Source: Owenia fusiformis (Eukaryota). Taken from it: a DNA stretch of 64,000 bases. Within the stretch, counting starts at the first letter, position 1; the number at the start of each line of letters is the position of its first letter. The DNA is taken from NCBI GenBank assembly GCA_903813345.2, contig CAIIXF020000001.1, forward strand, positions 26,784,001 to 26,848,000, written 5' to 3'. The notes beneath the pieces were generated by a model. The model ran no database searches and was not told where the DNA came from. It saw only the letters and a program-made list of their open reading frames with translations. A program made the position numbers and the translations under genes. This document shows positions 1-64,000 of this stretch, in pieces.

Positions 1-423
1 TTAATGTTTCAAAGTGCAAAAATGAGTGAAAAATGTTTAAATTCTCCCAAATAATAAGAATGGTAACCATTCTTATAGAAAAATAATACATTATTGTAAA
101 AATCTTTAGTTTTCCTTGAATAAAGTATGCACTTTTGTGATTTTTAGAAAATAGACATGACAAGGAATGACATGAGCCAAAAATATTCTAAAATTGAAAC
201 AATTTTTTGTTAAGCCTGCTCACTATCTCTGATTCTCTCTTTAACTCAGGCTACCTGTAGATGCATCATTCATTTCGTTTAATAATTAATATGTTTCTAA
301 CTTTGTAAATCTTTAATCGAGGCTGGGCAAAAAATGTACCTTTATAATGTTATTTTAATGTTTGTTACTGTATTAGTTAAGTTTATCTTTTGTACTCTTA
401 TACCCTATAAAGGGTGAATTGAG

Positions 424-461
424 AAATAAATAAATAAATAAATAAAAATAAATAAATAAAA
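424..461 (+). repeat. (AAAT)n simple repeat, possibly a retroposon tail
   Basis: aaataaataaataaataaataaaaataaataaataaa read directly. Confidence 0.7.
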
Positions 462-638
462 AATATATTGTAGGTGAATCATTTAGTATCAAAGGCCACA
501 ACAAAGAAGCTTCCACTACAGTACAAACAACAGTCCTGCATAGATGAAACTCTAAGACTGCAGCTGTATTTCTATCCCGGCATGGGCTCTGAAAATGTTT
601 TATAACTGCAGCTGTAAATGAAACCTGGCTTGTTAATA

Positions 639-977
639 CTGTAGATTGGGTTAATTTGACGCCTTGGCAGTTTTGGCGAAATAGAAGAAACAGTCAATTT
701 ATATCTTCTGGCAAAGTTCCGAAAAATTCGAGGGGTCTTTCCTGGGAATTTCGTCCTGTATTCTGTGAATTAAGTCACTTCTGGTTTAGTTTTTTACAAA
801 ATCAGAATCACTTCTAAATTGGATCAGGGCGAACTATTTTCTAGTCAATACTGATGGAAAAGTAAATAAAAAAGCAGCATCCATTGAGGTTCAAAATGTT
901 CGCCAAATTAAATTGCTGTAAACATGCCAAAAATGGCAAAATCTCCCAATTAAGTAGCACCAAAACCCAATCTACAG
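639..977. mobile_element. MITE with TA target duplication (Tc1/mariner-pogo type)
   Basis: Ends CTGTAGATTGGGTT ... AACCCAATCTACAG are inverted repeats, each flanked by TA. Confidence 0.7.
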
Positions 978-3900
978 TAGGTCTAACAACATATATATGG
1001 AGCTATGTGGATTTGTGATCTTATCACTGCAGTATCATTAAGTATTACATTATCCCATGTTTGCGAGGATATAGATCGAGTATCACATTAAAATATATTT
1101 GATATGTGGATCAAGATATCATATTTTAGCAAAAGATTCTCCCAAATAAGTTTTATTGGATGGTTTCAAAAGTGATGTAGTGATGCACAAACATGTATTG
1201 CTTTATATGTTCCCATGGTATACTTTGACCATGATTGAGATTGAGCGGATGTATGAACTTTGCAAATTTCATAAAATATATTTTTGTATACAGTATTATG
1301 AAAATCCATATAGACTAATAGGCTAATATAACTGTTGATATGATCAAATGGTGATTGTACAATTTTTTCGGACTTAAAATTGCTAATTTTAACAGCCTTT
1401 GGGCAGTTGGACAATCTATTACAAAACTTTTCACAGAAACAAGAACAGACTAGTGGCAAGACCTAAATAGATTTTGAGCTTGCTGTGTAAATTAAAAATT
1501 TCATCGTCGCTTTCCACTGGGTCTAGAGAACTAGGAACAATCGAAACCTTGTGAATCAAGATTTTAAATTTCAAATGTAATATTTATAACATGTAACACT
1601 ATTCACTATGTGTCTTGTTTACTAGTTGGCTATTCATGAACATATGGATTTACATATTAAAGCTTTGTACACTGCAGTAGGGAGTTTGATGGTTCTGACT
1701 GCTACTGATTTGTCCAGTGATTTTGCCACTGCATGTTATATTCATGATTTAACTCTTGGTGAGAGTTATGCAATTATAGAATGCAATGAATTTTCTTAAT
1801 TAAGATCTTAATTGAAATCTGAATAAGTGAAAATATTACCTGTTTTTCATTTTTCCTATTTTCACTGAACATAATTTTCAGCAAATTTAAAAACAAGTGA
1901 AATATAATAAACATTATATTATTGTCAAGTTGTAAGTTGAATTAAATCAAAACCAAAATTGAAAAATGCTCACTTACTATGATTTAGCACCAGTGGTATG
2001 GATGTATGATAGTCAATGCTAAACCATATTATTGTATATTTTGTGTTTGCATGTATATACTGTAAATTGTAAATATAATGTGAAACTGCTTTTTTACTTA
2101 TAATACAATTGTCAGCTTGTAATTGATCTGGTATGAACCAAAATGATGTAATCCGCCCAAAGTAAAAAAGTGTTCTTAGATCATATTCTTTGACAAAAAG
2201 TTTGAGATTGAATTAATAACACCATCTCTTGAACACCCTCTACATTTTAACATAAACATAATATACATGTTAATCAACCTTTTAAATCAATCAACTGTGT
2301 GAATGTTTCTCTGAAATACTTCTCTTTCTGTTTCAATATAAGTCATGTATTTCTTTCATTTTGCACAAAATAGTTCATCAGAAATAGGTCACATTAAGAA
2401 TTATGAAAACAATTCATCCCGGGTTACATTGACCTTTAGATATGTATTGAATTACTTTTAGAGATCAAAAATTATGAGCGTTGTCAGACTGTTAAAACTT
2501 CAATTCTAGTTCAGAGAGCTGGAGACATTCATCGTTCACTCAATCGGCTAAAATTAACTTCCCAATGCTCTTCAAGATTTGATTGACAGGTCTATTTTTG
2601 TACCTTCCATATTTGGGAGTGAAATTGATGGCCTGTGTTAGAACACCAAGGTCAATCTGATCTGGTCACGCTATAAGACAAATGAAAAACTTGACTTTTG
2701 ACTAAAATTAATCAATTCCATATATATATTTCTCAGGTTAAACTCATTTATAGAGAAAATGACCTTTCAGATCATTCTTGGCTATCTAATATCAGTTTAT
2801 TTGAGAAGTTTCAATCTTAATTTCCAACTAAAAAAGATTTTGCAGCATTTTATTACCATTGTTTCGTCAAAGAAAGCAACCCTTTTCCATAACAGGGATG
2901 CAGATCAGAGGTTCAAATCCCCCTCTGCCAGTTGAAAACAGTATATTGAATACAGTATAAGAAATCAGTGGAACCATTGGAGAATGTATTGCATTTTGTC
3001 AGAAGTTAGATAAGATAAATCCGGGGTATCGGATTATTTTGAGTGACATCATTGATAGCAAACATCAACACGAGAAGGTGAAGGGAATGAGTGTTGATAT
3101 CTGATATCTATGAGGAAATGAAATGATATCACCAGAAATGATCTGATATTGGGTTTATTCCATGATTACAATCACAAATTCAAATTCTCTTATCATGCAG
3201 TTATGCGGCTGATGTACGATATTAGCCGCATATGTATAAGGCCGGTGAAACTATTTTCTGAAAATATCACACGGATCGCCATAATATCAGGTAAAAAATG
3301 ACCATTGAAACATCTCAGTGGAAGAAAAATCAGCAATGCGATACGAAACCTTCAAAAAAAGTCATTTTGCGTCTGATTTTCATGAAATTTATTTAGCGAA
3401 ATATGATAGCGTCATTAGTTGGATTACCGCAATGGTTGTCTTATATTTAGGCTACAGAACTTTTGTGGTCAACAGTTTTACATATTTGAAATGTTTAAAA
3501 ATACCACTTGACGGATTTGATTTATAATTTGAAACGTCCGTGCTCTGTAGCTGTAGCATTACAAGTCCACACATTAATAAAATTGTTCCCTGGAATAAAG
3601 TATGTACACTTCGCCGATCCTCCGAGCGCAGGGCTTCAAACATCATCCAATAGGAACAGAATGGATGTCTTGAGTCCTGCGTTCAGATCATTCAGGGACT
3701 CATTTTTGAATAATTATTTGCAAAGGTAGCTCGTTAGATTCATCCACATTTGATAAGTCATCTCATGTTTTTATGATTAATAACTCCATGAAGTTTTTCT
3801 TGTAAAAATTGATCCAAAAATAATTGAAGTATTTTTTCTTTGCTTAATAAGAAACATTCGGGGAAGTGGGTCCCGAGGCCCAAAACAAGGACTTGAACTT

Positions 3901-5230
3901 GGTATCACATTTTTGTAAATTCGTGGAAATCGTTATCCATCAGATCTTGTCCTTCGTAAGAAATTAAGGAGAAATGGCGATGATTATGAGAATGTTAATG
4001 ACGTATATGAAATGATTCAGTGCTTTAAAAACAATTAGGTGGGTAATGTGGATATGGTTAACTCTGCTTTAACTCAATAAAGATGCTGCTGCTGATTTCT
4101 GCTTTCCTCAGGCAGAATGATTGTTTAGTGGAATAGGTTCGTATTCTAGGTTTTTGTTTATGTATAGAATTTCCAGCAACCAGATGTGGAGCCTGCGGGA
4201 AACGTACACTCCTCGCCAACAAGATAAACAGTTATCTGTTTTACACATTTTCAAGGAAAATTAAGCATAATCTAAAACCGGGATATAGTTTTCACACGAT
4301 AAGATAAAGATGTTCTTTAGATACTATATAGTATTTATTTAATATTTAGAAGCGCTTTTGTTTTTCTGGATTACATGGAAAGTGGTCACATGTTGTTGTG
4401 TTGAATGTGAATGTTGGTGTACAATGGTATATCCAAACAACATTTTCTGATATCTGAGAAATTTTATAAGATGATACGTCATTCAAATTCATTTCACTGC
4501 TCTATTAGTCAGGTAATGTATGGTAAAGTGCATTATCATAAATTGTTGCACTGTCAATTGAATATTTCGGCTCCTGCGGTTAATTACCGACGTAATTGAA
4601 TTCGGTGCATTCCTCATCATGTTCTCAATTACTTACTGTTGCACGGTATGATTTTCAACTAAACAATCCCATTGCAATTAAGATTCTATTATATTGTATA
4701 TAAACGTATATGCAAACACACCAGCGTGTAAAAGGTACCCGAACGTTATTTTTTCAATATGAGTAGTTAGTGAATTTGCTCGTGGTTTTTATATTCCAAT
4801 AGCGAATCAGACAAAATATTCTATCTTGAGGAAAATGCATTTTGAGGTCTTGGCTCGGTTTTGTCAGATATCTTCCAAAGGTCATAATTATTTACACCCA
4901 GGGGTTATCTAGACTGTGTATATTTATGTAATCATTGTGAATAACAAATCTACTGACTGCAAAACAGTTACTAACTTATGCACAGACCTCTGATAGCTTA
5001 GTATATTAGTCTCATATGCATCTGAACAGAGCTGGACAGATTTTTCCAGTTTTTAGAGACTCCCAGGTTAAACTCATATTTTTGACAGCTGTGAAAATCT
5101 ATTCCCTAAACAAAGCGCGTCTAAGATATTCCGAGAAACCACATTCTTAAAAAAGGTTCAACCAGAACAAACAGAAACCCTGGTAGGCAAGTCAACAGTA
5201 ACACAACATTATACGTTACAAACTAAGAAA

Positions 5231-7513
5231 ATGAAGAGAGAATATAAAACAATTGCATTTTGGAGGAGTATTATCAGTGAATGTTTGGGCACATGTTTTT
5301 ATGTGTTTTTAGGTTGCATAGCAACGTATAAATACCATAGTAACGAAGATACAAAGGAGGTTGTCAAGGTGACAAAAGACATTGATCATACAGAATTGAT
5401 AATAATTGCAGTAAAATTTGGCGTTGCTGTAACAACATTATATAAATGTTTCCATCATGTATCCGGTTGTCATATCAACCCAGCGGTTACTATAGCAATG
5501 ATGGCGACACGAAAGGTGACAGTTTTGAGAGGAATATGTTACATATTTGCTCAATGTGCAGGGGGAATCGCAGGAGCTGGCATAGTATATGGGTAAGTGC
5601 GCTTGTATTGCCGTAAGGGGTTGTCACAAATCTTTCGAACTAAACTCTTCATATACTTCATTTCGCTAACTGCAGCAGCAGACGATCCATCCACGTTTTG
5701 AATGTACGATCAGTTAAAAACGTACAGCGAAGAAATGATTTTGGCACCCTTTAAAAGAGTAACTTTATTTTACCACCCACTTACAACGCAAGCGACTGCG
5801 ATTTTATGGGAAATATTCAATCACCCGAGAATCTATGAAATGGTGCGGTTATACTAGTAGTCCCACGAGTAAATGGTGGTTATGTATCAGTGAAAATGAG
5901 AGTTGGCCAGCAAAACAGTTTCTGGAAGATAGATTTAATTTTACGTATTATCAAATCAAAATCATTCATGTACACACTCTTCGTATTATCAACGATGCCA
6001 CTAACTGCTAGCATAAAAAGAGAACCATTTTAACAGTTTATAAATCTAATTGCATTTCAGTGTCACCCCGGACCCGCAAAAAGAAAACGTTGGCATGCCA
6101 GCAATCTACCATAAACTAGCCATAGAACAAACGTGTGCCATCGAGGCTGTGGCAGCCTTTGTTGTCGTTTTTACCATTTTCGCAAGTCAACGATGCAAAA
6201 GCACTCTGCCGTTCAGTGTTGGAGGTGCTGTGTTCCTTGTTCACCTCATTGCAGTATGTTAACATAGTGTCACTATTTCAAATTTTTTCTTTGCATTGTG
6301 TGTTGCATTAAGAAAAAGTCGTTTAAGATTTATTGGAGGGTTAGGGAATATTTGATATTAGGGTTAAAGAATAAGCAAAAAGAAATATATTGGATCTGGG
6401 ATATCAAAATATGGAAAATAATGATAACTTGAAGGGTTACACATAGAAATATTAACATCTGAAGCCAAGTCGAAGTACTAATTAAAATTCATTAAATTTC
6501 TTTCAAGGTGCCACTGACAGGATGTGGATTGAATCCAGCCCGAGTCCTAGGGCCAGCATTTGTGCATCATGTCTGGGAAAACCAATGGGTAAGGAACAAA
6601 GTTGAATTTTTTAATTCTTCTACATTGCCGGAAACCATGCCAATTTTATTTGTTATTTCAGTGATATTACATTACCCTGAATAAGAACTCATCGATTTTA
6701 ACACTGACGACAGGTCTAAAGGTAGTTTAGATGAAACACATAGACTAAAGTGACATTACACTTTTAAAAGTAGACCCTTCAAACTGATGTTACATGGGAA
6801 TAGGATCTCAGAGTGTAAAATGCTGTAAGCAGACTTCAAAAACATGTTCTTACTTTATTTTCCAAAAAATGTCGTAAAATTATTCATGACTCGCCTCTTT
6901 CCTTTCCACTTCCTTTGACACACAAAGGCCGCTAAAACAGTCCATTGACTACAATTGTGAGTTCACTCTCATATTTGTCATATAATCTATAATTTTGAAA
7001 AATATGTACTAATTGTTTTCAGATTTATTGGGTATCGCCAATAGGTGGGGCTTTAGTAGCTGGGCTTATGCACGAGTTCATATTTGAACCATATGAACCG
7101 AAGAAGGAGTTATACCAACCTGTGTCAGTAGCTGAATCCAGGAGAATCTCAGGTAAATACAGGACCTGTTTGACTTAATATAATAATTAAGCTAAGTTCA
7201 CACCAACGGCGCTTTGATGGCGCTTTAATGAGCCGTGCAAAGCAGCTTTGCACGTCGCATTAAAGCGCCATCAAAGCGCCTTTGGTGTGAACTTAGCTTT
7301 AAGGACGCAGTCAAATCATGGTAATCAGTAAAATGTCGGGAACAAAACTGCAAAAAAAGATAGTTTAAAGGTAACCCAAGTGGAATCATGTTTGAATGTA
7401 AAACCAGGAAACATCGATCTCAATTTTCAAGTTCAGTTTTTTATATCTAACGTTGTTTTGCACTTTTAGAAAAACAATGCATTGAAAATATGATTTGGGA
7501 AGATGTCACTTGA
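5231..7513 (+). CDS. Aquaporin (MIP family, big brain/AQP4-like), 5 coding exons
   Basis: GT-AG exons 5231-5592, 6061-6253, 6508-6588, 7023-7152 and 7470-7513 splice in frame. Two NPA boxes ([24 protein letters not shown]), the typical 81-nt third exon and W-I-Y-W after loop E. N-terminus [10 protein letters not shown] and [10 protein letters not shown] recall Drosophila big brain. The last exon is less certain (see 16014-16459). Confidence 0.93.
7190..7298. mobile_element. Short hairpin MITE, PIF/Harbinger (Tourist-like), in aquaporin intron 4
   Basis: Near-perfect palindrome AGCTAAGTTCACACCA...TGGTGTGAACTTAGCT flanked by a TTA direct repeat on both sides. Confidence 0.8.
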
Positions 7514-7717
7514 ACAATATTTCAATAATATAATAAATATTTTGAACTATGTGTTTTATAATTAAGTGTAGATATCCTCATACATTTTGAAAAATAGTAC
7601 CCATTTTGAATAATTGTCATGGAAATTACATGAAAAATACCAATCATTCGGATTTACCTCTAAAACACACCTGTCACCACACTAACTTCCTGTAACTAAC
7701 TTACCTTGTATTCGCGA

Positions 7718-7871
7718 ATGCAACTAGCGCCTGTCGGCTACCGGATTAACTTATTATTTTATTGGCAACTTATTTAAATATGTATAGTACCTGCCACTAT
7801 TCCATTCATATTTAAATGAGTTGCCGATAAATTAGGAGGTTAATCCGGTAACCGACAGGCGTTAGTTGCAT
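7718..7871. repeat. About 155-bp imperfect inverted repeat (hairpin/MITE-like)
   Basis: ATGCAACTAGCGCCTGTCGGCTACCGGATTAAC pairs with GTTAATCCGGTAACCGACAGGCGTTAGTTGCAT, and the inner arms also pair. Confidence 0.75.
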
Positions 7872-8620
7872 CGTTTTTAAAAAATATTTACATATTGTTC
7901 CTCCTCAAGTTGTCTGTGTGTAATGACTGAAAATTGTTTAATGTCCCCTCCTGATTCAACTGAAGTTCATGTTAACCCAAGTGGTCACTTTATCAATCAC
8001 AAAAGTGCTTTGTATGCGTTATTTTATTTTTACTTTTGAGTATTATATAAGAACCTAAATAGAAATACAATAAATAAAGGTTTTATTTTTTATACAGTAA
8101 GTTAAACATACAATTTACTCTAACTGCCTTATGTGGTTAAACTGCGCTTCCAAGAAGCACGTGTTTCCAATATTACGGTTTATTGATACCTCACAGACTT
8201 CACAGCTGTTCTTCTCAATTAGTCTCATTTTTGAAGATGAGTTTGTAGTTCTTGTTTCCATAACTTATTTGTTCCACCTGTCTCGCCATTGCGCATCAAC
8301 ACATTATTGGCAGACGTTTGTGGGTTGGTTGATTCCTAAAATAAACCTAACACGTAAAATGTTTATTTATTTTGGTTTAACCAAAAAACGAAAATATACT
8401 TACTACCGCCGCTTTCAACATCACAACTATTTACAATAATTGAACCTGGCGCCATTATTTCAAAACGATGAAAGTGCATGTATATGAAACTATGACTGAT
8501 TAAATCAGAGGTTGTTGGCGGAAACTGGGAATCAAAATGAATAGAGAGAGAGAGATGACAAAAGCATCCATTTTTATGTTCATATTTTATATCAGAAAAC
8601 AGCGTTCGTACTGTTTTGTT

Positions 8621-8735
8621 GGGGTCCGTGCATTATACCGAAACCCATTATACCGACGCGCATTATACCGAAACCCATTATACCGACGCGCATTGTATCG
8701 ACGCGCATACCGAAAGGCGTTTTACCGAATGCCAT
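8621..8735 (+). repeat. 15-bp tandem array, left arm of a putative foldback element
   Basis: GGGG followed by CATTATACCGAAACC / CATTATACCGACGCG units. Confidence 0.8.
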
Positions 8736-10620
8736 AATCACTGTTCCACAACAAGTTACTTTGACGGAACGTCAATATAACAAAACGGATGAACTTCCTG
8801 GTTACGATTTTTTTGCTCTCTTGATTTAAACCTACTGATAAGTCAAGTAACAGATTATAATTTGGCCCAAAGCTAGAAAATATAGCCTAGTTTTGATAAG
8901 TTTCTTCGATTTGGAATTTGTTTTGTAAATTAAGCTGTAATTCATATACTAAGCCCATCGCTTTTGTTACATTGACGAAAGCCAGTTATATTACCAATGT
9001 ATGTTACTTTGTCAAAGGGGATTTGCCCGACCATTTTTTAGAAAACTTGAAAATCTCTAGAATTTGAATAAAGGTAAATAACAGTGCAAAAACGAAGTTG
9101 TTTTGATAGAAAATTACACACAGAATTCAAATAGAAGAAAATGTTAGTCTTTAGTGGTTAAAATGCAGATCTCCTAAAATCTCATTAAAACGAGACCTTA
9201 ACGAGATTTCAAAGCTATATGGAAAAGCCACTATTACATAGATGCCTTCACTAGGCTCATTGCCCAGAATTTTTCCAAAAATACAATGCGCATGCGCAAA
9301 ACCTTGACTTCCGGTTTTTAAAAGTCAATGGGATTTCCTCAGTTGAAAACTTTTGAACGTTAACAGAACGCGGGACTTTGAAATGGCACCTTAGTCATCT
9401 CAGGTTCCTGTAACTAGGTACTAATGCCTATCAATCTAACCCACTTTGAACAATCTAGGTGTCACAAATTTTCGGCGAAATAACTTTGAAATAAATTAAC
9501 AAAAATCACCTATTACGCCATTGAAGTCAATGCAAAATGACGTCAAAATGATGAAAGGAGTAAACTTCAACGGTGTGGTAGGAGTATTAAAATACACGTG
9601 GAGCCTTAGTCATCTCAGGTTTCTGTAACTTTGAAGGTTGATCTGTTTGATTCCGTTGAGATTTGAATCCTCATACCTTTAACTTTTCGGCCAATTTCAA
9701 ACAAAATATGTTAACTTTTGGTGATATAACTGGTTCATTACATTGGAATGACGTCAAAATAAAACAAGACAATCTCAGTTTCTATGGCACTGACGTCATG
9801 ACGTCAGATTTATCTTAAGATCTCAAATATGACGTCATGTTTAATCAATGAATGACATCTATCGGCTATTCGACCAATTCTGTGCAATTCTCTGTACTTG
9901 TGTCCGTGCCTCATTTTGAGGTGTAAATTCTTTTCGGAAACATGATTATGTTTTCCCTGTAATATGAATTGGAGATATCTGACGAAATATGGATAGCCTT
10001 AAATATAAATTTTGTGTTTTTGAACATGCGGAAATATCTTGAACACTTTGAAACTGAAGTCCAGTTCCTTCATAGGTCGTTCTGTCAGTTTTCTTGTTTT
10101 TGTTCTACACAACACTTGTGTTAATAGCCACGCGTAATTATTAATAAGCGTAATCAGATTATTTCAAGCGTCGAAATAGCTTATTTTCCTCGACGTATCT
10201 ACACAAACCTATTCACTTACCGTTATAGTGAGCGATCTAGATGCGTCAATTATAATTGTTTTCACTCATCGGCTTTAGTGGCCCGCGATACCTTTTATTT
10301 CATTCATTTGAGACGCAATTGATATATTGGCAACAAATCAAATGTTCTAAATGATTCTTCTTCATTTTGGAATGTTTCTCCTACCCGATATTCAAAGATG
10401 TATCTTAAATATTATACTTTACATTGATCACGATTCTTGTACTTTCTGTCTTTACGACTCCCGTTCACATTTGCAAGAGTTACTGATTGCATTGCCTTGA
10501 TCGTTGGTCGAACTTCGATTCCAACTAAATAAGATTAATCAATTAAGAAATGTAGTATCATGTTTATCCAAGCAAATAATTGTAACAACTACATTATTTT
10601 TTAGCAGTTTTGACACCTAA

Positions 10621-11030
10621 GCAGGGTAGCCTAGTGGCGTAGACTGAGGCTACTTTGCGGTTGAACGTCGTGGGATACGGAGGTCCCGCGTTCGAGCCCC
10701 AGGTACGGAGTTGTTGATCATTGTCACTACGGACACCCGGTCCGAAGGTCCAACCGTTTACCGGCCCTTGGCATGGGTTGGTTCTCTGGCCGCTCTTGCC
10801 GGAGACAGATTGTGAGACTGTTGTTGGTTCCTCCACTAACGTGCTTTAGTAAACTCCGGGAGTCATATAGTATGGTAGCGGGCCCCCACCAAGGGCAGTA
10901 GTGGAACGACGCGAATCGGTCCCAGTATGGTTGCCTTGCAACTGAAGAGACTCGAGGAAATCATGCCATTCGCAGTGACCCAGAAAAGACTTTTGCTTCT
11001 TAATTTGACGTTTTAATTCATTTATTTACA
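10621..11030 (+). mobile_element. tRNA-derived SINE
   Basis: GC-rich island with A-box-like TAGCCTAGTGG and B-box GTTCGAGCCC in a tRNA-like head, a non-tRNA body, and an (ATTT)-like tail. Confidence 0.65.
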
Positions 11031-11098
11031 TACTTTATTCATATTACTTTCCAGGCAGTTATGATTTTTATTGATCAAATGAATGAACGAGACATATA

Positions 11099-11927
11099 CA
11101 CAGGCTGGTATCGAAAGATTTGTCCGCTGTGACGGAGCATGCTATTTTTCATAAAAACACTAATCTGCTTCACGATTTATTTTTTAACTCATATGTTTCG
11201 TTATATCAAAGATAATTACTTACTCCATGCAATGGATATATCATTTGCGTGTAACCTTCACTTCTGTTTGAAGTCCAATAACGCTAGGAGTAAAATCTAT
11301 TGAAAACTGCGCCAGAGCATCAAACTCTAAAATGTACCATTTCTTTTTTAACTTTTTAATGGCATGATATAGTGACACGATAATATTAACATATGTTTTC
11401 AACATAAATCTGAATGTATTAATGAGATATTAATGCATCGGGTCTTTTTAATTTTTTTATAAAAAAATAATATTAATATTTTTTGTCCGCTGTGACGGAG
11501 CATTTTCACAGTTCACATTTGCAACTGCTCCGTCACAGCGGACAAAAATTAAGCATTATTTTTTATAAAATAATTTAAAAGACCAAATACATCAACATCT
11601 CATTTATACCTTCATAGTTATGCTGAAACCATGTGTAAATATTATCGTGTCACTATATCGTGCCATTAGAAAGTTAAACAAGAAATGGTACATTTTGAAG
11701 TATGATACTCCGGCGCCATTTTCAATAACTTTTCTTCCCAGCGTAATTGGACTTCAAACAGAAGTGAAAGTTACCCGCAAATGATATATCCATTGCATGG
11801 AGTAAGTAATTTTGTATGGTATAACGAAACATACGAGTTAAAAAATAAATCGTGAAGTATTCTTAGTGTTTTTATGAAAAATAGTATGCTCCGTCACAGC
11901 GGACAAATATTTCGATACCAGCCTGTG
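11099..11927. mobile_element. Palindromic non-autonomous DNA transposon, Transib/RAG-type ends (copy 1)
   Basis: Ends CACAGGCTGGTATCGAAA ... TTTCGATACCAGCCTGTG with 5-bp TSD ATATA. The whole element is an imperfect palindrome, and a second copy lies at 45528-46358. Confidence 0.85.
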
Positions 11928-12385
11928 ATATAGATACTATTAAATACATCTAGATAGTAACAAAACCTTAATTCGATTTGTCGGACATATATAAAATAAC
12001 ACTTGAAAACACAACACACATAGCTGCAATATCCGTAGCATTTGGCACAGTCGGTTCCCACGCTCTATCATTTTGTGTGGTCATCATAAGATAAGGAGGT
12101 ACGGTTGATTGGACCATGGGCTTTCAACAGAGTCAAGAAATTGGCATGGATACTTTGAGAAATGAGGTCGCAACAAAAGCCAAACACGGGAAATAATCCA
12201 GAAATGTCCACACCATTGTTTTGGCAAGGCCCCGGAGGAAAAACAGCATTCGTGGGTAGCTTAATTTTTGTACCAATTAGAGCAATGACTTAAACTCAAC
12301 CAAGAACGGTGGAGCAAAGTCACTATGGGTCCCAATTGAGAATCAATTCAAATCAAAATCAAATTGAGAATCAGATGACCTGCTA

Positions 12386-13184
12386 ACCCTACTATCACAC
12401 CAAACTAGTTCTCACTACGTTCTCAAAAACGGGCTTCAACTGTGTACGAACGGACTGGACCTACTAAGAACCGTTTGGGATCTATTAACAAACTTCATCG
12501 AACGTACTCGAACGGGTAGGTCCTCTAGAACTTAGACAATGCTCAAAATGTTCTCGTGGTCGTCACGTTCTACAATTAGAACGAGTGACAACGTACTAAC
12601 GACGAGCTGGACGTACTACGAACGGAACCGTCGTACTTCAATCCTACTAGGGACGTTTTAACAACGAGTTGAATTGTCTGAGGACGTGTTGAGAACGAGG
12701 TAGAACTAATTGCAAACGGGTTTAAACTGATTGAGAACGTATTTAACACTGCTTATGAACGAGTTAGCAAAAATATAGCTATCACACCAAACAAGTTGCC
12801 ACTGCGTTCTTCAAAACTGTGTGCGAACGGAATGAACGTAGCTGCAACTTTCTAAGGTCTATTTACGAACTTTATGATCGTTCTCAGACGGGAATGTGAT
12901 TTTAGAATTTTGAATCGATTCAAAATTCGATGGCGACCATAACGTTCTGTAATCAGGTCATGTTGACCTTCTAGACTAAGGGACGCGTTCTACTACGTTG
13001 CACACCGACGTGGTGCGACTTGAACGAACTGCGAACGAGAAGGACGTATTGAAGACTGTTTAAGAACGAAGAAGCTAATTATTTCAGACATATTTCCCGA
13101 CCACAGCCAGATTGAGCCCGTTTTACGACGTTTTCGTAGGACTGGCAAGAACGGGTAAGAACGAGTTTGGTGTGATAGGGGGGT
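12386..13184. mobile_element. Non-autonomous TIR element with an internal duplication
   Basis: TIR ACCCTACTATCACACCAAACT ... AGTTTGGTGTGATAGGGGGGT flanked by TA; a diverged repeat of the left end starts near 12778. Confidence 0.7.
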
Positions 13185-14542
13185 TAGGTCTAGTATTGAT
13201 TGAGTATTGCCCCTAAATAGATATTAAAGGGGCGCTGAATATTGGACTTAGTTAATGAGGACCATTTTAAACTGTCAATTAAAACATGTATTCAATGTTT
13301 CAAAATAATGAAACTGAAATTTTGGGCAAAATAAGTGATATTTCGTTTGTGGGAATGAAAACTGATGATAGAAATAATATCAGTAGCCAAAAACTGTATA
13401 AGCAATTTAAACATGGAAATGATGCCAATTTAGAAGTATTATATGAAAAGAAATGGTTAGAAAATGAAATAACTTCACAATTAATGGGATCATTGAGGCA
13501 CACATTGATAAAAATCACACTTGGATTCTTAAAGATTCAAAGTAAAATGAATGAATGCGTTTCTCAATGACAACAAGCGTGTATCTTGCTCTCTCTCCAT
13601 GACAACAATTTTTGGCCCCATCAGCACAAGGTCGAAAATACAGTAATTACTAATTATCAAGTTCAATAAGAAATGTGAAACTTCATATTTAATAGCACAA
13701 TTATTTATTTCTACCAATATATAAATAAATGTTTACTTCATTGAATTCAGAATTTACCACGGTTAAATATATTTTATGAAGTACAGGGTTTACCATAATC
13801 AAACATAAATAACATAATTATGACTTTATCCTCTATGAAATACAGAAATTGGTGGTTAACTGGAATTCAGTTTGTTGAGGCGACCCCTCAATCCGAAACG
13901 CCTAGCATCACTTAAAAAAATTCTGGCCGCAACTGAAATGTAAAGATGTTCAAAGATTTTAAATAAGCTTTATCTGAAAATATGTTTTTGCGCGATAAAC
14001 TTTTAATTGAATATGAATATATAAACAACAGATTGACACCCAGTCTCTTATTAAAAAGTTTAAAGTCAAAATATTGTGGAAGTAAATAAAAATGATTTTT
14101 TAATTTTCAAGACTTGTCTTATCTGTTCAATGAAAAAATCATACATATAATTTGAACCAAGGTGTATGATAAAGTTATATATAAACTATCTATTTTATAT
14201 GCTGGTACAGTAGAATTTCGCATGGCTTTTCAACATAGCACCATATTTGACTTTTCAGGCTCCACTTTTATTATTCTATGCCTATATAATGTTACTGTGC
14301 ACTGTCATATATGTACATAATCATGTGTCTACATGGCGTTTTGAAAGAGTATAGAGCTAGATTCAAAGCACCGTTCTTGCGAGTTTCAAATGAAAATATT
14401 GAAAATGCATGTATTGAGGACTGCAACTTTTTATGTCTACACTCAAAACTTGAAATTCCCGCTGTAAAGATATAGTCCCACGCGGAAGTGCACGTCATAA
14501 AACTGATGGGTTAAGGCAATGTGCCGTCCCACTGACACGGAT

Positions 14543-14653
14543 TTTGGTACAACGCGCATCGGTAGGTCTTTTCGGCACAATGCGCGTCGGTATAATGGGT
14601 TTCGGTATAATGGGTTTCGGTATAATACGCGTCGGTATAATGAGGTGATCCCC
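14543..14653 (-). repeat. 15-bp tandem array, right arm of a putative foldback element
   Basis: Reverse complement of the 8621 array (GGTTTCGGTATAATG, CGCGTCGGTATAATG), ending in CCCC. Confidence 0.8.
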
Positions 14654-14687
14654 TATGTGTTCATTGTTCTCTATTCAGAAAAATATT

Positions 14688-15715
14688 AATAAGGAAAATG
14701 TACTGGGAGGTTTTGGATATGGGGTTTATCCAGAGGCAGATATGCATATCTACCTTCGGTAGGTATATAAGAGTTATGTACTGGGAGGTTTTGGATATAG
14801 GGTATATCCCGAGGTATATATTTATATCTCCCCGAGGGACCGAAGGGACAAAGGGGAGATATAAATATTTCCCGAGGGATATACCCTATTTCCAAAACCT
14901 ACCGTACATACTGTACTGTACAGTAACTGGTGTATCTCCTACCATGAGTGGGTTTGGGGTTCTACCTTTTTCAAATAACAAGATAGGCCTATTTAATGTA
15001 AAAGCAGAATTTATATTTAACATTTTCGTATCTTTAGTTCAATTCAAGGAAATTGAAACATTTAAAATTTAAAACTTAAATTAAAATTTTTTAAACTTCC
15101 CGGGAGCGGGATGGATATACAATATATCCTGCCCGCTCCTCAGATATGATATATATTCCCGGATGATATCTACGCTGCGCTCACTCGTAGAGATGGGCGA
15201 TATCCAATCATGGATAAAATGGTATCCCACAAAAATCATAGATTATCCTCTATTTATCCCATACTTGGATGTGTTACAGGTACATAAAGCAGGTTTGTAA
15301 AAACCTATATTTTCATCAGCGGGCAGATACAGCTTTACGTCCCGCTCCGAGCGGGCAGATATAGTATATGCCCGCTACGTCATAATCGCCATTCGCATAT
15401 TGGTTAATTTTTGTAAAGTTCACATGTTTGAAATTTTCTGAACTGTGGCCAATTGAACAATGTGAACCAGATGACCAAAATTGGTATGGGATAAACAGAT
15501 CATCCTATAGTCGGTTCAGGATATTGGGATTATCCCTTGGTCAATATAATATATCTACCCTCGGGACATACGGCCCTCGGGCAGATATATTTGCCTCGGG
15601 ATAATCCCAATATCCTGAGCCTCATATAGGATAATCTCTATTTATCTCAGGTAGATATGCATATCTCATGTAGGATAAACCCCATTTCCAAAGCGACCAT
15701 ACATCATTGCTTTAA
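14688..15715. mobile_element. Non-autonomous element with nested palindromes (family uncertain, possibly Crypton-type)
   Basis: Outer inverted repeat (GGATATGGGGTTTATCC..AGATATGCATATCTACCT vs AGGTAGATATGCATATCT..GGATAAACCCCATTTCC), plus internal hairpins centred on CCCGAGGG/CCCTCGGG motifs. Confidence 0.55.
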
Positions 15716-16013
15716 CCTATACCCAGTTAAGTTTTCTAAACTATTTTTCTTTAATTTCAATTAAAAGTAATTTCAATTTTTCAGTAAGTGGACGATATTC
15801 CTGGGAGCCTGGAGGTTTTGGATATGGAAATCTAAAAATCAGGATAAGGGATTTATCTCACCAACTTATCTCCCGTAAACTCTTCTGGGCAATAGATGAA
15901 TATTGATATACACATTTTATTTTTATTTTTTGAATACTTTAGAACACACTAACTGCCATCAAAGCCAGTTTCAAAAGTTGCCAATTTGGAAAAACACCTT
16001 TACATATTTTCAG

Positions 16014-16459
16014 ATGGAGCTTTGGTTGAAAGAAACTCAAATGGATATAGTCACACACATATAGAAATGACGCCCTCTGATACAAGGCATTCAGCCCAGC
16101 ATACATCAACAAATCAAGCTAGTCCCCCACCACAAGCTTCTGCAGACCTCCAGCATCCCACAACTGATCAATGTCGCGATGACAGACAACAGCAGGCAAC
16201 TGGAGAAATCAGGCAACATGATAACACAAAGGAAAGATTAAAAAGAAAATTAACTGACATTGAAAAGCAGGAATGCTCAACTGAAATTGACAGAGATGTT
16301 GTAACACATGTGGAGGATGATGGAGGGAGATCAGGTTTTGATGACGTTGGAGCAGCTGATGATAATGATACAGATATCAACTCTGATATACTGGATATAA
16401 ATAAGAATGAAACTCAAAAAGATCTTAACACTGGAATTTGCTCTTTAACTTTAGCTTAG
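16014..16459 (+). CDS. Candidate terminal coding exon (disordered S/T/Q/D-rich tail), possibly an alternative last exon of the aquaporin
   Basis: Acceptor TTTTCAG at 16013 and about 147 open codons to TAG. Its phase 1 matches the aquaporin exon-4 donor at 7152. Confidence 0.5.
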
Positions 16460-16529
16460 ACTTATGCATGATAAACATTGTGTGTATGTCAGTTTGGGTC
16501 ACTGGATTGTATCTTGCGAGTAAAGTGAT

Positions 16530-17470
16530 TGTACAACATTTAGGTTCAAGAGGTTGTATACCATTTATGGTTCAAGAGGTCGTACATCAGTTAGGGTCAA
16601 GAGGTTGTGCATCATTTATGGTCAAGAGGTTGAAAATCATTTACGGTCAAGAGGTTGTACATCATTTATGGTTCAAGAGGTTGTACATCAGTTAGGGTCA
16701 AGAGGTTGTGCATCATCTATGGTCAAGAGCCTGTACATTATTTACAGTCAAGAGGCTGTCCAACATTTAGGGGCAAGAGGCTGAACATCAGTTAGGGTCA
16801 AGAGGATCAAGAGGTTGTACATCATTTATGGTCTAGAGGTTGTACATCATTTAGAGTCTAGAGGTTGTACATCATTTATGGTCAAGAGGTTGTACATCAA
16901 TTATGGTCTAAGAGGTTGTACATCATTTAGAGTCTAGAGGTTGTACATCATTTATGGTCAAGAGGCTGAACATCATTTAGGGTCAAGAGATTGTACATCA
17001 TTTACTGTCTAAGAGAAGTGCATTATTTAGGATCAAGAGGTTGTACATCATTTATGGTCAAAAGGTTGTACATCAGTAAGGGTCTAGGGATTGTACATCA
17101 TTTACGGTCAAGAGGTTGTACATCATTTAGAGCCTAGAGGTTGTAAATCATTTAGGATCAAGGGGTTGTACATTATTTAGGATCAAGAGGTTGTGCATCA
17201 GTTGGGGTCTAGACTTTGTACATCATTTATGTTTTTTTTAGGTTATTGTTATTTATTTCCATATTATGTCAGAAAATTAACTGACATTGAAAAGCAGGAA
17301 TGCTCAGCTGTTGTTCATCAGTTAGGGTCAAGAGGTTGTGCATCATTTACGGTCAAGAGGTTGTACATCATTTAGAGTCTAGAGGTTGTACATCATTAAG
17401 GATCAAGAGGTTGTACATTATTTAGGATCAAGAGGTTGTGCATCAGTTGCGGTCACTGGATTGTACATCA
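16530..17470 (+). repeat. 25-bp minisatellite (GGTCAAGAGGTTGTACATCATTTAT)
   Basis: Over 30 diverged tandem units, interrupted at about 17230-17306. Confidence 0.92.
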
Positions 17471-18422
17471 AATATTTGGGTTTCCGTTGTTCCAGAAAAA
17501 TGACAAAATGAGTCATTAAATTATTATGATTTTATTACATTTATAAGTTTTTATGATACAAGAGCATGCTAAACATACATGTATGTAAGCTTCAGATTAC
17601 AGTGTACATTGTACATAACATTGCATTTTAAATATATATAGTTTAATGAAAATGTACATATGATTGGTACTCGAGTATATTTTGAGATAAGTAACAACTT
17701 ATGTCATCATAGTATCAAAAATACAAACAATCACTTTACAATGAGGATTTACAATCCATTTTTGTTTTTTTATAATATGTAATTTTGCATTTACAAAATT
17801 TTCTAAATCAATATCGTCTTATCCACTGAAATCAACTATATTATAAAATGTGATACAACTTTAAAAAGAAAATATGTGTAACGTATTCGAGGTAAGGCTG
17901 TACACAGGGAAATTGATAACATAATATAAAGTGAGATAATCACCCTATGACATGTATGATGCAGAACAATGCAGAAAAATGATGAGATTTTATGAGTTAA
18001 GAATCCAAAGAGTATGTGGAAATAGCATTAAGAATTCTTTTTACTTTGTGCAATTCTGCATCATCAATGTAGGATCGGATGATTGATAATATTGCCTAAG
18101 ATCATTTTAATCTGTCAGCAAAGCTTATTTTTATAAGCTTTATTGAAGGCTTATTTCTGCCACTGAACATGGACACAATCAGTCTTGTTACAAGAGATGG
18201 GCACAAGTTGAAAATGCCCTCAAATAATTTCCCTAAAATGTTCCAAATCAATATCAAATAATCAGTGTGAAACATATCCAGGTTGGCCAAGATTAACATA
18301 CTGGTACATCATCGTCAAACTTAACAGATGCACATATAAACCAATCTGAGACATATCTTATTTAAATCATTGTGAAGGTCATAGTATATCATAGTCTGTA
18401 CAATTTCCTATGAGCTGGCTTC

Positions 18423-21400
18423 TCACCAAAGTTTAGGCTGTTTTTTCTTTAGTCCACCAGTTGATCGAGTTCTTGTATTGCGCGGAGCTGTAGATGACTT
18501 CTGAGATGATAGTCGAGTTCGCACCCCAGTTGAGACAGATTCTTCCGGAATGGGTGAAATGAAGTTAATAGGACTATTTGACATGCTGGTTAAGTTTTTC
18601 TTGTTCCTAGAATAAAGATATGAATTCAATCCTTTTAACATGTTAAAAGTGAATATAATATTATTTGAAACAGGCCCATGTCATCAAATATTTGTAACAA
18701 ATTATATTTGCATTGCATTGTGCAGAATTCCTGTTGTGTTTTAAAGCTGTACATGTTACAAGATGTTCCAATAAACAAACAAGCAAAACTCAGTTCACTG
18801 CAAGTTAAAAATATATAGAATAGAATTTACACTGAACAATTTGTGCACTGCAATCTATGATTAGTGAAAACAAGGAAAGGATGAGTCTGGGAATGAGTCT
18901 GGGTATTATTTCTACTTTGTATGTCATATATGTTGCCATTGGTGTTTTTTCTATGATGATGACTATTTGTTTTCTGTTAGGATACTTATTTTGACTGAGG
19001 GACCAAAAGGACTCATCCTTTACACTTATTCAGTGTGGTTGGGTGGTTTACTCTTGCACAAACTTACTTGGGAGGCCTGCCTCTTCTTGGTTTAGTGGCC
19101 TCTGGTATAGACTCGCTCTCAGATGTAGAGCTCACTCTGCTACTTTGCCTGGTGGGCTTACTTCTTGTGGGGGTTTTTCTGGTGGGGGTCAGGTGTCCTG
19201 AACGTGTACGAGTGGCTGGGGGTGAGAACACAAAGGGCTTGGCAGGACTTACTGGCTCTGCTTGTAGTTTGGCTCGAGTGCCTGAAAAACATTTTTTGTA
19301 CCATTAGTATCCTAACTGACTAATCTCGTTTTACAAAAACACTTCTGAAAATGTCTACAGTCAAATCATACAGGTCTTACTGCATCTTACAGGCGTTTAT
19401 TAAATATGAATTGCCAATATTAAATGTTTACTTCAATTTCAAAGAAACTGCATCCATTGACTTAATTTTTGGACTTTCTTGGACACTGTAACCACACCAA
19501 TGGTGGAACAGATCAACATGGAGTGCATATTAATACACTAACTGCATGTAGGAACAACAATAATTTTAGTAAGAATTCATACAAGCGTCAAACATACTAT
19601 AACCACTGTAGATACCTACCTTCTGGTGAGTTGACAGGCATAGGGTTGGAGAAAGTAAAACTTGGTGCTCCTCCCCCTGGTAAAACACAAATACAAAAAA
19701 CAATGTCAGTACAAACATAGTGTAACAAACAAATTACACACCAAATTATATTAGTTTATAAAGCCCTAAGTTGAGGGTAGATGAAAATAGTGACCTATAG
19801 AAGTATTACATTACACCAGGGGGTTTCATTAGCAGCAGGCAACAGGCGATTTTCACCGGTCGTTCACAAAATGGCCTGATGTTTTTAAGGACTTGTCAAC
19901 TTTTCCATGTTAAATTTATGATTTCCATTAATTTTGCCTGTTGTTTTCATTTATTTAGCCTGTTGTGAGAAATTCTAGTGAAACCCCCGTAACACACAAA
20001 CATATTAATGGAAAAGCAATATCATGATTTTTAGAACAAATGCTGATAAAACCATGCTGATGAAATGACATCGATAAAAATAATCTAGTCTAGCACAAAT
20101 CCACAATATACTTGTAGGCAAATTCACAATCAATTTTCAGAGAACTAACTATTCATGATGGTACAATTTTAGAATGCCAAATATACATGTATATGTGCAT
20201 TATGATTCCAAACATTTTAGCAAATAGACTACAAAGTACAATCGCACCCGGTTGAGAAAATCATGTAATTTCCCTTTGGACATTTCTTCATTACAAAACA
20301 AATGAAATGCCAAGTTGAGAATAAATCTATTGTGAACACTGCATAAATTTGTATTAATGCTCAAATGAAAAGATATGGTTAGTAATAATCATTATTATAA
20401 TTATGTAAACAATTCAAGAACCATTTGAGTTGCACAAATAAAAGAAATTACCTTCACAGGCTGACTCATCAGTGTCTGTATTAAATACAGAGTCAGGGGT
20501 CATTTCCCTTGGCCTCCCTCGACCTCTACTTTTCGGGGCCAGTTCTGGGGATGTATCCCTTGATGAACCCTGAGAAGACAGCCTTGAAGTTCTCCGAGTT
20601 GACCGTGGAGCAGGAAGCACAGACGTTGGCTTGGTTTTTGAATTTTGTAAAGTATCGCGTCTCAATCCTGATCTTAAGTTAGACACAGGTTCGGGTGTTG
20701 GGTCGCGTGATAGTCTGCGGGGCCCAGACCTTAAGTTCCTCACGGTGTATGTATCGTTAAGTTGTGGCTGTGGGGAAGGATCCCTGGAAGATGCATGTTC
20801 GGATCTTAAATTTCTAACATTGTATGTGTCATTCATAGGCTCAGGTGTCGGGTCTCTGGATGGGGTCTGTCTACCAGACCTCAGACTCCTTGTATTTTGG
20901 GCTTCTGGGGTTACATCACGCGATGGAGTACGTCGGCCAGATCTCAAGCTCCTTGTATTTTGGGATTCCGGGGTTACATCACGTGATGGGGTACGTCGGC
21001 CAGACCTCAAGCTCCTGGTATCAGTAATTTGGGGTTCCGGGGTAACATCCCGTGATGGCGTCTGTCGGCCAGATCTCAAGCTCCTTGTATTTTGGGATTC
21101 TGGGGTTACATCACGGGATGGAGTGCGCCGGCCAGACCTCAAGCTTCTGGTATCAGTAATCTTGGGTTCAGGGGTAACATCCCGTGATGGAGTTCGTCTA
21201 CCAGACCTCAGACTCCTAGTATTCTGGGCTTCTGGGGTAACATCTCTGGAAGTGGAACCTCGACTAGACCTCCGGGTCATTATAGGCTCTGGGGTGTTAT
21301 CACGTGAAGGAGTGTGGTCCCCAGATCTTAGTCTTTGCATGTAGGAACCGGTGGATAATGGGGAGGTATCAGTTACATCTTTTGTCTCTGCAATACAAAA

Positions 21401-24400
21401 AAACAGATAAAACATTCTGTGATATCTATTTAATAAAAATGATTTGACCAGGCAAGAGACTGTCGAGAATAAAACTATAAATACAGCATCTCCACAGAAC
21501 AAAGATCAATTCACTAATTTTTCGAACACTTGGAGACCTAAAGAATTTTTTTGTGTTACCAAGCTCTGGCATCAAGTTTTTAAAAAATCAGGTTTTGAAG
21601 TGTGGTTTATCTCACGAAGCCATTATTTTCCAATAAAGCATGTAATTTCTAGTTTTGCATTCATCCACATCATCCTTGCAGTGTGCTCTCATGACGATGC
21701 AGATTCCAAACACAGTTCGAGTGGTACTTTCAATTGACTGTTGCTTACCTATCATTGAGATCTGGCATATATTTTGAAATAGCCATAATTTAGTCAGATT
21801 TGAACTTGTACATATTTTTTCAACTGTACAAACAATCATGTGGTTTTGACAACGAGAATGAAAATACAGCTGCAATTTTTATTGGATCACCCTATACATC
21901 TCTAAGCAATCACTCAATGTTGACCATAAACACCTATTCAGTGAATAGAGTATCTTACAAACCTGGTTCTACATCAGACATATCACTGGCATCTGGTGGC
22001 ATGTTACTCTGTGTTGTGGAGCTGCTTTCACTCTCTATGGTACTGCTCTCTGAACCTGACCTAGAAGAACCCGACCTGGTGGACCTTGGACTCACTGAAG
22101 TCCGACTGCTAATTGAGGGGCTCACCTAAAAAGGAAGTATGGATTGATTAGTCACTGTGCATAATACAGTTGCACCATAGCCTTGTGTCTCATACTGTAT
22201 AGAAGCCAGGTCTATTCGTATTTCATAAATCTGAGTTTTTATCTTGTAGTAATGTAAAAATGAAATTTAAAAATTGGCCCTTTGTTTCTAGCCTGCATAA
22301 TACAGCCTATGGAAATCATACGTAACAAAAAAATTTAAGACAAGACAAAGGGAAAAACAATAAAAATCCTAAAATTTTACCTGTTGGGTGACAGGTAATG
22401 TAGGACTGGGTTTAGGCGATTTCTGTACTTTGCTTCTGGGAGAGGGGGGCGGAGGAGTTTTGAACCCTTCATCAGACTGGAACAAAAAGGAACAAGCCTT
22501 AGAAACAATACACATTGCCTTAAATTGGCAAACAGTATATACAAGAGTTTTCACCGATAGTATGCAATGAACAGTTCTTGACAAAATTACTAAAGTTTAA
22601 CATGGTGTTCTAACCTTTGTTGAATCTACTGATGAAAGCCTGGAATTCCTCAAAGAAGTCTGTTTATTATTGGGAATAGTATTAGGAGAAAGATGCTGTA
22701 TAGACTCATCACTAGGTATTTCCACTGTCAGTTCCGGGACCTCCATAGGAACAAGTGATGATTTATTGGATATGTTTGCTGAGCACTTTGGAGATTGTTT
22801 CGGGGAATGTTTTGGAGAACTGTTGTAAACGTGTTCAGTTGTATTTACAACCAAGGCAGTTAGATTTGATTTACCCATGGTATCATACTGTTCTACATTG
22901 TCTTTAAGTGTTCTATTGCTAATATTCTGTTTAATTTCTAGCACCTTGTCAACATCTATGCCACCATCATCACCTTTATGTTTCACTGTATCATGATGTA
23001 GTTCATTTTCACTAGAATCAATCACAGATATGGTTTCAATAGTTTCATTTTGATCTGTAGAATCAATTATTTCTATTGTAGAGTCCTTTACTTCTATAGT
23101 TTCAATAGTGTCATTTTTATCTTCTAAGGTGTCAATGGCAGCTTTAGTCTTATTTATGTCATCCTGAGGGACGATTTTGTTATCTATGATGTTCTTATTT
23201 TTTATATTTATTTCCTCTTGAGCTTCAGCAAAGTGTTCTCTGCCACTAGTTTTTAAATTGCCTTCCATGGCATTATCTCTCCTATCAATGCTTTCATTAC
23301 GAGTTTCAATTTGATCAAAAGATTCATCTTCAATACTGTCACTATATACATCATTTTCATCATCATTATTGAGCACATCATTGACAACCTTTTGACACTC
23401 TTCTCTAGCAGAAACAACATTCACTTCATCTACATCATTAAATTCCATAACAGCATCTTCCTGATCTTCCACATCACTATCTTGCTTTTCAGCGACATTC
23501 TCTTCATAGGATGTGTCCCTTTGTGCCTCTGAGGTGGCAAGAATATTGCGGATTATATTTCTAATATTCTTTGTTGTTTGAGGTGTCTGAGGGGTCTCTG
23601 TGAGGTGGTCTTGTTCGGGTGTTCTCAGTGGGGGAGTATCGTGACTAACATCCATGATGTCAACATGGTCTAAAAATACAGAAAACAAAATTATAAATGG
23701 GTTACATCTTAAGACATTCTAGATTTCATGAATTTATAATTGTAAACAATGTGTGAACAATTTATCATAATAGCACTTAGATAGATATACATATGTTATT
23801 TTATTAGTATGACTAATTGAGTCCTGAGTGTCACACTTTGTTAATAAGCTGCTTCAATGTATGTAATATTCAACACTGAAATGCTGAGTGTCCATAGGGG
23901 ATAATACTAAGTACCTGAAATATATTTTACTCCACTGAAAAAATATTACAAATTGTTTTTTTGTGAAATGATTCTACACTTTACAATGGGCATTTGTTGT
24001 AATTTCACTGAAATACAAGAATGCAAGAATCTAGAAAGCTGATTACGAGTAACTAAATCATGAAAATCTACCATTCATACCTTGTTCTTCCTGATCCCCC
24101 TTATTTACACTTTTATTAAGGTTAAAAGTGATGTCATTGTCTACATTTTGTACACCTTCCATATCTTCCTCTTCTTGGTTGTCAGTGGTGTCAAGCCTCA
24201 GGGCTAGAGATTCCTCTGGGCTCCCTACCAGTGGAGATGCACCACCAACCCTCACTGGGCTCTCTACTAGTGTATCAGTCCTTGAAGCCATCTTGGGGGA
24301 TTTTCTAAAACATTTAATCCTCGGATTAAGCAACTTTACTTTATTGCAGTAAAAAATATCAGATGTCAATGATTGATTAATAATTTGATAATATGAATTA

Positions 24401-27400
24401 ATAGTATTAGCTTTGACCCAACATTGATGGAAATATAGATATTTTAGCTTCCAAGCCTTTACGATGATATTTAGTATTTGAGTTACCTGTATATAGTAAT
24501 AAGAAATACAAAAATAGCCTATGTGACATTCTGATTTTAACCTTCCCCTAAATATGTCAATCGTAGCATACGATTACTAAATAGACTAAAAATAAATAAA
24601 TTGACATAAACAAATTCATTTAATGATACTGGTAAAATTTTGTTTTACATAGCTGACCCCATGATAATTACACTAATTAACTTACCTTTCAGGAGTTGGG
24701 CTTCTATCTTTGACACTTCGGGGACTAGGAATCCTGGATTCTTCTTTAGGGGGACTAGTCTCTCCTCCAAAGGAAACTGCAAACCTGAGCTGTTTGGAAG
24801 GAGTCTTCTTGCTCCCTGGGGTAGCATGTTCAACAGTGTGAGGGGTGATCAATGTAGGCGTGGAAGCAGCTTTAGGAGTTGAGGTCGATGTTGAGGCCTC
24901 AGGTTCACTGAAGCCTATCCTACGTGGCACTCTAGGTGGGGCTAGGTCAGCATCCATACTAGCCACACCTTAATGAATTTAATGTCATTGTTACAAGTGG
25001 ATCCATTACTTCAGAATTCAAACAATGATTGTATGACAATGAACTACAGATTTTTTAACATTTCAAAATGATGGGGTTTTCTAGTTTTGAAAAAAATTCA
25101 ACACTTATTAATTTGAGCAATATCTGTAATTCAATTCTCACAAAGGATTAATAATCGCTGTTAAGTTACACATACTTGCAAATCTAGCTGATACTTTTAC
25201 AGGATCCTTTTGAAGTGATGATGGTGACTTTCTTACAGACCTCCGTACTTTTAAGATAGACTGGGGGGTGGGCTGAGGTAGGAGCACCTTGGGGGAGTGG
25301 GAGGGGGTCTTCCGTTTGACTGGGGGTGTGCTCAACAGAGAAAGCACTTCCGCACTGAGGTAGTTAGACATTCTCCTAAAATAGCAAAATGATACTTTCA
25401 ATTCTAAAAATAAATTAGTCTTAATGCATTTGAATAGATTAGACATTCTATGATAGACACTGACGACCTTGACTTTTGTAATTATGGTAGGAAATTCAAA
25501 TATTTGAGTGTTGAAAATAATTTGAGAATAATTCCAGTCATAAGTTATTTTCTTATTTTCAAATTTTCCTCAGGGCTTCAATCCAACTTTAAAATTTCAA
25601 ATCAGACCTATTTTCTGCTTGAATACAAACTCATACCTTGGGGGTGTTGATGTGAATGTAGTTGATATGTGCGGATGCTTCATGGGGGACATTGGGAGTA
25701 GTGGCTCCACCTGGGAGGGGTCCTCCATCACCGACACTGACGGGTAAACAACCTCAGATGCACCACTAAAATATGGGAAAATTACACATTAGAGATAACA
25801 AAAATAATAAACATAAGATTAGTTTCTGTTTATTTTGCTCAATTAGCTTGCTGGTTCACTATCACTTTTGAAATAATATGAATGCAAATTGAAATCAATG
25901 AGTACAATACTTCGGATTCCAATATCTTGCTGGTTCACTATCACTTTTGAAATAATATGAATGCAAATTGAAATCAAAGAGTACAATACTTCAGATTCCA
26001 ATATCTTGCTGGTTCACTATCACTTTTGAAATAATATGAATGCAAATTGAAATTAATGAGTACAATACTTCGGATTCCAATATCTTGCTGGTTCACTATC
26101 ACTTTTGAAATAATATGAATACAAATTGAAATCAAAGAGTACAATACTCCAGATTCCAATATCTTGCTGGTTCACTATCACTTTTGAAATAATATGAATG
26201 CAAATTGAAATCAAAGAGTACAATACTTCAGATTCCAATATCTTGCTGGTTCACTATCACTTTTGAAATAATATGAATGCAAATTGAAATCAAAGAGTAC
26301 AATACTTCAGATTCCAATATCTTGCTGGTTCACTATCACTTTTGAAATAATATGAATGCAAATTGAAATCAAAGAGTACAATACTCCAGATTCCAATATC
26401 TTGCTGGTTCACTATCACTTTTGAAATAATATGAATGCAAATTGAAATTAATGAGTACAATACTTCGGATTCCAATATCTTGCTGGTTCACTATCACTTT
26501 TGAAATAATATGAATGCAAATTGAAATCAAAGAGTACAATACTCCAGATTCCAATATCTTGCTGGTTCACTATCACTTTTGAAATAATATGAATGCAAAT
26601 TGAAATCAAAGAGTACAATACTTCAGATTCCAATATCTTGCTGGTTCACTATCACTTTTGAAATAATATGAATGCAAATTGAAATCAAAGAGTACAATAC
26701 TTCAGATTCCAATATCTTGCTGGTTCACTATCACTTTTGAAATAATATGAATGCAAATTGAAATCAATGAGTACAATATTTCAGATTCCAATTTCATTTT
26801 GTTTTTTACTATCACCTAATGATCATTATGGTACATAGCACAATTAAAATTGTTAGACTCTAACCTTCTCCTAGACTTGAGTTTAGGTGTGATTGGTGTA
26901 CATGTAAATGGTTCCATTGATATAGCTGGCTGCTGTTGCTCATCTCTGGAACAAGCAAGGTTTCAGTTTATATAATTCAATATTGTGTTTCAAAAAGTGA
27001 AATAATTTTGTCTAAATTCAGAAAAGTGATGTTGATTGAAGTAACTTTTATTGAACAGTGGGGATGGGGTAGGGTTTCACTTAAGTGATGACACAAATTA
27101 AAGTTTAAGATATGACATTTACAGAAATTCATTCCTTTAAGAGGAGTGCAAACTGTTCTTGCCATGTCTCATTCAAATAACCGAGCTGGTACATGTACAT
27201 ATATTTCTCAAGTAATATCCAATCAATCACATACCTCTGTTCATCAACATCAATCTCCTCTTCATCTTGGACATCTTTGGCTTCGTTGACTTTCTCCAGA
27301 ACTGCATTGATGAGGGTAGCATGTGAGACAATTGTGCCACGCTTGTTGTTCACTACGGTTGAGAGAGGCCTTGGTCTTACGACTGAAACACACAAATATG

Positions 27401-30400
27401 GCCATCAACACAGGCAAAGTCACTATCCAACCAATAAGAGATGACACACTGCACTGCCAAACTATTTCAATGTTCATACCATTCATGTTGAATTACCTAT
27501 TAATTATTGAAGTGAGAGCAATAATAGCCTCTGAAAATCAAATACAGTGCATGGTCTAATACCGTACAGGTACTAAACTTGTGAAGTGTATTCATGATAT
27601 ACCTTCACGTCTCATCAAGGTGGGCCGTTTCCTAATCAGCTCTGTCCCAAAGGTGAGTTTACGCTGAACTGTGGGGAGAACATTACTGTAACAACTAACT
27701 ATCGCATTCCTAGCAGCAGCCCTCTCCCTTGCCGACACATCTGCCTCATTCTGAAAATACAACACATGAGAAATAAAATGCATTGATTTAACATGCCAAA
27801 CTTAAGGAGAGAAGTGTTTTGATTAGAGAATAACAATCAAATTTTTCAGACGTGGTCTCATATCCAACATTATAATTTTCCGAACTAACAAAGTTTGGTA
27901 GGGATATAGTGAAGACCTCCATCTGTCTGTCAGTCCACTAGTCAGTCCATCTGTCCGTTCGGAAGATAACTCGAATACTAGTGGACGGATTTTCTTCATA
28001 TTATTCATATTGGTGAATAGCTGTATACAATAACAAAAAAATTCCAAGATGGCCACCGCTTTAAAAATGGCTGGTTTCGTGAAAATCTTAAGTTTTTCTA
28101 AGATGAGGGAAAGCCCCAGAGTTTAAAGATGACAGACATAATTACCTCTCTTGCTTACCACCTTCGTTCATTCGAATTTTCATCGGCTAGTTATCAAATA
28201 TTACACTTCGATGGGATGTTTTAATTGACATAGGCATATTCCGTACACCTTTCCTTATCTTGATGTGAAATGAGAAGCTATGATATTGGTTAACACGCCA
28301 GAAATGAACATAATATTATTCGAAGCGTATTTCGAAAATTTTGAAACCGCCATTGATGACGTCATTTGTTTGTCGACTTTTGACCAATCAGCGACGATGT
28401 CATCTCAATACAGATTTACATTATAAGCGTATGTCATCTTTAAACCCTGGTGTTTCTCCCCCTCTGAGTTTTTCTTTTTAAACCAAAGTTATAAATATTA
28501 TTGTTTCGAATTTTGGTAGTATATTCACAACATGTTCTATCTATTTCATATATATTCCGAGTTTTTCAACATGACCCCCAGGGGCCATGTATTAGGGGTT
28601 GGGAAAATGGGAATTTGCTTTAATTTTGAGATCTTTCTAAAGTATAGCTTTATTGTACTCAAATGAAAGGCAATTAGAGTACATTGCAAATATTGTATTG
28701 GTTTTGTAATTTTGGCCAAGTAAAATTCAAAATGGCCACCTTATGTGAGATTTTGCAATAATTTTCTGACCCCTTTAAAGTATGGCTATATTATCAAATT
28801 GAAGGAAATTTAGGGTAGATCATTACTTTGGCATTGTCTTTCCGATTTGTGCCTCAGAAAATTCAAAATGGCTGCCAACAGGAATTTGCATTAATTTTGA
28901 GATATTTCTGAGTATTGCTTTATTATACTCAAATGAAAGGCAATTTATAGTAGATTGCAAATACATGTATTGTATCGGTTTTGTAATTTGGGCCTCGTAA
29001 AATTCAAAATGGCTGCCACCTTATGAGGAATTTCGCAATAATTTTCTGATCTATTTTGATATTGTCTTTATTATTTGTGCCTTAAAAACTCTTAAAGATC
29101 TAATAGCAAAGGTTTTGCAAAAATAAATCAATGTAGTATAAAACAAATGTATGTATAATGAAGAAATAAATATATAATGAAAAAAATAGATATGTGTTAC
29201 AGTATTATATTCTATTATATTCACATTAAGTTTAGTTTATCAATATGCATATACTGTAACTGATCTTCATTAGAGATCTTAGGTCAAGGTCACAATGACA
29301 TTATATCTTGTAAACATAACTGAACTGAATGACTCATTAACCATTGGTCTTCTAGAAAGTACTGGAACTATAATCATTAAATCAAGATTGAATCATGTGA
29401 CTTAAGATGTCCAATCAGTGTTGATTTCCAGAAATTGTAACTTCTTGAAACATCTGGACTTTGCCTTTGCACTATATAATGAGAGAGCTGATTTGGGCTG
29501 TTAGCAGAATTTTAAAGTTGATCAAAAGGACATCTTCTTAGCAGAAAATTACAGACACCTACTTTGGGAACATTTATAACATTACAAACATACAACCTAA
29601 GGATTTTATATGGACATATATTACAACACGCACTATATACGGATTATCATATACATTCGTGGATTATCATTAAACATTTGTGGATTATCATCAAACATTA
29701 TTGGATACGAACATTATAGGATTACAACAAACATTATTGGATTATTACAAACATTGGAGAACTATCAACGATTATTGAAACATTCCGTGATCTGGAACAT
29801 TCTCAAGGATCGTCAACGACATTTATCGACATCAAGAATAAGCCGTATCATTGATTGGACATCACTTAAGTATTAAACCTCCTTTATATTATTGTTATAT
29901 TATTTAGTTTTCAAAATATAAATATATTGTTATCATATTTTAATTGCTGTTTTTACTTTCTGTTATTTTCGAACGTAACAGAAATTGGGGGCTCGTCCGG
30001 GAAACAACTATAACAAGCTAAAATACAAATATTTTAAAATTCAAAATCTAAAACTTGCACATTTAATTTGTGAAGACAGCAATTAATCAAAAATGAGTTT
30101 TGAGGTTGAGACATTTTTAGAAGCGCCCTCTTTGGAGGAGTTTGACAAGTTAAAGAAAACTGATCTTCTGGCACTGGCTAAACATGTTGGCTTGGCAGTT
30201 AAAACTTCCTACAGAAAAGGCACAATTAAAAACCTTTTAGTGCAATATTTGGTAGCAGAAGAAATTCTGCCTGAGGAAGCGTTAAAGCTTTCCATGGAGC
30301 CGGCCCAACATGTTGAGCCTGTTGATCCTATTAGGCTCAAAGAGCTTGAATTGAGAGAGAAAGAGTTAGAAATGCAAAATGAAAGAGAGAAAAGAGAAAC

Positions 30401-33400
30401 AAGATTAAGAGAACAAGAAATTCAAAAGGAAAAAGAAATTGAATTAAAACGACTTGAAATAGAAGCCAAATCCAAAACTGATGAACATGCTACTATGCAT
30501 CAACATTTTGAAAATAGGTTTGACGCTTCAAAATTTCTCAAATTTGTTCCTAAATTTCAAGAGAAAAATGTTGATAAATACTTTACACATTTTGAAAAGG
30601 TCGCTCAGAGCCTAGACTGGCCTAAATCTGCATGGCCAGTTATGCTCCAGAGTGTATTCATTGGTAAAGCAAGTGAAATATTTGCCTCTCTCTCAGGAGA
30701 AGTATGCTCTGATTATGACCTAGTTAAAAATGCAATTCTTAAAGCTTATGAACTAGTGCCAGAAGCTTACAGACAAAAATTTAGAAATGCCCACAAACAG
30801 AGTGACCAAACCCATGTTGAGTTTGCTCGAGAGCAAGAGCAGCTTTTTGACAGGTGGCTTGTCTCTAAAGATGTATCTGAAGAGTTTAAAAAGCTCAGAG
30901 AGCTTATGCTAATAGAACAATTTAAAAACTGTGTTCAGTATCACATTAGAACTTACTTAGATGAACACAAGGTAGAAACTTTAAGTCAAGCTGCCACCCT
31001 GTCTGATGATTATGCTCTTACTCATAAGGGTAGTTTTATCAAAGGTAATCCTAACTTTAGAGGTTATCAAGGTAACAAACCTTCATATGACTCTAAATCA
31101 AATCAGTCCTCATCATCAAATACATCAAACAAAGCAAAAGACCAGTCTAATTCATCACAGAATTCTAGCTCAAAATCAGATCAATCAAATTCTTCAGGTC
31201 CAAAATCAAACGTCACCTGTAACTATTGTAAAAAGCCTGGTCATCTTATTTCTGAATGCTATAGGATTAAGAATAGAAGAGAGATGTCTGGTTCTGCTCA
31301 TTCAAATGGTTGTGTTACAGTTCCCATTTCAAGAAAGCCCATTGTTTGGGATTCATATACTCATACTGAGAAATCTACTCATAGTGATATTATGGAGGAT
31401 TATAAGCCTTTCATGTCGGAAGGATCTGTGTCACTGTCAAGTGATGATACCAATTCAAAGCCAGTTAAGATTCTTAGAGACACGGGTGCATCTCAGACCT
31501 TGTTGTTAGAAGGTGTCCTTCCTTTATCTGAGGAGTCATTCACAGGTACCCATATTTTGATGCAAGGCATTGAATTAGGTTTTACTAAAGTTCCCCTCCA
31601 TCGTATTCATATCACATCAGAGTTAGTCAAAGGGCCAGTTATTGTTGGTGTTAGGCCACAACTTCCTGTTGAAGGAGTCGCATTGCTTTTAGGCAATGAT
31701 TTAGCTGGGGGTAAGGTATCGTTAGACCCCATTGTCTCAGATCAGCCTTGTTCTATTGAGGATTCTGTCCAAGAGGACTCTGATATATATCCTGCTTGTG
31801 CTGTTACTAGGGCTATGGCTAAAAGGTTAGCTAATAGCGGGGATTCGTCTGTGGGAGATGACTTTGATAGTGGATTTTTAAGCTCCTTGTTTGATGATGA
31901 ATGTCACTCACCACTTGTTAAAGATGATCCTTATCCTATTTTAAAGACAAATTCTTCATTGAAACAGCCTTCTGTTCAAGCCAAGCAGTCATCTATTAAG
32001 GCAAATTCTTCATTGAAAAAGCCTATTGCCAGAGGGGATTCACCTTCTGAGCAGGATCACTATTTTAATGCGGTTTCGCCCGCTCTTGCTAGTCCTGATG
32101 AAGTTTCATCTTCTTCTGCTAGTGTTCATGAGGTTTCATCCCCTCCTTGTTCTGAGGTTTCATCCTCTATTTCTGATAGTGATTCTTTGAAAAATGATCC
32201 TCATTCTAAACACATGTTAATTTATGAACAAGAGCATGATCCATCACTCATTGATCTTCATAAAAGATGTCTTACTATTGATGAAGCTGACAAGGTCCCT
32301 GTTTGTTTCTACAAAAAGGATGGCATATTAATGCGAAAGTGGAGACCTCCTGAAGCTTCCCCCGAAGACGATTGGGCAATTGTACATCAAATTGTTGTCC
32401 CAAAATCATATCATAAGGAAATCTTGAGTCTAGCTCATGATTCTCCCATGGCAGGTCATTTAGGAGTAACTAAAACATACCATAAAATACTCAATCATTT
32501 CTATTGGCCCAAATTAAAACAAGATGTCCAAGAGTATTGTAGGTCTTGTCATACATGTCAAATGGTAGGGAAACCTAATCAGAAAATTCCAACTGCTCCT
32601 TTACACCCTATACCTGCATTCGATGAACCATTTAGCAAGGTTCTTATTGACTGTGTTGGTCCATTACCAAAAACAAAATCTGGTAATCAATATTTACTCA
32701 CTATTCTTTGTATGGCCACACGGTTTCCAGAAGCGATTCCACTTAGAAATATCAAAGCCAAAAACATAGTGAAATCACTCATCAAATTTTTCACCTTAGT
32801 TGGACTGCCAAAAGATCTTCAGTCTGATCAGGGCTCAAATTTCATGTCAGGCTTATTCCAACAGGTAATGGATACCTTGGGTATCAAACAGTGTAAGTCA
32901 AGTGCCTATCACCCAGAGTCTCAAGGAGCTCTAGAGCGTTACCATCAGACGCTTAAGACCATGATTAGAGCTTTCTGTTTTGAATATGAGAAAGACTGGG
33001 ATGAGGGCATACCATTGCTTCTGTTTGCTACCAGAGAGGCTAAGCAAGAATCTTTAGGGTTCAGTCCATTTGAGCTGGTATTTGGTCATTCTGTGCGTGG
33101 TCCACTTAAATTGCTCAAAGAAAAGTGGCTTTCAGAAACTGAAAAGTTTAATTTGTTGAACTATGTCACTGGGTTTAAAGAGCGCCTATCAAAGGCTTGT
33201 GAAATAGCCAAAGAGAATTTGCTAAATAGCCAAGATAAAATGAAAACTTGGTATGACAGAAAAGTCAAAGAAAGATCATTCCAGCCTGGTGACAAAGTTC
33301 TTATATTACTGCCGCTTCAGACAAATCCGCTACAAGCAAAATTCTATGGTCCTTATGTAGTGGATTCCAAGGTCAATGACCTCAATTATATTGTCAAAAC

Positions 33401-36400
33401 TCCAGATAGGCGCAAAGAAACACAATTGTGTCACATCAATATGATGAAAAGGTACTTTGAGCCAGACAAAGAGCATGGCTCAATTAAACCTGTGGTCACT
33501 TTGGCACCTGTCCTTATAACTGAAACTGATCTACAAGATTCAAATGATATCAATTGTACTGATTTAGACTATGAAGATATCAAAGGTTTGTCCAGGTTAA
33601 AGAACTCTGAAGTATTATCAAATCTAGATCATAAATTGCATCATGTGACAAATGATCAAAAACAGCAAGTCACAGAATTAATTCATGAGTTCACTGATAT
33701 CTTCTCTGATGTACCGACTAAGACATCTATAGCTTATCATGATGTTGAAGTCCAAGATGTAAACCCTATTAAGCAACATGCTTATAGAGTAAATCCATCA
33801 AAATCTGAAGATTTGAGAGCTGAGGTCAATTATATGTTAGAAAATGACATAATTGAAAAGAGCAATAGCCCATGGAGTTCACCTGCTTTCATTGTACCAA
33901 AATCAAATGGTGGACGTAGGCTAGTAGTTAATTATATCAAGGTGAATCGAGTAACAAAGACTGATTCTTATCCCATACCACGAATTGACGACTGTATTGA
34001 CAAAATTGGAACTGCTAAATATGTCAGTAAATTTGATCTCCTCAAAGGATTCCTAGGGGTTCCATTAACTGAAAGAGCAAAACAGGTATCTGCCTTTGTT
34101 ACTCCTGATGGTTTGTACCAATTTAAAGTTATGCCATTTGGTATGAAAAATGCACCTGCCACATTTCAAAGAATGATGAATGGCTTATTAGCAGATCTCA
34201 AAAACACTGGTGTATACATCGATGATGTAATTGTCTATTCTAACACTTTTGATGAACACATGTGTTTGCTGCGTAAGTTGTTTGAAAGAATCTCTCTGGC
34301 CAATTTAACCATCAATTTGGCTAAGAGTGAATTTTGTAAAGCCACAGTTGAATATCTGGGCCATGTGGTAGGTCAAGGACAGGTCAAACCAGTGAGTGCC
34401 AAAGTGGAATCAATTACACAACTCCCAGCTCCTACTAACAAGAAAGAATTAATGAGAAGTCTTGGAATGGCTGGCTTTTATAGGAAGTTTTGTCCAAATT
34501 TCTCTTCAATTGCTCTTCCATTGACCAATTTACTTGGGAAAAACATCAAATATGTGTGGTCTGAGCAATGTCATACAGCCTTTGATAAAATCAAGGCCAT
34601 ACTAAGTGAAGAACCAGTGCTTGTTGCACCTGATTTTAGCAAGCCATTCAAGATTCAAGTAGATGCTTCTGATGTAGGAATGGGAGCTGTTCTATTACAA
34701 GAAAGGGATGGTATTGATCATCCAGTGTGTTATTATTCAAAGAAATTTGATAAACATCAGAAAAACTACTCCACCATAGAAAAGGAATGTCTAGCATTAC
34801 TTCTGTCATTACAACATTTTGAAGTATATGTTAGTGCACCAGTTCATGTGGTTACTGTATTTACTGATCACAATCCGCTGACATTCCTTCATAGAATGAA
34901 GAACAAGAATCGTAGATTGTTGAGGTGGAGTCTGTTATTGTCAGAGTACAATCTTGACATAAGACACATCAAAGGCAAGGATAATTTGATTGCTGACACT
35001 CTTTCAAGAGTGTAATGTCTCTATTTTTAAGAGGTTATTCTATTTATACTGCATTTGCCTAAGGCTATGTGTTGATATAATAAAAAGATTGTACTTAGAG
35101 TGTGATTTGATAATATTATTGTATAATATGTTTTCGGGTTTTACTCAGTCTGTAACTTTATAAATATTATTGTATTTGACTATTGTAAACAAATGTTATG
35201 TAAGTCTCAACCTCATCTTTAAAAAAATGTAACCCTCGCTACACCAGATATTATTGTAAAAGTTTTTCATTGTATTCAAAACTTTTCTTTTAAGGAGGGA
35301 GGTGTTACAGTATTATATTCTATTATATTCACATTAAGTTTAGTTTATCAATATGCATATACTGTAACTGATCTTCATTAGAGATCTTAGGTCAAGGTCA
35401 CAATGACATTATATCTTGTAAACATAACTGAACTGAATGACTCATTAACCATTGGTCTTCTAGAAAGTACTGGAACTATAATCATTAAATCAAGATTGAA
35501 TCATGTGACTTAAGATGTCCAATCAGTGTTGATTTCCAGAAATTGTAACTTCTTGAAACATCTGGACTTTGCCTTTGCACTATATAATGAGAGAGCTGAT
35601 TTGGGCTGTTAGCAGAATTTTAAAGTTGATCAAAAGGACATCTTCTTAGCAGAAAATTACAGACACCTACTTTGGGAACATTTATAACATTACAAACATA
35701 CAACCTAAGGATTTTATATGGACATATATTACAACACGCACTATATACGGATTATCATATACATTCGTGGATTATCATTAAACATTTGTGGATTATCATC
35801 AAACATTATTGGATACGAACATTATAGGATTACAACAAACATTATTGGATTATTACAAACATTGGAGAACTATCAACGATTATTGAAACATTCCGTGATC
35901 TGGAACATTCTCAAGGATCGTCAACGACATTTATCGACATCAAGAATAAGCCGTATCATTGATTGGACATCACTTAAGTATTAAACCTCCTTTATATTAT
36001 TGTTATATTATTTAGTTTTCAAAATATAAATATATTGTTATCATATTTTAATTGCTGTTTTTACTTTCTGTTATTTTCGAACGTAACATATGTTTTTGTA
36101 ATATTGGTATAAACTTAAGATTAAAAGGTGTCACTATCTCCTTCATTTTTCTGATATTTCAACCTCGTCTTGCGAGGCCATTTTGATTTGAAACATCTTG
36201 AATTTGGTGTCAAAATAAAGCTGGTCACGCCCACTTTCAGAGTTATCAATGAATCATTTACTACGACTACTATATTCATTTAGGACGCGTGTAAAGTTAA
36301 CCAATCAGAAAGACAATTGTTCCATATATGGCAGTTCATTAACATATTCAGTGTTTACTACTGCTTTTCGCGTCATGACAACACGAGTAGTAACCAATCA

Positions 36401-39400
36401 AGATGCCGTATTTTATCACATGAGTTCAGAGTGACACGCACGCGACATGTTGTCTGAGGTGATCGCGATGTTGAACAATTTCTTCTCGGAATTTGTCCAG
36501 AGAAATCAGCGATTCTAAATTAAGGTAGGATCTGCCATTTTTTCCAGTACAAGTTATAACTTATCTCTATCGAATCCTAAAGTTTTGGAAGAAGATATGA
36601 AGCGTAGGTTTAAAAACGAAGCGATTAATTTGACGATCTGATTTTGCAATTTGCAATGGCCAATTTACTGCAAGTCCAGTGCATGTATTTGACAAGAGAT
36701 AGCGCCAAGTCTTGTATCTAAATGCTTGTGAAGCCACTCAAAAACAAGATCCATATTTTCTAAATTTGATAACTTTGCAGAAAACCTGTTTTCATAATCT
36801 GTTTTCCGCGTCTAGATTCAAACTGAGTATGATAATAGGATCGCTGGAATCTTCAGTCAATGGCAACGGGTCTTCATTCCAGAACTCACATTTTTAGTTG
36901 ATTCTCCGTCATAGTTCTTGTCTAAAGTCCCCATATCTGCTCTCTTACTGCCATACTTGCACACATTTCCCCTCCTTAAATTGTCTTCATTCAAATTACA
37001 CCCTTTCGCCGATTTATATAGCCATTTCCCAGAACCCGGGAATCAGAATCGCTGATGTTTGCCATATTGAACATATTATATGTACTGTAATATCTGTACA
37101 TTGCCTGCTACGCATAATGGTCACGTGACTAGCGCGATACAGGAAAAATGGGGAATTTCGAAACAACAATTTTTGGGCACTTTTATTGCAAATTTCAGGT
37201 ATTTATAAAGTGTTTGTGGTATAAAATATAATCCACAGACATAAATGAACATCCAAACTACATATTTCATTAAGTTTTGGAGCCTTTTTTTCTCTTAAAT
37301 TAACATCTTTAAATGGTCACCCAAATGCTTTTTTAAAATTGGTAGAAATTCTGATATATCTCTAATGTTTCCAATATTTTTATTTTTTTGTGAGAAATAC
37401 AGATTCTATGTTATAGTGTTCGTTGGGATTTGCTACTCCGTGGAGTTGCAGTTTTCTGGTTTTAATTTCTGAGAGTTTCAAATAAGGTTATCTATAAAAT
37501 AATATTTGAAATTTTTTTCAACTTGGCAGCAACTACTCAAACCAAATACAAGTAACAATTTCTAGCTAAGTATAAAGCAATAAAAATGTCATTATGGTAA
37601 ACATGTTCTTTAAAGATACATCCTTTCTCAAAATAATGTACTTAGATATGTCAGATATGTAGGACAAAATGGCCAAAATAAGACTGAATCGTAAAGGTCT
37701 TATGAACATAGTTGGATTACCATGAGAAAATTCACTTCACCATAATTCAAAGAAATCCTTATTTATATTACTATATTGAAACATTGCAGTCACATTTCAG
37801 TCAAATGGTGCTTTAATGTATCGTATATTGTAAAAACATATAAAAAATGTTGGACAGAATACATCTTTAAGTTCAAAATATCAATTCACAATATAAAGTC
37901 TGTCAGCAAATTATGTGTTATATAATCAAATCACATATAACAAGCAGTGTAGCGGGGGGACATTCCAAAACTACACCTTCAACACCTTTCTAACATGCTA
38001 AGGTAAGGCTATATTATATTCTTGCATTAGTAGCGTGTTTTGGTGGATATTTATTTGTTTTCTTAAAAACTTATCAAAGATTTGCCCGATGACCTTGATG
38101 TTTGACTCCAAAAATGATTTGAAAAATCTTTCAAAGGACACTGAAGGTCAATGAGAGGTCAGATCTGAAACCTGAGGTCAGATATGGTCTTTTGGATATT
38201 TGTAAATGACTAAAATATCTGGACTATTGAAGGAATCTGAGACATACCTGGACTTTGGAGAGGAAATCACAATTTAATTCATTGCAAGAAACAGCCAAGT
38301 ATAAGGCCAAACGTTTAGAAACTTAAAATAAATTTGTTTTGACCCTTGAAGTTGACATATGACCTATATACAATATACTTCTCTGGCAAGTCCTAAGAAT
38401 GCTTCCTAGTAATATAAAAGTTTTAGGAGAACGATGAATGCATCAATACCATATCCATACGTTTCTAAAACGTGTATTCTGTATTAGGTCAAACCTGACA
38501 AAAGTATTATTAGTAATTTCATCCTTATATCAAAACATGATTTCAATACGTAACTTATTCACATATTTATACTTATGAACATATATGTACATATTAGTAC
38601 AAGTAGAATTAAAATTTATGTTGAAAATTCTCAAATTCTCTTATTATGTCTAATTATGATTTCAGACAGTGAGAATGCCTCATGACATGACACAGTCTCA
38701 TGACTCACAATGATTCGTGAGTATCACAATTAATTTCCTCCGATGACAATTCCAGTGAAAGAAGCTCAATTCGGGCCTATTTGACAAGGGCATCAATCAC
38801 AGTCTGCACCATCCAGCTTGATAGGTATGTAGAATAGAGTATATTTTGTCGCATAAGACTAAGGATGTTAACAATATGTAGTTATCCTAACAACTTAAGT
38901 GATGAAAGGAGAGGCAATCAAAATTCAGTGGTTGTCACCAAAGAATATTCCAAGTTGTAAAACTTTTAAGACTGGAGTTATCATATAACTGGAAGTAATG
39001 GCATAATTAAGATCCAATAGAATCCAATATGGCCACCCCAAAAGATCTGATCTCGATCATAAGACATCTGTACATATTTTAAGAATATTAATCAAGTAGT
39101 TAAAGTAAACTTTATCAACAAGAAGAAAGAACAAATATTGAATAAAGTGTCTACTAGAGTTCAAGACGACTCCCCAACTGTTTACTATCTAATCGTAATG
39201 TCATCTTTAAAAAAGTAAATAAGCTAGACAGACAAGTCAAGTATACTGTATATCAAATATTGATACCTATAATATTAGGTGAAAGTCATTCAACAAGGTC
39301 ATGCAAAAACCTCTCATTTATTACTTTTCTATGCTTCTCAATGAAACTTTCACATAATATAGGGAAAATATTTATCTAATGAGACCTAAAATAAGTTAAT

Positions 39401-42400
39401 GTTTTATGATTGGTCAAAATATAGCAGCAACATCATTTGGTCATGTGGGGCAATATGAAATGGTATCCTGGAAGCTTTTAAATATAAAATGTGTTTTATA
39501 AAAGTGTGTAGATTAGAGCAACTAATAAATACATGAACCTGAATTTACCATATACGAGGGGTGATCAATAAGTAATGGACGCTTTTTTACACAGATGCTT
39601 TTTATAGACCAATCCCTTCCATTTTCTCACCAGTGATACATCATTCAATTATCTATCAACTCTGAAGATTTGAAGACAAAATATATAAAACATGTTGATA
39701 TATCCTTATTTCCGTGAAGGAGGTACAGGTTCCCCGGGACCGACATTTACGTCACATATTCTGAAGCTGTTTTAGCTTGTTTAACATGCAATGCAGTTGA
39801 ATGCAGGCTGAACAAAACAAACCATTATGGTCATGAATTACCCCCATTTTGTTTTGCCATAGTTGATTTAGATTATTTTATCATCACTATGTGGTATTCA
39901 TGCCACATTCATTCCACAGGGCCCTCTAAATAGGTTCCATCAAGTGCTACATGTACACAATTCCTCATCCTCTCAACTCAAGATTGTGAGACAAGGCTGA
40001 ATCCATTCTCTGACATAGTAGCAAGACGCAGTTGCACGGGTTGTTTTATTTCATCAATGTCAATAATCCTGCGTCCTTTCTCTATAGAAATAAGTAGTAT
40101 AGAAATAAACAAGTCACATGTGAGCAGATCTGGACAATATGGTACATCGGCCAAGGGCTCAATTTTAAGGCCCAGAGATATTGTTTTCTGAACATTTTGA
40201 GATCTGTCGGCAGGTGCATTGTCCATATGGAGTAGGGTGTTCCCTTCTCTCACCACCCCTTTCTTCCACAATGCTTTCTCAAATTGACCTGCAAACCCCT
40301 TCCATACAACACTCTGACATCACAATACTTTCTGTTTATGTGTTACCAGTCAGCAAGAAATTTCAAACAACACAACACTTGTTGCATATAAAAAGTTCAA
40401 ATCTAACTGAAATTTACCAAACTGGCTAAAAACTGAATATGTGACGTAAATGTCGGTCCCGGGGTACCTGTACCTCCTTCACGGAAATAAGGATATATCA
40501 ATATGTATTATATGTTTTGTCTTCAAATCTTCAGAATTGATAGATAATTGAATGATGTATCACTGGTAGGAAAATCAAAGGGATTGGTCTATAAAAGGTA
40601 TCTGTGTAAAAAAGCGTCCATTACTTATTGATCACCCCTCGTAGTTACAGTAAAACCTGTCTAAGCGGAACACCTTTGTAACTTCTAAAAAAAGTGTTCC
40701 ACTTGGGAGGTGTTCCAATCATAGAGGTTCATTTAACATTAACTAATTTAGTGAAAAGTCGTCTACTAGTGGGTGTACTACAACTTCTACGTGTTCCACT
40801 TTACAGGTTTCATTGTTATTGTACAATAATTTTTGTACATCACTTTGTATATATTTTTTTTACTCTGTGAGTTTCAATGAGAAACATGGAATGAAAAATC
40901 AAGAAAATGAGAGCATTTTTGCATGAAATTCATCAATATCATTGTGATCTCAAAAAGTACTTAATCGTTTAAACGATTCTTTATTAACGTATCATTTACA
41001 GGACCAACAGAAACACCATGGAAGACAAACAATTGCCCGAGGTCTATGTAAGAGCACTAAAAGCTTGTCGAGGAAAGTTAGTTAAAGATTTAGAGGTTGA
41101 TGATATAATTGAAATTCTGTATGAGGAAGAAGTAATTGGATCAGATGACAAAGAAATCATCTCAAGTGAAAAATTGAGGACTGAGAAATGTAGATATCTG
41201 TTGAACATTTTAGAGTCTAAAACTGTATTTGGTTTTAATTGTTTTGTCGACTCATTAAAAGCATATCATGAGCATTTGGCCGATGAAATCGAATCACAGT
41301 TATGTGATCAAACAGTTTATCTAACTAGATCCAACATAAATATTGCCTATAGACTTGCTTGTAAAAAGATTCACGAAAGATCAAGCACCACCAAAGACTC
41401 ATTGAAAGAAATATGGCAGTTAGCAAATAAGCTAATCAATCTAGAAAGATTGGACGAGGGCAAGGAAACCAAAACCACCAGATTTTCTTATGAAGATGTC
41501 TCATTGTCTGGAGTCCACATCAAAGCTCTCACATCATGTCAAGATTCCCTAGTGAAATCTTTGAATGTTCGTTCCATGGCAGACATATGGTACCAAGAAA
41601 ATGTCATAACCAAGGAAATGAAGGAAGATATCTTATCAGAACAGACCAACACTCGACAATGTACAAAATTCTTGGAACTATTGAAAATGCGATCAACATA
41701 TGCATTCAACAAATTTGTTAGCACTCTAAAAGATACCAATGATACCAATAAGACAGTGGCAATTGAGCTTGAGCTGTGTTTATGGGAGTACAACTTAATT
41801 CAAACAAAGGACAACTTGGCACTGGCTAACTATCTGGTTGATCAAAACAAAAAGGTTAGATCATTGACTGACTTTATGGCCATTAAGATCAACATAGAAA
41901 AGCTCATGGAGCAGTGTAACATTCAAGATTCTCAGCAACTGAGAGAAAAACTGAAACTACCAAAAATACCTGAATTTGAGAGAGAGGAGGTGGTTTTAAA
42001 ACGCCACACTTTCCCAATGCAATCTACAGGTAATTTCACTCCAATGGACCAAACTTTTCAACCCATGCCACGTGACTTATGGTATAAACTTCTCCAAGAA
42101 ATACAAGAAGCACAACTAAAAAGGAGAAATGGGAAAGCTGACAGCAATGATAACCCCTCTTCAATGAAGTTAAACAAAGATGATGTGGAATGACAAACAG
42201 GAAAACCTGATAAATCCCCAGTCCAGCTTAAGAGCAAACCTCCAATACCACCTAAACCCCTAAAACCTACTAAAACAGAGGAAAGAGAGTCTGAGAAAAT
42301 ATCTCCAATGATGATGGACGAGGAGCAAGAGAAACAACTAAAAGCACAAGTAAAAATGAGAAATAAAAATACTGACAGCAAAGTCTTGGTCCCTAAGATA

Positions 42401-45400
42401 ATCCAGCTGGAGACAAAAGCTGAAGAGCCAAAAAAGCAACTGGAAGTTATGGAAATGCAAGAAGGTATAGATGAAGTTGATACTGCTGCTTCTTCAAAAC
42501 AACAAAACAAAAATGATCCAGCAATTTATTCAACTGTTCACAGTCAAATGAAACAAAGAGTAGGCCTGACTGAGCTTCTTTCAGTAGCTCATCCAACATG
42601 TCCGAGTTTGGAAAAAGGACCTGAAGAAGACTTGACACAAGAAAGCAAAAATGAGCTAGAAAAAGAAAAGCACCAGCTTAAATCTCATAACAGCCTCAAT
42701 CTAGCTGAAGTGAAAAAATGTAATGCAGTACAACGATCGCACAGTGATTCTTGTTTACATGTTGAAGAAGTCAAACTCATGAAGACAAAAATGAAGGCAG
42801 CGAAGATTTTAGAAAGAAAGGGTAGACTTAAGAATACTTGCCAGCTTATACAGCGCATAATAGTAAAGGATCTTTCAGATGTGAAAACAATAGAATACTT
42901 GGAAAACAAAGATATATTAATAATGGGTAGAAGACATAAGAAATGGTTATCAGGGAGTACTGCAATAGCTGTGATCTTTGATCAGAATTGGGACTTAAAG
43001 ACAAAGCTGGTAGAAAAACAAGTAAAAGATGTAGCATCCAATAAGGATGTTATTGTTGTATCATGTGAAGATGAAGGATCTAACTTGCTGAAGATATTTG
43101 ACATCACTGGACAACTCAAGCGAAGCCTACCAACACCTTTATATGCAGCAAACTGTATAGTATTCAATCATTTAAATGAGCTGGTGATAAAAGCGGAAGG
43201 TCACAATAACAAAGCAATTTATCACATGGATATGTCATTGATGAGGATTAGAAGCGCTACACCAACTGGTATGTTTACATCTCAAGTGGGCACAATAGCT
43301 GTCACTCCAAACAATGATATACTAATTGCGGATTACTGGGATAACTCTGTGAAGTGCAGGGATAGAAATGGCAAGCTTCTTTATGAGTACAATGGAGAGC
43401 AAAACCAAGATCTGTTTAAACCCAGTAGTGTCTGTACTGATGATATGGGACATATACTAATAGCCGACATGGACAATAACAGAATCCATATACTGTCCCC
43501 AGAACATCAATTCATCAAGTTAATATCTGTGGATGCGTTGGAAGTTCCAAATACAATTACTGTGAACCATGAAGGGCACTTAGTTGTTGGAACAAGTCCC
43601 ACTTCAGGACCAGCTGAAGTTTTCATTGTGAAATACAAAGAGTAGAATCACACAAAATATGATACAGTAATATATAGAGCTGGCATCGAATAGGATTTTA
43701 ATGTCGACATGTAGGAGCTCTTGATCGACAACGATATCGACATTGTCGGGTCCAATGATATTCGAAAAATGAAAAAAAATTTGAAGAAAATTCGTCTGAA
43801 TTTTAGATTTTCTAGGCTTGTAATTAGCAATACGATGCACAATAGTCATCCTCAGTTGTATGTCTTATATTTAACTTACAGGTAAACCATGTTTAAGTAT
43901 CAGACTTTGACGAAAAAGCAATAAATAGACATAAAACTACGATTTCTGTTGTTATTTCCGGGCAGCCATTGAAAATAAATCTCAAGGGTAAATCTCGAGG
44001 GGCACGAGACCTAATTCGAAACAAAAAGAAAATTTGAAAATGTAGGCGGTAAAACTTCACTAAAATACACCATACAGCAGGTAGTAACAAAGATTTTAAT
44101 TCTTAGGGAAATAGCTTATTATGTTGTGAGTTCAAACTGTCGATCAAGAGGCGTTGTGTCGACATGGGTGTCGCAGAGAGCATTCGACTGACAATCGACC
44201 ATTCCGACATTTGATGCCAGCTCTAGTAATATACATGATCAACAGTGAGAACGCGATCATCTCCAAATGCCTATGATATGCTTTAAACACAAATATATCA
44301 ATCTGGGAGAATACAATATGTTAAGTGCTTTATTATAACCTAGCAAAAACTATTATATAAAAACTATTATATTTTTTTATAAAATAATTAATGCTTTGTA
44401 AAAATGTCTACTCAGTACTACATGTATTTAGTATTTCCTATGCGTGCTATGTGAAGAATTTGCAAAATCACTAACAAGTAACAACATACATGTACATATA
44501 GTTCCTTTCTATGCAGATGTTTTGTTTTTATGACGTGATGTTATAAATGTTGTAGGGTTATTACCAAACAAGGTAAATGTAAGTGTTGTGAATGTGTTAT
44601 TAAAGCAACTATTGTAGCAATGATTCTTATTCCATGTTTTTATTTTCTAGACATGTTATAGAGGTGCTTTCTCTTTTTACGAAACATGTAACTAGAGTTT
44701 GACTCTCAAATGTGACTAATTTAAGAAGAACCTTCTCAATGGTGGATTTTAATGTGCAGATGGAGTGATTTAAGTGTGAAACAGTTATATTCTCAAATAG
44801 CATCAATGGTTTTGAATTTAGAGAAATGTTTAATTTCATCATTCACATTTCATTGATTATCATTTTGAGTGTAGCATAGAATGACACATCAATATAAGAA
44901 ACTGGTTACCATAGTAACCTAGAATCAAGGGCCTCAGGGCAAATATGACACATCAAGGTGTAAACCCCACTAGACATATTTAAAACACAAATGAGAAAAT
45001 ATTCTAAATTCTTGTTAAATTAATTGTTATGTGTTGTTTGTTAATCAACATCTGTACATATACCATGTCTGTATTAAATACAAAGTTATTGGATTAAGAT
45101 TGAATACACAGATAAAAAGAATTTATTGGAAAATTGAATATAATATGCAAAAGAATGAGTTTTACCATTTTTATTATATTATTGTTATCTATGTATAGGT
45201 ATGCTTATGAAGACTTTGGGTAATAAGGATTTTCATTTTAGTTTTGCAAATTTATTTTGATGGAAATTCACAATTTAAAGAATATTATAAACCTAAGATT
45301 AAAGAAAATTTATCTATCCTCATTATCCATAGTCCCTCGCTGCAAAAAATATAAAATTGAACCTTGTAAACTAAAATTTATCATTTGGACGATCAAGCTA

Positions 45401-48400
45401 AAAAGCATCTTCATTATGTCATCATTGAAATTCTATTCAGAATAACATAATTGGTACCAATAAAATTCAAATTGAATGTAAAAAAATGTTTGTGACTGTA
45501 GTATTTATAATTTACAATGTGTACTATCACAGGCTGGTATCGAAAGATTTGTCCGCTGTGACGGAGCATGCTATTTTTCATAAAAACTCTAAGAATGCTT
45601 CACGATTTATTTTTTAACTCATATGTTTCGTTATATCAAAGATAATTACTTACTCCATGCAATGGATATATCATTTGCGTGTAACCTTCACTTCTGTTTG
45701 AAGTCCAATAACGCTAGGAGTAAAATCTATTGAAAACGGCGCCAGAGTATCAAACTCTAAAATGTACCATTTATTTTTTAACTTTTTAATGGCATGATAT
45801 AGTGACACGATAATATTAACATATGTTTTCAGCATAACTCTGAATGTATTAATGAGATATTAATGCATTGGGTCTTTTTAATTATTTTATAAAAAATAAT
45901 ATTAATATTTTTTGTCCGCTGTGACGGAGCATTTTCACAGTTCATATTTGCACCTGCTCCGTCACAGCGGACAAAAAAATTAAACATTATTTTTTATAAA
46001 AGAATTAAAAAGACCAAATACATCAACATCTCATTTATACCTTCATAGTTATACTGAAACCATGTGTAAATATTATCGTGTCACTTTATCGTGCCATTAG
46101 AAAGTTAAACAAGAAATGGTACATTTTGAAGTATGATACTCCGGTGCCATTTTCAATAGCTTTTCTTCCCAGCGTAATTGGACTTCAATCAGAAGTGAAA
46201 GTTACCCGCAAATGATATATCCATTGCATGGAGTAAGTAATTTTGTATGGTATAACGAAACATATGAGTTAAAAAATAAATCGTGAAGTATTCTTAATGT
46301 TTTTATGAAAAATAGCATGCTCCGTCACAGCGGACACATATTTCGATACCAGCCTGTGACTATCAAAAATCAAAAACATAATATTACTTATTGTCCTTGG
46401 CTCAATAAAGAATAAGGATCAAATAGGGTTAGTTTATAACATCAATGATTAGGTTTTTGACAGCTCTGGCCATGAAATTGAGAAACTTGATCAATTGACT
46501 GCAACTCAATGACAATTTTATTCAAAAGACTTTTGATCTCTAACTTTGCGAATATAATATTTTTGACCCAAGGCACTTAATTATAAATACCAGTACTAAA
46601 TGAATTGTTGTATTAACCTCTGAACATGACACACACCCAAAACCAAATTTTGACCATCTACTTCCACCAAGTGGCACATGTCACTTAGATTGTAGTTAAA
46701 CACAAGGTATTAACAGGCAAAATGTCACCACCTGCCATTAGTTACAAGTGCCAAACTCTGAATGCCAAACACTAGCTTATCCACAAAAGAGTTAGAGACT
46801 ACAATATGTCACCACTTGTGGTGGTGACATAAAAATGGTGTCTAAGACAATATAACACAACTGGCCAGAAGAATTATCTCCCGACCTTTGGTCATATACC
46901 CCGGGTGTTAGAGTCTAGTTTATTAGCAAAGTAACTATTGTAAAGGGTAATGATCACATACACACTGCCATAGAATTGAAACAATTACTCTTTGATTATA
47001 TCTTAATTGACTTACCAGACCAGTTTGTTTGACTCTTTCATTAAGGCGTATTGCATCTACATATCTAGACCTCTGTAAGTAATGCATTATGAGGATCTCT
47101 TTAGAATTGGGCTCTTTAGTCTCCTGTAGGTACCCTATCAACTGGCGCTCCTCCACATCATTCATTGGAAGCTGAAGTAGACTATCTATCATCTTGGCTG
47201 AAATTCAAGAAATTTCGTTTGATTGTTTAATTCTACCAATACAACTATTGCTCTTGTTTGCCCTCAATTCATCTTTACAATAAATAATCCTCGACTATAA
47301 AAAACACCTCAAGAAGACAAAGGTCATTTTGGTGTGTCTCACTGAACAAAATGAATCTTTTGACAAAGATGAGATATGACATTGAATAAATGCAGATATA
47401 ATCCAATGAAGACATTACTATCTATATGTTGCCCCAAGAAATTACTCATTTAACTACCAATCATTTAACACCAAAAAGGAAAATTTTTATTTGATGGTGT
47501 ATCGATGACATTGTGTTTAGACACAAATGTTTACCACAGCAGGCAATTAATGACAGTTTCCATGTAATTTGTTTGGCTTATACTTTCCAATTATCTTGTC
47601 TGTTGATTTGCCTGTTATTGATGAGTCACATCTCATGTGAACAGTCAACCAATGTTGTTTATACTATGTTTTATACTTACTTTGTTGACATCCTAGGAAG
47701 AAATGTGAAAGAAGGTCATCCAAGTTACCCTCATCTCTACACAAACGCTGATACTCAAATGCCTCAGATGTCAAACTATAACACATCAAACAGTGGAAAT
47801 AATGCATAAAATAGTAATAGACATTCACTTAAGGATCAAACAAGAGAAATGTTTATGCTTTAAAATACATTTTAAACGGATATTTTTTTTTTCATATGCT
47901 ATACATTGGTTCAGCTAATTTGCTAAGTTAAATCAATTTGTCTCATTCTTTCACCAAAATCCGTCTCATACATATATTTTATACAGGTATTCACGAGAAC
48001 AAGTTTTACTGAATTTAGATATATAATTTCAAAACATTTACAATTCAACAAACACTAACCCATTGGCCAGTAGAACAGTCAACTTGAGCTTCACAAGTTC
48101 AGGGGTTTCCATTGGTGGTTTCCGTATACGAATGAACCGCAGGGCCTTCTGGTGGTGACCTTGATAGAGGAATGCCTTGATGACACGAACCTGTTGCCAT
48201 AGTGATATGTTCACATCAATCATAGGATCCAGCAGAGAAGTCAGGGCTTGCTAAAATTGTAATAAATTTTGGTTATATTATCATGCAAACATATACTCAT
48301 AAATAATTTGAAGTCATTATCCAAGCCTATGGTCACTTCACTATCTATTTGCCAACCCAGAAATGTGTTAATGATTGGGATTCTTACGGGGCTAGAGGCA

Positions 48401-51400
48401 AGACTACCATTACCATAATTACTAGAGCATATACTAAGCAAATTAACAGATAAACAGAGGAACCTTTAATGTCAGTTTCATGTCCATCCATGATTTCCTA
48501 AATTCTTAACTGCTACAAGTGGACTTTGAACAATGAGATTTTCGTCTTGATTCCCTTACATTAACTGCTTCAATGTTTGAACTAGATAACGGCAACTCCA
48601 CGGAGTAGCAAATCCCAACGAACAAAATATCAATTACCGAATTCCAATCAATTATACTCATTACTTTGGTTGAAAATGAAAAAATTAGATTTTAGAATTG
48701 CGAATTCCTGCAAAGCAGCCATTTTGAATTTGCTGAGGTACAAATCTGAAAAATAATACCATAATTGTGATCTACTCCAAAATTCCTTCAATTTGAGTAT
48801 AATATAGCCATACTTTGAAGGGATCGAAAAATTATTGCGAAATCGTACATTAGACGGCCATTTTGAATTTACGAGGCTCGAATCAGAAAAAAGATACAAT
48901 ATTTGCAATCTACTCTTAATTGCCTTTCATTTGAGTATAATAAAGCTATACTTCAGAAAGATCTAAAATTAGCGAAAATTTCTGTTTTCCTGTCCCCCCC
49001 ATACATGGCCCCTGGGGGTCAGGATGAAAAACACAGAATATATGTGAAATAGATAAATGTTGTGAATACACTACCAAAATTTCAAACAATAATATAAATT
49101 ACTTTGGTTTATAATGAAAAATTTATGATTTTTGTGAAAAAGTCCCATCATTTTTAAAGCGGCGGCCATCTTGAAAAATTTTTTTTTTGCGTAAAACTAT
49201 TCACCAATATACATCTTTCCACTAAATATGAAGAAAATCTGTCAACTAGTATTTGAGTTATCTTCCGGACAGACGGACGGACTGACTGACTGACTGACGG
49301 ACAGACGGACGGACGGAGGGCTTCACTATATCCCTAACGAACTTCGTTCGTTGGGATAATAAACACTAAACACTAAAATAAGTCTACTACAGCATAAATA
49401 AAAGCCATTTATTATGTAGAGTTTAACCCACTTACATCAAAGTCCTTGCGGTCAAGGAACCAGTAGCCTTGTATGAGCCTTATAAGTCCCTGAGGTATGG
49501 AAAATGCTTGGTAGAATCTGCTCATTCTCTCTATAAGCTAAAACACAAATTTTAAAATTAATATCATGTTTTCAAAATATTCATTTAAAATTTCTCTTTT
49601 GATTGGGGTCTAGTTTAGTGTGTATTTATTCAGCCAGCTCAGTAGAAGGATGCTGATGTAGCTTCTCAAATGAGGGCAAATATTAGGGAAGTTAAGCTGC
49701 ACTCTATTAAGAGAACTTGTATATGATCATGTAAAATCATGACCTCTAGGGATTTCTGGCCCCGTTTCGATTGATTTTTTCAGGGACCCAATTACAATGA
49801 GAATTTTACCCATACTTGTTCATGCTGTTCCTGGTTGTTCTCAGCTAGCAGGGAGACTAGGTCAAACAAGACATAAAGCACCATGCAGTGTTTGCATTGC
49901 ACACTGACATTCTCTAACAGGTAGATGTTCAACAAAGCCTGTAATAAAATCAGAATCTATATGACTTTTGAAACTGTACTACAATCAGACACCTATGTTA
50001 TTCATTAAAAGGGCTTGATTAAAATATTTGAACAACCCTAATATACATACTTGGTTTTCAAATGAGGAATTCATAGCCTATCTTCTCATTTCAAATTTTC
50101 ATTCACAATGAAATTGTAACAATATTCAACGTTCTCCCGAGGATTTTTTCTCAGATGGGTGCAAATTCTCATTTTCTCAATTCAGCCCAAAATTGGTCAA
50201 AATATGCCAATTTTTCATGATTTTTCTCATTTTCAAGTGGATTTTCAGGTGAGGCAAGGCAAGGCTATTTTCAAAATCTCAGGTGGGTGCTGCGCCCACT
50301 TGCTTTATTCATTGTTTATTTGAACTATTTAGATAGATCATTTAATGAGTTATCTCTTTATATCATGTACTATACTATTTAATGCAATCTTTTAATTAAA
50401 AATAAACAATAACTAATTTTTACAAAGTTTCAGAAAGAGTACCATGGCTGAATACATTTAAAAACACCCATGTTACTGTAAAAATACTTACATGAAGGTT
50501 TGGTGGTGGGTAAAGACCATCACCGCCATCTTTCTCCCAGAGTTCTTTCACACCAGCATTTGGTTCATTCACAATGCCATCTATCAGGAGAAGGTCTGTT
50601 TGACTAACATCGCTAAAAAGTAAGAAATACATTGATATCAAGGTATTCGTAAGAAAACATGTATGCAGAACTTTGTAACCTGATCTAATCACTTTATAAT
50701 CAGTTTCTATACATGATTAGATGCCATTTTGATAAATATTGGAAATTATATCAAAATCATTGACTCCACATATCACCCCTCCCTCCAACACCATATATTT
50801 CTCCCTGGTTAAAAAAGAAGTTGGGGAGGAAAGATTTGATGAAAAACTATTGGACTGTTCGCCTACCTATGAAGCTGCCTGAGTGCTTCTCTACGCGACT
50901 GGTACTGTTGCTTCAGGATGGATGCAGGGTAGAAATAATGTTTATTATGATGGTCTCCCTCGTGAAACTCTGGCAGAAGGCCATTTGCTACACACCAGAG
51001 GACAACGTGTAAATGCTGGCTTATCAAAGTCACCACATTGAGCTTTGTCTCCAAATCTTTGCTTCCTAGTCATGGAAAAAGGTTTGAATAAAGTTTACAA
51101 TACAAAACACATCATACATAATGGTCGCCTTTTAAGAATTAAAGATCATCCTAAATGTTGAAAAATATGACAAAATGTAGCATGCTTGCACAGATACCAT
51201 ACTTTTTCGATATATCATGATAACTTGATGCAGCCTAATCAAATTTCCCGAATTGACATGTGAGGCTTGGTAGAAAATGTATGTAAAACAAACAACCATG
51301 CTCAAACTGAAGTCATACAAAAAAAGAAAATATGCTACAAAGGTAACTTACCTTGTGCAGTAGTTTGTGGTGTCTGCTCTGAGAGTGCCTTGAAGATTGT

Positions 51401-54400
51401 CACCATATGGTCTAATTGAGCTTGGTACATGTTGAGTAACTGCATGGTGCTGTCATCTATATGGTGCCCAGTGTAGTCATACAATGGTACACCTTGATGA
51501 AAATATGATACAAACATATAATAACAGTAAAATATACACATGTTGCTTCATATATTAGATGAACCCATTCTAGGTCTTGTAGACTCTTGTATTGTAGTTC
51601 CAGAGTAAAGAATGTGATGACTGAAATCAAACTGAGAACAAATATTTCAATGGGCAAAAATATGGTTAGTTATAATACTTCTATCACTCTCCTCCTATCA
51701 ACACCAAAGTATCATTATTTAGCACTGGAAGCAAAATGACGTTCCACTCAGTTGGGGTTTAAATATTACAGTGCATAAGAACTTGATAGTCCAGTTTATT
51801 TTGAAGAACATCATAATCATTATCATGGGTTTGGAGTTTTGGTCAAAATATGTAAATTATAATTTTATAAGCTGGCATGAACATGTTGTTATTTCAATTA
51901 CTAAACTTACATAGTTTGTCTAATGCTTCTTTTACAGATCCTACTTTCTTCCATGCCCAGTCTAGTAGGAATCTCAGGGTACAGCCCAGGTGGTTGTATT
52001 CTACAATGCATAATAGTGACAAAATCATGAAAAGTGAGAAGATTATGAAATGTGGAAAGATTGTAAAATTTGACAAAATTATGAAATACAAAAAGATTGA
52101 TTGTTTGTACAATATATTTCAATATATTCTACAGTTCAATATTCTAATCAATCAGATGAAATCGTATAGCTACTACATCACTTATTTTGTTTCGATGTAT
52201 CACCCCTTCAAATACAAGAATGGACAAACCTCCTTCTGCCCATTGTGTAATACAAGTGCTGATAAACCCCACTGCATTATAGTCTAACAACATAGATAGA
52301 ACAGTAGCCCTCTGGTTGTCCCTGGCAATGTTAACAGAGGCAGGATCTATTGCACAGGGCAGTAGGCCAGCAAACATGGACATCTTGAACACATCTCTGG
52401 GATCTGCTAGAACACCAGGGCCACGTTTAATGAGATCAGATATGATTTGGCGTTGAACTCCTAAGAACTGTGTGTGAACTATCCCCGTCTCCATCAAACA
52501 GGTAGCATCTGAAATAATGATTTTGTTTAAATTAATTTGAATAGAGTTTTTCAAATTTAAGCGAAAATAGAAGCTGTGATGAAATAGTGTAAATAAATTA
52601 GAAACATGGACCCACAAAATGGATGTGAACATGGGTTGAAATGAATGGCCATTTTCATTTGTTCAAAAATCGGTGGCGAGTACAAGAGTGGTTGCTCCTA
52701 AAGGCGCTCACTGTGAGATCTAAAGGTATGTGAATTGTATCTAAATTTCAATTCTTTTTACAATAAAATTGCACACCTCAGAGTTTAAATTAACAGATGT
52801 TTGGAATTGATATCTTTAGTACAAATTGTTAAGGATTTTGAATTTTCCTAACATCTATAGAAGTGAGTTAATTTTTTTGTATAGACTATACATAACCAAC
52901 GAACACATGACTAATAACTTGAGTGCTTACTCACCAAATGCTAATGATGATGGATAGAAGTGAAGTTCAGGAGCTGGTGTAATGTTTGACTGGAACTTTG
53001 TAATACTTTGCTTTTCGACATAGACACTCTGAAACAAACAATCATCATTTAACAATCTACTCACTCAGACTGTTCAGGAAGACTTTTGCACCTATTTCTC
53101 TGTGGATCATACTTTCAATATGAGAGCCGTTCACCTCTACATTTTGTTCAAGATTTACTTTAGAAATTAAATAAATGAATGCATGATAATTTCTAGTTTG
53201 AAAATATTTTTTGAAATGCATGATTTGGTAAATTAGTAAATAAGCTTACTAGTAAACAATCTGGGGATGCTGCATCTAATACATCATCTAGGATACAAAA
53301 TGCAAAATAGGGACACTGCTGTAGACCTCCATTTGTTAACCTACAACACAAACAAAACCAGTCAACATTCTACACGGACACTTTTGAGCATTGTACATTC
53401 AGGATTTAGAGGCTTCTCATTTTAACCTTTAAAGATGGAAATCCTAAAATGCTTGTAATGTAATGCATTTAACAATTTAAAATCTCTATTATGTCTACTG
53501 CGCCAACTCTTCATGCTTATATTTCTCTCTTTTCTCTATATGTCTTATTAATTCAAATTAGAGTTATACATATTCAATCAAGAACAAACGTATGAAACTT
53601 GGTTGGTTGGACTACACTTACCTAACTTCCCCTGGCATTTGAGACTGGTACCATCGATTGAGATCAAACATACCAAGAAAATATGATGGCTTGCTGTGGG
53701 GGTCTTCATTTGCAGCCTCCCAAACAAACACACAGAGGCTCATGTCTGGCCCAGAGACCCCTGGAAATGAACATGAATATCATTATCAAATATAAAATGC
53801 TTTTGAACACAAATTCTTACAATGCATGTCTTTTCATCATCTTCAGCAAAAGAGAAGTCAAGGAGAATATATATGAAAGAAATACTGATCCGAACTTGAC
53901 AACTGAAAATCAATTTTATCAATAATAACAATAATAATTACCTTCATCAAAGGAATCCTCCTCATTATTTGCCTTAGTTGCAGATGTCTCAATAGTATAA
54001 CATTCTACTAGTCTACTGCCATCACATTGGGTCACCTGGCTGTGGAATACATCTCCAGTCAAATCATAGTCAAACCTTGGACCAACTGACATCAGATCCT
54101 GGAGGAAGATTGGAGAATGAAAACTCAAAATAAGCAATAGGATTCATCAATGAAAATATCAAAATTTTATAAATGATACTGGGTATCTTCTTTGTGAATA
54201 AGATATAGACATATTTTATTGAGCATATGAAAACCTGAACAGTGCAAAAAGTTGGAACAATTTATTGCAAAAAAATAAATGTTACTTCATTGCAAATGTA
54301 TCTGAATGCAACAAAACAGATGCACATTTAAGCCATTCTACTAATGCTACTTACTTCATAGAGAATATTGCAGTTTCCATAAATTGTTCTCTCATTGAAG

Positions 54401-57400
54401 GCAAGCTGATATAAACACAGTAGACCAGTATCCCCTTGACTGGAAAACAAATGGAAAGATTAAATAAAAAGTGTAATGACAAGAAAAAAAAATATATAAC
54501 TTGAGTACTTTAATATGAATCACAGTAAACACATAGCATATGACTAGGAATATAAAAATGTTAACTTTTTAATGTCTACAAAATATGTATACTAGAAAAG
54601 CATCAAACAAATTATAAAGTTATGAAGATTCAGGGGTTTCACTAGAATTTCTCATAACAGGCTATATAAATGAAAACAGGCAAAATTAATGAAAACATAG
54701 AAAAGTCCCTCAATACAACAGGTGATTTTCTGAATACAACTGGTGAAAATCGCCTGTTGCCTGCTGGTAATGAAACCCATGAAGATTGTACATAAGACAA
54801 TCAACAAAATAAAGTAAGTTTACTCACATGGAGTCCTGTATTCTTGGCCCCCTGCCTACCCAGATGTAGACAAACTTGCGGGGGTCATTCTCTGGCTCCT
54901 GGTAAGCAAAGTGGGTCACTGGAGGCAGGTCCTCTTCAAACCTACAGCTATATCTACAAAAATAGAATGTTGATATGTCATTGTGTGCTTACAAATTATC
55001 ACATATACATGTATTTCATAGATTGTTAATTATTATTTTGGTCCACACTCTCATCTTAGCAATTTTAATATAAAACATGACTCCACCCAACCATTCAATG
55101 TCACCCAATATAGCCAATTTTTCTGACTCCAATATACTTCACAACATAAAGACATTCCATGTCAAAGACAGTGCCCAAGTTATTAATATGCAACTACAAT
55201 TCATTCTATTCTGCCTACTTACTCTAATGTCTGGTTGTACATTTTCCATAGCTGAAAACTGCCAAAGTTGAAGCCTACAGCAAGTAACCCGGTGTGGCCT
55301 ATATACTTCAAACTGGTCACAACAACTGTATCTGGAAGAAGATCAGTATTCTAAATTGGACAATTCCACAGAATTACTGTTTCAGGAGGAAATATAAAAT
55401 CCATTAAAAAAATCACACATCCCATAAGAAAAATCTCATTTAGATTTTTTAGACTAAGCCTGTGTATTAGACTGAAACAAAATAAACAATATAAACGCGA
55501 CATGTGCCCTATAAACCAAAAAATTATGAAAAAATGTGCAAAGTGCAATAAATCTAAAAAAGAAAAATTCAAGTGAATGACGAATCAACATTTCTAGAAC
55601 AATATGGGGGTCTAGGACTAGAACTAACTTTTTTCACAACTGTTCAAAGCATCTCTATCTTAACTGTACTACATTGTGTTCATGGTATTTCATTTCACTA
55701 ATAATAGTACTAGTCTAAATCTGCCTTCACTAACATATAAAACAAAAATACCTGCACTGAAGTCCCTTATAGTTTTGCCATCCTGTTTCCTGTACTTGTA
55801 AGCTCCTCTTTCAAATGCACTTCCTTTTAAAATAAAAATACATAATAATTTTCCAAATACATTCCAACATTTGCATTATATAACTAGTGGCAAATCCCAA
55901 GGAACAAAATGTTTCCCAAAACAATATATGAAGATTATGATAGAGAATAGTGCAAAATTTTGTATATATTGGAGAAATCACTAATATCAGTGTCAAAACC
56001 GTCTATATACATTCAGCGCTATGTTTAGTGAGTAAAATTTTGTGTAGCCTAGCCATCAGATCGAAGCTTTAATAGAAAAAATTAGATTAAAGACATTGAT
56101 TCCAGATAACAAAAAAAAGTACATACTGTCTAGTTCTATACAGAGGTGTTCATCTCTATGCAGGGCCTGGAGTCTTTGAGTGCTAAAGTCCCGACTCTGT
56201 ATATCTATCATACATACAGTGCCAGCTGTCACCTCATTCGTCACCTCATCCCACTCATCCAAACACATATCTGACAAGGGAACAAAGGGGAACATTAAAA
56301 AACAAGAGACATAGAAATTAATATTTCAAAAATATTTAAAAATTCAAATTTGTCCGAAACAGGGATAATGCTCATTTAGATTGAAGAACTTCGTTCTCCA
56401 AACCAAGAATCGTCCTTTGCTTTTTATCTTGAGAAGCAAATATTAGTGTGAATTGTCATATTTAGAAGTTCACTGCTTAATATGTGCCACTGCATGATCT
56501 GAATTATTTGGAATCTCAAGCTTTATCAAAGATATGGTAATACCAATATAACAGGAGTGAGTATTCTCACCTATTATATAGACATGTCCACCTTGAGTAC
56601 CGACAGCCACAATGCCTTGGAAACACAACAATAGTTCACTAAATGCAGGGTTGGCCTCAACTGTCTTTGTCTCATCTGTAACCCCAGACACTGCAGTCAC
56701 CTACATAGACAGAGACGTAAATGGTTGTAATATTATATACAAGATGGATTAAATATGTAGTAAAAGAGAGGAAAACAAAGGGGACATGCCATTAAGAGGC
56801 CATTCTCTGACTTAGTCATTTTTTCAAAAGTGTGAAAATAAAAAAATTCATGAAAAGTTCTTAAAATATTCTGAATAACAAGTTGAATATATATATTTAA
56901 TGATGGCACAAGCAAAAGTCTGAAAATTAACACGAAATGAAGGGTTTTGACAGATGCAAAAGATGGTAGATTTGTGATGAAGAAATAGAGGTTTTTGCAG
57001 TAACAACACAATTACCTCCAAGTTATCCGTTATGAAAGGCTGAGGACTAAACTTGACATAATTTTCAATCTCAGATTATCAGTAGTATCTAACTTAAGCC
57101 GGACAGCCACTCTAAATGTATATGGAGCCCATAAGATTCATTTTTCTCAATTGAAGTCACTATTTCTGTTTTTAGCTTGAGAGGATAGGAGGTACATGAA
57201 CATGCTTAGTTTACCTAGATCACAAGCCTTACCACAAATATAAAGTATATGGGAATAGAGTTGATATGTGTGAGAACCTTAAACTTCTCATTTTATTGGG
57301 GATGGAACTTGTGGACCATGTGTATTTCTAACTTCTTCACATGTGCATGGATCTCAAATTGTGGCAGCCATCTTGGATTTGTCATATTATGTGGACATGG

Positions 57401-59915
57401 TTTTGGTTGTGCTGAATTTGTTTCAAAATAACATTTCTTGTATACCTTCGATAAGTGAGATAGGCATTTGAAATTAAATACAGATAGTATACTTGGCATT
57501 TAATGCAGTAAACAGTAATACAATTTATTCTTACATAATAAGTGAGTCCAGACAAAAAGTTGTTATTGTATTAGTTTAACTGGGCATAAATTACACTCAT
57601 TGGCCTTGGTTTTCTTAATTGGCTTGGATAAAATGTTGTTCTGTTTATTCAGAAAAGGAGTATAGTTCAATATACAAGTTCACATTCGTTGTAGAAATGA
57701 ATCTCATATTATTATTACAAAAATATAATAAAAAACAAGTTTCTATTAATTGCAAAAGTTAGCGTCTATGTCATGACTGAGTTTGGGTTCCGCTTCTAGG
57801 GAAAAAATATTCATCTGGAAATATCGGGTAAGCAAATATCGTATACACTCCATATTTAATCCTCCCAGTAAATAACATTGATATACAGTATACAAGTATA
57901 TATGACATCGAGGATCTGGGGTTTGGGTAATGTGAGACATGAGGCCACTTGTCTTTTTGAATCTCATATTCAATATTCTTCCTTTAAACCCTCATATTTA
58001 ATATTTTTGGAGTGGTAATTCAATTATGTACATATTCTTTATCCCATAGTTGAACTCTGTTCTGCTCTGTTAGGTAACATGAAAACATATTTATGATATT
58101 TTGCAAATGCGTGGAAAAAGTGATATCTGTGGAATACGGAAAATATTTCACAGATATCACCTTTTGGCAGGGATTTGAAAACTACCACCAATATGGTGTG
58201 TTTTGTTAAATAGTGATTTCATGACATCACGGGGATGAATGAATGAATGGATGTTGTTTTGATATGCTTTGTTTAGTCTTAGAGGTGAACTATGGGAAAA
58301 ATAGAACATCCTATGAATTTTCGTGATATTGTGTTAATCCAACTCATTGATATCAATATCTGCGCTTATTCGCTATGCTAACTTGGCAAGATATTGATAT
58401 CACCTCGGAGATAAAGATGAAATCATTTAAAATCATATGATATCCTATACATATCCTTTACTGTGCCAGAACTTTCTTGTATGTTATATATTTTGGCACA
58501 GGCCATCATTTATTTTCCTTGAATCATGCTTTTGTTCCTCGTTTTAGAAATGAGAGGAAATTTTTGATTTTCCTTGTATTTAAGTTGCTTAAATGTTGCC
58601 CTGTGATAATTGATAAAATTCAATAGTAATCCATTACATTCACAGTTGAAATGTACCCATTCCTAGCCCAGAACCTACCAAAATAGCATTTGCATTTTGT
58701 CAATATTGCCCTTTGTGCTTTTCCATGAAAGTAATTTTAATCGTATCTTTTCTTCAGTATTTCATATATTACATTTTAATATATTTAAATTGGTTAATAT
58801 TTATATACTATTTACTTAGACAACAATAAATAAAGATTTTTTTGTAAAAACACCAAAAATGGTATATGATCTTTAAATGACTGTTGTGTGAACATCAAAG
58901 GTCAAAATTCGCTGAAATTGTATTTTTATAAAGCACAAATGATTTTTCTTCAATGTGATATGCATTATTATCATATATCTTTGGGGGCTAAAAAGGGCCC
59001 TTAATGACACCCGTCCTTTAATTCCCAAAGTTTTAATTGAAAAAAAACATGAATAAATGTGTTTCTGTAAAAATCTGGTGAGGCAGTTGCCTCACTTGCC
59101 TCATGCTTGGCTTTGCACATGAGTACAAACTATATGTGGGTGTATATTTTGATTTGATCATTTTATATTATATCAATTAGGATATTGGGTGAATGAAATT
59201 AAATCTTACATTACCTTATATGGTATATGAACAGCTTTGACGACTTTTGATTTGCGAACATCGAACATGCACAGCATGCCTGTTCTGTTACTGGTCTCCA
59301 GCCCAATTAACAATGCAGCACCCTTATTGAACTCTGATACACACGTAATACTGGTATTGCAATCCTTCAGTGCAGCTCCAAACATCCACGCTGCGATCCT
59401 AGCACCATTTCTCGAATTAATAATTTCCAATGCTGGGCCACGGGCAACCCAGCTAAATCTTCCTCCTGTAAAAGTAAATGTATATTTTGAAACATTCTAG
59501 CTTTACATGGAATATGAAGCTTTCCTTCCTTTTATAAGTTGTACAGGTTAACCAAAAGAGTGCTTCTCTGAATAGATTTTGTATACAGTAAAACCTGTTT
59601 AAGTGGAACACATACAGTATCTCTTAAGTGTTCCACTTGGGAGGTTTTCCACTTATAAATGTCCATTCAACATTTAGTCAGTTGGTCTTGGTATTCTGAA
59701 AAGTATTCCACTAACAGAGGTGTTACACTTCTAGAGGTATTCCACTTTACACGTATCATTGTATTTCAATCTCAAGAAATTATACCTTCATGTGTTTGTC
59801 CAAAGATGCAAGTGTCTTGCTGTGTAATGTCACTACTTCTCTCTAGACTTTCTAAAGTAGCCGCAGAGTATGGCAGCAGCTGTCCTGTATAGCTTGGCTG
59901 CTGCTCTTGCTTCAT
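18423..59915 (-). CDS. AHCTF1: ELYS / AT-hook containing transcription factor 1 (nucleoporin, MEL-28 homologue), about 36 coding exons
   Basis: ELYS-like motifs GPALEIINSRNGARIAAWMFG, FAYQEPENDPR, FDLNRWYQSQMP, GLYPPPNLH, WQQVRVIKAFLYQGHHQKALRFI and LIMHYLQRSRYVDAIRLN, plus a C-terminal AT-hook RRGRPPK. Exons read by eye: 59786-59915, 59215-59465, 56571-56700, 56127-56270, 55752-55823, 55223-55331, 54828-54953, 54355-54439, 53942-54098, 53622-53760, 53250-53340, 52935-53028, 52230-52508, 51911-52000, 51352-51492, 50867-51065, 50492-50612, 49815-49938, 49436-49537, 48060-48250, 47681-47775, 47016-47197, 27603-27750, 27235-27382, 26865-26945, 25637-25765, 25176-25375, 24686-24968, 24081-24304, 22615-23669, 22381-22476, 21963-22125, 20452-21387, 19620-19676, 19068-19281, 18423-18606. 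Confidence 0.93.
19817..19989. mobile_element. Short hAT-like MITE (copy 1)
   Basis: TIR CAGGGGGTTTCATTAG ... CTAGTGAAACCCCCG; an inverted related copy lies at 54631-54781. Confidence 0.65.
20660..21340 (-). repeat. Coding tandem repeat in ELYS (63/69-bp units, RSLRSGRRTPSRDVTPE)
   Basis: Six near-perfect and several degenerate units within ORF 20414..21502. Confidence 0.92.
25847..26792. repeat. 79-bp minisatellite, about 12 nearly identical copies, in an ELYS intron
   Basis: Unit CTTGCTGGTTCACTATCACTTTTGAAATAATATGAATGCAAATTGAAATCAAAGAGTACAATACTTCAGATTCCAATAT repeats every 79 bp. Confidence 0.95.
29195..29980 (+). repeat. 5' LTR
   Basis: TGTTAC...GTAACA; matches the 3' LTR at a constant 6108-bp offset; contains CCAAT and TATATAA. 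Confidence 0.96.
29986..30002 (+). other. Primer binding site for tRNA-Pro
   Basis: TGGGGGCTCGTCCGGGA, matching the classical tRNA-Pro PBS (as in MLV), 5 nt after the 5' LTR. Confidence 0.9.
30093..35015 (+). CDS. Gag-Pol polyprotein (Gag/SCAN-like, CCHC knuckle, protease, integrase, RT, RNase H)
   Basis: CNYCKKPGHLISEC knuckle; LRDTGAS protease; HHCC zinc motif plus DCVGP / SDQGSNF / ERYHQTLK integrase; MPFGMKNAPATFQ and YIDD RT; VDAS...TDH...NLIADTLSR RNase H. Confidence 0.97.
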   Translation: MSFEVETFLEAPSLEEFDKLKKTDLLALAKHVGLAVKTSYRKGTIKNLLVQYLVAEEILPEEALKLSMEPAQHVEPVDPIRLKELELREKELEMQNEREKRETRLREQEIQKEKEIELKRLEIEAKSKTDEHATMHQHFENRFDASKFLKFVPKFQEKNVDKYFTHFEKVAQSLDWPKSAWPVMLQSVFIGKASEIFASLSGEVCSDYDLVKNAILKAYELVPEAYRQKFRNAHKQSDQTHVEFAREQEQLFDRWLVSKDVSEEFKKLRELMLIEQFKNCVQYHIRTYLDEHKVETLSQAATLSDDYALTHKGSFIKGNPNFRGYQGNKPSYDSKSNQSSSSNTSNKAKDQSNSSQNSSSKSDQSNSSGPKSNVTCNYCKKPGHLISECYRIKNRREMSGSAHSNGCVTVPISRKPIVWDSYTHTEKSTHSDIMEDYKPFMSEGSVSLSSDDTNSKPVKILRDTGASQTLLLEGVLPLSEESFTGTHILMQGIELGFTKVPLHRIHITSELVKGPVIVGVRPQLPVEGVALLLGNDLAGGKVSLDPIVSDQPCSIEDSVQEDSDIYPACAVTRAMAKRLANSGDSSVGDDFDSGFLSSLFDDECHSPLVKDDPYPILKTNSSLKQPSVQAKQSSIKANSSLKKPIARGDSPSEQDHYFNAVSPALASPDEVSSSSASVHEVSSPPCSEVSSSISDSDSLKNDPHSKHMLIYEQEHDPSLIDLHKRCLTIDEADKVPVCFYKKDGILMRKWRPPEASPEDDWAIVHQIVVPKSYHKEILSLAHDSPMAGHLGVTKTYHKILNHFYWPKLKQDVQEYCRSCHTCQMVGKPNQKIPTAPLHPIPAFDEPFSKVLIDCVGPLPKTKSGNQYLLTILCMATRFPEAIPLRNIKAKNIVKSLIKFFTLVGLPKDLQSDQGSNFMSGLFQQVMDTLGIKQCKSSAYHPESQGALERYHQTLKTMIRAFCFEYEKDWDEGIPLLLFATREAKQESLGFSPFELVFGHSVRGPLKLLKEKWLSETEKFNLLNYVTGFKERLSKACEIAKENLLNSQDKMKTWYDRKVKERSFQPGDKVLILLPLQTNPLQAKFYGPYVVDSKVNDLNYIVKTPDRRKETQLCHINMMKRYFEPDKEHGSIKPVVTLAPVLITETDLQDSNDINCTDLDYEDIKGLSRLKNSEVLSNLDHKLHHVTNDQKQQVTELIHEFTDIFSDVPTKTSIAYHDVEVQDVNPIKQHAYRVNPSKSEDLRAEVNYMLENDIIEKSNSPWSSPAFIVPKSNGGRRLVVNYIKVNRVTKTDSYPIPRIDDCIDKIGTAKYVSKFDLLKGFLGVPLTERAKQVSAFVTPDGLYQFKVMPFGMKNAPATFQRMMNGLLADLKNTGVYIDDVIVYSNTFDEHMCLLRKLFERISLANLTINLAKSEFCKATVEYLGHVVGQGQVKPVSAKVESITQLPAPTNKKELMRSLGMAGFYRKFCPNFSSIALPLTNLLGKNIKYVWSEQCHTAFDKIKAILSEEPVLVAPDFSKPFKIQVDASDVGMGAVLLQERDGIDHPVCYYSKKFDKHQKNYSTIEKECLALLLSLQHFEVYVSAPVHVVTVFTDHNPLTFLHRMKNKNRRLLRWSLLLSEYNLDIRHIKGKDNLIADTLSRV
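35292..35302 (+). other. Polypurine tract
   Basis: AAGGAGGGAGG immediately before the 3' LTR. Confidence 0.85.
35303..36088 (+). repeat. 3' LTR
   Basis: Direct repeat of 29195-29980, followed by TSD TATG. Confidence 0.96.
37919..38002 (+). promoter_or_regulatory. Candidate promoter and first non-coding exon of the nested gene (TATA, kB-like site, splice donor)
   Basis: TATATAA at 37919, GGGACATTCC at 37957-37966 and donor AAG|GTAAGG at 38002/38003. Confidence 0.3.
39555..40641 (-). mobile_element. Internally deleted mariner-family transposon
   Basis: About 210-bp TIRs starting CGAGGGGTGATCAATAAGT, TA TSD, and a decayed transposase core LHMDNAPA...PYCPDLLTCDLF at 39978-40271 (-). Confidence 0.88.
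40648..40817. mobile_element. Small pogo/Tc1-like MITE
   Basis: CAGTAAAACCTGT...ACAGGTTTCATTG ends after TA; a related copy lies at 59586-59762. Confidence 0.6.
41018..42193 (+). CDS. Nested antisense gene, part 1: tandem CARD/death-fold domain protein
   Basis: Acceptor TTTACAG at 41001 and strong Kozak context ACCATGG. Two internally homologous ~90-aa CARD-like units (ALKACRGKLVKDLEVDDIIEILYEEEVI...LLNILESK..FNCFVDSL and ALTSCQDSLVKSLNVRSMADIWYQENVI...FLELLKMR..AFNKFVSTL). Confidence 0.8.
   Translation: MEDKQLPEVYVRALKACRGKLVKDLEVDDIIEILYEEEVIGSDDKEIISSEKLRTEKCRYLLNILESKTVFGFNCFVDSLKAYHEHLADEIESQLCDQTVYLTRSNINIAYRLACKKIHERSSTTKDSLKEIWQLANKLINLERLDEGKETKTTRFSYEDVSLSGVHIKALTSCQDSLVKSLNVRSMADIWYQENVITKEMKEDILSEQTNTRQCTKFLELLKMRSTYAFNKFVSTLKDTNDTNKTVAIELELCLWEYNLIQTKDNLALANYLVDQNKKVRSLTDFMAIKINIEKLMEQCNIQDSQQLREKLKLPKIPEFEREEVVLKRHTFPMQSTGNFTPMDQTFQPMPRDLWYKLLQEIQEAQLKRRNGKADSNDNPSSMKLNKDDVE
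42194..43645 (+). CDS. Nested gene, part 2 (same frame after the TGA): Pro-rich linker and NHL-repeat beta-propeller
   Basis: The frame is open from 42194 and includes ORF 42308..43645. NHL repeats IAVTPNNDILIADYWDNSV, FKPSSVCTDDMGHILIADMDNNRIHIL and PNTITVNHEGHLVVG. Confidence 0.8.
   Translation, partial: QTGKPDKSPVQLKSKPPIPPKPLKPTKTEERESEKISPMMMDEEQEKQLKAQVKMRNKNTDSKVLVPKIIQLETKAEEPKKQLEVMEMQEGIDEVDTAASSKQQNKNDPAIYSTVHSQMKQRVGLTELLSVAHPTCPSLEKGPEEDLTQESKNELEKEKHQLKSHNSLNLAEVKKCNAVQRSHSDSCLHVEEVKLMKTKMKAAKILERKGRLKNTCQLIQRIIVKDLSDVKTIEYLENKDILIMGRRHKKWLSGSTAIAVIFDQNWDLKTKLVEKQVKDVASNKDVIVVSCEDEGSNLLKIFDITGQLKRSLPTPLYAANCIVFNHLNELVIKAEGHNNKAIYHMDMSLMRIRSATPTGMFTSQVGTIAVTPNNDILIADYWDNSVKCRDRNGKLLYEYNGEQNQDLFKPSSVCTDDMGHILIADMDNNRIHILSPEHQFIKLISVDALEVPNTITVNHEGHLVVGTSPTSGPAEVFIVKYKE
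43675..44225. mobile_element. hAT-type non-autonomous element in the 3' UTR region of the nested gene
   Basis: TIR TAGAGCTGGCATC ... GATGCCAGCTCTA with a perfect 8-bp TSD GTAATATA. Confidence 0.88.
45528..46358. mobile_element. Palindromic non-autonomous DNA transposon, Transib/RAG-type ends (copy 2)
   Basis: Same element as 11099-11927; CACAGGC...GCCTGTG ends and 5-bp TSD ACTAT. Confidence 0.87.
48580..49360 (+). mobile_element. Helentron-associated (HINE/pearl-like) non-autonomous element
   Basis: Subterminal motif ATCCCAACGAAC, (GACG/GACT)n microsatellite at 49268-49318, and 3' hairpin TATCCCTAACGAACTTCGTTCGTTGGGATA. Confidence 0.72.
54631..54781. mobile_element. Short hAT-like MITE (copy 2)
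   Basis: CAGGGGTTTCACTAG ... GGTAATGAAACCCATG with TGAAGATT repeated at the flanks; inverted relative to 19817-19989. Confidence 0.65.
59586..59762. mobile_element. Small pogo/Tc1-like MITE
   Basis: CAGTAAAACCTGTTTAAGTGGAACAC start, similar to 40648-40817. Confidence 0.55.
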
Positions 59916-60541
59916 TTTAAGTCTAAAACAAACAAAAAAATATATTGTTTAGTTTTAAGAGTGAAAAATAATTATTCCATGTCTTCATAAGACAATGAAA
60001 GGAATTTGTCATTGTTGCTTAAATTGGGGATCTAATGGTGTTTCAAAATTTCTTGGTTCAGTTCAGTTTTTGAAGTAGCGTTTCTACTTCAGTTCTCAAC
60101 TTAAATGTAATAATCGGATAGCTAGAACAGACAATTCATTCAGCATGTGAGTGGCACAGAAATACTTTTATTTAGCAAATTTCATTTTTCATATACCTTC
60201 TCATTAGTATGACTCAATTCTCCACGATAGGTATATTATCATCATTAAGTATATAAAATAGCCCTACCATTAGGCTTTATAAGACCATAGAGCACTATAA
60301 TCCTTCCAAAATCTTAACTCGCGATTTTATTCAAATGTCATTTTAGCGAACGGAAATATTCTGCTTATAAAACATTCACAAATGGCAATATTTTTCTGAA
60401 CTAAGGTTATATAAAAACACAAAATGCAATTCATTGAAGTGTCACTCAAGCATGTACATCTGACATCAAATAGGATTTTGATGTCGACGCTCTTGATTGA
60501 CGGTTATATCTATATTGTCAAGTCTAGCGATATTCCACTAA

Positions 60542-62050
60542 GGCCAAACAAAAATATATGTCTGTTTCCTGCTCCATGCATTTTCAGATTAGGGTAGGTA
60601 GGTAGGAGGATTATTTTATTTTTCATTAAAATTTTACTCAATTTTTTTTAGGGTAGGTCAGTCAGAAAAAATATTTTATCTTATGTTTTTTGTCATCTCT
60701 TCGTTTTGTCATTTGCTCTTAACTGCCATGAGACCTTAATTCATCATGCAATCTATAATCATTTGATCCATACTTACTTAAAACCTTCAGATATTGAACT
60801 AAATAAACAACTTGGTCAGGGTTCGAACTTTACTTTCTCGCCTGGTATTGAAAATTGTTACATGAGATTTTTTATAGGTAACTAAATACCAAAGTAAGGT
60901 AGTTGTTATTATCGCTTGAAATTGTTATTATCGCGATAAAACAAAGTTTTCCTTGACACTAGGCCTATATAATAATAAACAAGTCTATTGATCTATTATC
61001 AATTTTATTCCACCATAACATTCGAAACTTCTGGATAAAGGCCTTCATGGACATCAAATATCAGTATATTTAGCACTGGATCAACAGAGGTTACAAAGTT
61101 GTCATCATATTAATATATGCCTCAAAAATATAATTTTTCTGACTCAAAAATAAACAGAATCAGCTTTAGAAGACCTTGGAAGAATATTTTTAATTCAAAC
61201 AATTCAGAGAAAACTTGTCTCTGTGAGAACAAAACATTTTCATCTGGTACATTGGAATTCCCTCTCCCAGAGTATCATTGATGCCACGTCAGTTTCCCAC
61301 TTCAAAACCCTCCTGGACAAGGCATGGTACTCAGATCTTTATAAATAGCCACTAGTGAGCAATAATCAGTTCCCTACCCTAAATTCAGTTTTAATTTTAA
61401 TAGATCAGATGGGAGAACATTAGGGTATAAAGCCTCCAACCCTCCTAAACTTGATGATGATGATAAGTCATGTGATCAAACTATAATAGACCAATCATGT
61501 GGTATAAACATTCAAATTCAAATTTCCCACGATAAACATTCCTAAGTGAAAGGTCAGGCTGATTTATGCAAATAGCTGTTGTGTTTTCGGGTTTCCCTCC
61601 CCAAGATTTTATTTTTCTTATTTCAAATCTGCATGGTAAAATGGGAATTGCAAATTTTATTGAAGGGAGTGAAACCCGAAACCAAGTTAGTACTTAGTGT
61701 TATAGATGTCTCCCTAGCAATTGCTAGACCCCTCTAGGAGTTGATTGCGGGCCCCTATTTTGAAGAGCAAAAATGGCGAACTTTTCAAGAAAATAAACAA
61801 TATTTCCTGTGTTTCAAGTGTTTTGGGGGCCCTAACGATAATATTACTGCAAATGTTCCAGGGTATGAGAAATATGGACATCTGGGCCTGATGTGAGTAG
61901 AACATTTCAGAAGGAAATGTATTGTTTCAATCAAGTAGGGCCAGAGATAGAATATTTTATTTTTCATTGTACTAAAAAATGTCTTAGGGTCGGGGGTTCA
62001 AACTAGGGTCGGTCGGGGTTCCGGAAACGGACATATATTTTTGTTTGGCC
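60542..62050. mobile_element. PIF/Harbinger-type non-autonomous element
   Basis: TIR GGCCAAACAAAAATATATGTC ... GACATATATTTTTGTTTGGCC, TAA TSD, and subterminal GGGTAGGTAGG / GGGTCGGTCGGG motifs. Confidence 0.82.
61190..61465 (+). mobile_element. 3' fragment of a CR1/L2-like LINE nested in the Harbinger element
   Basis: Translates ...WNSLSQSIIDATSVSHFKTLLDKAW, like the C-terminus of CR1/L2 ORF2, followed by a (GAT)n tail. Confidence 0.6.
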
Positions 62051-64000
62051 TAAATATTGAAAGATCTGTCTGAATTTTAGAGTTTTAATAAGTAATACGA
62101 TGAACAGTGGTCATTCTCAGTTGTATGTTATATATTATTTACCTCGGAAGTAAGAAATCGGAAAATGGAAATTCCACTTCTATTAAGTAAGTGTAGAAGT
62201 TACTCCGTCTCTTATGTCGACATTACCCATAGATACTAGTATTCCATAATTCCGCGGTGTGGACGGAATTTGACAAAACTTCAATTTTTTGCAGAATCCC
62301 TGATTTTCATGAAAATCCCGCGGAATTACCAGAATTTCGAGAAATTACATATTTTACGATCTCCTACCTTTGCGGGGTATTTGAAGAGTGTCTGTTTATG
62401 TCCAACAATCAATCATTATTGAGTACAAGTACGATTTCACCGTGAAATTCAACATTCTATCACGTTTAAATTCGCTAAAGCGAGTTCGCTAATGACGCAC
62501 AGTTCTTACCTAGAAAGTAGCTGACTTTCGTTTCCGTTTTAAAAGATTGCAGAATTTGGACTTTTTTTGAAAATTTGTGCAGAATTTCGATTTTCTCCTT
62601 GCAGAATTTTCTTTTTTTCTTGCAGAATTTTTTGCAGAATTTTGATTTTTTTCATGCAGAAAACTAGTATCTGTGATTACCCCACACGTCCACGTTACAC
62701 CCCTTGGCCCTAGAATAAGTGTTTTATCTTTAGGTATGAGGTTCAATATCCATCCGCCAAAAGGTATGACCCCTATATAGTCCATTTAAAAACTTGTGGT
62801 TTTGTTCTAAATAATGCCATAGTTGGCTTCTAGGGTACCTAGTATGCCACTCTTTGGTATCAAAATAAAGAGGAGTTCAACTTTCATTTGAATTACGAAA
62901 ATAGCGATGTAGGTCAAAAATAGTTCCAACGTGAGCATGTTTACTACGCGTTTGCCCGTCATCTCAGGATTGAGGAAATGGTAGCAAACGCGAGTTACAA
63001 TAAATGGACACTGATATCTCAAAAAGTAACCTGACTCCTTATAATTTGATGTAGATCAATCGAACCCCTATATGAACAGGTACATTTTGATATATAACAC
63101 TATGGGGGTAAGCATTTTATAGTTGATCAGGAACGCCATATGTGCAAAGTATTGTTCTGAATTTTCGAATTTGGTGTTGGATTACGGTACTCATACCTTT
63201 ATGCCTCAAAATTTGGAAAGAGCAACATGTCATTCTTAGAAAAACAAACGTGCAAATTGAGAAAATGTTACACTAAGAGTATTTAAAATGTAAAAGAATT
63301 GAAAATTATCTTACAGATATCGTAATCATTTGAAATGAAAATTGTTGGTGAATTTTTCAGTTTTTTTTATAGCGTTTTCAAATAACTTAGATTTTCGTGA
63401 GTTCTGAGCATTGTTTATAAAAGATAAGATTCCAGACTAATTGCCTACATAAGTGAGACTTTATAAGATATCAAAGAAGCACTATATACTTACGATTAGT
63501 AGTGTATTTCACCAAAACAGAGAGCAAATCTTGCACGAGTTTGTAAAAATGACCGCCATTCTCCAATAGCGTAAATCTCGCGAGATTTGTTCTGGACGAA
63601 ACATTATCAGTTTTGATTGGCCAAAAGTTTGAGCAAGACCAAAGTTCAACAGAAACGAATATCGGATAAAAAAGTTGTTCTATATCATTCATGATGCTAA
63701 AATAAAGATATGCGAAAAGGATACTTGCTGCTTGATGTCGGACCGATACATTAAATATGTCAAAGTGCCCATTTGATGGTTTAAAGGGTAAGTAATTTTG
63801 TTATCCAGTCACAGTGTTCTTTAATATTTTGAGATGGTCTTTTGAAAGTTCTTCAACATGTTTGATTATTCCCGGGTTTTATAAATAATAAGTAGATTTA
63901 ATTGAGATAAGTGAATATCTGATAAGATAATTGTTCAGAAAATTGTTAAGTTACTTATATTTGCCATTGTTATTTTATGTAATAAAATGCTGCTGTGCAT

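Follow-up and report, generated by a model that had tools for sequence, protein, structure and literature searches.

A single exon of the ELYS gene of Owenia fusiformis encodes ten LRS(G/E) motifs in tandem, most of them paired with CDK sites, and this feature is real, expressed, and under selection. ELYS starts the rebuilding of nuclear pores after cell division. We propose, tentatively and with somewhat less than even confidence, that the exon gives ELYS a second, regulated grip on chromatin. The window that was analyzed is a stretch of 64,000 nt (GCA_903813345.2, CAIIXF020000001.1:26784001-26848000), and all positions are counted from its first letter.

The ELYS gene and its array exon

The ELYS gene was modeled with 36 exons on the minus strand (59915 to 18423), which are separated by GT-AG introns throughout and together form an open frame of 2322 aa. 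Pfam detected ELYS-bb (PF16687) at aa 10-521 (E=1.3e-86, 291.6 bits) and ELYS (PF13934) at aa 754-982 (E=1.4e-44, 153 bits), both above the curated cut-offs, and the region of aa 1001-1280, which lies across a 19-kb intron, is 32-44% identical to ELYS orthologues. The genome contains a single ELYS-bb locus. The modeled protein matches the public ELYS of Owenia fusiformis, CAH1774002.1, letter for letter, but this entry is probably a product of the same assembly and hence gives the gene model no independent support. The features are listed below in the order of transcription, with the evidence in brackets where it goes beyond the sequence itself.

47016..59915, minus strand: exons 1-22, ELYS beta-propeller and alpha-helical domain (start codon at 59915)
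21963..27750, minus strand: exons 23-32, end of the helical region, presumed PP1 motifs, acidic disordered linker (homology of aa 1001-1280; RNA joints from 25636 down)
25249..25260, minus strand: SILK motif, aa 1225 (similar position in the orthologues checked)
24781..24795, minus strand: KQLRF motif, aa 1311
20452..21387, minus strand: exon 33 of 36 with the array, 936 nt, phase 1-1, aa 1860-2171 (GT-AG, open frame, RNA at both joints)
21287..21343, minus strand: first, diverged unit QRLRSG...TPSRDNTPE (codon table)
21230..21274, minus strand: degenerate unit without LRSG, SRDVTPE kept
20837..21229, minus strand: six core units, aa 1913-2043, TRSLRSGR[RQ]TPSRD[VP]TPE plus a linker of 3 or 5 aa
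20891..20983, minus strand: 31-aa single-motif peptide modeled on H2A-H2B (complex prediction)
20666..20818, minus strand: three diverged distal units RNLRSE, RNLRSG, and SNLRSG, TPSR lost, SRDx[ST]P in two
20507..20524, minus strand: RGRGRP at the end of the array exon, which we take to be AT-hook-like
19068..19281, minus strand: exon with the conserved FxFSPP..TRxR block and the AT-hook PRRGRPP at 19070-19090 (Xenopus alignment)
18423..18606, minus strand: last coding exon, conserved SPIxFISP block, basic C-terminus, stop codon (joint 18605/19067 in reads)

SILK and KQLRF, the latter of the RVxF type, are presumably PP1-docking motifs, and both lie upstream of the array in the protein.

Expression was analyzed by aligning 4 of the 24 listed runs to 17800-25800. 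Two stranded RNA runs that belong to one study gave 34 and 25 reads over the joint upstream of the array exon (21387/21963) and 56 and 40 over the downstream joint (19675/20451), compared with 33/20 and 72/45 at neighboring joints. Contigs of a third run, which we guess to be RNA, carry both joints of the array exon. No exon-skipping joint was present among the 15 joints listed of 34 in the RNA runs over this region. The first mates fall on the plus strand, and therefore the ELYS RNA is derived from the minus strand. RNA joints from 25636 to 18605 place the array exon in one transcript and one frame with ELYS; upstream of 25636, the link to the ELYS start rests on the frame, the homology, and the public model. 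The original prediction that the exon belongs to the ELYS mRNA was thus confirmed by the RNA reads at both joints and the two ELYS domains. The array lies in a minus-strand open frame of 363 codons. A plus-strand ORF of 256 aa (20574-21344) was rejected as an antisense shadow because the stranded reads put the RNA on the minus strand, and a Pfam match of the array exon to FMRFamide was sub-significant and was rejected as chance.

The ten motifs, nine of which are LRSG, extend over aa 1879-2100 (20666-21337, minus strand). All had been predicted correctly (QRLRSG, six RSLRSGR, RNLRSE, RNLRSG, and SNLRSG), but the predicted spacing of 21-23 aa applies only to the six core units, because the spacings along the whole array are 40, 23, 21, 23, 21, 21, 25, 25, and 19 aa. 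In agreement with the prediction that TPSR and TPE follow most motifs, TPSR was found after 7 and TPE after 8 of the 10. The full CDK consensus is [ST]-P-x-[KR], and such a site adjoins the motif in 7 of 10 units. Every core unit combines a LANA-like LRSGRxT with the full CDK site TPSR and a second TP, and both TPs have a Ser at -4. The stretch of residues 1875-2105 is rich in Arg (46, versus 1 Lys) and also contains 26 acidic residues as well as 17 S/T-P sites. In 20,000 shuffles of the exon residues, the highest LRS count was 5, which shows only that the repeat is real because the motif copies are duplicates. TRF reported a DNA array at 20859-21244 with periods of 63, 132, and 195. The conserved distal blocks and the AT-hook come after the array (aa 2178-2322). 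Judged by this order, the array sits upstream of the conserved nucleosome-binding tail and adds to it rather than replacing it.

Searches of the genome at the DNA and protein level did not reveal a second copy of the array; two weak matches were rejected due to internal stops. Homologues of the array exon were absent from 8000 scored candidates (proteins of 549-2000 aa or 171-545 aa, with proteins above 2000 aa outside the range), in searches that are weak for low-complexity queries. None of the PDB sequences matches the 31-aa single-motif peptide, and the ESM Atlas yielded just a 0.75 lead with low recognition.

The surroundings of the array exon contain several further elements. The ELYS intron at 27751-47015 harbors a Gypsy-type LTR retroelement (29194-36088, plus strand; labeled from its domains), the LTRs of which are 100% identical over 787 nt, and the insertion is therefore very recent; its 1642-aa ORF (30087-35012) has a SCAN domain and an integrase before RT/RNase H. 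The same intron contains an apparently intronless nested gene (40988-43645, plus strand, antisense to ELYS) that encodes two CARD stretches and, at the C-terminus, NHL repeats. Its single in-frame TGA (42191-42193) could indicate a pseudogene, a null allele, a hidden intron, or read-through. An intronic tandem repeat at 25847-26792 consists of 12 copies of 79 bp with 97% identity, and short high-copy intronic elements at 19820-19987 and 18876-18996, to which a sequence near 54640-54770 is similar, have very deep piles of DNA and RNA reads. Directly past the ELYS 3' region lies a 25-bp satellite array (16529-17470), and AATAAA signals on the minus strand are present at 18144 and 17536. A 168-codon open frame without a Pfam match (15953-16456, plus strand) is convergent with the ELYS 3' end, and an exon of an aquaporin (MIP family) was found at 5072-5593 (plus strand, E=1e-31).

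Purifying selection on the repeat units

Comparison of the six core units (18 codons each, 15 pairs) gave a pS of 0.63 and a pN of 0.04, and after removal of the unit-defining RSLRSG columns, pN/pS was 0.063/0.669. The most parsimonious tree of these units requires 34 base changes and 3 amino acid changes; with about 72% of the sites being non-synonymous, the binomial P for 3 replacements in 34 is about 1e-12 to 1e-14. Shifted frames showed the opposite pattern, and one antisense frame mirrored the coding frame, as expected. Because 34 base changes led to only 3 amino acid changes, the array is selected and not recent. It is under strong purifying selection, is held at the protein level, and is old relative to allelic diversity. 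The pairwise pS between units ranges from 0.33 to 0.98, and the two most similar units differ by 5 synonymous changes and by no replacement. A recent tandem duplication had been predicted: the tandem repeat was found by TRF, but units that differ at 33-98% of their synonymous sites are not of recent origin.

Compared with the window, contigs of a second sample show 7 differences in 482 bases and 1 in 317 within the array exon. Among the variants listed, which are a small and filtered sample, 6 of 7 read variants in the array exon are synonymous, and protein-changing variants make up 4 of 9 in the acidic linker exon versus 1 of 7 in the array exon. Indels or joints inside the array did not occur among those listed, with the X5 contigs gapped at 20942-21070 and the DNA run X24 having almost no depth on the array exon. 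One X5 contig carries a 9-base in-frame insertion at 23306, in the acidic linker exon.

Likeness to known acidic-patch ligands

Residues 8-14 of LANA are LRSGRST (PMC13736603), and the chromatin-binding motif of IL-33 is given as MXLRSG (PMC8750818). Binding of LANA to H2B is abolished by G5A, M6A, L8A, R9A, S10A, and G11A, is retained in R7A and S13A, and is weak in T14A; S10E or T14E keep or restore it, RSK inhibition reduces it, and phosphorylation of T14 primes GSK3 on S10 (PMC3475679).

The L-R-S-G core is present in 9 of 10 Owenia copies. The six core units contain LRSGRxT, which equals 6 of 7 LANA positions; they keep L8, R9, S10, G11, and T14 and the S-x-x-x-T spacing of S10/T14, but not the G5 position. 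The Met at -2 of LANA and IL-33 is replaced by Arg in eight copies, by Gln in one, and by Ser in one. Since it is lacking in 10 of 10 copies and M6A abolishes LANA binding, the array lies outside the MXLRSG class, and the likeness to LANA and IL-33 that had been predicted extends to LRSGRxT but not to this Met. The array may nevertheless work like a MXLRSG motif, as a linker segment of ALC1 with RSLR and without Met binds the acidic patch with a Kd of about 1.1 uM (PMC7116876). The anchor of ALC1 is the first Arg of RSLR, in reverse polarity (PMC7116876), and therefore the register of the Owenia array is uncertain. The ALC1/CHD1L linker also has S-Q 3-4 residues before RSLR, like three Owenia core units (two with ESQNTRSLR, and a similar one with AQNTRSLR). 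Unlike the Owenia array, it is a single copy with a first-Arg, reverse-polarity anchor and regulates an ATPase. LANA and IL-33 also have one motif copy versus ten in Owenia, and the Thr is followed by Pro in Owenia, whereas LANA has neither a Pro after T14 nor a second TP. No common ancestry is implied.

ELYS itself is known to target the acidic patch. The Xenopus protein binds it via an RRK stretch and an AT-hook in the region 2281-2408 (PMC6499780). Human ELYS binds it via redundant basic segments without a single anchor and partly binds DNA, and it is displaced by LANA; enrichment at the metaphase plate was seen in 43% of the cells for the full-length protein and never for the tail-less form (PMC7515726). 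The conserved blocks and the AT-hook of this C-terminal nucleosome-binding region of ELYS/MEL-28/AHCTF1 (Xenopus 2281-2408, human 2157-2275) are also present in Owenia ELYS, where the exon 19068..19281 aligns with Xenopus aa 2279-2340 (E 2e-5 for Xenopus, 1e-9 for Glandiceps). The known region has scattered basic residues, in contrast to the Owenia array, which is a separate upstream tandem of a defined motif that is mostly TP-paired. For human ELYS, 156 phosphosites are reported, and the phosphorylated protein recruits VAPB in mitosis (PMC11094025). A review terms ELYS phosphoregulation unexplored (PMC9576876), and it is merely suggested that phosphorylation might block the APC3 anchor (PMC11445581). 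In the available parts of PMC7764596 and PMC11445581 no mention of ELYS repeats was found. The literature searched (titles and abstract openings, with most subscription papers outside) contained no tandem, possibly CDK-gated ELYS array, no match to LANA-like multivalent acidic-patch repeats, and, on Owenia ELYS, just an unrelated taxonomic key. The acidic patch as ELYS target and the single motif type are known already, whereas no tandem pairing with CDK sites in ELYS was found in the literature searched.

The 31-aa single-motif peptide was modeled together with H2A and H2B from the same genome (H2A without the initiator Met, numbers shifted by +1). The three runs scored 0.74, 0.73, and 0.03, and the best of three controls 0.02, the controls being unrelated proteins and not scrambled Arg-rich peptides. 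Among solved complexes, 51 of 78 reach the score mark, compared with 2 of 108 mismatched pairs; in the eukaryote calibration, it is reached by 39 of 65 without a like complex and 2 of 126 unrelated pairs. The calibration included no peptides. Contact agreement between the runs was at least 3%, and partner pLDDT was at least 39. The predicted contacts are E56, Y57, A60, E61, E64, and E92 of H2A and Q44, V45, E102, L103, H106, and E110 of H2B. In the best run, the Arg of L-R-S contacts H2A E61 and E92, the anchor residues that are also used by LANA; the arginine-anchor class is defined by one Arg inserted at H2A E61/D90/E92. The Leu is predicted beside H2A A60/E61/E64 and H2B H106, the Arg at the Met position contacts H2A E56/Y57 and H2B E110, and the Thr of TPSR contacts H2B Q44/V45. 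Modeling thus placed the L-R pair in the acidic patch, as had been predicted, in 2 of 3 runs (0.73 versus 0.02). Complexes of the LANA type are solved, and therefore the result may reflect memory; the model shows likeness, not binding. Tandem clusters of histone genes are present at G000:C11 and G000:C8, where the period is about 6.76 kb and 6.37 kb, respectively.

Arrays in other ELYS tails and possible mechanisms

For a comparison across animals, residues beyond 1100 of 134 ELYS proteins of at least 1600 aa were used (57 matches, 120 listed of 227 matches, and cluster members); the set includes isoforms and close relatives and is thus non-independent. LRS occurs no more than 5 times in any of the 133 other tails and no more than 3 times within 250 aa, LRSG is found 11 times in all of these tails together, and LRSGRxT, present in 6 copies in the Owenia array, is absent from them. 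The array is therefore unique among the sampled proteins, the named ones of which include no other annelid, and may be lineage-specific, as had been predicted. Versus local shuffles, the 133 tails are enriched 2.1-fold in LRS, 3.5-fold in TRS, 5.4-fold in [RK]x[LT]RS, and 3.7-fold in full CDK sites, and thus scattered related motifs are a trait of the ELYS family. The 16 full CDK sites of Owenia ELYS are unexceptional compared with 14-48 in full-length mollusc tails.

Tandem arrays of some sort were found in 36 of the 134 tails. In 16 proteins from 11 genera (Owenia, Pecten, Mizuhopecten, Ylistrum, Haliotis, Littorina, Mya, Mytilus, Crassostrea, Xenopus, and Rhinophrynus), the array is Arg-rich and has one or more full CDK sites per unit; the LRSG array is thus one version of a recurring design. 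The remaining arrays comprise two basic ones with fewer CDK sites and 18 acidic ones without any, an absence that is partly trivial because a full CDK site requires a basic residue. The arrays of Haliotis, scallops, Mya, Mytilus, Littorina, Crassostrea, Xenopus, and Rhinophrynus share the tail region with the Owenia array and, like it, combine 2-5 Arg with about one full CDK site in each unit. They differ from it in unit sequence and period (8-30 aa), none has LRSG, and their CDK site precedes the Arg cluster, whereas it follows the cluster in Owenia. The unit sequences also differ between the lineages, which suggests separate origins. No description of these arrays was found in the literature searched. 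Mytilus californianus ELYS (P0076) has tandem KSPGRRKSILK units at aa 2043-2198, in which a CDK site is paired with SILK; its six SILK motifs at aa 2074-2180 could possibly form a multivalent PP1-docking array. Xenopus laevis ELYS (P0153) has seven 30-aa units with QPSTPTRG[RH] at aa 1810-2030, and Haliotis ELYS (P0014, P0061, P0066) has 11-13 eight-residue SPARSLRE units, including the ALC1-like RSLR, at aa about 1544-1657.

If the array provides a second grip, the distal tail would bind constitutively, as its charge of +21 would remain at about +11 even with its S/T-P sites phosphorylated. In each motif, the Arg of L-R-S would enter the E61/E92 pocket of H2A in the manner of LANA, as the model predicts; with Arg in place of Met, single units would be weaker than LANA. 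Up to ten units about 21-25 aa apart would add avidity, so that one ELYS could hold or bridge several nucleosomes, and bridging of neighboring nucleosomes is plausible because even full extension would separate adjacent units by no more than about 8-9 nm. Mitotic CDK1 would phosphorylate the TP sites, possibly priming GSK3 on the LRS Ser four residues upstream. By charge arithmetic, this would shift the array from +21 to between -4.5 and -13 and thus neutralize it, while the distal tail stays positive. Dephosphorylation in anaphase would then sharply raise the affinity for chromatin and seed pore assembly. PP1 had been predicted as the phosphatase; for basic pThr-Pro sites, PP2A-B55 is an equally reasonable candidate. 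The charge arithmetic favors a lowering of chromatin binding by mitotic phosphorylation, whereas the data for LANA and human ELYS point the opposite way.

These data lead to a different reading, to which we assign a rather low probability: the repeats could dock like LANA without an off-switch and hold ELYS on chromosomes through mitosis, with phosphorylation tolerated or even favorable. Such a function would fit the binding of LANA S10E and T14E, the effect of RSK inhibition, and the presence of full-length but not tail-less human ELYS on the metaphase plate. However, the array has 16 TP sites, enough to cancel its net charge, LANA lacks the Pro after T14 as well as the second TP, and Glu is a weak mimic of phosphate. 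Unlikely, but less so, is a generic charge switch, in which a CDK-gated polyarginine patch either binds redundantly to DNA, RNA, and the acidic surfaces of histones or brings about condensation, and the LANA likeness is incidental. The redundant, partly DNA-binding basic segments of human ELYS point to it, as do the recurrence of CDK sites plus Arg without LRSG among the 16 of 134 proteins (11 genera) and the family-wide enrichment of full CDK sites, for which Owenia is unexceptional. Yet all six core units share the same S, L, S, G, and T although their synonymous sites have diverged, charge alone would need none of these residues, and the model predicts a specific fit of L-R in the pocket.

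The conserved phosphorylation module could also have a function of its own. The paired S-x-x-x-T-P could be a hub that recruits readers of the Pin1, Cks1, or WW type, phosphatases, or import receptors, with only the distal tail binding chromatin; the reader and kinase consensus motifs behind this idea belong to general background knowledge. It is consistent with the 11 copies of SRD in the exon, which occur even in units without LRSG or TPSR, with the persistence of SRDx[ST]P-type halves, which equals that of LRS and exceeds that of TPSR (7), with the Ser at -4 of both core-unit TPs, with the pairing of CDK sites and six SILK motifs in Mytilus, and with the recruitment of VAPB by human ELYS. 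Retention of LRS in the three distal units that have lost TPSR argues against it, and we regard it as improbable. Neutral expansion, with the disordered tail accepting tandem duplications of any kind, would explain why 36 of 134 tails have some array, 18 of them acidic and without CDK sites, and why the Owenia array has no detectable homologue. It is largely refuted by the pattern of codon changes, including the closest pair of units and the opposite behavior of the shifted frames, and its probability is very small.

Within the second-grip reading, the comparison can be extended to a wider proposal that must be regarded as doubtful: ELYS tails across animals may repeatedly evolve CDK-gated Arg arrays that tune the chromatin grip at mitotic exit, and the Owenia module would have converged on a LANA-type anchor, a ten-valent clamp that bridges nucleosomes and is released by CDK/GSK3 phosphorylation. 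Because identical, selected units join a putative anchor with kinase sites, valency, anchor specificity, and phospho-gating are testable on short peptides. If the array docks, the viral chromatin tether would have a multivalent counterpart in a cellular protein. Arrays also recur in molluscs and in frogs (one being that of the Xenopus protein of egg-extract work), which suggests a relevance beyond one worm.

What the first reader, a model, noticed from the sequence alone, without database searches (positions are those of the whole stretch)
41018..43645. Nested CARD-CARD-NHL gene in one frame split by a single TGA-C: candidate readthrough-switched immune receptor
Seen: the two listed ORFs (41018-42193 and 42308-43645) share a frame. 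The 38 codons between them are open (QTGKPDKSPVQLKSKPPIPPKPLKP...), so one TGA at 42191-42193, in context GAA TGA CAA ACA, is the only lesion in about 875 codons. It falls in the linker between the tandem CARD-like module and the NHL propeller. Known: UGA-C is the leakiest stop context and CAA is the first half of the CARYYA readthrough motif. Tandem CARDs are signalling modules (RIG-I/MDA5, NOD2), and NHL propellers are ligand- or RNA-binding modules usually seen on TRIM proteins. Inference: the locus could make a CARD-only adaptor and, by readthrough, a CARD-CARD-NHL sensor, an architecture I do not recognise. Alternatives: a recent CGA>TGA nonsense allele, an assembly error, or splicing around the stop.
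Basis: partly seen in the sequence, partly recalled or inferred. Interest (0 to 1): 0.85.

Follow-up and report, generated by a model that had tools for sequence, protein, structure and literature searches.

The report
CARD-CARD-NHL gene with premature stop
An invertebrate gene that joins two death-fold signalling domains to a TRIM2-like propeller is cut in its flexible linker by one TGA, most likely a young truncating allele rather than a programmed readthrough switch, which is not excluded.

Summary
Positions 41018-43645 (+) form one frame of 875 sense codons with a single internal TGA at 42191-42193 (GAA TGA CAA ACA), against 80 and 85 stops in the other forward frames.

Both halves are real domains. 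There are two CARDs (52.4 and 36.8 bits, cut-off 23.9; the model resembles Apaf-1 CARD) and an intact six-bladed NHL propeller (pLDDT 91.4; TRIM2 NHL, TM 0.75-0.78).

The architecture has precedent. Six uncharacterised proteins of the annelid Owenia fusiformis are CARD-linker-NHL in one uninterrupted chain and align colinearly. I found no paper on them.

The TGA lies in the disordered, hypervariable linker. A short-read contig reproduces it exactly, so it is not an assembly slip.

Nothing positive supports programmed readthrough:
- no SECIS match;
- no downstream RNA structure (z -0.19);
- no CARYYA or CUAG motif, only UGA-C and the looser CARNBA, which follows 11 of 873 codons in this gene.

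The state of the site in other individuals and in RNA could not be seen. Best reading: a young nonsense allele that gives a tandem-CARD-only protein (about 0.55). Functional readthrough is about 0.1.

The parts
39553..40643 (.). Context: decayed mariner-like DNA transposon, 1091 bp with 209-nt terminal inverted repeats and TA at both ends, about 375 bp upstream of the ATG. It is present in the window and absent from the contig of individual X2.
   Evidence: The inverted repeat arms lie at 39553-39761 and 40435-40643 and are 95% complementary. The sequence was read. X2 record 10 joins 39552 to 40643, and depth over the element is very high. That the internal ORF remnant is transposase-like is my recollection, not a test.
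40996..41021 (+). Acceptor-like ttacag followed by the start codon in the context ACCATGG. This suggests an upstream 5'-UTR exon (inferred).
   Evidence: Sequence read directly. There is no RNA evidence.
41018..42190 (+). ORF1, 391 codons: CARD1, helical extension, CARD2, helical extension, and the first part of the linker.
   Evidence: The internal duplication is 32.7% identical over 156 aa, E 1.35e-14.
41051..41299 (+). CARD 1 (residues 12-94)
   Evidence: PF00619, E 5.3e-14, 52.4 bits. The AF2 six-helix bundle has pLDDT above 90. The top fold hits are Apaf-1 CARD, TMt 0.86-0.90, rmsd 1.4 A.
41525..41740 (+). CARD 2 (residues 170-241). This is the copy that aligns with the single CARD of the Owenia proteins.
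   Evidence: PF00619, E 4e-9, 36.8 bits. Alignment A1. The AF2 blocks have pLDDT 78-91.
41918..42841 (+). Linker of about 300 codons: low-complexity, K/E/Q/P-rich, with no Pfam family. It holds the TGA.
   Evidence: No family at E <= 0.01. It aligns only with the gappy linker columns of the relatives. Individual X2 differs here by 32 letters and 18 gap letters in 520 nt.
42191..42193 (+). The in-frame TGA, in the context GAA TGA CAA ACA
   Evidence: X1 contig record 4 (42004-42476) has 0 differences.
42194..42307 (+). 38 open codons between the TGA and the first downstream ATG. They are proline-rich, like the linker of Owenia protein P0004.
42842..43642 (+). Six-bladed NHL beta-propeller (residues 609-875)
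   Evidence: AF2 pLDDT 91.4, pTM 0.88, 24 strands. TRIM2 NHL 7b2r by Foldseek: E 3.1e-14, TM 0.75/0.78. TRIM2 NHL by phmmer: E 2.8e-23. NHL PF01436: E 3.5e-10.
43643..43645 (+). Terminal TAG of the long frame
43920..43925 (+). First AATAAA after the TAG, a possible poly(A) signal (inferred)

Best explanation
The locus is a single-copy gene whose whole coding sequence lies in one exon. It belongs to a small spiralian family of CARD-linker-NHL-propeller proteins and carries an extra duplicated CARD unit.

In the haplotype of this assembly, a point mutation has put a TGA into the disordered linker. It is evolutionarily young and is probably a segregating or recently fixed allele. From this allele the ribosome mainly makes a 391-residue tandem-CARD protein without the propeller.

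There is no coding exon junction downstream, so the mRNA should escape junction-dependent decay (inferred). The truncated product may therefore accumulate and act as a CARD-only decoy or adaptor, or the allele may simply be null.

The intact family protein is inferred to work as a cytosolic sensor-adaptor. The TRIM2-like propeller would bind a ligand (RNA or protein). The CARDs would nucleate death-fold assemblies with caspase-type or adaptor CARDs.

Shown: the anatomy, the domains, the family and the presence of the TGA in reads. Inferred: the age of the stop, the fate of the mRNA and the function.
For: (1) The fused chain is the family norm.
- I scanned 20 of the 150 listed phmmer hits (4899 at E <= 1e-3) with Pfam. 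Five are CARD+NHL in one chain (P0002, P0003, P0004, P0014, P0032). Two are CARD-only. Thirteen have no CARD.
- All six are named Owenia fusiformis (five, P0158).
- The alignment is colinear from CARD2 to the C-terminal VKY motif, with the TGA in the gappy linker.

(2) The downstream half shows no decay.
- 483 codons are open (P = 2e-14).
- The propeller folds at pLDDT 91.4.
- It keeps 10 of 14 columns invariant in the five Owenia proteins and 37 of 52 columns conserved in at least 4 of 5. CARD2, upstream of the stop, keeps 10 of 14 and 22 of 37.
- By my own rough estimate, about 0.045 stop-creating changes plus 0.1 frameshifts per substitution over 1449 nt means no lesion is expected only below about 1.4% neutral divergence. 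That is less than the 2-6% seen between haplotypes here.

(3) The stop is real in reads. X1 contig record 4 covers 42004-42476 with 0 differences at depth 54.9.

(4) The linker is hypervariable in the population. X2 differs by 32 letters and 18 gap letters in 520 nt. X4 and X6 barely cover that bin (depths 0.39 and 1.87). A private change there is unsurprising.

(5) The same haplotype carries a polymorphic transposon insertion 375 bp upstream, which is absent in X2.

(6) No readthrough apparatus was found:
- no Rfam hit at E <= 1 in 40500-46000 except a chance MIR841 match (30.4 bits against a gathering score of 200);
- the 120 nt after the stop fold no better than shuffles (z -0.19; 84 of 200 shuffles fold at least as well);
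- CARYYA and CUAG are not met.
Against: - The context is not neutral. UGA followed by C is a weak terminator, and CAAACA fits CARNBA (PMC4132726, passages read). CARNBA follows only 11 of 873 in-frame codons of this gene, and C at +4 follows 154 of 873.
- In X1 the single contig accounts for nearly all depth of its bin (54.9 of 61.7). That individual may therefore be homozygous for the TGA haplotype (a weak inference from contigs).
- Among the pieces listed for X2, X4 and X6, 0 of 7 inside ORF2 have gap letters, against 9 of 11 non-coding pieces (Fisher p = 0.002). The downstream frame has therefore been kept in the population. That fits a young allele, but it equally fits continued translation.
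- Substitution divergence in ORF2 (3.60%) is no lower than in non-coding DNA (3.16%, p = 0.31). Ordinary purifying selection on the propeller is therefore not shown.
- The state of 42191 in X2 was not displayed (the table was cut), so polymorphism of the stop is unproven.
- Annotated proteins cannot contain in-frame stops. The uninterrupted Owenia models therefore do not exclude stop-bearing members that were annotated as halves. P0098 (tandem CARD, partial), P0013 and P0046 (propeller only) could be such cases.
Confidence: 0.55

Rival explanations
1. Programmed (selected) stop-codon readthrough. The UGA-CAA-ACA context lets a fraction of ribosomes insert an amino acid. One mRNA then gives a tandem-CARD-only protein and a full CARD-CARD-NHL sensor in a set ratio.
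For: - The context is UGA-C and fits CARNBA, which follows 11 of 873 codons by chance (motif from PMC4132726, passages read).
- The 483-codon downstream frame and the propeller are intact.
- No indels are seen in 7 of 7 ORF2 pieces from three other individuals.
- X1 is possibly homozygous for the TGA haplotype.
Against: - There is no downstream structure (z -0.19) and no SECIS.
- CARYYA fails at position 4, and all six of its positions mattered in the assay read. CUAG is absent.
- The motif match is post hoc among several known motifs and was defined in yeast and plant viruses, not in spiralians.
- The six full-length relatives need no stop.
- A readthrough extension of 483 codons that carries a whole domain would be exceptional among cellular genes. 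This rests on my knowledge, not on a test.
- Conservation of the stop is untested.
Confidence: 0.1
2. The stop is removed from some or all mRNAs by splicing of an in-frame, coding 'exitron' within the linker. A full CARD-CARD-NHL protein with a shorter linker would then still be made.
For: - In-frame GT..AG pairs span the stop. The best are donor cag|GTAATT at 42030 with acceptor CTTCTTTCAG at 42584 (555 nt) or with CTAAAACAG at 42278 (249 nt).
- Removing 185 codons would leave a linker about as long as those of the Owenia proteins.
Against: - 1141 in-frame GT..AG pairs exist, so good-looking ones are expected by chance. My score is crude.
- The candidate intron is itself open in the gene frame: 1 stop, against 14 and 21 in the other frames. 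It is therefore coding sequence, not an ordinary intron.
- No RNA run could be read.
Confidence: 0.1
3. There are two working cistrons. After the split, ORF2 is expressed on its own from ATG 42308, by its own promoter or by reinitiation, as an NHL-only protein beside a tandem-CARD-only protein.
For: - NHL-only proteins of 265-391 aa are common among the relatives. Examples are the Atlas clusters of mollusc NHL proteins (score 0.95-0.96) and Owenia P0046.
- CARD-only multi-domain proteins also exist (P0098, P0137).
- Automatic gene calls list the halves as separate proteins (P0001, P0151).
- The ORF2 frame is kept free of indels.
Against: - ORF2 would start with about 220 residues of disordered linker.
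- The shared frame and the 38 open codons point to a very recent single ORF (about 1/3 x 0.084 by chance).
- No promoter or transcript evidence exists, and automatic calls are not evidence of expression.
Confidence: 0.1
4. An assembly or sequencing error created the TGA.
For: None specific. It is a single-base event.
Against: A separately assembled contig of run X1 covers 42004-42476 with 0 differences at depth 54.9. That run may come from the same individual. This excludes a consensus error but not a private allele.
Confidence: 0.03
5. The TGA encodes selenocysteine, or the organism reads TGA as sense.
For: Only that the codon is TGA.
Against: - No SECIS or other Rfam match at E <= 1 in 40500-46000, apart from a chance miRNA hit.
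- The site lies in a disordered linker with no aligned Cys in the relatives.
- TGA is otherwise absent from this 875-codon frame and from the 1642-codon retrotransposon frame of the window. It is therefore not an ordinary sense codon here.
Confidence: 0.01

Closest known systems
Uncharacterised CARD-NHL proteins of the annelid Owenia fusiformis (P0002 = A0A8S4P4N9, P0003, P0004, P0014, P0032, P0158)
   Same: - N-terminal CARD with a helical extension, a disordered linker, and a C-terminal propeller of about 270 aa ending in V-K-Y.
- Colinear alignment, with 25-31% identity overall and 33-38% in the propeller.
   Different: - They have one CARD, not two, and mostly shorter linkers.
- They are annotated as uninterrupted chains.
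- None has been studied. No paper was found.
TRIM-NHL proteins (TRIM2, TRIM3, TRIM71/LIN-41, Brat, Thin, Mei-P26)
   Same: The propeller is their NHL domain by sequence (TRIM2 E 2.8e-23) and by fold (7b2r, TM 0.75/0.78, E 3.1e-14).
   Different: No RING, B-box or coiled-coil family was found anywhere in the protein. CARDs stand in their place.
Tandem-CARD and CARD-propeller sensors (RIG-I/MDA5, NOD2, Apaf-1/CED-4)
   Same: - A death-fold signalling module is joined to a ligand-binding module.
- The CARD model superposes on Apaf-1 CARD (TMt 0.86-0.90, rmsd 1.4 A) and also hits the MDA5 tandem CARDs, CED-3/CED-4, caspase-9 and CARD9.
- The best sequence hit is the CED-3 CARD, E 5.9e-4.
   Different: There is no helicase, NACHT/NB-ARC, LRR or WD40 domain. 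Nothing but a linker lies between the CARDs and the propeller, so no nucleotide-driven switch is present.
Primate CARD-only proteins (CARD16/COP, CARD17/INCA, CARD18/ICEBERG)
   Same: They are CARD-only decoys derived from duplicates of a longer CARD protein, caspase-1 (PMC3775265, passages read). This is what the truncated allele here could become.
   Different: - They are separate, fixed genes with shown inhibitory function. Here the downstream half is still intact and no function is shown.
- That they were truncated by premature stops is my recollection, not in the passages I read.
Cellular UGA readthrough genes (OPRL1, OPRK1, AQP4, MAPK10, MDH1)
   Same: UGA followed by C (PMC4132726, passages read).
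   Different: - Those genes have a conserved UGA-CUAG and short extensions (13 to about 30 residues in the passages read).
- Here the context is CAAACA, the extension is 483 codons, and conservation is untested.

Membership tests
CARD (death-fold superfamily, Pfam PF00619) | Profile match above the curated cut-off | tested here: met
   CARD1 scores 52.4 bits and CARD2 36.8 bits, each scanned alone, against a cut-off of 23.9.
CARD (death-fold superfamily, Pfam PF00619) | Six-helix bundle fold that superposes on solved CARDs | tested here: met
   The AF2 model has two helical bundles. CARD1 has pLDDT above 90 and CARD2 78-91. All of the top Foldseek rows are CARDs or designs based on them, with Apaf-1 at TMt 0.86-0.90 and rmsd 1.4 A. 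The Foldseek E-values are weak (best 3.9e-3), as expected for a 90-residue domain inside a 301-residue model.
NHL-repeat six-bladed beta-propeller (PF01436) | NHL repeat profile match and a closed six-bladed propeller | tested here: met
   NHL scores 39.9 bits against a cut-off of 20. The model has 24 strands, pLDDT 91.4 and pTM 0.88. TRIM2, TRIM3, Thin, Brat and TRIM71 NHL domains are the top fold hits.
CARD-linker-NHL family (Owenia fusiformis proteins) | Colinear CARD, linker and propeller in one reading frame, with end-to-end homology | tested here: met
   Alignments A1 and A4. phmmer E-values are 4.7e-55 to 1.3e-47 for P0002-P0004. The window gene meets this only if the TGA is read through, and it has an extra CARD.
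TRIM-NHL E3 ligases | RING, B-box and coiled-coil N-terminal to the NHL domain | tested here: not met
   No RING, B-box or TRIM coiled-coil family at E <= 1 or E <= 0.01.
RIG-I-like receptors / NOD-like receptors / Apaf-1 | Helicase or NACHT/NB-ARC nucleotide-binding module between the CARD(s) and the sensor domain | tested here: not met
   No such family in any part of the protein. The AAA_18 row (E 0.32, 11.9 bits against 29.4) is noise.
Programmed stop-codon readthrough genes | Stop codon and its 3' context conserved in orthologues, with a coding signature downstream | not testable with these tools
   - No genome is held.
- No relative is closer than 38%.
- No alleles are in the protein collection or in metagenomes.
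- The one read-laying run did not display the site for X2.
Programmed stop-codon readthrough genes | Known stimulatory 3' motif (CUAG, CARYYA or CARNBA) or a downstream RNA structure | tested here: inconclusive
   UGA-C and CARNBA are met. CARYYA and CUAG are not met. The downstream fold has z -0.19.
Selenoprotein genes | SECIS element in the 3' UTR | tested here: not met
   No SECIS family at E <= 1 in 40500-46000, both strands.

The most novel reading that the evidence does not exclude
CARD-NHL proteins are an undescribed class of spiralian cytosolic sensors: a TRIM2-like ligand- or RNA-binding propeller wired directly to death-fold signalling, with no nucleotide-binding switch. At this locus, a leaky UGA-CAAACA in the linker sets the ratio between a tandem-CARD-only regulator and the full sensor, so one mRNA encodes both the receptor and its own decoy.
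Probability: 0.08. Interest if true: 0.75.

Novelty: new variant of a known kind. Interest (0 to 1): 0.35.

Why it matters
If the plain reading is right, this is an ordinary event: a premature stop in a fast-evolving, lineage-specific immune-type gene of a highly polymorphic invertebrate. Its main value is as a warning that the two automatic gene calls (P0001, P0151) are halves of one gene.

The by-product is more useful. CARD fused directly to a TRIM2-like NHL propeller is a real family that recurs in two species. It is uncharacterised, and my four literature searches found no description of it. It is a minimal sensor-adaptor design that could be tested for ligand binding and CARD filament formation.

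If the stop proved to be conserved and leaky, it would be a rare cellular case of readthrough adding a whole folded domain. It would also be a new way to couple a receptor with its CARD-only antagonist.

Tried and rejected
- **Own genome:** none is held, so I made no paralogue or orthologue search at the DNA level.
- **The search for homologous proteins, full length:** no hit. The word index was swamped by the low-complexity linker.
- **The search for homologous proteins, residues 330-500, 'shorter':** only the self fragment P0001, so no allele information.
- **The search for homologous proteins, profile A4:** only Owenia proteins, one B-box-NHL protein and one unrelated long protein.
- **Metagenome scan with ORF2:** 126 pattern matches, none a relative.
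- **Sequencing runs:** no RNA holder is listed.
- **Runs X4 and X6:** these are labelled 'RNA?'. They cover unique intergenic stretches and repeats in the same proportions as the DNA runs. I treat them as DNA, and they say nothing on expression or splicing. No joint across the stop was listed. Contigs of DNA could not show one.
- **My single read-laying run:** I laid 12 kb that included high-copy repeats. These filled the difference tables (433 rows not shown), so the letter at 42191 in X2 was not displayed.
- **Cluster of ORF2:** its two other members, P0152 and P0153 (55-57 aa), are unrelated by eye. This is a clustering artefact.
- **Atlas search with ORF1:** only CARD clusters at 0.85, a lead only.
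- **Earlier findings of this scan:** nothing found in four look-ups.
- **Literature on a CARD-NHL architecture:** searches found nothing. The first was badly worded (word-start matches to 'cardio' and 'NHLBI').
- **Ordinary intron, selenocysteine, alternative code, assembly error:** each rejected for the reasons given under rival explanations.
- **Five population differences shown inside ORF2** (43123, 43130/31, 43138, 43522): read against by hand, these are two synonymous and two non-synonymous codon changes. That is too few for dN/dS.

Full report
**Observation.** On the + strand, ORF1 (41018-42193) and ORF2 (42308-43645) share a frame. The 38 codons between them are open. The only internal stop among 875 sense codons is TGA at 42191-42193, in the context GAA TGA CAA ACA. 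The frame ends with TAG at 43643-43645.

The gene frame has 1 stop, against 80 and 85 in the other two forward frames and 57, 28 and 45 in the reverse frames. The window-wide stop frequency is 0.063 per codon. The chance of 483 open codons is therefore 2e-14, of 391 open codons 8e-12, and of the 38 bridging codons 0.084. After a 1642-codon retrotransposon frame, these are the two longest open frames of the window. The start codon sits in ACCATGG, just after an acceptor-like ttacag. An AATAAA follows the TAG by about 275 nt. Both of these are read from the sequence, not shown by RNA.

**Domains.** Each CARD passes Pfam's cut-off when scanned alone:
- residues 12-94: 52.4 bits, E 5.3e-14;
- residues 170-241: 36.8 bits, E 4e-9 (cut-off 23.9).

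The two CARD-plus-helix units are an internal duplication, 32.7% identical over 156 residues, E 1.35e-14. An AlphaFold2 model of residues 1-301 (8-row alignment, mean pLDDT 79.2) gives two helical bundles separated by a disordered stretch. Its Foldseek hits are CARDs throughout: Apaf-1 CARD with TMt 0.86-0.90 and rmsd 1.4 A, then MDA5 CARDs, CARD9, CED-3/CED-4, caspase-9 and CARMA1. The E-values are weak (best 3.9e-3). By sequence the nearest solved CARD is that of CED-3, E 5.9e-4.

Residues 589-875 (20-row alignment) fold as a closed propeller of 24 strands, with pLDDT 91.4 and pTM 0.88. The nearest structures are the NHL domains of TRIM2 (E 3.1e-14, TM 0.75/0.78), TRIM3, Thin, Mei-P26, Brat and TRIM71. 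By sequence TRIM2 NHL scores E 2.8e-23, and Pfam NHL scores 39.9 bits against a cut-off of 20.

The roughly 300 residues between CARD2 and the propeller match no family. They are K/E/Q/P-rich, and the TGA lies in them. No RING, B-box, coiled-coil, helicase or NACHT family was found.

**Relatives.** A phmmer search of 1.84 billion representatives gave 4899 hits at E <= 1e-3, mostly bacterial NHL proteins. 150 were listed. The best hit is a self fragment, P0001 (residues 81-391, ending at the TGA), from a 62.2-Mb NCBI contig. ORF2 is held separately as P0151, and the ESM Atlas also holds it from its ATG. Automatic pipelines have thus called the halves as two genes.

I scanned 20 of the 150 listed hits with Pfam:
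- Five carry CARD and NHL in one uninterrupted chain: P0002, P0003, P0004, P0014 and P0032 (427-593 aa).
- Two are CARD-only: P0098 with two CARDs and P0137 with three.
- Thirteen have no CARD.

A profile search added a sixth CARD+NHL protein, P0158. All six, and also P0098, P0013 and P0046, are named Owenia fusiformis (P0158, the others). NHL-only look-alikes come mainly from molluscs.

In the alignment, the Owenia CARD pairs with CARD2 of the window protein. The propellers align to the last residues (V-K-Y). The TGA falls in the gappy linker columns, next to a proline-rich stretch that resembles the linker of P0004.

The CARD-linker-NHL architecture is therefore real and recurs in a second species. 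The window gene is a member with an extra CARD. Four literature searches (the first was poorly worded) found no description of such proteins. Supplementary files were not consulted.

**Is the stop real, and how old is it?** A separately assembled contig of DNA run X1 covers 42004-42476 with 0 differences, at depth 54.9 in a bin of mean depth 61.7. The TGA is therefore not a consensus error. X1 may be the source individual, and it may be homozygous there (a weak inference from contigs).

Another individual, X2, has one contig over 42000-42519 that differs by 32 letters and 18 gap letters. X4 and X6 hardly cover that bin (0.39 and 1.87). The linker is therefore hypervariable.

Downstream of the stop nothing has decayed. 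The propeller keeps 10 of 14 columns invariant in the five Owenia proteins and 37 of 52 columns conserved in at least four. CARD2, upstream of the stop, keeps 10 of 14 and 22 of 37.

I then compared the pieces listed for X2, X4 and X6 (counted from table 8). X1 was left out because it is identical to the window. The 2 pieces that straddle coding and non-coding sequence were set aside.

| Region | Pieces with gap letters | Substitution divergence |
|---|---|---|
| ORF2 | 0 of 7 | 3.60% |
| ORF1 | 1 of 4 | 1.92% |
| Non-coding | 9 of 11 | 3.16% |

- Gap letters, ORF2 against non-coding: Fisher p = 0.002.
- Substitutions, ORF2 against non-coding: p = 0.31.

The downstream frame has therefore been preserved among haplotypes. 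Ordinary purifying selection on its residues is not shown. Indels may also be intrinsically commoner in AT-rich non-coding DNA.

By my rough estimate, an untranslated 1449-nt frame would be expected to stay clean only below about 1.4% neutral divergence. That is less than the distance between haplotypes here. So either the stop is young or the downstream half is still translated.

**Tests of the readthrough idea.**
- UGA followed by C is a weak terminator.
- CAAACA fails CARYYA at position 4. It fits the looser yeast consensus CARNBA (PMC4132726, passages read; there all six CARYYA positions mattered).
- In this gene, CARNBA follows 11 of 873 codons in frame, CARYYA 4, CTAG 4, and C at +4 follows 154. 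The match is uncommon, but it was found after the fact among several candidate motifs.
- The 120 nt after the stop fold no better than shuffles (z -0.19; 84 of 200 shuffles fold at least as well).
- Rfam finds no SECIS or other element at E <= 1 in 40500-46000. The one row is a chance MIR841 match, 30.4 bits against a gathering score of 200.
- TGA is not a sense codon elsewhere in this frame or in the 1642-codon retrotransposon frame.

**Splicing around the stop.** There are 1141 in-frame GT..AG pairs that span the stop without creating a new one. The best is cag|GTAATT at 42030 paired with CTTCTTTCAG at 42584 (555 nt) or with CTAAAACAG at 42278 (249 nt). That stretch has 1 stop in the gene frame, against 14 and 21 in the other frames. 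It is therefore coding sequence, and only an 'exitron'-type event would fit. No RNA could be read.

**Context.** The gene is single-copy by depth (about 57-73 in X1, like other unique stretches). It is flanked by very high-copy repeats at 39208-40811, 43619-44420 and 45223-47227.

The repeat just upstream is a 1091-bp element with 209-nt terminal inverted repeats (95% complementary) and TA at both ends. X2's contig joins 39552 directly to 40643, so the insertion is polymorphic. The reference haplotype thus carries both a transposon near the gene's 5' end and the premature stop.

**Verdict.** Its claim of an unrecognised architecture is softened, because the family exists although it has not been studied.

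The readthrough switch has no positive support beyond a weak-terminator context. The most economical explanation is a young nonsense allele of a CARD-(CARD)-NHL sensor-adaptor gene. It would give mainly a 391-residue tandem-CARD protein, possibly a decoy in the manner of primate CARD-only proteins (PMC3775265, passages read).

My odds:
- young nonsense allele: about 0.55;
- selected readthrough: 0.1;
- exitron splicing: 0.1;
- separate expression of ORF2: 0.1;
- assembly error: 0.03;
- selenocysteine or an alternative code: 0.01.

The function of the family (ligand binding by the propeller, CARD-driven assembly) is inferred from its domains only.

Noticed in passing
window 39553-40643: A 1091-bp DNA transposon with 209-nt terminal inverted repeats (95% complementary) and TA at both ends, at very high copy number. 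It is present in the window but precisely absent from the contig of individual X2, which joins 39552 to 40643. It is therefore an insertion polymorphism about 375 bp upstream of the CARD-NHL start codon. Its internal ORF remnant (39978-40271, - strand) looks like the C-terminal part of a mariner transposase. That is my recollection and was not tested.
   Followed up: partly
window 30087-35015 (+): A 1642-codon open frame of an LTR-type retrotransposon. The integrase domains (H2C2 at residues 771-827, rve at 847-943) lie before the reverse transcriptase (1270-1427) and RNase H (1491-1621). The gag part matches the SCAN domain (E 5.8e-14). This is an unusual pol order for a gypsy-like RT.
   Followed up: partly
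window 5072-5596 and 6496-6681 (+): Two exons of an aquaporin gene. The first matches MIP PF00230, E 1.2e-31, profile positions 2-107 of 222. The second holds the NPAR box.
   Followed up: partly
window 20414-25569 (-): A run of long open frames on the minus strand (363, 373, 171 and 143 codons). They contain tandem 'TPSRDVTPEpQNTRSLRSGRR'-like repeats rich in S, R, T and P. The three of the four that I scanned (363, 373 and 171 codons) have no Pfam family at E <= 0.001. They are probably exons of one large disordered protein.
   Followed up: no
window 43619-44420 and 45223-47227: Further very high-copy repeats, with depth 1e4-5e5 against about 60 for unique DNA. They lie just downstream of the gene, and the putative poly(A) signal at 43920 lies inside the first one. 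Many variable joints occur around 46746-46815.
   Followed up: no
protein P0137 (ENA contig, 19.9 kb): A 315-residue protein made of three nearly identical CARD units (PF00619, E 7.9e-51, 3 stretches). It is a CARD-only multi-domain relative from an unnamed source.
   Followed up: no
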